From Candidatus Iainarchaeum sp. (GTDB lineage: Archaea > Iainarchaeota > Iainarchaeia > Iainarchaeales > JAFCCW01), in assembly GCA_017609985.1 (NCBI GenBank), contig JAFCCW010000006.1, positions 1-41,876 on the forward strand: DNA of 41,876 nucleotides, written 5' to 3'. Position 1 is the first letter of the stretch. The number at the start of each line of letters is the position of its first letter. Of the stretch, positions 1 to 41,876 are shown piece after piece. The translations under genes and the position numbers were made by a program. The notes beneath the pieces are model-generated. The model was not told where the DNA came from. It did no database searches and saw nothing but the letters and a program-made list of their open reading frames with translations.

Positions 1-3000
1 GACGGCAACTATTCTGATGGAGACTGGCTTGTGGACTTGAATGCAACTGACAATTCCGGAGAGGTTCCGATTGAGTCAATTTCTTCACAACCAGTTAACT
101 CCTTTAACCTTAGCACTGGGCTAATTTCTGCATGGAACTTTGATGAGGGAAGCGGAACAGTAGCATTTGATGCGAACAGAATAGGAGCAAGAAACGGAAC
201 TCTAACAAACGGTCCAGCTTATATTGATTCTCCTTTTGGCACTAATGCGCTGAGCTTTGATGGGGACGATGACTTTGTTTCAGTTTCCAATACCACTGTT
301 TTGAATGATGGCGGTGGATTTGAAGAATTGTCTGTTTCTTTCTGGATTAAAAGCTTTGCTTTTGAATCGCCAGAGGCAGGAGCCTATGTTCTATCCAAAG
401 ATGCTTCCGGAGCTAATACAGGAGATGCGTCTTTTATTTGGGATCACGATACTGTCAGAAACAGTCACTTAATATTTTTTGAACAAGTTCCTAATGTTCA
501 GGTTGGATTTCCCACTTCAGACATGGGCATTGGGAATTGGCAACATGTTGCATTTACAAAAAACAGTTCAGGCATTGGAAAAATATACCTAAATGGTGTT
601 GAAAAGGAAAGCAAAGGAGGGTTTACCGACAATTTATGGGGCAGTTCTACAGATTTGCAAATAGGAAGTGTTCTTGGAGATAGTTTATACAATTTTAATG
701 GTTTAATAGATTCTTTGCAAATTTATAAACGTGTTCTTTCAGCAGATGAAATAAAAGAACTGGCTGGACGCGTGATTGTTGATAATTCTCAGCCGCATTG
801 CTATGTTCCCTCTACGATGATGCGAATCTTGTTGGATTGTGGCGAATGGAGGGAGGAAATCCAGACCAAGATATTTCAATTGTTGACGGCTCAGGCAATG
901 GGAACAACGGGGTGATGCACAATTTCAACTATGATTCAAGCGACGGCTGGGTTAACGGCAGGATAGGCAGAGCATTAAAGTTTGACGGAAGCAATGACTA
1001 TGTTTCCTTATCTTCTTCTCTTACAAATGGGCTTTCTTCCTTCAGTGTCGCTCTTTGGATAAAGACAAGCGAAACAGGAACTTGTGCTAATTACTGGGAA
1101 TGCCCCTGTGTTATGGGTGTTGGGACTGGTGGTTTTGCAAGCAATGATTTTTCAATTTTAACCGATTCTGGAAATCTTTCATGGTATTCTGGCCTGGGAG
1201 CATCAGGCGATAACCAGGAAGTTTTGGGTAAAACAGTTTCTGATGGGGAGTGGCATTTTATTGTAGTATCCAATGATGGAAGCAATCTAGACCTTTATTT
1301 TGATTCGGAAAAAGTTTCTTCTTTTTCCAGCGACGGAAGCGGATTGGATTCACAGCCTTTTTACATTGGGGCAAACAACAACGGAGGTTCACCAAACTAC
1401 TATCATGAAGGGACTATTGACGAGCCAATGGTTTTCTCCCGTGCTTTGAATGCAGCTGAAGTCTATGAGCTTTACAAGACACAGCATGTACGTGATGACG
1501 TGAATGTGTTTGTTTCAACTTATTGTGAGGATGGAGGGAGTGTTGGAATGGCTTGGATGATCAGAATACTTCAATTGTTCAGTTGTTCAATGATGGCAAT
1601 GGATTGTATTCTTTGATTCACCCAATTTCTGCAAGCAATTCTTTGAATGATGGAAATTATGAAGTTTCTCTTGCGCGCGTTTCCGACAGAGCAGGAAACA
1701 GCGGAGCGATTGGAGAGCGAACAGACGACTGGCCATACAACCACTTGCTTTTGTATGCGAGTTTTGATTCGAATGAGACTGTTTCTGGCAGTGTTATTGA
1801 CAAGAATTTTTCACTGGACTGGTCTGATGGTGATGGCAACTATGAGGTTCACGGCGCTGCTCGCAGGGCTGGACGAGACTCAAATGCCTTGTTGTTTGAT
1901 GGCGTGGATGATGAAATAACTTTTACTCTTGCATTGGATAATAAAGTTACTTTTGAATTTTGGCTTTATTATGTGGGGGGTGTAGCTTCTGTTATTAGAG
2001 ATAATACTTCTAGTGATGGCTGGATAATAGGGTGGGATAATTCTGGAACCTGGACATATAGAATCAATGGAACCTCTGTTGGCACTGTTGCCACTAACAC
2101 TCTTATTAATCGATGGTCTCATCATGCACTGACGTTTGATGGAACAAACTCAAATTATTACATTGATGGTATTTTGGTCAAAACAGATAGTTCTGCCAGT
2201 TTTGGAGCTAACATCGCACCATGGCATTTAATGAAAAATGGAACCAGTGCTTCAGGTTATATAAATGGATTACTTGATGAGGTTGCCATCTACGATGTTG
2301 CTCTTGATGGCAATACTATCCTTAATCAGTACAATGCTTTCAAGGTGAATTATTCTGATTCGGAGGATGGCAATTCTATTTACTTGGACAACACTGCTCC
2401 GTCTGCTCCAACGTCTGATGCTAATGTTGAATGGACTGCTAGTGATGGAAACGTTACACTCACAGAGCCCTCAGACAATTCTGGGGTTAAATGCATATAC
2501 AGGCGTGATTCTGATTCTGGTCAGGACACAAACTCGTGGACAGCAATGCTTGGATACGATTCAAATATTTTCTTTCCCTGGCTGGGCAACAATACAGAAT
2601 ATTACAGGCTTGACGCAAACTGTGTTGACGGAGCAGGAAACTGGTCGCCGACACTTTTTGACATAGTTCAGTTAGGGACCGGTCCAAATAAGGCTCCTGA
2701 TGTAAATATTGTTTTGCCAAATGGGAGTGAGACATGGGATATTGAGTCAAATGATTATAATCATTTAATCAAGTTCACGGTTTCCGATGCTGATGGGAAT
2801 CATTTGACTGCGCACTTGTATTATTCGAGTGATGCGAATTCGTTTGAGAATTCAATTATTGATTTAAACCTGCATTGGATTGGTACTGCTGGCAATCAAA
2901 CAGTCGATGCAAACTGTGAAGACAATGACTTCTCCAATTCAACTGAATGCTGGTTTGATGTTAACGTATTCGGTTGGGGTAAGGGTGATTATTTCGTTGA

Positions 3001-5779
3001 TGTGAATGTCTCAGACTCAAGTGACTCAAACGCAGTTGACTCAAGCGACTCAAGCTTTTCAGTGATTATTTCCAGCGCGCTGTGTGGGACAACGATTACT
3101 GGCAATACTACTCTAACCGAGGATATGACTGATTGCACAGGAGATGGTTTAATTATCGGTGCTGATTCGATTACTCTGGATTGTGATGGGTATGGCATAT
3201 ACTCTGATGGTTTGGCTACCAGTGGAGAGAACGGAATTGACATGACTGGTTCTTATAACACAATCACTATCAAGAACTGTGACATCAATGGCTTTTATCG
3301 TGGAATAAACTTTGATGATCGTGGAGCAGACTCAAATATTTACAGATGCAATATTACCTACAACGTCGAGATTGGAGTTCGCTTGGATGATGCGGACAGA
3401 ACTGTTATACAGGACTGCAATATAAGAAACAATGTAAATGACGGGATTTTTGTCACAAGCGCTCCTGATGTAAGCATCTTTGATAACAATGTTTCGGCTA
3501 ACCAAGACAAGGGAATGTACCTGCATATAAGCAGTGACTTCAATATAATGAACAATATTATTGAAGACAATTCAGATGACGGAATCTGGTTGTATGAAAG
3601 TGATGATGCGTACATAAAATCCAATCATTTTTCAGGAAATGGTGGTGTTGGCTTTGAAGCAGCTTACTCTGTTGACAACCTGTTCTTCTCAGACAATAAT
3701 TCAATTGAAAACAATTCAGCAGGATTTAATTCAAGAAATGGTTGTTCAAATTCGACTATTTCCGACAACAATTTTTCTGCAAACACATCTTCAGGGATAT
3801 CTGGTGACGGGTCACAAACCCATGATAATAATTTTTCCAACAACATAATCAAAAACAATGGCTCTTACGGGATTTATTTTACAAATGGTCCAACAGACAA
3901 CAACTTTTACAATGAAATAATTGAAGACAATGATGCTGGATCACAGGGAATCTGGCTACAAGCATATTCTGGGCTGGTGGGAGACAACAGGTTTTTTGAC
4001 TGCAACATCGGAGGGCATACAGACGACTTTTATCTAAAGGGACGATCTGGAGTCAGGGACATGAATTCCTTTTCAATAGGGACAAATTTTACTACTGTGA
4101 ATTTTGGCGATGCAAATGGTTTCCTCTACGTTGGCTGGTGGCTGGATGTGAATGTGGTTGATGGTTCAACTTCTGCTGTGATTGATGGTGCGACTGTTAC
4201 AATAACTGATCAGTATGGTTTGGAGAAATGGTCTGGTTCAACAAATGCGAACGGTGTGATTACAAGACAATATGTATTTGATTACAACCAAAATTCTGAT
4301 GGACAAAACTCCTACTCTCCTTATGATATCAATGTAATCGTAACAGGTTACGACACAAACGGAATGACTGTTTCAATCGACGAGAATAAGGAATTGACAA
4401 TCAGAATGGCTGACCATACTGTGCCTACAATATCTAGTTTAATTCCTGCTGATGGCTCTAGTGTTTCTGCTCAGACAGTTTCCTTCACTGTTTCAGATGC
4501 AGGCAAGGGAGTTGACTCTGGAACAATTTTTGTTAAGTTAGGGGGTGTTGCAAGCTCTGTGTTCAGCTTTGCAACTCATTGCTCTGGCTCGTCTGCTTCC
4601 TATTCCTGTTCTTATACTGAAACAGGGATTGCCACAGGAAGCAATACTTTGACTGTTGATGCTGACGATTCTGCAGGAAATTCTGCTGTACAGGCTTCTT
4701 CTATATTTACATATTCCACTGGCTCTAGTCCTGATGACCCCAATCCTTCGTATGTGTGTGGTGATGGTGGCTGTCAACCAGGAGAAAATTGTTCTAACTG
4801 TCCAATGGACTGTGGAACCTGTTCAACTGGCGGAGGCGGTTCAGGCGGCGGAAGCGGTGGAGAAGGCGCAAGCACGCCAGCAGAGAAACTTGGTTTGGGC
4901 GCATTCTGCAATATTGATTCAGTCTGCGAATCAGGCGACTGCATTAACCACTTCTGCGGAGACTGCTACGACACAAACGATTGTGAACAAGACGAGCAAT
5001 GCACAAACAATGTATGTTCTCAAATTGCAGGAGCCTGTGGTCATGCTATAGGACATGAATGGTTTGAATATGAATGCTGCAGAAACGAGGACTGTGAGGG
5101 CGGCAGAGTTTGCACAGAAAACCATAAATGCGAAATAACTGATGAAAGCATTTTGTATGTAAAGTTTGACCCAGAAAAACCTGTTGAAGGAGAACAATTC
5201 AAAATATTCATTTACCAGACAGGAAATATATTAGTGGAGAACGTAAAAGTTCTAATAGATGATAGAAATTATACTGCAATAAACGGCACTCTCTCAAAAG
5301 TATTGGATGGAGGACTGCACAGAATAGATGTGAACAAGCAGAATTACAAGTCAGACAGCTTTTGGTTCAGAGTATACAAGAAAGCCCAGCTTATAGTTAA
5401 AGCTGAAGCTCCGGAAGTAGGAGACTTTATTCCAATTGTTCTCAGAGATGATGGTGGAAATCCCTTGAAAGAAGTTGAGGTTCTGGTAATCCTGCCAGAT
5501 GGCTCTGAAAGAGTAATGAAAACAAACAAGGAAGGAATTGTTTACATTCAAAGTCAGGTTGCAGGAAAAATTGAAGTAAATCTTCCAAAGTACACTGGAT
5601 ATCTTCCAATTTCTCACGAAATAAATATTTTGGAAACAGGTTCCCTTGGCGGGGGCTTGTCTGAATTCCTTGTTCCGGCGATAGTGCTTTTTTCAGTGCT
5701 GTTATTGCTTGTGGGAATTCAGGTTTTTGGAAAAAGAGGTGGAAAATCTGGACTGGACTTGGTTTCAGATGAAATCTGA
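1..5779 (+). CDS. Very large cell-surface protein, 5'-truncated by the window edge. Three LamG/concanavalin-like domains, Ig-like segments, right-handed beta-helix (NosD/pectin-lyase-like), Cys-rich region, Gly/Ser linker and C-terminal membrane anchor. Split into three ORFs (1-915, 798-1616, 1553-5779) by two -1 frameshifts.
   Basis: Frame 1 is open from base 1 (DGNYSDGDWLVDLNATD). LamG signatures recur (WNFDEGSG...ALSFDGDDDFV...WQHVAFT...YLNG...FNGLIDSLQIY; GLWRME...ALKFDGSNDYV...WHFIV; LLFDGVDD...WSHHALTFDG...GLLDEVAIYD). Also CGDGGCQPGENCSNCPMDC, and a hydrophobic FLVPAIVLFSVLLLLVGIQVF followed by GKRGGK at the C-terminus. Sense continues across CCC 808-810 and GGG 1536-1538 if one base is added at each. 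Confidence 0.8.
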
Positions 5780-5785
5780 CATAGC

Positions 5786-5793
5786 TTTAAATA
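5786..5793 (+). promoter_or_regulatory. TATA box of the trp leader/operon
   Basis: TTTAAATA lies 30 nt upstream of the uORF ATG at 5823, similar to the TATA-to-start spacing of other near-leaderless genes in the window. Confidence 0.7.
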
Positions 5794-5822
5794 AAGTACT
5801 GTTCAAATTATTTCTGAGACCT

Positions 5823-5858
5823 ATGAAAAGAAGGGATTTACTTTGGAACTTTCTCTGA
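5823..5858 (+). CDS. trp leader peptide uORF MKRRDLLWNFL (11 aa, one Trp codon)
   Basis: ATG AAA AGA AGG GAT TTA CTT TGG AAC TTT CTC TGA, directly after the promoter and upstream of trpE. Confidence 0.75.
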   Translation: MKRRDLLWNFL

Positions 5859-5913
5859 TTCTCTAAATAAATCTAGGCTCTCAATTAAAACAAATAGAAG
5901 GGATTTACTTTGG
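5829..5913 (+). repeat. Perfect 18-bp direct repeat AGAAGGGATTTACTTTGG (5829-5846 and 5896-5913)
   Basis: 18/18 identity, period 67 nt (3n+1), unique 49-nt spacer. Confidence 0.97.
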
Positions 5914-5964
5914 CTATTGCCACTCAGATATTGCTCTTTTTACTAATTCAGGACGTGGTCTTAA

Positions 5965-7674
5965 ATGAGTTTAGGCCTTGTTCTGCAGTCAAAGAAGGGA
6001 ACAATTATACCAATAACCAAGACAATTCACGCTCCTGGCTTTAATCCCACAGAGTTCTTTTCAAAAATTTCAGACTATGGGCGAAACAAGGGCTCAATTC
6101 TTCTAGAGTCAGCTGACGTGGTTCCAAAATACGGAGAAAACTCAATTGGGTCTGCTTCTCCCTGTCTAAGTGTTTCAGGAAAAAAGGAAAACTTTGAAAT
6201 AAAATCACTTAACTGCACTGGAAACAGATTTTTAGAATTCATTTCCAAAGATTTTGGATTCTGCAAAAATGTTCAGGTTTCCAAAGAAGAGATTTCTGGA
6301 AAACTGTCACCATGCTCAAAAAATATTTCTGAAGAAGAAAGACTTTTTGAAAAAACCCCTGCTGATGTGCTGAGAGCAATAGCTTTCAAATTTAAACCAA
6401 GCCTCAAACCTTTAACCCCCTATGCTGGTTTGTTTGGAAGAATAAGCTACGACTTTGTTGAACAATTTGAAGAACTTCCTGCTCCGCAAAACAAAGGATT
6501 TGAATATCTTGAAGGATTCAAAAGCTTTGAAGACTTTGACTACGAACTTTACTTTTTTGACAATCTGTTTTCTTACGATCACAAAACAAAACAGTTAACA
6601 TTTGTTTCAAATGCGCTGATAACAAACGGAGACCGGGAAAAAATCTATCAAGACTGCATTAACAAAATTTCAGAATACGAATCTTTTTTCTCAAAAGAAA
6701 AACCTGTTTCCCTAAAACAAGCAATCAAAAACAAAGAAATCTCAACAGACACTTCAAAACAGGAATTTATTAAAGTTGTTGAAAAATGCAAAGAACACAT
6801 TCTCTGCGGAGATGTCTTTCAAATAGTTCCTTCACGTACTGTCTCGCAGGAATTCTCTGCAGAACCGCTTGACATTTACTCAGAACTTAGATCCCTGAAT
6901 CCTTCACCCTATATGTTTTTCATGCACGGAGAAGAAGGAATCCTGCTGGGAAGCAGTCCGGAAATGTGCCTAAGGGTACAGGGCGAGCAAGAAAAAACAG
7001 TGGAAATAAGACCAATTGCGGGAACAAAACCGCGCGGAATAATTGAGGGAAAACCGGATAAGGATCTTGACTCACGCTATGAAGCAGAGCTCAAGGTTGA
7101 CAGAAAAGAGTTAGCAGAGCACACTATGCTGATAGATCTTGCCAGAAATGATATTGCGCGCGTTAGCAAATCAGGAAGCAGGCACGTTGATGAACCATTT
7201 GTTGTAGAAAAATATTCTCACGTCCAGCATTTGGTAAGCAATGTTTCAGGCAAACTCAAACCAGAACTTGACGCAATGCACGCATATCTTTCATCGATGA
7301 ACATGGGAACACTTACTGGAGCTCCAAAATTAATGGCAATGCAACTTCTCCGAAAATATGAAAAAACAAAACGCGGATTTTATGGAGGCTGCATTTGTTA
7401 TCTTACTCCAAGCAAGGACTTTGATTCAGCAATCGCAATCAGAACAATGTTTTTGAAGGACAAAACAGCTTTTGTACGTGCAGGGGCAGGAGTAGTTTTT
7501 GACTCAATTCCTGAACAGGAATTTCTTGAAACAGAGAACAAGATGAAAGCCTGTTTTGAAGCAATCAGGCGAGCGGAAGAAAAGGCAGGCGAAGCAGAAA
7601 AACAAGCAGTTAAGTCAGAAGAAAAACCAGAAAACAAAGCACCCAAGGCAGGGGAAAAAGAGGTGAAAGCATGA
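5965..7674 (+). CDS. trpE: Anthranilate synthase component I
   Basis: LLES and NPSPYM Trp-feedback motifs, GDVFQIVPSR, PIAGT, KELAEHTMLIDLARND, MNMGTLTGAPK, AGAGVVFDS. Confidence 0.97.
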   Translation: MSLGLVLQSKKGTIIPITKTIHAPGFNPTEFFSKISDYGRNKGSILLESADVVPKYGENSIGSASPCLSVSGKKENFEIKSLNCTGNRFLEFISKDFGFCKNVQVSKEEISGKLSPCSKNISEEERLFEKTPADVLRAIAFKFKPSLKPLTPYAGLFGRISYDFVEQFEELPAPQNKGFEYLEGFKSFEDFDYELYFFDNLFSYDHKTKQLTFVSNALITNGDREKIYQDCINKISEYESFFSKEKPVSLKQAIKNKEISTDTSKQEFIKVVEKCKEHILCGDVFQIVPSRTVSQEFSAEPLDIYSELRSLNPSPYMFFMHGEEGILLGSSPEMCLRVQGEQEKTVEIRPIAGTKPRGIIEGKPDKDLDSRYEAELKVDRKELAEHTMLIDLARNDIARVSKSGSRHVDEPFVVEKYSHVQHLVSNVSGKLKPELDAMHAYLSSMNMGTLTGAPKLMAMQLLRKYEKTKRGFYGGCICYLTPSKDFDSAIAIRTMFLKDKTAFVRAGAGVVFDSIPEQEFLETENKMKACFEAIRRAEEKAGEAEKQAVKSEEKPENKAPKAGEKEVKA

Positions 7675-8291
7675 GTGAAAAAAACATCTTGAGTGGAAAG
7701 AATTTGAATGTGTTATTCATAGACAACTTTGATTCCTTTACTTATAATCTTGTTGACGAATTTTCAAAAAAAGGATGTGAAGTAACAGTTTACAGAAGCA
7801 ACACTCCAATAGAAAAACTTGAAAAAATTTCAGAAAAAAACAAAACAGGTCTTGTTGTCATCAGCCCTGGCCCAGCTTCTCCTAAGGAAGCAGGAGCAAG
7901 CATGCCTGCAATTGAATCATTTCTTGGAAAAATTCCTTTGTTTGGAGTTTGCCTCGGTCACCAATGTTCAATAGAAGCATTGGGTGGAGTGGTGGAGAGA
8001 GCTCCAGAAACAATTCATGGAAAACCTTCAAATATTTTCCACGACAACAAAACAATTTTTAAAAATCTGCAAAACCCATTCAGCGCAGGCAGATATCATT
8101 CTCTTTGCGGAACAAAAATTCCAGACTGCTTAGAGGTTTCTGCAAAAACAAACAATGGAATTGTAATGGCGGTAAGGCACAAGGAACATTTTCTTGAAGG
8201 AGTTCAGTTTCATCCTGAAAGTATTCTGACTCCGGAGGGAAGCAAGATAATTGAAAACATAATTGCTCTGGCGGTGGAATTCAATGATTGA
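7671..8291 (+). CDS. trpG: Anthranilate synthase component II (glutamine amidotransferase)
   Basis: IDNFDSFTYNL, ISPGP, GVCLGHQ, RYHSL, QFHPES; ATGA overlap with trpE. Confidence 0.97.
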   Translation: MSEKNILSGKNLNVLFIDNFDSFTYNLVDEFSKKGCEVTVYRSNTPIEKLEKISEKNKTGLVVISPGPASPKEAGASMPAIESFLGKIPLFGVCLGHQCSIEALGGVVERAPETIHGKPSNIFHDNKTIFKNLQNPFSAGRYHSLCGTKIPDCLEVSAKTNNGIVMAVRHKEHFLEGVQFHPESILTPEGSKIIENIIALAVEFND

Positions 8292-9300
8292 AGAGCACAT
8301 AAAAAAGATAGTTGGAGGAAAAAATCTTTCAAGACAGGAAGCAAAGCAGGCATTTTCTGAAATAATGAATGGGGAAGCATCGCCAGTTCAGGTTTCTGCG
8401 CTGCTTGTCGCTCTTAGAATGAAGATTGAATCAATTGAAGAAATTTCCGGAGCAGCAGATGCAATGCGTTCTGTTGTTGCAGAAGTCAAACCAAAAACCA
8501 AGGAGTTATTGCTTGACATTGTGGGTACAGGAGGGGATGAAAAAAATTCATTTAACATAAGCACTGCTTCTGCTTTTGTTGCTGCGGGAGCTGGGTGCAG
8601 AGTAGCAAAACATGGGAATCGTTCTGTTTCAAGCAATTCAGGTTCAGCAGATGTTTTAGAAAAACTTGGAATAAATATTGAATGTTCTGCTTCAAGGAAT
8701 GCAGAAATTATTGATAAGTGCGGGATAGCATTCATGTTCGCTCCCAATCACCACCCTGCAATGAAACATGCAATGCCTGTGCGCAAAGAACTTAGAATAA
8801 AAACAATTTTCAATATTCTTGGGCCCCTCACCAATCCTGCAAAAGCTCAGACAATCTTATTGGGGGTTTATGGAGCAGAGCTTGCAGAAAAGCTTGCTTT
8901 GTCTCTTGCAGGTCTTGAAATAAAAAAAGCACTTGTAGTACGCGGAGTAGACGGCTTTGATGAAATATCTGCCTGCAGTGAGACAACTGTCTTTGAAGTT
9001 TCAGACAAAGAAGTTGAAAAAAAAACTATTTCTCCGAAACAGTTTGGGTTTGAAAGATGCGCTGAAAAAGAACTCCTTGCATCTGATTCAGAGGAATCTG
9101 CAAGGCACATTAAAAATGTTTTATCGGGACAGGACAAAAGTGGAAAACTAACTTCTGTCTTGCTGAATGCTGGGGCGGGAATTTATGCAAATGGAAAAGC
9201 AGAAACAATTTCTGACGGAATAGAGAAAGCAAGGCAGTCAATTATTTCAGGAAATGCTTTGTCAAAAATTGAAATACTTGCGGAGTTGACAAATAAATGA
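8284..9300 (+). CDS. trpD: Anthranilate phosphoribosyltransferase
   Basis: DIVGTGGD, FNIST, KHGNRSVSS, GSADVLE, FNILGPLTNP. Start placed at ATG 8284 (ATGATTGA overlap with the trpG stop, preceded by GGCGGTGG). Confidence 0.96.
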   Translation: MIEEHIKKIVGGKNLSRQEAKQAFSEIMNGEASPVQVSALLVALRMKIESIEEISGAADAMRSVVAEVKPKTKELLLDIVGTGGDEKNSFNISTASAFVAAGAGCRVAKHGNRSVSSNSGSADVLEKLGINIECSASRNAEIIDKCGIAFMFAPNHHPAMKHAMPVRKELRIKTIFNILGPLTNPAKAQTILLGVYGAELAEKLALSLAGLEIKKALVVRGVDGFDEISACSETTVFEVSDKEVEKKTISPKQFGFERCAEKELLASDSEESARHIKNVLSGQDKSGKLTSVLLNAGAGIYANGKAETISDGIEKARQSIISGNALSKIEILAELTNK

Positions 9301-10064
9301 TCCTTGAAGAAATTGCAAGACACAAGAGAGGAGAGATAGTCTGCATGAAAGAGCGTCTTTCAGACAATCCATTTAATGGAAACCTTGAGAAGAGCAACAG
9401 GTCTTTTCTTGAAGCAATAAAGGGAAAATCCAGCGTGTCTCTTATCGCTGAAATAAAAAGAGCTTCTCCGAGCAAGGGGCTTATTCGAGAAAACCTTGAT
9501 GTAAAATATGTTTCAGGACTTTACAATAAATATGCGGATGCAATATCTGTTGTAACTGATGAACTGTTTTTTGCAGGGCATCCAAGTCTTGTGAAGAGTG
9601 CGAAACTATATTCTCAAAATCCAGTTCTTAGAAAAGACTTTCTTGTAGATGAGCTACAGATAAAAGAGTCAAGATTTTTAGGAGCTGATGCTGTTTTGTT
9701 GATTGCTTCTCTTTTGTCAGCAGACGAAATAGCAAGATTTATTGACACTGCCAGCTTTTATGAAATGGATTGTTTAGTGGAAGTTCACAACAGGCAAGAG
9801 CTTGAAAAAGCTGTCTCCGCAGGCTCGAAAATAATAGGCATTAACAATCGGGATCTTCAAACATTTAAGGTTGATGTTTCAACAACAACCAAGCTGGCTG
9901 GACTTGTTCCGTCTGAAAAAATCCTTGTAAGTGAGAGTGGTTTTTCTTCAAGGCAGGAAATAGACAAGATGCAGGGAATTGCTGATGCTGTGCTGGTTGG
10001 CACAAGCTTGATGGAATCTGAAGATCTGGAAAAAAAATTAATGGAGTTGTCAAACAATGACTGA
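9297..10064 (+). CDS. trpC: Indole-3-glycerol phosphate synthase
   Basis: IAEIKRASPSKG, LRKDF, GADAVLLI, LVEVH, GINNRDL, SESG. Confidence 0.97.
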   Translation: MILEEIARHKRGEIVCMKERLSDNPFNGNLEKSNRSFLEAIKGKSSVSLIAEIKRASPSKGLIRENLDVKYVSGLYNKYADAISVVTDELFFAGHPSLVKSAKLYSQNPVLRKDFLVDELQIKESRFLGADAVLLIASLLSADEIARFIDTASFYEMDCLVEVHNRQELEKAVSAGSKIIGINNRDLQTFKVDVSTTTKLAGLVPSEKILVSESGFSSRQEIDKMQGIADAVLVGTSLMESEDLEKKLMELSNND

Positions 10065-10710
10065 AGTAAAGATTTGTGGTCTGACAAACAGCGAAGATGC
10101 AAAAACAGCACTCTCGCTCGGAGCAGACTATTTAGGGTTTGTTATTGAAGCTGATTCTCCAAGGAGCATTTCCTCAGAGTTTGCTCGAAAAATAATTTCA
10201 GAACTGTCATCCTGTAAGACTGTGGCTGTCACAGTCTCTGAAAGTGTTTCAGAAATTCAGAAGCTTGTTTCAATTTCCGGAGTATGCTTTGTTCAGATTT
10301 CAGTTCCGCTTTCGCAGGACAAATTTGTTCAGCTAAAGCAAGCTCTCCCTGAAAAAGAATTTATTCAAACTGTTCATGTCTGTGAGCCAGAACTAGATTC
10401 AATCAATCCAGCGAAGCAAGGCATTGATTTTGTGGAAGAAAACGCTGATTTTGTACTGCTTGATTCAAGAGCTGGTGCGGGGTTGGGTGGTACTGGAAGA
10501 ACACATGACTGGAATAAAAGTGCAGAGATTGTCAGAGGTTCTTCAAAGAAATTCTTTTTGGCTGGCGGGCTTAATCCTGAAAATGTTTCTGAGGCAATAC
10601 AAAAAGTCAAGCCCTATGCTGTTGATGTTTCAACAGGAGTTTCGTTTGATGGAGTAAAAAAGGATTTTGAAAAAATGAAAAAATTCATTGAGGTGGCAAA
10701 GAATGGTTAA
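10057..10710 (+). CDS. trpF: Phosphoribosylanthranilate isomerase
   Basis: [43 protein letters not shown]. Confidence 0.96.
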
Positions 10711-11902
10711 GAAAAGATTTGGAGAATTTGGCGGAGTGTTTATGCCTGAAACTCTCATGGCAGCAATAGACGAACTCTCAGATGCGTTTTATTCCGCAAT
10801 AGAAGATAAAGAATTCAATTCAGAACTTGAAAGTTTGCTGAAAAAATATGTAGGAAGACCAACTGCGCTCACTAAAGCAGAAAATCTCAGCAGAAAACTT
10901 GGCTGTGGAATCTATTTGAAAAGAGAGGATCTTGCTCACACAGGCGCCCACAAAATAAACAATGCTCTTGGACAAGCACTGCTTGCAAAGCGAATGGGCA
11001 AGAAAAGAATAATTGCAGAGACTGGTGCTGGACAGCATGGCACAGCAGTTGCAACTGTTGGAGCAAAGCTAGGTCTTCAAACAGAAATTTACATGGGTGA
11101 TGTTGATATTGAAAGACAGAAGCCGAATGTTTATAGAATGAAACTGCAGGGGGCAAAAGTGAACCCTGTTTCAAGCGGAAGCAAAACACTTAAAGATGCA
11201 ATAAACGAGTGCCTGCGCGACTGGACAGCGAGTGTTGAAACAACACATTATCTTCTTGGAAGTGTTCTTGGACCAGCGCCATATCCTGACATGGTTGCAT
11301 ATTTCCAAAGCATTATTGGCAAAGAAGCAAAAAAACAGTTTTTAGAGGAAACAGGTGTTTTGCCTGACTCAGTTGTTGCCTGTGTTGGCGGGGGAAGCAA
11401 TGCAATAGGAATTTTCAGAGAATTTGTTGAAGACAAGGAAGTAGAACTTCTGGGAGTTGAAGCAGGGGGCATGGGAATTGAAACAGGAAAGCATGCTGCC
11501 AGATTTGCAGACCCTGAATTTGGAAGGCCTGGGATCTTGCACGGTTCTTTTACTTATGTTCTTCAGGACAAGTTTGGGCAGATATACAATACGCATTCTG
11601 TTTCAGCAGGGCTTGATTATTCAGCTGTCGGGCCAGAGCACGTGAGATTAAGAGAGCTGGGCAGGGCAAAATATGGCTATGCTACTGATGAACAGGCACT
11701 CAATGCCTTCAAAATGCTAAGCGAACAAGAGGGAATAATTCCGGCGCTTGAATCAGCCCACGCTGTTGCCTATGTAATAAATCATGCCTCTGATTTTAAG
11801 GGAAAACAAGTAATAATTAATCTTTCGGGAAGAGGAGATAAGGATATTTTCCATGTGGCAAAAGAAACTGGAGAAAGCATAGGGCTGGTGGTGAAAAAAT
11901 GA
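10703..11902 (+). CDS. trpB: Tryptophan synthase beta chain (TrpB1 type)
   Basis: [22 protein letters not shown] (PLP lysine), [32 protein letters not shown]. Start at ATG 10703 after GAGGTGG. Confidence 0.98.
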
Positions 11903-12786
11903 AGCGAATTGAGAACAGATTTGAAAATAGATCTGAGGGCGGATTTGAGAATAGATCTGAGAGGATACTTGAAAATAGATTTGAAAAAAGATTTTTAGAA
12001 TTGAAGAAAAAAAACGAAGCAGGTTTCATGCCTTTTGTTGTGTTGGGAGACCCAGATTTTGAAACATCTTTTAAGATAATGAAAGCCTTGATTGACTCGG
12101 GAGCAGACGCTTTGGAACTAGGTTTTGCTTTTTCAGACCCTGTTGCAGACGGTCCAACAGTTCAGGAGGCAGGACAGCGGGCATTGAAGGCAGGAAGCAA
12201 TACTTTAAAGTGTCTTGAACTAATTAAGAGGATTCGTTCTGAAAACAATGAAATTCCAATAAGCCTTTTGCTCTATGGAAATATTGTTGTTCAGCATGGA
12301 ACAGACAAATTTTATTCAGATTGCTCAACTGCGGGAGTTGATGCGGTTCTTTTAGCAGATGTTCCTGCTGAAGAATCAGACGAGTTTGTAAAATCAGCAA
12401 AAAATTATGGAATAGAACCAGTGTTTATTGTGTCTCCAACAACAGAGGAAGAGCGCCTTGGAACAATTATTGAAAAAGCAGGTGCTTATGTTTATCTTGT
12501 GGGAGTTCTTGGAGTGACTGGGGCAAGAATTGAAGTGCAGAATATGACTGTAGACCTAGTTAAAAGAATAAAACCGAAAACAAGTCTTCCAGTTCTTGTC
12601 GGCTTCGGGATATCAAGTTCTAGAAATGTAAAGAATGTTATTGAAGCAGGAGCAGACGGGGCAATAGTTGGGAGTGCAATAGTTCAGAAGATAAAAGACA
12701 ATCTGGGCAACTCTGAAAAAACAATTGAAGAAATCTCGGATTTTGCACGCGAGCTCAAAAAAGCAACACTTAGTGCACGCCCTTGA
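11899..12786 (+). CDS. trpA: Tryptophan synthase alpha chain with a repetitive N-terminal extension
   Basis: [43 protein letters not shown]; ATGA overlap with trpB. Confidence 0.97.
11911..11994 (+). repeat. Seven degenerate 12-bp tandem repeats (consensus GA[G/A]AATAGAT[T/C]T, peptide ENRF/ENRS) in the 5' end of trpA
   Basis: GAGAACAGATTT GAAAATAGATCT GAGGGCGGATTT GAGAATAGATCT GAGAGGATACTT GAAAATAGATTT GAAAAAAGATTT. Confidence 0.9.
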
Positions 12787-13012
12787 AAGCCTGTTTGGTT
12801 GCTTCATTGTTTTCCTGTTGCTTCAGTTTTGATAACTGTTTTGCAGGTGCTTGGTTCTCTGCTAGGAATCTTTCCCTGTGATCCAGAACTTTTCCGCGAA
12901 CAGCTTCTTTGATGAACTCTGTTCTGTTGTGGTAGAGGCCTTCGCTTACAAGCAAGTCAATTTCTTCCAAGAGCTTTTCATGCATTCTCAAACTGATTAA
13001 TTTATTATTCAT
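12770..13012 (-). CDS. Ribbon-helix-helix (CopG/Arc/MetJ family) DNA-binding protein
   Basis: LISLRMHEKLLEEIDLLVSEGLYHNRTEFIKEAVR matches the RHH pattern. Convergent on trpA and overlapping its 3' end. Confidence 0.88.
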   Translation of the reverse strand: MNNKLISLRMHEKLLEEIDLLVSEGLYHNRTEFIKEAVRGKVLDHRERFLAENQAPAKQLSKLKQQENNEATKQAFKGVH

Positions 13013-13040
13013 ACGTCAAATGTAATACGTTTGTTGTATT
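13011..13040. promoter_or_regulatory. Probable autoregulatory operator of the RHH gene
   Basis: Two tandem TAC-N7-GTA inverted repeats (ATACGTCAAATGTAA, ATACGTTTGTTGTAT) with a 14-bp period, between the start codon and the TATA box. Confidence 0.5.
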
Positions 13041-13098
13041 TAATCATTGCTAATCTCTTTTTTGTGTAGAAAACACACACTATCAAGTTGAAACAAAA

Positions 13099-13494
13099 TT
13101 AATTGGGGGGGTTAAGACCCATATAGAGAAAAATAATCACAATCAAGATGCTGAAAACAAGTGCCAAACCAATCAAAAGCAAAGAAGTTAGGATTGCAAT
13201 AATACTTGCTTTAAGAAATGATGTTGAATAAACTCTTTTAACTAAAAAAATTAAGAGAAAGAATGAAATCAAAACATTTAATGATAGAGTTAATGCTAAA
13301 AAGATTGATCCAAAAAGATGCCCTAAAACAAGGCCAGCACAGATTACTACAAAACTAACTATGTATGTAATCGATGAAATCAGCACTGCAGACCAAAAAG
13401 TTTTATTTTCTAAATTTAATATTTTTGAGAATACCCAAAGAATTAGAGACTCAGAAAAAAGCAAGAGTCCATTTAAAACAATAGTCCAAATCAT
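13099..13494 (-). CDS. Hypothetical integral membrane protein (about 4 TM helices)
   Basis: 131 aa, almost entirely hydrophobic segments; TTTATATA box upstream on the minus strand. Confidence 0.75.
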   Translation of the reverse strand: MIWTIVLNGLLLFSESLILWVFSKILNLENKTFWSAVLISSITYIVSFVVICAGLVLGHLFGSIFLALTLSLNVLISFFLLIFLVKRVYSTSFLKASIIAILTSLLLIGLALVFSILIVIIFLYMGLNPPN

Positions 13495-13611
13495 TTCATA
13501 AATGATTGTGTTTTGTTATATAAAACATTTTCCATTAAAAATTCTTGTCCTTTTTCAAGATTGTGCAAAACACCCTGATTTAAAAGATAAACTTTCCTAA
13601 ATTGTCAATAA

Positions 13612-13685
13612 GGGCTCGTAGCTCAGTCTGGTAGAGCGCTCCCCTCGCACGGGAGAGGCCGGGGGTTCGACTCCCCCTGAGTCCA
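13612..13685 (+). tRNA. tRNA-Ala(CGC)
   Basis: Cloverleaf with GGGCTCG/TGAGTCC acceptor stem including G3:U70, anticodon arm CTCCC-CTCGCAC-GGGAG, GTTCGAC T-loop, no encoded CCA. Confidence 0.96.
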
Positions 13686-13715
13686 CTTTTCTTCAATGAT
13701 TAATCAACAGAAAAA

Positions 13716-14339
13716 TTATCCAAGTATCTCTGATTTTCCCCTATAAAGCTCGTCGAATCTTTCAGCATCTTCTTTGTCGCCGACAATGCTTCCATAGTGC
13801 ATTGGAATCGCAAGCCTTGGCTTGATTTTGTTTGCTGCTTTGACTGCTTCCTCAGCAGTCATTACATATGTTCCTGAAACTGGAAGAAGGGCAACATCTA
13901 TTTTTCCAAGTTCAGCCATTTCAGGAATATGGTCTGTGTCTCCAGCATGGTAAATTCTTTTTCCGTCAATTTCTATTACTACTCCAATGCCCAGCCCTCT
14001 TGGATGGAATTCCTTGTCCAAATTGTATGCTTCCACTGCGTGAATCTTTACTCCCTTTACTGAAGCAGTTTTTCCTGCCTTCAAAGTTTTTATCTTGTTG
14101 CAGTCAATCTTTTTTGCACAGGACTCAGTAGTAATGATTGTTGCACTCGGGTTTTTTTTAAGCAGTCTCTCAACATCTTCTGGAGAGCAATGGTCATAGT
14201 GTTCGTGCGTTGCAATAATTAGGTCGACTCGTTCTGTTCCTGGAATTTGATAAGGATCAATCATTAACGAAACCTTGTCATTGCTGATGAGGAACGCAGC
14301 ATGCCCAAGCCATTCAATTTCAATTCCTTCAAACTCCAT
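13716..14339 (-). CDS. Metallo-beta-lactamase-fold hydrolase (UPF0173/UlaG-like)
   Basis: WLGHA, IDPY, THEHYDH, YHAGDT, PMHYG; SD GGGGTGAT. Confidence 0.92.
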   Translation of the reverse strand: MEFEGIEIEWLGHAAFLISNDKVSLMIDPYQIPGTERVDLIIATHEHYDHCSPEDVERLLKKNPSATIITTESCAKKIDCNKIKTLKAGKTASVKGVKIHAVEAYNLDKEFHPRGLGIGVVIEIDGKRIYHAGDTDHIPEMAELGKIDVALLPVSGTYVMTAEEAVKAANKIKPRLAIPMHYGSIVGDKEDAERFDELYRGKSEILG

Positions 14340-14398
14340 TCAATCACCCCATAAACAAATGTTTTATTCAAATTTAAGTTTTACTCTTTTGAGCTTGC

Positions 14399-15502
14399 CT
14401 ACTGCTCTTTAATTCCTTCTATTTCACTAAATGCTTTTATATAAGTTCCCGCAGTCCAGGCAAAAGGATGCTCGCTTTTCAAAAAAAAGCTGTCAACAGG
14501 CTCCCCTTCTTTATTGAATATTTCGTGGCAGACTCCATAGTCCTCTATTTGAGATGCGATTTTTTTGAGTTCATTTTTTGCATCCTTTTTCCAGCCAATT
14601 TTCTTGAGAGCAATCGCATTCAGGCAACCCAGCCAAGGCCAGCTTAATCCGTTATGATAATTGTATGCTTCAAAGGGAAGCAAGACAAAAGGAATTCTTG
14701 TCAATGGATAGTGCGGATAGTTTGTTGAAAGAGGCACTTTGTTAATCTGCTTTGATTTAATAAAATTTTCAATCATCATTCCCTGTTCTTCGTCAGCAAT
14801 TCCCCAAAGCACTGCAAGCATGTTTCCATCGCTTGAAAAAAAATTATGCTTCTTGAAATCAATCCAGTCAAAGTAATAGTCTCCCTTCCAAAACAATCCA
14901 TTTATTTTTTCTTTTATCTTAAGAGCTTGTTTTCGATAAAGTTCGTGTTTTTCTTTTCTGCCAATCGCAAGACACAGCTCTGAAAAAGACTTAACTGCCT
15001 TGTAATAACAGCAATTGCTGTAAAGAACTTTTCCAAATTTTAGAACAGAATCAGCCCAGTTAGCGTAAATGCTTTCCTCGATAAGATAGTCTTTGTCAGA
15101 ATCCATTGACTCAAGCCAGTTTACTGCAAGAAGAAACTTTGAAAAATTGTCTTTGGCAAATTTCTTGTCGCCAGATTTCTTGACATATTCTGCAAGCGCA
15201 ATAATCATAAGCGCGTTTCCGTCAGCAGAATAAGAAAAAAACATGGGCTTGAATTCAGGCTTTTTCTTGAGAGAAATTCTCCCCGGAATCAATCCCTTTT
15301 TGTTCTGCATGGAGATAAAAAATTCGAACTGCTTTTTTACGATTTCAAAGTCACCAAGTTCAATTGCTCCAAGTGCAGAAAAAAAACTATCTCTTGCCCA
15401 GAACTGCTGAAAATGTTTTCTTCCCGCAAGAATTCCCTTAGAAGCATAGCAGTCTCTTAAATCTCTTTTAGCAATTTCAAAAGCGTTCTGAGTAACGGAC
15501 AT
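14399..15502 (-). CDS. Six-hairpin glycoside hydrolase (amylo-alpha-1,6-glucosidase / glycogen-debranching C-terminal-like)
   Basis: FWARDS, WADS, YHNGLSWPWLG, E...FAWTAG motifs. Confidence 0.8.
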   Translation of the reverse strand: MSVTQNAFEIAKRDLRDCYASKGILAGRKHFQQFWARDSFFSALGAIELGDFEIVKKQFEFFISMQNKKGLIPGRISLKKKPEFKPMFFSYSADGNALMIIALAEYVKKSGDKKFAKDNFSKFLLAVNWLESMDSDKDYLIEESIYANWADSVLKFGKVLYSNCCYYKAVKSFSELCLAIGRKEKHELYRKQALKIKEKINGLFWKGDYYFDWIDFKKHNFFSSDGNMLAVLWGIADEEQGMMIENFIKSKQINKVPLSTNYPHYPLTRIPFVLLPFEAYNYHNGLSWPWLGCLNAIALKKIGWKKDAKNELKKIASQIEDYGVCHEIFNKEGEPVDSFFLKSEHPFAWTAGTYIKAFSEIEGIKEQ

Positions 15503-15549
15503 GCAATAAACTAATAAACTAGAAAGTTATTAATTTTAGTGGTAAGAAT

Positions 15550-16191
15550 ATGGTAAAGATTGCTCCCTCAATTCTATCAGCAAACTTCTCAAAACTAGGA
15601 GATGATGTTCTAAGTGTAGAGCAGGCAGGCGCAGACTGGATTCATATAGATGTAATGGACGGCTGTTATGTTCCAAATATCTCGTTTGGCATGCCGATAA
15701 TAAAATCAATCAGGCCTGTTTCAAAGATTTTTTTTGATACTCATTTGATGATAAACAAACCAGAGAATTATGTAGAAGAATTCGCTTCTTCTGGTTCAGA
15801 TCTTATTTCTTTTCACATTGAAGCAACTGACCAGCCGGAGCGAGTTATTGAGCTAATCAAGAGAACAGGAAAAAAAGTAGGTGTTGTGTGCAATGCAAAA
15901 ATTTCTGCTAAAAAAATCCTGCCCTATATTGAATCTGTTGACCTTGCTCTAGTAATGTCAGTCAATGCTGGCTTTGGAGGCCAGAGTTTCATGGCTGAGG
16001 CAATTCCAAAAATACAGACAATCAAAAAAAAGATTGATGAAGTTAATCCAGAGTGTGAGCTACAGGTTGACGGTGGAATAAACAATGAGACAGCAAAACT
16101 CTGCATTGAAGCAGGAGCAACTGTTCTTGTTGCAGGAAGTTATATCTTTAAAAGTGAAAACAGGGAAGAAGCTATCCAATCATTAAGGTGA
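15550..16191 (+). CDS. rpe: Ribulose-phosphate 3-epimerase
   Basis: IAPSILSA, IHIDVMDG, DTHLMI, MSVNAGFGGQ, VDGGIN, VAGS. Confidence 0.97.
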   Translation: MVKIAPSILSANFSKLGDDVLSVEQAGADWIHIDVMDGCYVPNISFGMPIIKSIRPVSKIFFDTHLMINKPENYVEEFASSGSDLISFHIEATDQPERVIELIKRTGKKVGVVCNAKISAKKILPYIESVDLALVMSVNAGFGGQSFMAEAIPKIQTIKKKIDEVNPECELQVDGGINNETAKLCIEAGATVLVAGSYIFKSENREEAIQSLR

Positions 16192-16197
16192 ATCATC

Positions 16198-17526
16198 TTG
16201 AATGAAAAAAAATCACAAATTCTTGATGCAAATCTCAGATTCTACGGCTTTCCAATGGCTGAGTTCATGGAAGAAGCCGGAAAGGGAATTGCAGAAAAAA
16301 CAATCAAGCACTTTGGTTCCAACAAGAAAATACTTGTTGTCTGCGGGACAGGAAACAATGGGGGGGATGGGTTTGTTGGAACACGCTATCTTTCTAAAAA
16401 AAACAAGGTAGAGCTACTACTTTTAGGCAAGCCATCTGAAATAAAGCATCCAGAAGCAATAACTGCGTGGAAAAAAATCCCAAAAACTGTCAAGAAAGTA
16501 AACTTGATTGGAAACAAATATGATGTAATTGTTGACGCAATGCTTGGTTCAGGAGTTCAGGGAAAAGTAAGAGAGCCATTTGCAAGCACAGTAAAAGAAC
16601 TCAACAAGCTAACTGCAAAAAAAATTTCCATTGATCTTCCAACCCCCGAATTTAAAGCAGACGTAATTGTTTCCCTTCACTTGCAAAAGCATCCAGACGC
16701 AGAAGTAATTGATATAGGAATTCCACACGAAGCAGAACTTATCGCTGGTCCAGGAAACATAAAATTTCTCAACAAGCCCTTTAAGAAAAGTCACAAAGGA
16801 GAAAATGGATGCGTTCTCATAGTTGCCGGCGGAAAAAAATATCACGGCGCAGCATTCTTTGCAGGAAAAGCAGCTTCGCGCTCTTCCGACTTAGTTTACT
16901 TTGCAACATCAAGAGAAAATATTCCCATTCTTAAAAAAGATTCTTCTTCATTTATTGTTTCACAATTCTCTGACTCTCTCAATTTTGCAAAAAAATCTGA
17001 TAGCATTCTTCTTGGGCCAGGACTTGACGAAAGCAACAGGTCAAAAAGCATTGTTCACAAAATTCTTAGAAAATTTCCTGAAAAGAAAACAATTCTTGAC
17101 GCAACAGCTCTTAGACTTGTTAACAAAAAATTTATTCACAAAAATTGTCTGCTCACACCGCACGCCGAAGAATTTAGGGACTTGTTCGGATTTACTGCTA
17201 CGCCAGAGCACGCAAAGCAGGCAGCAAAAGCATTCAAATGCATTATTGTTCTCAAAGGAGCAGTTGACGCAATAACTGATGGAGTGAACATTTACAAAAA
17301 CTTCACTGGAAATGAGGGAATGACAAAGGGAGGCACGGGAGATGTGCTGGCTGGATTGATAACCGGGCTTGCGTCCACTAACTCTCTTCTTGACTCTGCT
17401 CTGGCAGGAGTTTTCGCAAACGGGCTTGCAGGCGACCTGCTTTATTGCGAGAAAGGCACAAACTATGACGCAGAAGACTTGCTGGAAATTCTGCCTCACG
17501 CAATCCACTCCTGTGAAGAGATTTAA
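16198..17526 (+). CDS. nnr: Bifunctional NAD(P)HX epimerase/dehydratase (YjeF)
   Basis: N-domain ME.AG, CGTGNNGGDG, VDAMLGSG, DIGIP; C-domain SHKG.NG, GPGL, TPH..EF, LKG, GGTGDVLAG. TTG start is uncertain. Confidence 0.92.
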   Translation: MNEKKSQILDANLRFYGFPMAEFMEEAGKGIAEKTIKHFGSNKKILVVCGTGNNGGDGFVGTRYLSKKNKVELLLLGKPSEIKHPEAITAWKKIPKTVKKVNLIGNKYDVIVDAMLGSGVQGKVREPFASTVKELNKLTAKKISIDLPTPEFKADVIVSLHLQKHPDAEVIDIGIPHEAELIAGPGNIKFLNKPFKKSHKGENGCVLIVAGGKKYHGAAFFAGKAASRSSDLVYFATSRENIPILKKDSSSFIVSQFSDSLNFAKKSDSILLGPGLDESNRSKSIVHKILRKFPEKKTILDATALRLVNKKFIHKNCLLTPHAEEFRDLFGFTATPEHAKQAAKAFKCIIVLKGAVDAITDGVNIYKNFTGNEGMTKGGTGDVLAGLITGLASTNSLLDSALAGVFANGLAGDLLYCEKGTNYDAEDLLEILPHAIHSCEEI

Positions 17527-17581
17527 CCAGCAAATAGTGTTCAGGGAAAGAAATAAATAGGAGAAATTATCTGATTATAAC

Positions 17582-17842
17582 ATGCCTTCACCAGCAACAA
17601 GAAGAAGAACAGGGCGAGATACAAATCCAAAAACAACAGCATCTTCTCCCCGGCCTGGAACAAGATATGGTGTGAAAAGAACAAGAGCAGCTCATCTGCC
17701 CAAACAATCTGTTGTTCAATTATTGAGAGAACTCACTGCTCAAGGCGTTGACATTCACATGAGGCATCTTGAGAAGGCACTTCACCCTGGCGACTCAGTT
17801 GTTTCCAATAAAAGCAGACAGACCAGAAGAAGAGGTCGCTAA
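17582..17842 (+). CDS. Small, highly basic hypothetical protein
   Basis: 86 aa, MPSPATRRRTGR...RQTRRRGR. Fills the gap exactly and has an ATAAATA box 22 nt upstream of the ATG. Confidence 0.65.
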   Translation: MPSPATRRRTGRDTNPKTTASSPRPGTRYGVKRTRAAHLPKQSVVQLLRELTAQGVDIHMRHLEKALHPGDSVVSNKSRQTRRRGR

Positions 17843-19651
17843 CTATTCCCACTCAATTGTTCCAGGCGGTTTGTGAGTAATATCCAAAAACAATGCGCTA
17901 ATCCCATTAACTTCAAGAATTTCTTTTTCAACTTTTTCAAAGAACTCTATTGGTAGCTCGTAAAACCTTGCAGTCATTGCTTCCTTGCTTTCAACAGGGC
18001 GAAGAACAATACTCTCTCCTTTGCCATTGAAAGAAACAGGAACAAGCACTGTTGGAAACTGCCAGATATCATCCATTAAACCAAGGTCTTCAACAGCTTT
18101 CATTACAACAGCATCAGCTTCCCTTAACAAGTCAGCCCTCTTTCTCGTCAGAGTTTCCTTCAACAGCTTTGTTTTCTTAAATTTCTTCGGAGCAACAAGC
18201 CAAACAACTCTGTTAACTTCCTGAACCTCATTGGTTATTCTAGTGCTTGCCTTTTCCAAAACACTGTATCCTGCTTTGCCAATCAAAACAGCTGGGTGCC
18301 TGTAAGTTCTCGCATCCCCTTGCACTCCAACACTCTTGATTGGAAGAACAATCGCATCCAAGCCAAATTCTTCTGCAATCTTTTTTACTTTTTCTTCAGC
18401 AACTGAAACAACTTCTTTGTCTTGCTTTCCGTCAGAACACAAGCACCGGATTGCAAGACCGGGTCCAGGAAACGGGTGACGCCAAACAAGGTCCTGAGGC
18501 AAACCCAGTTTTTCTCCAAGCTCTCTCACCTCGTCCTTGTACAGCTCCTTCAATGGCTCAACAACAAGACCAGCTTCAACCATTTCCTTTATTGATTCAA
18601 TGCGGTTATGGTGTGTTTTGATATGAGCAGCATTTCTTGTTCCAGACGACTCAATAGTATCAGGATAAATTGTGCCCTGCCCAAGCAACCATTTTTCTGG
18701 TTCAAGACTAAGCTTTTTTAATTCCCTGTCCTTTACTTCAATAAATTTTTTGCCAATGATTTTTCTCTTTTCTTCCGGGTCAACAATTCCTTCAACTGAC
18801 TCAAAGAATTCCTTGCTTGCGTCAACTACGTGAAGTTTACTCAAGTCAAGTTTTTCAAGAGCTTTTTTCACAAGCGCAGTTTCTTCCTTTCTCATAAAAC
18901 CTGTGTCAATGTGAAGCGCATAAATTCTCTCCCGTTCAAGAGCATTTCCAAGCAAAGCAAGAGCTACTGTGCTGTCAACTCCGCCTGAAGCAAGAATGAA
19001 AACATTTTTGTCACCAACCTGTTCTCTGATTCTTGTTTTTTCATCTTCTAAATAATTCTCAATTGTCCAGCTCTGTTCACAGTCACAAATTCCAATAACA
19101 AAATTTTCAAGAAGCTTCATTCCATTCTCAGTATGCGTTACTTCGGGGTGGAATTGCACTCCATATCTTTTCTTTGAATCACAAGCCATTGCCGCCACAT
19201 CACAATCACTGGTGCAGGCAACAGATTCAAATCCTGGCGGGAGGTTCTGCACAGCATCCCCGTGACTCATCCAGACACTCTCCACATCAGTCATTCCCTT
19301 AAAAAGACTGTCCTTGTTTTTCACGTCAACTTTAGCAGTTCCAAATTCATTTATCTTCCCAGGCTTTACCTTGCCCCCGAGCTCCTGACCCATGAGCTGG
19401 TGACCATAGCAGATTCCAAGGATTGGAACATCAAGGCTGAAAATTTCCTTGTTAAATTTTGGCGCATTTTTTTCATAGACCGAGGACGGTCCGCCACTCA
19501 AAATAATCCCCTTTGCTTTCTCTAGTTCAGAAACAGGGGTCTCAGGATCTCTAATTTCAGAAAAAACCTTGAGTTCCCGCACTCGCCTTGCAATCAGATG
19601 AGCATACTGTGCTCCAAAGTCAAGAACAATTATTTTGTTTTCTTTTTCCAT
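17843..19651 (-). CDS. guaA: GMP synthase (glutamine-hydrolysing), fused long form
   Basis: LDFGAQY, SGGP, GICYGHQ, QFHPEV, SGGVDS, QGTIYPD, IKTHHN, RHPFPGPGL, KPPGTIEWE. Confidence 0.97.
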   Translation of the reverse strand: MEKENKIIVLDFGAQYAHLIARRVRELKVFSEIRDPETPVSELEKAKGIILSGGPSSVYEKNAPKFNKEIFSLDVPILGICYGHQLMGQELGGKVKPGKINEFGTAKVDVKNKDSLFKGMTDVESVWMSHGDAVQNLPPGFESVACTSDCDVAAMACDSKKRYGVQFHPEVTHTENGMKLLENFVIGICDCEQSWTIENYLEDEKTRIREQVGDKNVFILASGGVDSTVALALLGNALERERIYALHIDTGFMRKEETALVKKALEKLDLSKLHVVDASKEFFESVEGIVDPEEKRKIIGKKFIEVKDRELKKLSLEPEKWLLGQGTIYPDTIESSGTRNAAHIKTHHNRIESIKEMVEAGLVVEPLKELYKDEVRELGEKLGLPQDLVWRHPFPGPGLAIRCLCSDGKQDKEVVSVAEEKVKKIAEEFGLDAIVLPIKSVGVQGDARTYRHPAVLIGKAGYSVLEKASTRITNEVQEVNRVVWLVAPKKFKKTKLLKETLTRKRADLLREADAVVMKAVEDLGLMDDIWQFPTVLVPVSFNGKGESIVLRPVESKEAMTARFYELPIEFFEKVEKEILEVNGISALFLDITHKPPGTIEWE

Positions 19652-19838
19652 AACCTAAACAGGGACGAAATCCTTTTAATAAAAATTAATTTTCTAAAAC
19701 TTCATCTGTAAGGCAAATTTTTCGAATTTCTCTAAAAACAAAATAATGACAAATTAGGATATAAATTTTTTCCGTTTTAGGAAAATTTTATGTAGACACG
19801 AGAAAAGTATTTAAAGACAAAAGACATTATCTTTTTCA

Positions 19839-19903
19839 GTGTTGGGAGTTAAGGAGGTAAGTTATATCGCAGAGCGGTTCCCTGACTTGCCCCTTATTTT
19901 TTT
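19839..19903 (+). ncRNA. Candidate small structured RNA
   Basis: BRE/TATA (GAGAAAAGTATTTAAAGA, TATA 19810-19817) upstream. 14-bp stem 19850-19864/19883-19896 with G:U pairs and one bulged A, inner hairpin ATCGC-AGA-GCGGT, then T7. GC-rich island in an AT-rich spacer. Confidence 0.5.
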
Positions 19904-20006
19904 AATCTATTTTTTTCAGAAAATTATTTTCTTAGCTTCACATGACTTCTTTCAAAAAATTCAAACTAATACTTAATTACTTTCTCAAACTAATAATTAA
20001 TTCTTC

Positions 20007-20609
20007 TTAATAATTAATTCTGTTCAAAATTCCATCCAAATCAAGTTTTTCTTCCTCTCTCAAAATCGTTTCTGGGTCTGCCTTAGTGGAAACCTGCTTT
20101 GGAAGAAGTGAACAATCAGGAGCCTGTTCAATCGCAATTTCATAAAGCCCGGCTTCCTTGGCAAGGTTTTCAATCTCCAACTTATCCATTCCAATCAAGG
20201 GTCTGACAATAGGAATCTTTACTGCCTGAGAAATAGTTTCCATGTTTGCAAGTGTCTGGCTTGCAACCTGTCCAAGCGAGTCCCCCATAACAACCGCTTT
20301 CGCTCCCTTTTCAGACGAAATCTTTTCAGCAACTCGCATCATCATTCTCTTGCACACCACACACCTGTACTTTGATTCAACATGCTTTGCAATCTCTTCA
20401 GCAACAGGCACGAAATCAGCAGAAACAAGTTCTATTTTCTTTCCAGTGCTTTTTTCAATCTCTTTCAGAATATGCTCTATTTTTTTCAGGGAAACATCCT
20501 GCTTTGAATTCTTTAAATAGAGTGCAATAATATCTGCCTGCTTTGCAGTCAAAAGAGTGGAAACTGCAGAATCAATTCCTCCTGAAATCAGTGATACAAG
20601 CTTTTTCAT
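20007..20609 (-). CDS. ThiI-like tRNA 4-thiouridine synthase catalytic (PP-loop) domain, without THUMP
   Basis: SGGIDS, RCVVCKRMM, GDSLGQVASQTL, RPLIGMDK, distal Cys (PDC); only 200 aa. Confidence 0.88.
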   Translation of the reverse strand: MKKLVSLISGGIDSAVSTLLTAKQADIIALYLKNSKQDVSLKKIEHILKEIEKSTGKKIELVSADFVPVAEEIAKHVESKYRCVVCKRMMMRVAEKISSEKGAKAVVMGDSLGQVASQTLANMETISQAVKIPIVRPLIGMDKLEIENLAKEAGLYEIAIEQAPDCSLLPKQVSTKADPETILREEEKLDLDGILNRINY

Positions 20610-20667
20610 GAAAGCATTAAAAGAGGAACCATTTTAATATCTTTTCAATTAAATTACTTCACTAAAT

Positions 20668-20751
20668 GCCGACGTGGCGGAGCGGCTAAACGCACTCGGC
20701 TTGAGACCGAGAGTCCTCGCGGGCACGCAGGTTCAAATCCTGCCGTCGGCG
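20668..20751 (+). tRNA. tRNA-Ser(TGA)
   Basis: GCCGACG/CGTCGGC acceptor stem, anticodon arm CTCGG-CTTGAGA-CCGAG, long variable arm, discriminator G. Confidence 0.95.
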
Positions 20752-20783
20752 TTTTCAGATTAAGAAAAAAAGGAGTTCAAAAC

Positions 20784-21329
20784 ATGATTTCGGAAAAAGA
20801 ATTTCAAAAAGAAATTGAACTAATCCAGAAAAAATTTGAAAACAATGTTCTTGGCGCAATCAACGACAACGAGCCAAGAAAAGCAATTAGGGCAGCAAGC
20901 TCGTTTATTAATTTTCTTGAAGCAAAAGCAAAAAACATCAAAAAAAAATATTCTGGACAAAGCAAGGACACAAAGGCAACAGATTTTGTTATGGACAAGC
21001 CAAAGACGCCTGAATTCAAACAAAAAGAAATGAAGGGCTACAAGTTTCCAACAGCAAATGATAACCTAGAAGTTTACCTTCTGGAAGTAAGCCATGGTCA
21101 TGAAAATTACATAAAAAGTAAAAAATCCACGCATTTTTACTATATAGTTGAAGGGCAGGGTTCCTTTGACATCAACGGCGTAGAAAAACATGTTTCAAAG
21201 GGACAGTTTGTGGAAATTCCCCCAAAAGTTGAGTACACCTACTCTGGAAAAATGAGAATTCTCATGATAATGGAACCGCCCTGGATTGAAGGAAACGACG
21301 AAGTAACCAAGAAAAATCCAAATGTTTAA
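20784..21329 (+). CDS. Cupin-domain protein with helical N-terminal extension
   Basis: HFYYIVEGQGSFDING...VSKGQFVEIPPKVEY cupin motifs; SD AAGGAG. Confidence 0.78.
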   Translation: MISEKEFQKEIELIQKKFENNVLGAINDNEPRKAIRAASSFINFLEAKAKNIKKKYSGQSKDTKATDFVMDKPKTPEFKQKEMKGYKFPTANDNLEVYLLEVSHGHENYIKSKKSTHFYYIVEGQGSFDINGVEKHVSKGQFVEIPPKVEYTYSGKMRILMIMEPPWIEGNDEVTKKNPNV

Positions 21330-21414
21330 CCAGACAAAGCCAGTCAAATATTTTTCTAAAATAGATTAACTAATTGCTATATTCTTTGACTGGTTCTTCT
21401 TCTTTTTCTATTGC

Positions 21415-21987
21415 TCACAATATTCCAAACACTGCCATTCCATAAAGCAGTACGCCAACAAGTGCTCCTGCTGCAACCATTAACAAACCATGATATACAA
21501 GATTTTCTTTTGCAATCTTTCCAACAAAGGCTCCGAGCAAAAATAATGAAATTGCCATCAAAGCAAAAGAAGCATAAAATGCTTCAGTAAGCCCGATCAG
21601 TTTCGTTAGCGCAAAAAAGAATGGGGCTAGAACAATCAATCCAACAAAAGTACTGCTCAAGCCATTTGCCAAGCCCATTACCAAAGACAATTTCTTGTAT
21701 TCTTTTTCAATGCTTGTCTTTTCAAGCTTTCTCATTAAATGCCTTTCAAGAATCTTCAGGTCCCTTGTTTTCTCAGCTTTCTCTGCCTGATAACCTCCAA
21801 GAATTCCACTGATGCCAGTGGCAATGATTGCTCCAATGCATGAAATCACTACAAGATTTGCACTGTCAACTCCAGCAACAAACATTGCAAGAATTATTCC
21901 AAGGATTGTGAGAACACCGTCAAAAGAGTTCATTACGATGTATCGCCTAACAATCTCGTTTTTTCTGATAAGGAGAAAAGCGTCCAT
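21415..21987 (-). CDS. VIT1/CCC1-family membrane protein (archaeal type)
   Basis: RRYIVMNSFDGVLT, GISGILGGYQAEKAE, about five TM segments; paired with DUF211. Confidence 0.88.
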   Translation of the reverse strand: MDAFLLIRKNEIVRRYIVMNSFDGVLTILGIILAMFVAGVDSANLVVISCIGAIIATGISGILGGYQAEKAEKTRDLKILERHLMRKLEKTSIEKEYKKLSLVMGLANGLSSTFVGLIVLAPFFFALTKLIGLTEAFYASFALMAISLFLLGAFVGKIAKENLVYHGLLMVAAGALVGVLLYGMAVFGIL

Positions 21988-21994
21988 TTAACTA

Positions 21995-22300
21995 CTACTC
22001 CTTTTTGTCAATCTGGGGAACTTCAATAACCTTTCTCTTTCCAACAATAACCTTGTCAACGGAGTGAATTACTGCTCCAAATTCTTCAACTGTGGCAGAA
22101 ACAGCATCAAAATTTATTGAAGAGCCTTCAAGCGTAACCTTCACAGTCTCAGTCTTTTCATCAATAGCAGTCACTGCAATATTAGCGTTCTGCACGCTTT
22201 TTTCAGAGCAAAGTTCTTGAGCAAACTCAACAATTGAAGGCTTGTGTGGCTTTAAAACATCAATAACCAGAACCTTCACAGCCTGTTTTTTGCCAGCCAT
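21995..22300 (-). CDS. DUF211 family protein
   Basis: LVIDVLKPHKP...IDEKTE...GAVIHSVD. Confidence 0.88.
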   Translation of the reverse strand: MAGKKQAVKVLVIDVLKPHKPSIVEFAQELCSEKSVQNANIAVTAIDEKTETVKVTLEGSSINFDAVSATVEEFGAVIHSVDKVIVGKRKVIEVPQIDKKE

Positions 22301-22334
22301 ACGCCAATAAAAGAGTCAAACTGGTATAAATAGG

Positions 22335-22565
22335 TTAGGGTTTTTCCTGCCTGTTAACTCTGTTAAGTGCCTGTCTCAGCTGTTCAAACTCTTGGTGCTC
22401 CCCTGGTGTGAGAACAGGCTTTGCTTCCAGCTCACGAAAGCGAGTCACAATGTCTTTTTCAATTATAACAGGTTTTCTTGGCACACCGCCTTCCTGATAA
22501 TGGACAGCAACTTTTCCCTCTCCGCCTCTTCTAAGCAAGCGTCTTCTTCCCTGACCAGGAGCCAT
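22335..22565 (-). CDS. Small hypothetical protein with Arg-rich N-terminus (76 aa)
   Basis: Start moved to ATG 22565 (MAPGQGRRRLLRR), with TTTTATA 24 nt upstream. The longer call would run through the tRNA promoter. Confidence 0.6.
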   Translation of the reverse strand: MAPGQGRRRLLRRGGEGKVAVHYQEGGVPRKPVIIEKDIVTRFRELEAKPVLTPGEHQEFEQLRQALNRVNRQEKP

Positions 22566-22619
22566 AGCAATAATATTAAAGCTTTCTTCTATAAAATTCT
22601 TTACAATCGCACTAATCAA

Positions 22620-22703
22620 GCCGAGGTGGCGGAGTGGTCAAACGCGCTAGGTTGGAAACCTAGTTTCTTCACGGATACGCGAGTTCGAATCTCGTCCTCG
22701 GCG
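22620..22703 (+). tRNA. tRNA-Ser(GGA)
   Basis: GCCGAGG/CCTCGGC acceptor stem, anticodon arm CTAGG-TTGGAAA-CCTAG, long variable arm. Confidence 0.95.
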
Positions 22704-22771
22704 TGCTTTACTCAAGAGAGCAAGAGCATTAAATTTTAATACAACCTATGACTATTGTATAGTGATTTGTA

Positions 22772-23005
22772 ATGCCTCCGGAACCGCCAAAAAAGCATAT
22801 TCCTGAACCACCAAAACACCACTCTGGGTTAAATCTTTCAAAAAGAACAGCTCTCGCAATAGGGTTAGTGCTTGCATTTATTGTAGCAGGAATAACTGGC
22901 TATGTAATGTTTGGGCTTGGAATCTCAATCGAAACAATTCTGCCAGTGCTTGCGCCAGTTTGGGTTGGAGTGCTTACACTATCTTACACAATTCTGAGAA
23001 GCTAG
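22772..23005 (+). CDS. Small two-TM membrane protein with repeated PEPPK(K)H N-terminus
   Basis: MPPEPPKKHIPEPPKHH followed by two hydrophobic helices. Confidence 0.72.
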   Translation: MPPEPPKKHIPEPPKHHSGLNLSKRTALAIGLVLAFIVAGITGYVMFGLGISIETILPVLAPVWVGVLTLSYTILRS

Positions 23006-23117
23006 TGACAAGAAGCAGGCAAGCTTTATAAAAGTAACAAACAAGCAGTAGACAAACAACAAACAAGGAGCAAACAAGAATCCTTTAAAAGCTTATTTCT
23101 CTCAATTTAATTACCGC

Positions 23118-23201
23118 GCGGGGTTGCGGGAGAGGTCAAACCGGCAAGGTTGAGGGCCTTGTGTCTTAGTGACTACAAGCGTTCGAATCGCTTACCCCGC
23201 A
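23118..23201 (+). tRNA. tRNA-Leu(GAG)
   Basis: GCGGGGT/ACCCCGC acceptor stem, anticodon arm CAAGG-TTGAGGG-CCTTG, long variable arm, discriminator A. Confidence 0.94.
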
Positions 23202-23308
23202 TCTTTCTTTTTGTAAAAGCTTAGCCAATGCATTTCTATTTCTAAACCACAAATCCAGAATCTGGTCTCATGCGTCTAAAAAAGTTCAGAGAAAACTGTT
23301 TACTTTAT

Positions 23309-23542
23309 TCACTCGCCTGAAATCTTGGCAAAGTGGAACAGTGATCTTGCCTGCATGTAGAGAGTGAAACCACCTACTCCCGCCAGCCAAGCTGCAACAT
23401 AGTACATCATTGGCGTCGTGGTGTCTCCGATAAGGTGGATTGTTATCCCCTGAATAAGACACCAAATGAACAGGCTTGCAAGCACTACTCCAATTACGAA
23501 AAAGAACACTGCTTTTACAAACATACTTTTTGATTGATCCAT
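23309..23542 (-). CDS. Small two-TM membrane protein
   Basis: 77 aa, two hydrophobic helices; SD AAGGTG upstream. Confidence 0.72.
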   Translation of the reverse strand: MDQSKSMFVKAVFFFVIGVVLASLFIWCLIQGITIHLIGDTTTPMMYYVAAWLAGVGGFTLYMQARSLFHFAKISGE

Positions 23543-23618
23543 TTTAACACCTTTAACTTTGAGGATAGTATTGTTTCTCTTTAATAAATGTTTTCCCGCA
23601 TCTAAAATATTGGTTTGG

Positions 23619-24503
23619 ATGAAAATAGTTTATTCTCCAAAGTATCTGAAACACGGTTTTGAAAGCCATCCTGAATGCCCTGGCAGGGCATCGGCTATTT
23701 ATAATTTTCTAAAAGAAAAGTCTCTTGAATTTGTTTCACCAACCCCTGTAATCGAAAACGACTTGTTATTGGTTCATGAAGAAGAATTGCTCTCAAAACT
23801 GAAACTGTTTTCAAAAATGCAGATGTCCACTTCAGACAATCCCTTCAAGGAAAACACTTTCGAGATTGCAAAGCTTGCTGCTGGTGGAGCACTAAAGGCA
23901 GCGCAGTTAGCAGAAAAAGAATTTGCTTTTGCTCTTGTTAGGCCGCCTGGCCATCACGCAGGAAAAAACTTTTTTGGGGGATTCTGTTATCTAAACAATC
24001 TTGCTTTTGCTGTCAGAAAGATTCAGAAAGAAAAGGGAATTGGAAATATTCTAATCGCAGACTTTGACATGCACCATGGCAATGGAACACAGGATATTTT
24101 TAGAGAAGATGCAAGTGTTTACTTTTTTTCAATGCACCAAGACCCGATAGACACTTATCCATTAACTGGAACGGATTCGGAGAACACAGAGCACATTAGA
24201 AATGCAATTCTTAAAGGGGGTGAAGGAGACAGGCTTTTTGTAAAAACTTTTAAGGAAAATTTTGAGGAAATGTTTGACAGGGCAGAACCGGAGATGATTG
24301 CTGTTTCCGCAGGATTTGATGCTTTCCACGCGGACGCACAGTATGTGGGGAGCAGGATTGGAATTGAAAAAACAAGCACTTTTGGAGAGATTGGGAAAAT
24401 AATAGCTTCAAAGAAACTGCCCTGCTTTGCTGTACTGGAAGGAGGTTATCATCAACCAACTCTGGGAGAGAATGCCTTTAAATTCATTAAAGAGTTTAAA
24501 TAA
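23619..24503 (+). CDS. Histone deacetylase-family (Zn-dependent) amidohydrolase
   Basis: HPECPGR, RPPGHHA, GFCYLNN, DFDMHHGNGTQ, SAGFD, LEGGY. Start placed at ATG 23619. Confidence 0.95.
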   Translation: MKIVYSPKYLKHGFESHPECPGRASAIYNFLKEKSLEFVSPTPVIENDLLLVHEEELLSKLKLFSKMQMSTSDNPFKENTFEIAKLAAGGALKAAQLAEKEFAFALVRPPGHHAGKNFFGGFCYLNNLAFAVRKIQKEKGIGNILIADFDMHHGNGTQDIFREDASVYFFSMHQDPIDTYPLTGTDSENTEHIRNAILKGGEGDRLFVKTFKENFEEMFDRAEPEMIAVSAGFDAFHADAQYVGSRIGIEKTSTFGEIGKIIASKKLPCFAVLEGGYHQPTLGENAFKFIKEFK

Positions 24504-24521
24504 GTACAATAGGGGAATAAA

Positions 24522-25013
24522 ATGAAAGTGCTCATAGTATACTATTCCAAAACTGGAAACACAGAGGCAGCAGCAAAGGCAATTTCTGCAAAGCTAAGAG
24601 AGCATAAACACAAAGTAAATCTTCTAAAAATTCTCCCAAAAAAAGAACTAAAAGCAAGGGATTACAAAAAAACAGGGAACAGAGTAGAACTAAAAAACAA
24701 TCCTGTTTCATTTATTGACTATGACCTTGTAATTGTCGGAACACCTGTCTGGAATTTTTCTCCATCTCCAGTAGTTCTTTCCTATCTTCGACAAACCAGC
24801 AAGCTCAAAAATAAAAAATTTGCATTGTTTGCAACCTGCACTGCAATGTCTGGCTCCACAATTCTCAAAATGTCCAACATTCTCAGCACACGCGGAGCAA
24901 AAGTAGTTGAGTCTCTGACAATCAAGTCAATTTTTGCACTCGACAAAGAAAAGCTGAAAGAAGCAGAAGTATTCGCAGAAAAATTATCTGAAAAAAATAG
25001 TCCAAGAAAATAA
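24522..25013 (+). CDS. Flavodoxin-family protein
   Basis: YYSKTGNTE FMN-binding loop, YDLVIVGTPVW, FALFATC. Confidence 0.9.
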   Translation: MKVLIVYYSKTGNTEAAAKAISAKLREHKHKVNLLKILPKKELKARDYKKTGNRVELKNNPVSFIDYDLVIVGTPVWNFSPSPVVLSYLRQTSKLKNKKFALFATCTAMSGSTILKMSNILSTRGAKVVESLTIKSIFALDKEKLKEAEVFAEKLSEKNSPRK

Positions 25014-25059
25014 CTTGAAAGAGATAACCTGAAGGAAACATCTTGAAAGAAATATCCTG
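25008..25059. repeat. Degenerate 14-bp tandem repeats at the flavodoxin 3' end
   Basis: AAATAACTTGAAAG AGATAACCTGAAGG AAACATCTTGAAAG AAATATCCTG. Confidence 0.7.
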
Positions 25060-25115
25060 TTTATTTTTTCTAAGGAGTTAAGTCTTGCCAATTTAATTAG
25101 TGCCAAGTTATTGCC

Positions 25116-25295
25116 TTACTCCTGTTTTAGCAGGTTAAGATTTGAGTAAATATAAATCAGTGCAAGACTCATTATTAGAATTGCAAACAACACATCCCAC
25201 ATATACTTGTTCATCAGCCGTTCATAAAGATAGATTAGACAAACCAAGAGAACGATTATTCCAAGAGTTATTTCAGTAACATTATTTTCAGCCAT
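25116..25295 (-). CDS. 59-aa two-TM membrane protein, absent from the supplied ORF track
   Basis: MAENNVTEITLGIIVLLVCLIYLYERLMNKYMWDVLFAILIMSLALIYIYSNLNLLKQE*; TTTAAATA box about 22 nt upstream on the minus strand. Confidence 0.72.
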   Translation of the reverse strand: MAENNVTEITLGIIVLLVCLIYLYERLMNKYMWDVLFAILIMSLALIYIYSNLNLLKQE

Positions 25296-25489
25296 GTACA
25301 GTAAATAGGTTTCAAAAATATTTAAAATTAACTGGTTTGCGGGAAAAGGTTAAAAAAAGAGGAAAAAAGTGTCCGAATTTCATTTTCCGATTTGTTAAAG
25401 AATTAACGAAAAAACAGTTTTCAGCAAGGTTTTTAATCTAGAGGCACAAAAATATTATTAATAAAGAGCTTGTTTTAAATTACTTGAAT

Positions 25490-25562
25490 GGGTCCGTAGC
25501 CTAGTGGATAGGGCAACTGCCTTCTAAGCAGTGGGTCGGCGGTTCGAATCCGCCCGGACCCG
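25490..25562 (+). tRNA. tRNA-Arg(TCT)
   Basis: GGGTCCG/CGGACCC acceptor stem, anticodon arm ACTGC-CTTCTAA-GCAGT, GGTTCGAATCC T-arm. Confidence 0.96.
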
Positions 25563-25566
25563 TTTC

Positions 25567-25983
25567 TTATTCAACTCCAAACTTAGTTTTGATTCTTTCA
25601 AGCCTTTTTATAAGCGTGTCATGAACTTTCTGGCCAGTATGTTTAAGTTTGCCATCAAGCCAAGTATAAAAATATCCTTCAAGGTCAATATATCCGCTTT
25701 TGTCCGCAGTAGCAACTCTGATTAAATGTTTTTCTTTGTCGCCTGCTCTTCCTTTCACAAGAATTTCTCTTGCCTTTTCAGGACTTGCCTCCAAAAGTCT
25801 TCTAACCTGCTTTGCTGCTTCTAACTCTCCCGCAGAGCAACGAAAATGCCTGCAAAAATAATGGTCATTAAAAGCTCTGGGAAAGAATCCCCCAAATCGA
25901 GAATCTGGTTTTTCACTGGGGCAGGTTTCTAAAAGAGGGCATTGTTTGCAGCCCCTAGTGTTTCTCTTTTTTATTGAAGGCAC
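25567..25983 (-). CDS. Cys/His-rich hypothetical protein, paralogue of 41309-41728
   Basis: GTG start; CKQCP...C, HYFCRHFRCS, GYIDLEGYFYT, TGQK shared with the other copy. Confidence 0.82.
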   Translation of the reverse strand: MPSIKKRNTRGCKQCPLLETCPSEKPDSRFGGFFPRAFNDHYFCRHFRCSAGELEAAKQVRRLLEASPEKAREILVKGRAGDKEKHLIRVATADKSGYIDLEGYFYTWLDGKLKHTGQKVHDTLIKRLERIKTKFGVE

Positions 25984-26060
25984 AATAACAAAATAGGTCT
26001 TTTTTATTTAATTCTTTCTCAATTAGAAAAATATATAATCTTGAAAAGCAATATTTTATT

Positions 26061-26621
26061 ATGGTCTGCGGGAAAGTAGATGAATTCTCTGTCAAAAAAG
26101 ATGGAAAGAATGTGTCCATAAAATTCAGATATCCTTCCATGAAAGATGTTCCCTCTGCACTCAGCTACATCAATGCAGTGAGAAAGGAAGCAGAATTTCT
26201 TGGACTGACCCATATGGAGACAACCGAATCCGAAAAAAAATATTTGCAGGAACAAATTGAAAATATTGAAAAAAGGAAAGGAGTATTTTTGTTTGTGGAA
26301 GTTGAAAACAAAATTGTAGGGAGCTCAGTTATCAAACCAAATTCAAAAGATGTTTCCCACCATGTTGGAACTTTTGGAATATCCTTGCGTGAAGAATTCA
26401 CTGGCTTGGGCATTGGAACAAGACTTGCAAGAAAAGTTTTGGAGCTGGCGAAAACAGAAACAAGGTTCACGCTAATCGAATCAGAACACTTTTCCGAAAA
26501 CAAAAGAAGCAAGGCGCTTCATGAAAAGCTTGGTTTCAAGCAATGGGGCGTGTTTCCAAACGAAAGAAAGCTCAAGACAGGCAGGCTCAACGATGGCGTG
26601 CATCTTTATCTGGAACTATGA
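26061..26621 (+). CDS. GNAT-family N-acetyltransferase
   Basis: HVGTFGISLREEFTGLGIGTRL, N..SKALHEKLGF. Confidence 0.92.
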   Translation: MVCGKVDEFSVKKDGKNVSIKFRYPSMKDVPSALSYINAVRKEAEFLGLTHMETTESEKKYLQEQIENIEKRKGVFLFVEVENKIVGSSVIKPNSKDVSHHVGTFGISLREEFTGLGIGTRLARKVLELAKTETRFTLIESEHFSENKRSKALHEKLGFKQWGVFPNERKLKTGRLNDGVHLYLEL

Positions 26622-26663
26622 TGGTTGAGAAGGCATAAAAATTGAGGAAATATGAAAATTGAA

Positions 26664-27416
26664 TCAGGAAAGCTGTTCGTCAACAAATCTTTGCTCTTCA
26701 CTACCCATCTTTTCTTTTTCATGTTGTTCAATTTTTTCAAGAGTACAGCTTAAATCGCCCATAACCTGTTTTGCTCCCTCGCTTGAATGGATTTCCTGAA
26801 TTGCTGCTTCAACTTCTATTGCGTCTCTTTGTAGACTATTTATTAATCCAGAGTAAACAGATTTTGAAATCTTTCTCTTAAGATACTTTGATTTTGCAAG
26901 AGACATTTGTTTCACAATTTTTTCCTTTCTTTCAAGAAGTTCTTTCAGCACATGCCTTTTCCTTGCAGTGACTCTTTCAAGTTCGCTTCTCTCCTGTTCG
27001 TTTTCGCCCAGCTCTCGGTGATAAAGCCTGTCAATGTCTGCTTCAAGTTTTATCATCTTCCTGTGGTTTTTCTCCATTATCTGGGTAAAGGTCTCCTGTC
27101 TAATCTTTCGCTTAAGAAATTTTTTTTCAGCAATGTTTATTTCTTCAATCAGAATCTTTTTTTTCTTAATCAGCTGTCGCAGAGTAGGAGAACCATACTT
27201 TAGCTTGATAATCGCGAGCAAGAGAATCAATGCAAGAACAAAAACAATCACCGCAAGCACAAAAATCAAAATAGCTTTCCACAGAATAAAAGCAAGAACA
27301 ATCGCAAGAACAATTGCAACATAAAGAACAGGGTTCTCCATTGCCTTGTCGTGAAGAAGAACAAAGTAATCAAACAAGCAGTGAGTTGCTTCTTCAATTT
27401 TTTCTTTCAAATTCAT
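26664..27416 (-). CDS. Membrane-anchored coiled-coil protein with two internal repeats
   Basis: N-terminal double TM; repeated units KKFLKRKIRQETF and SKYLKRKISKSVY. Confidence 0.75.
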   Translation of the reverse strand: MNLKEKIEEATHCLFDYFVLLHDKAMENPVLYVAIVLAIVLAFILWKAILIFVLAVIVFVLALILLLAIIKLKYGSPTLRQLIKKKKILIEEINIAEKKFLKRKIRQETFTQIMEKNHRKMIKLEADIDRLYHRELGENEQERSELERVTARKRHVLKELLERKEKIVKQMSLAKSKYLKRKISKSVYSGLINSLQRDAIEVEAAIQEIHSSEGAKQVMGDLSCTLEKIEQHEKEKMGSEEQRFVDEQLS

Positions 27417-27452
27417 GCTATCATTATTGCGTTCAGGTTTAAAAAAATTGCC

Positions 27453-28079
27453 CTAAGCCTTTATTGCCTTCAAAGCATGTTCAAGGTCTTTTTCTTTTAC
27501 AACAAAAAGCGTGTCAGTCCAGCTACTCGCGGTTTCAATGATGTTAATGCCCTTGTTTCCAAGGCGGGAATAAAAGAAGGCAACAACCCCTGGAAGTTTC
27601 TCTATTTCCGGACTGCTCCTAATCAGGATTTCAACTAATCCTTCTTTTTCAGAAACAATAAATTGCTTGAATTTTTTCTTGATTGTCTTGCTAAATTTTT
27701 CGTGAGTGATTATTGTAATAGACTTGCTCCCCCTAATTAAATGAAATTGCTCGTTTTCAGAGGAGATGTCTGCAACAAGAGAAGAGACTGTTGAAAAAGG
27801 AGCTTTGTCACTGAGCACAAAAACACAAATCCTGCTCTTAACCTCAAAACTGCTTTCCCTTAACAGCTTTCTGATTCTGCTAGACTTGTCGTCTTTTCTT
27901 AACTGTTCAGAAAGGCGTCTTAAAGAAACAACAATTGCGTCAAAAGTTTTTGGGTCAAGTTTTCTTTCGCGGATTATTTCTCTTGCCACAGCAGAATAAT
28001 TGATAATTCCTTGCCTAATCATTTCGGAAAGGAAAGGTTTTTCTTCAACAAACTGCTTTGTATCTGAAGACACCGACAT
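27453..28079 (-). CDS. Archaeal ACT-domain protein with N-terminal helical (putative DNA-binding) domain
   Basis: GIINYSAVAREI N-domain; C-terminal PGVVAFFYSRLGNKGINIIETASSWTDTLFVV ACT fold. Start placed at ATG 28079. Confidence 0.85.
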   Translation of the reverse strand: MSVSSDTKQFVEEKPFLSEMIRQGIINYSAVAREIIRERKLDPKTFDAIVVSLRRLSEQLRKDDKSSRIRKLLRESSFEVKSRICVFVLSDKAPFSTVSSLVADISSENEQFHLIRGSKSITIITHEKFSKTIKKKFKQFIVSEKEGLVEILIRSSPEIEKLPGVVAFFYSRLGNKGINIIETASSWTDTLFVVKEKDLEHALKAIKA

Positions 28080-28189
28080 ACACACAATTTGTTTGGAAAA
28101 ACATATAAATGTTTTATATTGGACATTTATGTTTATTTTGTCTGTTTTCGGGCGTCAGGCTTTTTAATAAGGGAAACAGTTTTTAGTGT

Positions 28190-28639
28190 GTGATTAGACA
28201 GGCGAAAGTCCAGGATGCTGAAGCAATCAAAGCCCTTATTGAATTTTGGGCAAAAAAAGATTCAATGCTTTCAAGAAGTCTTTCGGAGATTTATCAAAAC
28301 ATTGGGAGTTTCAAAGTCTTTGAAGAACAGAGCAAGATTATTGGCTGTGCTTATTTGTCAGTTATCTGGAAAGAACTTGCGGAAATTAGAAGCCTTGCTG
28401 TCAAAGAAGAGCACGCAAACAACGGGATTGGTTCAAAGCTTGTTCTTGCTCTTGAAGAAGACGCTCTTAGTCTTGGAATTCAAAAAACATTCACTCTGAC
28501 AACTGTTCCAGAATTCTTCAAAAAAATTGGCTACGTGGTTGAAGACAAGGCAAAAATGCCCCCAAAAATCTGGGCAGACTGCATCAATTGCACAAAGTTT
28601 CCAAATTGCGACGAAGAAGTTTTAGTTAAAAAACTTTAA
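28190..28639 (+). CDS. Short ArgA-like amino-acid N-acetyltransferase (GNAT)
   Basis: MLSRSLSEIYQ, LAEIRSLAV, GIGSKLV, FTLT..PEFF, PKIWADCINCTKFPNCDE. Confidence 0.88.
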   Translation: MIRQAKVQDAEAIKALIEFWAKKDSMLSRSLSEIYQNIGSFKVFEEQSKIIGCAYLSVIWKELAEIRSLAVKEEHANNGIGSKLVLALEEDALSLGIQKTFTLTTVPEFFKKIGYVVEDKAKMPPKIWADCINCTKFPNCDEEVLVKKL

Positions 28640-28641
28640 TC

Positions 28642-28727
28642 AACAAGTTTTGTTTGTCTAATAAGTTTTATCTATCTAACAAGTTTTGTTTAGTCAATAA
28701 TTCTTGTTTGTCTAATAAGTCTTATTC
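28642..28727. repeat. About 4.7 copies of an 18-bp minisatellite filling the gap between convergent genes
   Basis: AACAAGTTTTGTTTGTCT AATAAGTTTTATCTATCT AACAAGTTTTGTTTAGTC AATAATTCTTGTTTGTCT AATAAGTCTTATTC. Confidence 0.88.
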
Positions 28728-29427
28728 AACCAAAAATTCTTATCTTCAGCAGACCCCAAGCCATGCTTGGCCAATATCTTAATTTAAATCTTGAACCAGA
28801 CCTGTGCTTCCAGATGACAGGAACTTCTCTGACATTGTAGCCTAGCTTTTTAATCTTCCAGAGAAGCTCCACATCAAATTCAAATCCAGTGCAGTTGAGC
28901 AATGGCAGAACTTCCTTCGCTGCTTTTTTACTGAAAAGCTTTGCACCACATTGAGTGTCCTTGAAGTGCAATCCAAAAACAAGCCTTATCATTGGGTTAA
29001 CTATGTGCTCCCAGTATCTTCTCCACCAAGGCTGTTTGATTACAATGCGCGATTCTCTTAGTCTTCGAGACGCAATTGCTCCGTCAGACACCCTCATTTC
29101 TCTCATCAACTTCTTGAACTGCCTTGGAGTCACAGAAGCATCTGGATCAAGAAAGCCAATCCAGTCTCCGTCTGCCTCCTGAAAACCCAGTCTCACAGCC
29201 CCGCCCTTTCCAAGATTTACTTTAGAAACAATCACATTTGTATGGCCTTTTCCCCAGGCTCCAGCAAAATGCTTTGCAATGCCTACACTGTCATCAGTGC
29301 AGGCAGAACAAACAACAATTAATTCAAAGTCTTCACCATATTGTTTGAAAAAATAGTCATACATTTTGAGCGAGCGGTCAAGATGTTCTTCCTGATTATA
29401 AGTTGGAAGGACAAGAGATATTTTCAT
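28726..29427 (-). CDS. GT2 glycosyltransferase, dolichyl-phosphate glycosyltransferase-like
   Basis: SLVLPTYN, NLGKGGAVRLG, FLDPD, IASR, DTQCGAKLF, FEFDVELL, EVPVIW. Confidence 0.9.
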   Translation of the reverse strand: MKISLVLPTYNQEEHLDRSLKMYDYFFKQYGEDFELIVVCSACTDDSVGIAKHFAGAWGKGHTNVIVSKVNLGKGGAVRLGFQEADGDWIGFLDPDASVTPRQFKKLMREMRVSDGAIASRRLRESRIVIKQPWWRRYWEHIVNPMIRLVFGLHFKDTQCGAKLFSKKAAKEVLPLLNCTGFEFDVELLWKIKKLGYNVREVPVIWKHRSGSRFKLRYWPSMAWGLLKIRIFG

Positions 29428-29521
29428 GAAAAGATTACAGTAAACTCGTATATAAATAATTCTGAAACCATTCTCTTGCAGAGCGAAACCGTTTAAAAGC
29501 AGTATTTCCCTTATTTACTGC

Positions 29522-31225
29522 ATGCTTTTTGGGGATAGAATAGCAAAGGCAGTTGCAAAGCACGTGCCGAATACAAAGCCAAAGGACTTGGAGGCAATTC
29601 TTGAAAGACCTCCTGACTCAAACATGGGTGATGTGTCCCTGCCCTGCTTTACTCTCTCTCGTGTTCTCAAAAAAAAACCTGCTGAGATTGCGGGAGAACT
29701 TGCAGGTAAGGTTAGTCCAGCAGGTTTTTCAAAAGTGCAGTCAGCAGGACCATATCTGAACTTTTTCTATAACTCTGGAGAAATATCAAAAAAAGTCCTA
29801 ACCGCTGTTTTAAAAGAGAAGGAAAAATATGGGCAAAACAAGTCAGGAAAATCAAAGAAGATAATGGTTGAGTATTCTTCTCCAAATACAAACAAGCCCC
29901 TGCATCTTGGGCACTTGAGGAATGATTCAATTGGGATGTGCATTTCAAATATTTTGGAGAAAACAGGGAACAAGGTGCTGAGAGCAAATCTTGTCAACGA
30001 TCGCGGAATTCATATTTCAAAAACAATGCTGGCCTATCAGAAATGGGGAAAGAAAAAAACACCTGCTTCTGTGGGGAAAAAGCCTGATCACTTTGTCGGA
30101 AACCTATACGTTATGTATAACAAAAAGCTTGCTTCAAATCCTGGGTTGGAGGATGAGGCAAGAGAACTTCTTAGAAACTGGGAAGCAGGCGACAAAAAAA
30201 CCATTGCTCTCTGGAAAAAAATGAACTCTTGGGTAATAAATGGATTTAAGGAAACATATAAAAAATTCGGTTCCGAGTTTGATGAATTTCTTTTCGAAAG
30301 CGATTTTTATGATAAGGCAAAGCCAATTATTCAGAAAGGGTTGAAGAAGAAAATTTTCTTCACTTCAGATGACGGGGCAGTTATGGCTGAACTGGAAAAA
30401 CATGGAATGCCAAACAAGACAGTGCTTAGGGCAGACGGCACTTCAATTTATCTTACAAACGATTTAGCGCTCACAAAGCACAAGTTTTTTAAATTCAAAA
30501 TTGACAACGCTGTCTGGGTTGTTGCATCGGAACAAAATCTTTACTTCAAACAGCTCTTCAAAATACTTGAATTGCTTGGATTTAGCTGGGCAAAAAAATG
30601 CAGGCATCTTTCTTATGGTATGGTTTTCCTGCCAGAAGGAAAAATGAAAAGCAGGGAAGGCACTGTTGTGGATGCAGATGATCTTATTGCAGAGGTTGAG
30701 AAAATCGCGTTCAAGGAAGTCAAAAAAAGACATGAAAAACTTTCCCAGAAAGAACTGCAGAAGAGAGCTGAAACAATTGCTCTTGGAGCAATCAAGTTCT
30801 TTCTCCTGAAAACAGATGCTGTCAAAGACATTGTGTTTAATCCAAAGGAAAGTGTTTCATTCGAAGGAGAAACAGGGCCTTATCTGCAGTATTCTTATGC
30901 ACGGGCAAAAAGTATTATGCGAAAGGGAAAGAAAAGCAAGCCAGACTATTCTCTTTTGAAAGAAGACAAGGAAAAAGAAATAGTTTCGTTGATTGCGCGC
31001 TTTCCATCTGTTGTTTCCAATGTTGCTGAAAGCGGAAGCCCGCACCATCTCTCCCAGTATCTTCTGGAACTTGCCTCGCAATTCAACTCATTTTATCAGG
31101 CAGTGCCTGTTCTTGACGCAGAAAAAGGGGTTATGTGCGCAAGACTGGCTTTGGTTGAAGCATTTTCAATAACCATGAAGAGTGGACTTGGATTGCTTGG
31201 AATTAACACTCTTGAAGAGATGTAG
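29522..31225 (+). CDS. argS: Arginine--tRNA ligase
   Basis: VEYSSPNTNKPLHLGHLRN, DGTSIYLT.D, KMKSREG, GETGPYLQYSYAR, C-terminal LEEM. Confidence 0.98.
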   Translation: MLFGDRIAKAVAKHVPNTKPKDLEAILERPPDSNMGDVSLPCFTLSRVLKKKPAEIAGELAGKVSPAGFSKVQSAGPYLNFFYNSGEISKKVLTAVLKEKEKYGQNKSGKSKKIMVEYSSPNTNKPLHLGHLRNDSIGMCISNILEKTGNKVLRANLVNDRGIHISKTMLAYQKWGKKKTPASVGKKPDHFVGNLYVMYNKKLASNPGLEDEARELLRNWEAGDKKTIALWKKMNSWVINGFKETYKKFGSEFDEFLFESDFYDKAKPIIQKGLKKKIFFTSDDGAVMAELEKHGMPNKTVLRADGTSIYLTNDLALTKHKFFKFKIDNAVWVVASEQNLYFKQLFKILELLGFSWAKKCRHLSYGMVFLPEGKMKSREGTVVDADDLIAEVEKIAFKEVKKRHEKLSQKELQKRAETIALGAIKFFLLKTDAVKDIVFNPKESVSFEGETGPYLQYSYARAKSIMRKGKKSKPDYSLLKEDKEKEIVSLIARFPSVVSNVAESGSPHHLSQYLLELASQFNSFYQAVPVLDAEKGVMCARLALVEAFSITMKSGLGLLGINTLEEM

Positions 31226-31279
31226 TTCGTCAATTGTCTTAGAGAAATAGTTTTAAACTTCAAAGTGCATGTTTTTCTA

Positions 31280-32965
31280 ATGAGTAGTGCTCGTGATCTG
31301 GAGAGCAAATTTGAACAATTAAAAAAAAAATTGTCTAATTCTAGTAGATACCACAATATAGAACTTATCACTGATGCTTTCAGGCTCGCAAAAAAAGCTC
31401 ACAAACACCAGAAAAGAGCTTCAAAAGAGGATTATATTATTCATCCCCTCAGCACTGCATTGATTTTGTCTGATTACGATGTTGATGACATAACAATTGT
31501 GTCTGCTTTGCTTCACGATGTTGTTGAAGACACTCAAATAGGTGCTGGCGCAATTGAAAGGATTTTTGGAAAAGAGGTTTCAAAAATTGTCGATGGAGTA
31601 ACAAAAATTGATTCAATTCCAAAAAGCGAGCGAAAAAAATGGGAGAAAGCAAATTTTGAAAAATTTTTCAATGCTTCTTCTCAAAATATGCGCGTCTTAC
31701 TTGTAAAGCTTGCTGACAAAATACACAATCTCAGCACTCTGGAACATCTTCCAAAAGAAAAACAGGTTAGAATTGCAAAAGAGGCTCTTGAACTATATGC
31801 TCCTCTTGCAGAAAATCTTGGAATAAAAAAAATGCGCTACGAAATAGAGGCTCTTGCTTTTCCAAAAGCTTTTCCTAAAGAATATGCTTCTGTTAAAAAA
31901 AATCTAGAACCCAGAAAAAAAAGAAAGAAAAAATTTCTCGTAGAAATGTCAAAAAAAATCGAAAAAAAGCTTTCCCAAAAAATCAATTCCTTTGAACTAA
32001 AGATTAATGACATTGAATATTATTCAGTACTTCTCAAAATGGAGTCGCGGGGCAAGGTATTCAAAGAGCTGTACGATTACTCCTATCTCAAAATAATCAC
32101 AGATTCTGCTGACGACTGTTATACTGCGCTTGGAATAGTTCACAGTCTTTTTGCACCTATTCCAAAAAAAGTAAAGGACTATATTGCTCTTCCCAGTAAC
32201 ATAACTTATCAATCGATTCATACAACAGTTATTCTTCCAAACGGACAAAGAGCCAAAGTGATAATCAGAAGCAGGGAAATGGACCGGCTTGCAAGCTGGG
32301 GAATAATTTCCTTTATTGATGATGAAAAAAGGATAAGCAGGTTTGTCAAAGACAAGTTTGAATTGATTAGAAGCGGAAGAATTGACGAAGAAGAGGATTT
32401 TGTTTTAGCAGTAAAAAAGCATGTTCTTGATGATGCTATTCTTGTTTTTGATTCAGGGGGTAAAAAAAGAATTATTCCAAGGCATTCAACAGTGCTGGAC
32501 TTTGCTTATCTCTTAGGCGAAAGAATGGGAAACCATTGCTTGAAAGCAAGAGTGAACGGGAAAGAAGTTCCGCTCTGGAAAGAAGTAGAACGTGGTGACA
32601 AGATTGAAATAGTCACTGGAATTTCAAGAAAAATTCATCCTGAATGGTTAGAGTATGCAAAAACAATTAATGCAAGAGACTCTATCAAGAAAGCTCTTTC
32701 AATCAAGCCAGCTTCAGAGATTCCAACACAGCAGGCAAAAATAAAGATTAATGCAAAAGACAAAGTCGGGTTGCTTGCAGAAATTGCAAAAATAGTTTCA
32801 AGTAAAGGAATCAATATTTCAAGCAGTAGCATGAATCACGACGTAAAAAACAAAAACATTACAATGATTCAAATGACTATTGATGTTCCATCAAAAAAAG
32901 AATTTGAAAGTCTCTTGGAAACAATTGAAGAGCACAAAAGTGTAATTAGTGTTTTTTCATCCTGA
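31280..32965 (+). CDS. Long RelA/SpoT homologue: HD hydrolase, degenerate synthetase, TGS and ACT domains
   Basis: AH..QKRAS..YIIHP, ALLHDVVEDT, VKLADKIHN, CYTALGIVH, KDYIALP, YQSIHTTV, TVLDFAY...A.VNG (TGS), DKVGLLAEI (ACT). Start placed at ATG 31280. Confidence 0.92.
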   Translation: MSSARDLESKFEQLKKKLSNSSRYHNIELITDAFRLAKKAHKHQKRASKEDYIIHPLSTALILSDYDVDDITIVSALLHDVVEDTQIGAGAIERIFGKEVSKIVDGVTKIDSIPKSERKKWEKANFEKFFNASSQNMRVLLVKLADKIHNLSTLEHLPKEKQVRIAKEALELYAPLAENLGIKKMRYEIEALAFPKAFPKEYASVKKNLEPRKKRKKKFLVEMSKKIEKKLSQKINSFELKINDIEYYSVLLKMESRGKVFKELYDYSYLKIITDSADDCYTALGIVHSLFAPIPKKVKDYIALPSNITYQSIHTTVILPNGQRAKVIIRSREMDRLASWGIISFIDDEKRISRFVKDKFELIRSGRIDEEEDFVLAVKKHVLDDAILVFDSGGKKRIIPRHSTVLDFAYLLGERMGNHCLKARVNGKEVPLWKEVERGDKIEIVTGISRKIHPEWLEYAKTINARDSIKKALSIKPASEIPTQQAKIKINAKDKVGLLAEIAKIVSSKGINISSSSMNHDVKNKNITMIQMTIDVPSKKEFESLLETIEEHKSVISVFSS

Positions 32966-33007
32966 AAAACTACTATTTATTTGAACAACGGTTATTTGTT
33001 CAATCGT

Positions 33008-35698
33008 TTATTCAATTAGAATGGCTGGTTTTAACGGAAATGCAGACCCTGCTTTACTTTCACTTGATTTCTCTGCGGGAATGATTTCAATCACTGCAGA
33101 AAATTCTTTTTCAATAGCTTCTTTCGCAGTTTCCATAATTTTTTCCTCTTCCACGCTTTTGAAACCACGTAATTCATTTGCCTTTTTTGAAACAGACTGA
33201 ATGAATGAAACAGCTTTCTTTCCCTGTTTTTTAACAGCGTCAACAGCCATCAATTCCTTAATTAGGTTTGAAGATGGATTCTCTTCAATCAATGCAAGAG
33301 CTTTTTCAACAACAGTGTTTTTCCATTTTGGAGCAATAAAAATTGAAATTTTTTTCGGATTCTCTATTTCAGCAAGCCTTTTGATTTCAATAATATCTTT
33401 TCTGACATTGTCAACAAAGTCCTGTGCTCTTTCAGCATCTTCATCAATTAAATTCTTATCAAACTTTGGAAAATCTGCAAGTGAAACAAAAGCCTTCATT
33501 CCAATAATTTCCCACAACTCTTCAGATGAGTAGGGAGCAAAAGAAGCGAGGAGAAGAATTATTTTCTTTACTGCATCTCCCGCAACATTCTTTGAATAGT
33601 CTCCGTCCAGATATTTTGCGGTTCCGGAAACAAGTGAACTGATTGAAGAAACTGCAAAATTGAATTTAAATTCTGTCATAAATTTTTCAACATCTCTGAC
33701 AGCACGGTTTGCCTTGCTTAGCATTAACCTGTCCTGCTGGGAAAGCTTTTTTGGAATTTTTTCAAAAGAAATATTTTTCGAATTCTTTTCAACTAAATCA
33801 AAGACTCTTGAAACAAATCTATAAGAGCTTTCAACTCCCTTGTCACTCCATTCAAACTCTTTTTCCGGCAAAGCAGATGAAAGCATGAAAAGTCGTGCAG
33901 TGTCTGTTCCGAATTTCTCAATTATTTCCCCAGGGTCAACAGTGTTTCCAAGGCTCTTTGACATCTTTGCACCGTCTTTTAGCACCATTCCCTGTGCAAG
34001 AAGACGGGTGAATGGTTCATCAAAATCAAGCAAGCCAATGTCACGCAATGCCTTGCAGAAAAATCTTGCATAAATCAAGTGCATTGTAGCATGTTCTATT
34101 CCTCCGATGTACTGGTCAACAGGCATCCAGTAACTGACAGCTTTTTTGTCAAAAGCCTTGTTTTTTTCTTTTGGGGAACAAAATCTGAGAAAATACCAGC
34201 TGCTGTCCACAAAAGTATCCATTGTGTCAGTTTCCCGTCTTGCTTTCGCACCACACTTGGGACAAATTGTGTTAACAAATTCTTTAACACTTGTAAGCGG
34301 GTTTCCCCCTATCTTAAAGTCTGCTTTTTCAGGAAGCAAAATCGGCAGGTCTTTTTCAGGAACAGGCACAATTCCACATTTTTCACAATAAACAATCGGG
34401 ATTGGAGTGCCCCAAAATCTCTGCCTTGAAATCAGCCAGTTCTTTAATCTGAAATTAATTTTTCTCTGCCCAAATTTTTCTTTCTCAATCCAGTCAGAAA
34501 TCTTGTCAATTGCTTTTCTGCTGTTCAAGGAATCAAATTTTCCAGAATTTGCAAGAACTCCCTCTTCAACAAAAGCTTCCTGCATCTCTGCTCCATTCAA
34601 TTTATTTTTTTTAGGCATTATGACCGGCTTTACTTGAATAGAATATTTTTTTGCAAACTCAAAATCTCTCTGGTCGTGAGCTGGCACAGCCATAACTGCT
34701 CCAGTTCCATAATCCATTAACACAAAGTCTGCTGCAAAAACAGGCACAACCTCTTTGTTAACAGGATTAATTGCGTACAGTCCAGTGAACACGCCATGCT
34801 TTTCCTTTCCCTCAGCAGTTCTTTCAATATCAGTTTTTCTAGCAACCTCTGCCTTGAACCTCTGCAAATCATCCCATTCATCTTTTCCTTTTACAAGCTT
34901 TTCAAGCAAAGGATGTTCGGGAGCAATAGCCATGAAAGTTACTCCAAAAATTGTGTCAGGTCTAGTAGTAAAAACCGGGAGCTTTTCATTGCTGTCCTTT
35001 ATTCCGAACTCAATCTCAATTCCTTTGCTTCTTCCAATCCAATTCTTCTGCATTGCCTTGACTCGCGCAGGCCATTTATCCAGCTTCTCCAATCCATTCA
35101 ATAACTCGTCTGCATATTTGGTAATATTAAAAAACCACTGCTCCAGCTCTTTTAGTTCAACTTCTGAGTTGCACCGCCAGCACTTGCCTCCGTGAACCTG
35201 TTCATTTGCAAGAACTGTTTTGCACTTTGGACACCAGTTAACTTCTTCTTGTCCCCTGTAAGCAAGACCTTTTTCGAGAAACTTTAAAAAAATCCATTGA
35301 TTCCATTTATAGTATTCTGAAGTGCAGGTTGCAATCTCTCGCTCCCAGTCATAAGAGAAACCAAGCTGTTTTTGCTGGTGCTGCATTTCTTCAATGCGCG
35401 AAAAAGTCCAGTCTTTTGGGGATGAATTTCCCTTAATTGCAGCATTCTCTGCTGGGAGGCCAAAAGCATCATAACCCATTGGATAGAGCACATTGTGTCC
35501 CTTCATACGCATGTATCTAGCAATAGTGTCTCCAATCGAGTAATTCCTCACGTGCCCCATGTGAAGCTTTCCACTGGGATACGGAAACATTTCAAGAACA
35601 TAGTATTTTTTCTTGTTTCCTTCCTTGGACTGGAAAACATTTTCCTTAGCCCATTTCTTCTGCCATTTTTCTTCAAGCTTTTTCGGGTTATAAGGCAT
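33008..35698 (-). CDS. leuS: Leucine--tRNA ligase, bacterial-type core with archaeal-type C-terminal domain
   Basis: MFPYPSGKLHMGHVRNY, FTTRPDT, GTGAVMAVPAHDQRD, WLISRQRFWGTPIP, KMSKS; ends AFPLKPAILIE. Confidence 0.98.
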   Translation of the reverse strand: MPYNPKKLEEKWQKKWAKENVFQSKEGNKKKYYVLEMFPYPSGKLHMGHVRNYSIGDTIARYMRMKGHNVLYPMGYDAFGLPAENAAIKGNSSPKDWTFSRIEEMQHQQKQLGFSYDWEREIATCTSEYYKWNQWIFLKFLEKGLAYRGQEEVNWCPKCKTVLANEQVHGGKCWRCNSEVELKELEQWFFNITKYADELLNGLEKLDKWPARVKAMQKNWIGRSKGIEIEFGIKDSNEKLPVFTTRPDTIFGVTFMAIAPEHPLLEKLVKGKDEWDDLQRFKAEVARKTDIERTAEGKEKHGVFTGLYAINPVNKEVVPVFAADFVLMDYGTGAVMAVPAHDQRDFEFAKKYSIQVKPVIMPKKNKLNGAEMQEAFVEEGVLANSGKFDSLNSRKAIDKISDWIEKEKFGQRKINFRLKNWLISRQRFWGTPIPIVYCEKCGIVPVPEKDLPILLPEKADFKIGGNPLTSVKEFVNTICPKCGAKARRETDTMDTFVDSSWYFLRFCSPKEKNKAFDKKAVSYWMPVDQYIGGIEHATMHLIYARFFCKALRDIGLLDFDEPFTRLLAQGMVLKDGAKMSKSLGNTVDPGEIIEKFGTDTARLFMLSSALPEKEFEWSDKGVESSYRFVSRVFDLVEKNSKNISFEKIPKKLSQQDRLMLSKANRAVRDVEKFMTEFKFNFAVSSISSLVSGTAKYLDGDYSKNVAGDAVKKIILLLASFAPYSSEELWEIIGMKAFVSLADFPKFDKNLIDEDAERAQDFVDNVRKDIIEIKRLAEIENPKKISIFIAPKWKNTVVEKALALIEENPSSNLIKELMAVDAVKKQGKKAVSFIQSVSKKANELRGFKSVEEEKIMETAKEAIEKEFSAVIEIIPAEKSSESKAGSAFPLKPAILIE

Positions 35699-35798
35699 GA
35701 AGAAATTAGAAGCAAAAATAGTTTAAAAGCGTAATGCTGGGCGAGATTTTGATAAAAAAGTTAAAACCTCGGTCTTGAGAAGATTTAAATATATTTAG

Positions 35799-35822
35799 TA
35801 TGCCATAGTATACTGTGGTATA
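35799..35822. promoter_or_regulatory. Palindromic operator of the toxin-antitoxin operon
   Basis: TATGCCATAGTA-TACTGTGGTATA (10/12 inverted match) between TTTAAATA and the antitoxin ATG. Confidence 0.65.
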
Positions 35823-36062
35823 ATGTATTCTACAACAATCAAATTAAACAAAGAAACAAAATCCGAATTGGATAGATTTCGAGAGCACAAGGATGAAAGC
35901 TATGACCAAGTCATTAGAAAAATGATTTACATAGCCAACAAGTGCAGAAAGGATCCAGTTCTTGGGCAGAAAGCAGTAAAATCAATTGAGCAGGCCAGAG
36001 AACGCATTAAAGAAGGAAATTTTGTCTCAGAAAAAGAGGCAAAAGAACGGCTTGGTCTGTAA
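35823..36062 (+). CDS. Antitoxin (RHH-like N-terminus, RelB-like C-terminus)
   Basis: TTIKLNKETKSELD...ESYDQVIRK, ARERIKEGNFVSEKEAKERLGL; immediately upstream of a RelE-family gene. Confidence 0.85.
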   Translation: MYSTTIKLNKETKSELDRFREHKDESYDQVIRKMIYIANKCRKDPVLGQKAVKSIEQARERIKEGNFVSEKEAKERLGL

Positions 36063-36320
36063 ATGTATGCACTGGTTTTTGATAAAAAAGCAATTGACTT
36101 TCTTGAAAAATTGGATAAATTCCTGCAAAGAAGAATTTGGAAAAAACTAGTTTCTGCAAAACAAGATCCCTATTCTTTTTTTGAAAAGCTTTCAGGCAGG
36201 AATGATTTTAAGTTAAGAATTGGAAATTATAGAATAATTGCAGACATAAACAAAAGAAAAAAATTAATTCAAGTAACTTTAATTGGGCACAGAAAAAATG
36301 TTTATGAAAAGCTTGGTTAG
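36063..36320 (+). CDS. RelE/ParE-family type II toxin
   Basis: A..FLEKLD...RI, KLSG...FKLRIGNYRII, IGHRKNVY. Confidence 0.92.
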   Translation: MYALVFDKKAIDFLEKLDKFLQRRIWKKLVSAKQDPYSFFEKLSGRNDFKLRIGNYRIIADINKRKKLIQVTLIGHRKNVYEKLG

Positions 36321-36383
36321 CTTTACAAAAACACTTTAAAATAGTTTTGCCATAGATATATGCAATTTCAAAGGAGGTTTTTT

Positions 36384-36947
36384 ATGGTTTTGATGTGGAT
36401 TGGACTTGCAGTAGTTGCAATAGTGGTTCTCGCAACCGTATTCTACTACAACAAGTTCGTAACTCTGAAAAAAAGAGTAGAAAATGCCTGGTCCCAAATA
36501 GATGTTCAGCTTAAAAGGCGAGCAGACCTAATCCCTAACCTGATTGAAACAGTTAAGGGATATGCAAAATTTGAAAAAAAAGTGCTTACAGAAGTAACTG
36601 AAGCAAGAACTGCTGTAATGAAAGCAAAGACTCCAGCAACTGCTGCAAAGGCAGAAAACCAGTTATCAGGAGCCTTGAAAACAATATTTGCAGTAGCAGA
36701 AAGCTATCCAAAGTTGACAGCATCTGAAAACTTTAAGTCACTGCAGGAAGAGTTTGCAACAACAGAAAACAAGATAGCATATGCAAGACAGTTCTACAAT
36801 GACTCTGCAATGCTTTTGAACACTGCAATTTCCCTGTTTCCCGGAAACATTATTGCAAAAATAGTTGGAATAGGCAAAGAAGCTGAATACTTCAAAACAG
36901 AGGGTGCTGAAAGAGAAGTAGTCAAAGCAGACTTCAGTGACTTGTAG
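36384..36947 (+). CDS. lemA: LemA family protein
   Basis: NAWSQIDVQLKRRADLIPNLIETVKGYA, AESYPKL, TENKIAYARQFYND, FPGN. Start ATG 36384 after AGGAGG. Confidence 0.95.
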   Translation: MVLMWIGLAVVAIVVLATVFYYNKFVTLKKRVENAWSQIDVQLKRRADLIPNLIETVKGYAKFEKKVLTEVTEARTAVMKAKTPATAAKAENQLSGALKTIFAVAESYPKLTASENFKSLQEEFATTENKIAYARQFYNDSAMLLNTAISLFPGNIIAKIVGIGKEAEYFKTEGAEREVVKADFSDL

Positions 36948-36955
36948 GTGAAAAG

Positions 36956-37858
36956 ATGAGTTCGTTCTATGAAGAGATTGAGTCAAACAAGAGAATGACC
37001 TATGTTCTCTTCATAGCCTTTTTTCTTCTTTTTTTGGCAATCGGCTGGACTGCATCATACCTCTTTGACTCATTTCTGATTCTTTTTCTGTTTGTGTTCA
37101 TTGCAATAATCTATGTTTCAATAGCATATTACTTTAGCGACAAAATCGTAACAGCTGTTTCAAAAGCAAAGCTAGCAGACGGGCCAAAGTATGCTCAGTT
37201 GAGAAACATTGTTGAAGAAATGTCAATCGCGGCAGGAACTCCGAAACCAAAAGTTTACATAATTGAAGACAGTGCAATAAATGCTTTTGCAGCAGGCAGA
37301 AATCCGGAAAACAGTGTTGTCTGTGTTACAACCGGTTGCCTGTCCAGGCTAAACCGAGCAGAGCTAACAGGAGTAATAGCTCACGAGCTTTCACATATTA
37401 GAAACTATGACATCAGAGTAATGACAATCGCAGCAGTTCTTGTTGGATTATCAGTTCTATTGAGTGACCTGATTCTGAGAATGTTCATCTGGGGCGGAGC
37501 AGGCAGGAACAGTGGAAGAAGAGACGGAGACCAAAGGATTTACCTAATCGCAGTTGTTGTTGCAATAGCTCTTGCAATTCTCACTCCATTCATTGCACAG
37601 GCAATCAAGTTTGCAATCTCTCGCCAGAGAGAATATCTAGCAGATGCGACTGGAGCAAAGATTACAAGATATCCAGAAGGACTTGCCTCAGCACTTGAAA
37701 AAATCAAGAACGATTCAGAAGTATTGGAATCAGCAAACAAGGCAACAGCCCACATGTACATTGCAAATCCCTTAAAGGGACAAAAGCTCTGGTTGAAAAA
37801 CATGTTCATGACCCACCCCCCGATAGATGAGAGAATTGCAAAGCTCAGGGCGATGTAG
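36956..37858 (+). CDS. htpX: HtpX-like M48 membrane zinc metalloprotease
   Basis: NAFAAG, GVIAHELSH, SRQREYLAD, LASALEKI, THPPIDERI; usual lemA-htpX pairing. Confidence 0.94.
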   Translation: MSSFYEEIESNKRMTYVLFIAFFLLFLAIGWTASYLFDSFLILFLFVFIAIIYVSIAYYFSDKIVTAVSKAKLADGPKYAQLRNIVEEMSIAAGTPKPKVYIIEDSAINAFAAGRNPENSVVCVTTGCLSRLNRAELTGVIAHELSHIRNYDIRVMTIAAVLVGLSVLLSDLILRMFIWGGAGRNSGRRDGDQRIYLIAVVVAIALAILTPFIAQAIKFAISRQREYLADATGAKITRYPEGLASALEKIKNDSEVLESANKATAHMYIANPLKGQKLWLKNMFMTHPPIDERIAKLRAM

Positions 37859-37879
37859 TTTTTCTTTTTTTCCAAATAA

Positions 37880-38482
37880 TTATTTCCCAACCGCCTTCAA
37901 GATATACTTTTCAAACGGAATCCTGCCATAAACAATGCCTCTTCCGGCAAAGTGCGAGAGCACATGTTCTCTATCATAGCCAATTTTGACGCAAAGCTTT
38001 GCTGAAAGAATGTCTGCAATAAGCTCTTCTGCCTGCTCTTCACTCATTTTGTTGTTTATGGCAAAATCAGAAATAGCAGCTTTTTCAAAGTGACCATACT
38101 CGTGAGCCAAGGTGAAAACACCATCAATCGAGAGCTTGTCGCCATCAAACACGTGTTCGCTTGGCAGGTTAATGTAATGGCTTTTAACAAGAAATCTTTG
38201 CTCTCCCTTCTGCACTATCTGTATCTGGTGTACGTGCTCTCCCTTGGTTACGCTCCCGAAAATTCTTCCCCCTGCCCTGAAAATTGTTTCACGAATAGAG
38301 CGCCTGGGATAAAAAACGATAGGGGTTTCCCTGATGTTCTGCTGCATTATTCTGTATAGGTCCTGTGTGCTTCTGTCCTTGGTTTCTCTGGAAAGATCAT
38401 CAAGTGCTTTGGCAGCATTTTTTCGGAATCCGTCAAGTGCCTTTTTTCTCTTCTTTGTGAGAACACGGTTTTTGAAAAACAT
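37880..38482 (-). CDS. Hypothetical protein with HExxH zinc-metallopeptidase-like motif
   Basis: FTLAHEYGH followed by EELIAD; basic N-terminus. Confidence 0.7.
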   Translation of the reverse strand: MFFKNRVLTKKRKKALDGFRKNAAKALDDLSRETKDRSTQDLYRIMQQNIRETPIVFYPRRSIRETIFRAGGRIFGSVTKGEHVHQIQIVQKGEQRFLVKSHYINLPSEHVFDGDKLSIDGVFTLAHEYGHFEKAAISDFAINNKMSEEQAEELIADILSAKLCVKIGYDREHVLSHFAGRGIVYGRIPFEKYILKAVGK

Positions 38483-38606
38483 TCCAGAAAGAATAAGTTG
38501 TTTGTTTATTTAATCCTTTTTCATTGATTTCACCACGATTTTCGAATCTATGCTGGTTTTTATGGGTTTCTTTATTCATTTATGTATAATTAACCTATTT
38601 AGTCTG

Positions 38607-39662
38607 GTGATAACTCTGAAAACAATTCTTGCTATTGGTGATGAGAAAGATTTTGATTCTTTTCAAAAGTTTTGCAGACAGGCAAAGCGCTTCAAAAAGA
38701 AGAATTTTTCCATCAAAAGCGTTAGCTATGATTCTTTTTTGAAGGGAAAACTTCCAAAAGTGAAGTCAAAAAGCATCATAGTGCTCTTTTTCTTTCCCTT
38801 TGAGTACTGGGACAAGCATATTGAAACAAGAAAAAGCAGGGAAGTTTATGGCAACAGAAAATATTACCTCAAGTTCAGGAAGTTCTGGAAGGAAATGGAC
38901 TCAAAATTAAGCGAATTCTATTCAGACAAGAAAATAAACTTTGTAAACCCTCCTGGAAAAATTTATCTTGAAAGAGACAAGGAAAAGACAAACACTGTTT
39001 TTGCAGATGCAGGAATCCCTGTTTCAAGACATTATTCTACAAGAAACCATAGAAAGATTTTAAGGCTGGTTGACAATGGAAAAAAGCTCTTCATAAAGGT
39101 AAGATATGGCTCGATGGGAAAGGGAATTACTTATCTTGAGAAAGACCGCTGGTTAACAAACTTTTCCTTCAAGAAAGGCAGAATACTGAGCAAGAAATCA
39201 GACTATGGCTGGACATTTAAGGATATTACTGACAACAAGCCTTTCCTAAGAGAGCTCTTGAAACAGGATGTTATAGTAGAAGAAGCAATTAATCCATTTC
39301 TTTTAAAGGGCAGAATGTTTGACTTAAGGCTTTATGTCTGCTTTGGAAAAGTCCTCTATGTTTATCCAAGAAGCAATGAATGCGACAAGGTAACAACAAA
39401 TATTTCTCAGGGGGCAAAAGGAGAAAACTCTGCTTTTGTTCACAGCATTCCCCCGCTCATACTGAAGAGAGCAGAAAAAAATGCGCTGAAAACTGCAAAA
39501 GCAATGAATTTGAAGTTTGCAGGAATTGACATCATGCCGAACAACGGCAAAAACAATGTAACCGTGATTGAAGCAAATGCTTTTCCAGGCTTTCCAAAAG
39601 CAAGAAAATTCAATCTTGCAAAACTATTGATAAAAGAAATAACCCTGCAGAAATGGAAATAA
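38607..39662 (+). CDS. ATP-grasp ligase (RimK/YheC-D-like); start uncertain
   Basis: VNPP...DK, FIKVRYGSMGKGI, IVEEAI, FDLRLY, TTNISQG, AGIDIM, VIEANAFPG. Confidence 0.88.
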   Translation: MITLKTILAIGDEKDFDSFQKFCRQAKRFKKKNFSIKSVSYDSFLKGKLPKVKSKSIIVLFFFPFEYWDKHIETRKSREVYGNRKYYLKFRKFWKEMDSKLSEFYSDKKINFVNPPGKIYLERDKEKTNTVFADAGIPVSRHYSTRNHRKILRLVDNGKKLFIKVRYGSMGKGITYLEKDRWLTNFSFKKGRILSKKSDYGWTFKDITDNKPFLRELLKQDVIVEEAINPFLLKGRMFDLRLYVCFGKVLYVYPRSNECDKVTTNISQGAKGENSAFVHSIPPLILKRAEKNALKTAKAMNLKFAGIDIMPNNGKNNVTVIEANAFPGFPKARKFNLAKLLIKEITLQKWK

Positions 39663-39687
39663 AAGATGACTAAGTAAAGGTGAGAAT

Positions 39688-40152
39688 ATGGAGATTAAAA
39701 AAGCTTCAATAGAGGATTTTGAACAGCTGATGAATCTCAAGCTAAAGCTCAAGGAATCAGAAAGAAAATTTCTTAAGGAAAGCCCTGAACTGAGCAAAGT
39801 AAGCGAGCACTTTGAAAAATATCTTAAAGAATATCTCTCCAAAGAAAACTGCGCTGTTTTTGCAGCAGTTCAAGAAAGCAAGTTAGTCGGAATGATTTCC
39901 GCAAAAACCTATTATGCGCTTCCAACACACGACTATGAAAAAAGAGGATATCTGAGCAATCTCTTTGTCGAAAAAGAATTCAGGAAGAAAAAACTCGGTT
40001 CAAAGCTTGCAAAAAAAGCAATCAACTGGCTCAAGAGTCAGGGGGCAAAGACAGCGCGCGGAGAAATTTACTGCGAAAACACTCCGTCAATTGAATTTTG
40101 CAAGTCGCTTGGCTTCAAAGAGTATTCGTTAAAAATATTCAAGGAATTATAA
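39688..40152 (+). CDS. GNAT-family N-acetyltransferase
   Basis: GYLSNLFVEKEFRKKKLGSKL, N..SIEFCKSLGF. Confidence 0.9.
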   Translation: MEIKKASIEDFEQLMNLKLKLKESERKFLKESPELSKVSEHFEKYLKEYLSKENCAVFAAVQESKLVGMISAKTYYALPTHDYEKRGYLSNLFVEKEFRKKKLGSKLAKKAINWLKSQGAKTARGEIYCENTPSIEFCKSLGFKEYSLKIFKEL

Positions 40153-41172
40153 TTTTTTTTCAATTCCAAACTCAAAGACACCTTCTTTAGTCATCAGGCC
40201 TGTTTCAAGCTCTTCTCCGTCAGCGACTTTCAAAACAAATTTTAAAATCATAGAACTCAGGTGCTCTGAAGCCTCTTTCGGGATTGCTGCAGGCAGGTTG
40301 TCAATGCAGACATGGGTTATTCCTTTTGTCTTGTAGGTTGGACTGCTCCACTTTGTAGGAACACAGGACTCAACTGCTCCTTTTTCATCACAGGAAATGT
40401 CCACAATCAGCGCGGTTTTCTTCATTAACTCCAGTTGCTTTACTGAAACAAGATGCGCTTCCCCTGGATTCCAAAGCACTCCGTTTACAAGAATGTCAAG
40501 CTCTGAAAGAAATTTTTCCATGTGCACAGTATCTTTTTCCAGGAGAATACTTGGCTTGATTCCAGCCTTTGCAAGAACCTCCTGTGCCCCCCTTGAAACA
40601 TGTCCGTTTCCCATTATCACTGTCTTCGGCTTTTTCTTAAGGCACAGCTTCTCCAACAAGGCATAGGCTTTCTTTTTTCTCACTTTCTTCATTTCAGGAA
40701 GCTCTTTGAAAGGGTTTTCCTCATTGTTCTTCTCTATTATTTCTCCGTAAACTCTCAGTCCCTTGTACATTCCCACGACTCCGCCTTCGTAGCCGAGGTT
40801 AACAAGGCGCTTTCCATTTGAATCTCTGATTTCTTCAAAAGCATAGCCTGTGACTCTCTTGTCAAGAAGCTTTTTCAGGAGTTTCGGACTCTGCATTTTT
40901 TCAACATGAAGATAAGCCATGAGAATCTGGTTTTTTTTCAGCCTGTCTATTGCCTGTGCCTTAACCTTTACAACCAGGTCATGCTTCCATGCAGAATTAG
41001 TTATCTTTGCGCCTGCTTTCAGATACTCGCTGTCAGGAAAGTCAGCCTGAGCCCCGGCTCCCGTTTCAAGGAACACTTTGTGTCCTGATTCAACAAGCTT
41101 TTTTACATCGCGTGGAACAAGTGCAACCCTGTTCTCTGCCTGCTTGCTTTCAACTGGAATAGCTATTTCCAT
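40147..41172 (-). CDS. AlaDH/PNT-superfamily oxidoreductase, lysine-ketoglutarate reductase/saccharopine dehydrogenase-like
   Basis: E.RVALVP..VKKL, ETGAG...FPDSEY..AGA, EEIRDSNGKRLV, GNGHVSRGA, IVDISCD, IDNLPAAIPKEAS. Confidence 0.82.
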   Translation of the reverse strand: MEIAIPVESKQAENRVALVPRDVKKLVESGHKVFLETGAGAQADFPDSEYLKAGAKITNSAWKHDLVVKVKAQAIDRLKKNQILMAYLHVEKMQSPKLLKKLLDKRVTGYAFEEIRDSNGKRLVNLGYEGGVVGMYKGLRVYGEIIEKNNEENPFKELPEMKKVRKKKAYALLEKLCLKKKPKTVIMGNGHVSRGAQEVLAKAGIKPSILLEKDTVHMEKFLSELDILVNGVLWNPGEAHLVSVKQLELMKKTALIVDISCDEKGAVESCVPTKWSSPTYKTKGITHVCIDNLPAAIPKEASEHLSSMILKFVLKVADGEELETGLMTKEGVFEFGIEKKL

Positions 41173-41308
41173 TCAATCTCCTAAATAAAAAAACAAGGAA
41201 AGGCATTTAAATGAGAGCAGATGCATCTATTGACTTATTATCTTGAATCAGTCTCGCATTCCTGCTTTTAGAACAAAAAATAAATAAGAGAAAGTTATTA
41301 TTTCTATA

Positions 41309-41728
41309 ATGCCTTCAAGACCAAAAAAAACACATTCTGCTTGCGGAGCCTGTCCAGTAAACTGTAGGATAAGCAATCCCTTTTTTGTTGAGCACAGGCA
41401 CAGAGTTAGTGAAAAACATCCTTATTGTGCTCATTTCAGATGCAGTGAAGGATACAGACTTACTAATGCAAGAATTCTAGAACGGCTGGATTATTCAACT
41501 GCTGAAGACGTAAAAATAGCAACTCCTTTGATGAAAACCGCTGAGGGTAGAGCAAGGCTTATTGACGTTACCTCAGACCACAAAAAAGGTTATGTAGACC
41601 TTCATGGAAATTTCTATACTCTAATCAATGACACTCCAACAAAAACAGGCCAGAAACTGACAAGCAGTCTGATGTTAAGCAAGTTAAGTGCGTTAAGAAA
41701 AAAAATTTGGCAAGGAAAGAAAGGCTAG
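41309..41728 (+). CDS. Cys/His-rich hypothetical protein, paralogue of 25567-25983
   Basis: CGACPVNC, HPYCAHFRCS, GYVDLHGNFYT, TGQK. Confidence 0.82.
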   Translation: MPSRPKKTHSACGACPVNCRISNPFFVEHRHRVSEKHPYCAHFRCSEGYRLTNARILERLDYSTAEDVKIATPLMKTAEGRARLIDVTSDHKKGYVDLHGNFYTLINDTPTKTGQKLTSSLMLSKLSALRKKIWQGKKG

Positions 41729-41729
41729 T

Positions 41730-41876
41730 TTACTCAAACTCGAACAGTTCCTCAATCCCTGCCTTCAAAGCCTTTGCAACGTCGTGAGCCAGCTTGAGAG
41801 AGGGATTGTACTTTCCCTGCTCGAGAAAGACAATTGTTTCCCTTCTCACTCCAACCTCTTTTGCCAGCTGTTCCTG
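41730..41876 (-). CDS. XRE/Cro-family helix-turn-helix regulator, 5'-truncated by the window edge
   Basis: Minus-strand translation [48 protein letters not shown]. Confidence 0.9.

What the first reader, a model, noticed from the sequence alone, without database searches (positions are those of the whole stretch)
5823..5968. Candidate tryptophan sensor: two tandem prfB-like +1 frameshift cassettes gating an archaeal trp operon
Seen in sequence: (1) After a TATA box (5786-5793), a uORF starts at 5823 and reads MKRRDLLWNFL-stop(5856-58). (2) The 18-mer AGA AGG GAT TTA CTT TGG occurs twice, 67 nt (3n+1) apart. (3) Slipping +1 from CUU onto UUU at the first Trp codon enters a stop-free frame (GTFSDSLNKSRLSIKTN) that reads the second copy in register. 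(4) Reading the second Trp normally ends at TAA 5944-46; slipping +1 again gives GYCHSDIALFTNSGRGLK and ends at TGA 5966-68, which overlaps trpE ATG 5965-67 (47-aa product). (5) A -1 slip at cassette 1 ends at TAA 5864-66. (6) The middle frame has no ATG/GTG/TTG before cassette 2, and the final frame has none from 5867 to 5965, so two +1 shifts are the only route to the ATGA junction. Established: bacterial prfB uses an internal SD-like run followed by CUU UGA for +1 shifting when the A-site codon is slowly decoded. Here AGAAGGGAU is SD-like and the slow codon is UGG. Inference: low Trp-tRNA promotes shifting, two sites in series sharpen the response, and arrival at AUGA turns on trpE by reinitiation and/or by avoiding polarity. 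I know of no described natural amino-acid operon control of this kind; it differs from terminator/antiterminator attenuation and from TrpY repression.
Basis: partly seen in the sequence, partly recalled or inferred. Interest (0 to 1): 0.96.

Follow-up and report, generated by a model that had tools for sequence, protein, structure and literature searches.

The report
Frameshift amino-acid sensors in archaeal leaders
The repeat in front of this archaeon's tryptophan genes is one copy of a conserved family of short leader cassettes whose "sensor" codon (Trp, Pro or His) always matches the tRNA, tRNA-synthetase or biosynthesis genes behind it, and whose +1 reading frame leads into those genes, which points to a so far undescribed way of sensing amino-acid supply by ribosomal frameshifting.

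Summary
The 18-mer belongs to a conserved cassette: ATG, 5-6 codons, AGA AGG GAT TTA CTT, then a sensor codon. Its 15-mer core occurs 45 times in 35 of 196 genomes of the order; the reversed control gives 0. Of those 45 sites, 39 lie in leaders. The sensor codon fits what follows in 37 of the 39: TGG before tRNA-Trp, trpE, trpD or a trpB-like gene; CCN before tRNA-Pro, proB or proC; CAY before tRNA-His with hisS, or hisG. The frame of the ATG stops a median of 4 codons after the sensor. The +1 frame stays open for at least 26 codons in 57 of 59 cassettes, against 5 of 59 for +2. That +1 frame either is the enzyme, sometimes with no start codon of its own, or ends in a stop that overlaps the next gene's ATG, as in the window. 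Two cassettes in series recur for Trp, His and Pro. Best reading, at 0.75: a scarce aminoacyl-tRNA triggers a +1 shift at CUU-N, which switches on the supply genes. No experiment or RNA data exist. Six literature searches found no description.

The parts
5786..5793 (+). TATA-like box TTTAAATA, 37 nt before the uORF ATG
   Evidence: A TTTAAATA-like box lies 29-38 nt before the uORF ATG in the relatives too (counted by eye). No transcription start data exist.
5823..5858 (+). Leader uORF, frame 0: MKRRDLLWNFL-stop. Its stop TGA lies in the context CTGATT (5855-5860).
   Evidence: An in-frame ATG lies 6-7 codons before the sensor codon in 46 of 59 cassettes.
5829..5846 (+). Cassette 1: AGA AGG GAT TTA CTT (proposed P-site codon 5841-5843) followed by TGG (sensor codon 5844-5846)
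   Evidence: Conservation over 59 cassettes: G-9 59/59, A-8 58, T-7 58, C-3 59, T-2 53, T-1 53.
5845..5946 (+). Middle (+1) frame: GTFSDSLNKSRLSIKTN-RRDLLW-LLPLRYCSFY-stop. It has no start codon before cassette 2.
5896..5913 (+). Cassette 2, with an identical 18-mer, 67 nt (3n+1) after cassette 1 and without an ATG of its own. Only a ribosome that shifted at cassette 1 reads it in register.
   Evidence: Tandems of the same layout: L098 (His), L137 (Trp), L138.
5912..5968 (+). Final (+1 of +1) frame: GYCHSDIALFTNSGRGLK-stop. Its TGA 5966-5968 overlaps the trpE ATG (ATGA).
5937..5941 (+). T5 run inside the last leader frame, a possible archaeal oligo-T termination signal
   Evidence: A run of at least five T lies between the sensor codon and the end of the +1 ORF in 45 of 59 cassettes. 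Its function is inferred.
5946..5989 (+). Predicted hairpin that pairs the SD-like AGGACGTGG (5950-5958) with early trpE codons and leaves the ATG in the loop
   Evidence: pairing probability about 1.0 for 5949-5954. All 5 substitutions of the X1 strain that fall in the stem keep pairing (my reading).
5965..7674 (+). trpE (anthranilate synthase component I, 569 aa)
7671..12786 (+). trpG, trpD, trpC, trpF, trpB, trpA, with overlapping or abutting ORFs

Best explanation
The two repeats are two copies in series of a modular leader cassette that senses one aminoacyl-tRNA by programmed +1 ribosomal frameshifting. A short uORF starts close to the 5' end of the transcript. It brings CUU into the ribosomal P site and the sensor codon, here UGG, into the A site. 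When Trp-tRNA is plentiful, UGG is read and the ribosome stops 3 codons later, far from trpE. When Trp-tRNA is scarce, the waiting ribosome shifts +1 (CUU to UUU, as at prfB and Ty1 sites). An SD-like GNGAU that ends about 2-3 nt upstream may help. The ribosome then reads on in the +1 frame and meets the second cassette in register. A second shift carries it to a UGA that overlaps the trpE AUG. Its passage opens the hairpin that hides the trpE ribosome-binding site, and it can reinitiate, so trpE is switched on. It may also protect the transcript from premature termination at the T run. In relatives the same cassette carries Pro or His codons and gates tRNA genes, aminoacyl-tRNA synthetases and first enzymes of the pathway. 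Shown here: the anatomy, its conservation, the match between codon and gene, the open +1 frames, the fusions and the stop/start junctions. Inferred: that shifting happens, that it responds to aminoacyl-tRNA, and how tRNA genes behind a leader are controlled.
For: (1) The 15-mer core occurs 45 times in 35 of 196 genomes of the order, and the reversed control gives 0. None was found in the 19 other genomes of the phylum. (2) Of the 45 sites, 39 lie in a leader context, and the sensor codon fits the downstream genes in 37 of these 39. For TGG the fit holds in 21 of 22: tRNA-Trp in 15, trp enzymes in 6, and one tRNA call is ambiguous. For CCN it holds in 9 of 9: tRNA-Pro in 3, proC in 3, proB in 3. 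For CAY it holds in 7 of 7: tRNA-His in 6, HisG in 1. TrpE follows tRNA-Trp in 12 loci, HisRS follows tRNA-His in 5, and ProRS follows tRNA-Pro in 1. The window's own genome has a Pro version (MTERRDLL-P) before two tRNA-Pro genes and a proB-like gene. (3) In 59 cassettes, frame 0 ends a median of 4 codons after the sensor. The +1 frame is open for at least 26 codons in 57, the +2 frame in 5, and shuffled sequence in 21% of trials. (4) The +1 frame is the enzyme itself in several loci: TrpE (L008, L045, L055, L193), TrpD after two shifts (L137), HisG after two shifts (L098), ProB (L124, L125) and a TrpB-like protein (L100, L118). The enzyme frame has no canonical start before codon +18 in L098, +20 in L125 and +59 in L137. 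In L008 its only starts lie upstream of the shift, a TTG at -10 and a GTG inside the cassette at -4. (5) In 13 leaders the +1 ORF ends in a stop that overlaps or abuts the next start. These are trpE in the window, L021, L064 and L054; proC in L108, L116 and L129; hisS in L104, L128 and L135; a TrpB-like gene in L099; and a second cassette in L124 and L125. The +1 ORF lengths vary from 18 to 121 codons. (6) Tandem cassettes recur for Trp, His and Pro. (7) CTT precedes the sensor codon in 53 of 59 cassettes, although CTT is 41% of Leu codons in this genome. The genome carries tRNA-Leu(GAG). (8) The X1 strain keeps both cassettes and the 67-nt spacing, and after a 1-nt insertion it still has a stop next to the ATG (my reading).
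Against: There is no experimental evidence. No RNA run was listed. No transcription start, ribosome profile or peptide is known. Six of 59 cassettes have CCG, CCC or CGC instead of CTT before TGG, and CCG and CGC cannot re-pair in the +1 frame. This does not fit simple P-site slippage. It would need Ty3-like out-of-frame A-site binding (recalled, not checked in a paper here). Some fused enzymes have a plausible start of their own shortly after the cassette: ATG or TTG at +11/+12 in L118 and L100, TTG at +9 in L055, and a Met at the 10th residue after the shift in L045 and the 9th in L193. The window's trpE has its own ATG and an SD-like stretch, so it could be translated on its own. The leader as a whole folds no better than shuffles (z = -0.26). 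How a translated frame would control a tRNA gene is unknown, and a ribosome stalled at a hungry codon lags behind RNA polymerase. The W-x-W motif and the hairpins in many Trp leaders suggest a further layer that this model does not explain. Three sites in one genus (L119, L120, L123) have the cassette but no ATG and no open +1 frame. The genomes are related, so the counts overstate independence.
Confidence: 0.75

Rival explanations
1. Leader-peptide sensing without a frameshift. The ribosome merely stalls at the cognate codon, as in bacterial trpL/hisL attenuation or ermC-type translational attenuation. The stalled ribosome changes RNA folding or termination downstream.
For: A short uORF with a cognate codon lies close to the 5' end in 56 of 59 cassettes, and a run of at least five T lies downstream in 45 of 59. 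Tandem Trp codons (W-x-W) and hairpins occur further down in many Trp leaders. Some downstream genes have starts of their own.
Against: It does not explain three things. The +1 frame, and not the +2 frame, is open in 57 of 59 cassettes. Second cassettes without an ATG lie at 3n+1. TrpD, HisG and ProB lie in the +1 frame without start codons. It also does not explain why the +1 stop coincides with the next ATG in 13 leaders. The W-x-W codons themselves lie in the +1 frame, which has no start.
Confidence: 0.12
2. An RNA-only sensor of T-box type. The sensor triplet pairs with the anticodon of uncharged or charged tRNA, and the leader RNA switches structure without any ribosome.
For: The triplet matches the downstream tRNA. 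CCA precedes tRNA-Pro(UGG) in 3 of 3 loci. The regulon (tRNA, synthetase, biosynthesis genes) resembles T-box regulons (recalled).
Against: Rfam found nothing but tRNAs in the window leader, in L003 or in five relatives. No conserved structure was found around the triplet, and the leader's fold has z = -0.26. The in-frame ATG at a fixed 6-7 codons, the early frame-0 stop and the +1 coding relations would have no role.
Confidence: 0.05
3. A DNA operator. The repeats bind a repressor or activator of TrpY type, and the reading-frame relations are accidental.
For: There are two identical 18-mers downstream of a TATA box, where archaeal repressors often bind (recalled). A second TATA-like CTCTAAATAAA lies between them.
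Against: The same cassette precedes Trp, Pro and His genes with only the codon exchanged, which an amino-acid-specific DNA-binding protein would not explain. Most leaders have a single copy. The frame statistics and the junctions would be coincidence.
Confidence: 0.04
4. A box C/D guide RNA, with ATGA as C box and CTGA as D box, transcribed together with the tRNA that it modifies.
For: ATGA starts the uORF in 7 of 8 leaders looked at by eye, and CTGATT follows in several. C/D RNAs are known in tRNA-Trp introns of other archaea (recalled).
Against: The distance from cassette to CTGA varies from 5 to 20 nt (by eye). CTGATT is the frame-0 stop context in only 8 of 59 cassettes. By eye, the cassette is not complementary to tRNA-Trp. 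Rfam gave only a sub-threshold snoRNA match (18.6 bits against a gathering score of 42, E = 1.3).
Confidence: 0.02

Closest known systems
Bacterial prfB (release factor 2) autoregulatory +1 frameshift
   Same: A short frame-0 stretch comes first, then CUU in the P site followed by a slowly decoded A-site codon. A purine-rich SD-like stretch lies a few nt upstream. The useful product or route lies in the +1 frame. Frameshifting acts as both sensor and effector (review PMC5009743, passages read; site details recalled).
   Different: The A-site codon is a sense codon, not UGA. What is sensed is an aminoacyl-tRNA, not a release factor. The cassette is modular (Trp, Pro, His) and mostly sits in leaders, not inside the regulated gene. 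It occurs two in series, and it gates tRNA genes and whole operons. The organisms are archaea.
Yeast Ty1 / ABP140 +1 site CUU_AGG_C
   Same: CUU is in the P site and a sense codon read by a scarce tRNA is in the A site (PMC5009743, passage; mechanism recalled).
   Different: Ty1 gives a set ratio of products and does not regulate arginine supply. It has no cognate link between the codon and the gene function.
Leader-peptide transcription attenuation (trpL, hisL, pheL) in bacteria
   Same: A short leader ORF holds codons of the regulated amino acid in front of the biosynthesis operon, and charged tRNA is read out by a translating ribosome.
   Different: Here there is one sensor codon and not a run. 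No terminator/antiterminator pair was found. The read-out appears to be a change of frame. Frameshifting in E. coli pheL is regarded as incidental (PMC5009743, passage; PMC3082878, abstract only).
ermC leader: ketolide-induced frameshifting
   Same: A frameshift in a leader ORF lets ribosomes run on in a new frame, unfold mRNA structure and allow initiation of the downstream gene (PMC5009743, passage).
   Different: The inducer is an antibiotic, and the system is bacterial. It has no cognate codon logic.
T-box riboswitches
   Same: They are a functional analogue. A codon-like triplet specifies the amino acid, and the regulon comprises synthetases, biosynthesis genes and related genes (recalled).
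   Different: T-boxes are RNA structures that bind tRNA directly, without ribosomes, and are bacterial. No T-box model matched.
Antizyme +1 frameshift
   Same: It is a sensor-effector +1 frameshift near the end of a short ORF1 (PMC5009743, passage).
   Different: It senses polyamines, it shifts at a stop codon, and it is eukaryotic.

Membership tests
prfB-type programmed +1 frameshift site | Shift-prone P-site codon CUU followed by U or another base that allows re-pairing in +1 | tested here: met
   CTT occupies the P-site position in 53 of 59 cassettes, including both window copies. The exceptions are CCC (2), CCG (3) and CGC (1).
prfB-type programmed +1 frameshift site | The A-site codon is the stop codon UGA, read by the gene's own product | tested here: not met
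   The A-site codon is a sense codon: TGG 42, CCN 9, CAY 7, TGC 1. The element works like prfB but is not a member.
prfB-type programmed +1 frameshift site | Internal Shine-Dalgarno-like sequence about 3 nt 5' of the shift codon that pairs with the 16S 3' end | tested here: inconclusive
   The genome's own 16S ends in GGATCACCTCCT. Eleven cassette variants pair with it at -6.3 to -13.3 kcal/mol, and the pairing ends 1-2 nt before CTT. Random 24-mers give -4.4 +/- 2.2, and 21% of them reach -6. The variants are related, so this is no independent test.
prfB-type programmed +1 frameshift site | The functional product is encoded in the +1 frame | tested here: met
   This holds in relatives: TrpE, TrpD, HisG and ProB. 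In the window the +1 frames encode only leader peptide, which ends at the trpE ATG.
Leader-peptide transcription attenuator (trpL type) | Leader ORF with tandem codons of the regulated amino acid | tested here: not met
   The window uORF has a single Trp codon in frame 0. W-x-W occurs in relatives, but in the +1 frame.
Leader-peptide transcription attenuator (trpL type) | Alternative terminator/antiterminator hairpins followed by a U run | tested here: inconclusive
   The window leader as a whole has no significant fold (z = -0.26). A T5 run at 5937-5941 and a hairpin over the trpE start are present. Whether archaeal polymerase terminates there cannot be tested with these tools.
T-box riboswitch | Stem I with specifier loop and a T-box/antiterminator, as in the Rfam model | tested here: not met
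   No match at E <= 10 in window 5500-6300, at E <= 1 in L003, or at E <= 0.1 in five related leaders.
Box C/D sRNA | C box RUGAUGA and D box CUGA at a fixed distance around a 10-12 nt guide | tested here: not met
   The spacing is variable. Only a sub-threshold SNORD60 match was found (18.6 bits against 42). CTGATT is present in 8 of 59 cassettes.
TrpY/TRP-box repression (Methanothermobacter) | Palindromic TRP boxes bound by TrpY between divergent trpY and trpE | not tested
   The consensus is recalled only. The upstream gene is a 1408-aa beta-helix protein on the same strand, not a divergent regulator.

The most novel reading that the evidence does not exclude
These archaea carry a modular, codon-swappable frameshift sensor that plays the part of bacterial attenuators and T-boxes. 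One conserved cassette (M-x-RRDLL plus one codon) converts scarcity of a single aminoacyl-tRNA into a +1 frameshift. That shift switches on the matching tRNA gene, synthetase and biosynthesis genes. Two cassettes in series act as a sharper gate. In some loci the shifted ribosome reads through an embedded tRNA gene to the start codon of the synthetase. This would be the first regulatory +1 frameshifting in cellular genes of Archaea, and the first natural amino-acid control system built on frameshifting.
Probability: 0.65. Interest if true: 0.97.

Novelty: new variant of a known kind. Interest (0 to 1): 0.93.

Why it matters
How most archaea sense amino-acid supply is poorly known. No attenuator or T-box equivalent has been described for them. 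A 2021 review states that a single case of -1 frameshifting is the only programmed frameshift reported in Archaea (PMC8211752, abstract and passages). The 2016 survey of frameshifting names pheL as the best earlier candidate for productive frameshifting in an amino-acid operon and regards it as incidental (PMC5009743).

If the reading is right, these small DPANN-type genomes hold a compact, portable sensor whose specificity is set by one codon. That would do several things:
- It would make aminoacyl-tRNA sensing by frameshifting testable with simple reporters.
- It would explain genes that look truncated or lack a start codon in these metagenome-assembled genomes (TrpD, HisG, ProB).
- It would warn gene callers about such genes.
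- It would offer a designable part for synthetic biology.

As a mechanism it is a variant of prfB/Ty1-type +1 shifting. As a control system for amino-acid supply I found no precedent.

Tried and rejected
- **Other copies in the window's genome.** A fuzzy search for the 11-mer core gave 3 exact hits and 21 with up to one mismatch. The C3 hit lies inside a 590-aa ORF. A relaxed scan gave one more candidate on C34, which lies inside a glutamyl-tRNA-synthetase-like ORF. I took both as chance.
- **tRNA-Trp in the window's genome.** None was found with or without intron search. The genome is 86.6% complete, so this does not show absence.
- **Rfam.** It found only tRNAs and sub-threshold noise.
- **Expression.** No RNA holder was listed, so nothing can be said about transcription.
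- **Metagenome scan.** I anchored the cassette on ATG. In 52 of the 80 the gap is out of frame. Most in-frame ones are chance matches; for example, seven gut-metagenome contigs lie inside a transposase-like ORF. Only L142, L190, L193 and L200 look real, and no new amino acid turned up.
- **15-mer hits left out of the family.** Six of the 45 hits were not counted: L102 (TTG), L121 (AAT), L122 (inside an L2-like ORF) and L119, L120 and L123 (no ATG; upstream of a glycosyltransferase-like ORF).
- **trpE loci.** Of the 80 loci I examined 40. I dropped the 36 whose best-segment identity to the query was at most 42% and the 4 whose match starts inside trpE. A cassette was found in 21 of the 40. Three of the 40 had less than 170 nt of upstream sequence. 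Of the 8 loci that hold the 5' end of trpE, 5 have the cassette, L009 has a CCC TGG variant, and L006 and L011 have none. The cassettes of L011's genome lie 3.9 kb upstream, at trpD (L137).
- **C/D-box, T-box and operator readings.** I considered and rejected all three (see the rival explanations).
- **Folding.** The leader as a whole does not stand out (z = -0.26).
- **Literature.** Searches found no description of such cassettes. The library lacks most subscription journals, and supplements were closed.
- I did not use structure prediction, complex prediction, the protein database searches or the atlas, because the question did not need them.
Full report
**1. The observation**

- TTTAAATA lies at 5786-5793, and a uORF at 5823-5858 reads MKRRDLLWNFL.
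- The 18-mer AGAAGGGATTTACTTTGG lies at 5829-5846 and again at 5896-5913, 67 nt apart. About 0.10 matches with up to 3 mismatches are expected by chance, and 0 of 100 shuffles gave two.
- Reading +1 after CTT gives a stop-free stretch that meets the second copy in register and ends at TAA 5944-5946.
- A second +1 shift ends at TGA 5966-5968, which overlaps the ATG of trpE.
- The middle and final frames have no start codon of their own before the second cassette or before the trpE ATG.
- The seven genes behind the leader are trpE-G-D-C-F-B-A.

**2. The repeat belongs to a family**

The window's genome has 1.16 Mb in 37 contigs and is 86.6% complete. It lies in a small phylum of which 215 genomes are held. 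Related public records are mostly titled Candidatus Iainarchaeum.

In relatives from other families of the same order, the region upstream of trpE holds a short uORF that ends in GAT-NNA-CTT-TGG. Often a tRNA-Trp gene lies between it and trpE.

The 15-mer AGAAGGGATTYACTT occurs 45 times in 35 of 196 genomes of the order. The reversed pattern occurs 0 times. Neither was found in the 19 other genomes of the phylum.

Over 59 cassettes the core is nearly invariant at the nucleotide level: G-9 in 59, A-8 in 58, T-7 in 58, C-3 in 59, T-2 and T-1 in 53 each. The encoded residues before it vary (R, G, S, C). The nearest in-frame ATG lies 6-7 codons before the sensor codon in 46 of the 59.

**3. The codon after CTT names the amino acid**

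Of the 45 15-mer sites, 39 lie in a leader context.

| Sensor codon | Sites | What follows |
|---|---|---|
| TGG | 22 | tRNA-Trp (15), trp enzymes (6), one intron-bearing tRNA that aragorn calls Arg (ambiguous) |
| CCA/CCT/CCG | 9 | tRNA-Pro (3), proC (3), proB (3) |
| CAC/CAT | 7 | tRNA-His (6), HisG (1) |
| TGC | 1 | unclear (L138) |

These assignments rest. Behind the tRNA come TrpE (12 loci), HisRS (5 loci) or ProRS (L136).

The window's own genome has the Pro version on another contig. There MTERRDLL-P stands before tRNA-Pro(UGG), tRNA-Pro(GGG) and an amino-acid-kinase (proB-like) gene.

The remaining 6 of the 45 sites do not fit (see Tried and rejected).

**4. The +1 frame is the one that counts**

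- *Frame lengths.* In 59 cassettes, frame 0 stops a median of 4 codons after the sensor. The +1 frame is open for at least 26 codons in 57, the +2 frame in 5, and shuffled sequence in 21% of trials. The two exceptions are the window's second cassette, with 18 codons up to the trpE ATG, and the first cassette of L138.
- *Fusions.* In several loci the +1 frame is the enzyme itself: TrpE (L008, L045, L055, L193), TrpD (L137, after two shifts), HisG (L098, after two shifts), ProB (L124, L125) and TrpB-like proteins (L100, L118).
- *Missing starts.* The enzyme frame has no canonical start until codon +18 in L098, +20 in L125 and +59 in L137. The last two lie inside conserved domains. In L008 the only starts lie upstream of the shift, a TTG at -10 and a GTG inside the cassette at -4.
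- *Stop/start junctions.* In 13 leaders the +1 ORF ends in a stop that overlaps or abuts the next start codon:

| Junction | Next start | Loci |
|---|---|---|
| ATGA | trpE | window, L021, L064 |
| TAG-A-ATG | trpE | L054 |
| ATGA | proC | L108, L116, L129 |
| TGATG or ATGA | hisS | L104, L128, L135 |
| ATGA | TrpB-like gene | L099 |
| ATGA or TAATG | second cassette | L124, L125 |

  In these leaders the +1 ORFs vary from 18 to 121 codons. In the three hisS loci the +1 ORF runs through the tRNA-His gene.
- *Tandems.* Second cassettes without an ATG lie 3n+1 after the first in 4 of 4 cases: the window, L098, L137 and L138.

**5. The window in detail**

After the first shift the ribosome reads 22 codons and meets cassette 2. 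After the second shift it reads 18 codons to the UGA in AUGA.

A predicted hairpin at 5946-5989 pairs the SD-like AGGACGTGG with early trpE codons, with pairing probability about 1.0. A ribosome in the final frame would open this hairpin.

A contig of a 95-99% similar strain (run X1) covers 5771-6400.
- It has no change in either cassette or in the spacing between them.
- It has a 1-nt insertion behind 5950 and three substitutions nearby.
- By my reading, the last frame then ends ...N-L-W-V-W-S-stop, with TAA directly before the ATG. The junction is kept in another form, and the W-x-W motif seen in relatives appears.
- All five substitutions that fall in the predicted stem keep pairing (my reading).

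**6. Mechanism: shown and inferred**

Shown: the anatomy, its conservation, the match between codon and gene, and the coding relations of the +1 frame.

Inferred:
- A slowly filled A site at the sensor codon lets peptidyl-tRNA-Leu slip from CUU to UUN. tRNA-Leu(GAG) is present.
- The conserved GNGAU pairs with the 16S 3' end GGAUCACCUCCU and helps the shift (modest energies).
- Arrival in the +1 frame turns on the downstream gene by fusion, by termination-reinitiation or by opening structure.
- In leaders that precede tRNA genes, continued translation relieves premature termination at T runs, which are present in 45 of 59 cassettes. This last step is the weakest.

**7. Against the reading**

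- There is no RNA, ribosome or peptide evidence.
- Six of 59 cassettes have CCG, CCC or CGC before TGG.
- Some fused enzymes, and the window's trpE, have possible starts of their own.
- The leader as a whole does not fold unusually well.
- The W-x-W motif, the hairpin around it and a GC-rich hairpin before tRNA-Trp are unexplained.
- Three sites in one genus lack an ATG.
- The genomes are related, so the counts are not independent.

**8. What is known**

The shift site and the logic resemble prfB and Ty1 (CUU followed by a slow codon), and antizyme as a sensor-effector. The leader logic resembles trpL/hisL attenuation and ketolide-induced frameshifting in the ermC leader. The regulon resembles that of T-boxes (PMC5009743, passages read; the rest recalled).

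The 2016 survey regards pheL frameshifting as incidental. A 2021 review reports only one -1 case in Archaea (PMC8211752). Six full-text searches found no description of these cassettes.

**9. Verdict**

I rate the element a new variant of regulatory +1 frameshifting, with no precedent found as a control of amino-acid supply. Confidence in the frameshift mechanism is 0.75. That the cassette is a cognate-codon sensor of some kind seems near certain to me.

Noticed in passing
G000:C35:38053-38070 (-) = L003 about 1400-1560 (-): The window's own genome has a third cassette with a Pro codon (MTERRDLL-P-VVLFKH). It stands about 150 nt before tRNA-Pro(UGG), tRNA-Pro(GGG) and an amino-acid-kinase (proB-like) gene. 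After these comes an ORF fragment that by eye resembles a ProRS N-terminus; Pfam found nothing in that 106-aa fragment.
   Followed up: yes
L104, L128, L135 (relatives): The +1 ORF that starts at the His cassette stays open through the whole tRNA-His gene. It ends in a stop that overlaps the hisS start (TGATG or ATGA). This suggests that unprocessed transcripts may be translated across the tRNA.
   Followed up: partly
L103, L106, L107, L109, L115, L130 and others; by my reading also the X1 strain at window about 5948-5964: Many Trp leaders end their +1 ORF with W-x-W (for example YAWHWL, YSWRWR, FWVWVWRCS). The motif lies inside a small predicted hairpin whose loop holds the +1 stop. Its role is unknown. 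It could be a second Trp check or a structural element.
   Followed up: partly
L103, L109, L117, L130, between the +1 ORF and tRNA-Trp: A conserved GC-rich hairpin of the form ATCGAGCC-loop-GGCGAAGAT, seen by eye in the folds. No Rfam match. Possibly a protein-binding or processing element.
   Followed up: no
L119, L120, L123 (one genus): The cassette with CAT CAC is present, but without an in-frame ATG and without an open +1 frame. It lies upstream of a glycosyltransferase-like ORF. It is either a relic or has another use.
   Followed up: partly
L138 (G024:C4): A tandem with Cys codons (…RRDLL-C, then RRDLV-C with GTT in place of CTT), followed in the next +1 frame by an ORF of about 130 aa that looks like a winged-helix protein by eye. 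Not verified.
   Followed up: no
L099: A Trp cassette whose +1 frame is a 121-aa ORF with a weak, sub-threshold match to ADP-dependent serine kinase SerK (ParB-like). Its stop overlaps the ATG of a TrpB-like gene.
   Followed up: partly
L018, L019, L028, L051, L054, L060, L021, L064: A sub-family of Trp leaders reads M-x-SDC-(P/R/L)-W, with CCG, CCC, CGC or CTT before TGG. CCG and CGC cannot re-pair in the +1 frame.
   Followed up: partly
window 5861-5871: A second TATA-like stretch, CTCTAAATAAA, lies between the two cassettes, 76 nt after the first. It could be an internal promoter, or part of the conserved CTGATTCT...T-rich block seen in relatives.
   Followed up: no
window 1553-5779 (+): A 1408-aa ORF with Laminin_G_3, NosD and beta-helix domains and a hydrophobic C-terminal stretch ends 7 nt before the TATA-like box. 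Probably a surface protein.
   Followed up: no
window 13612-25563: Five tRNA genes lie downstream of the operon (Ala-CGC, Ser-TGA, Ser-GGA, Leu-GAG, Arg-TCT). tRNA-Leu(GAG) is the likely reader of CUU.
   Followed up: no
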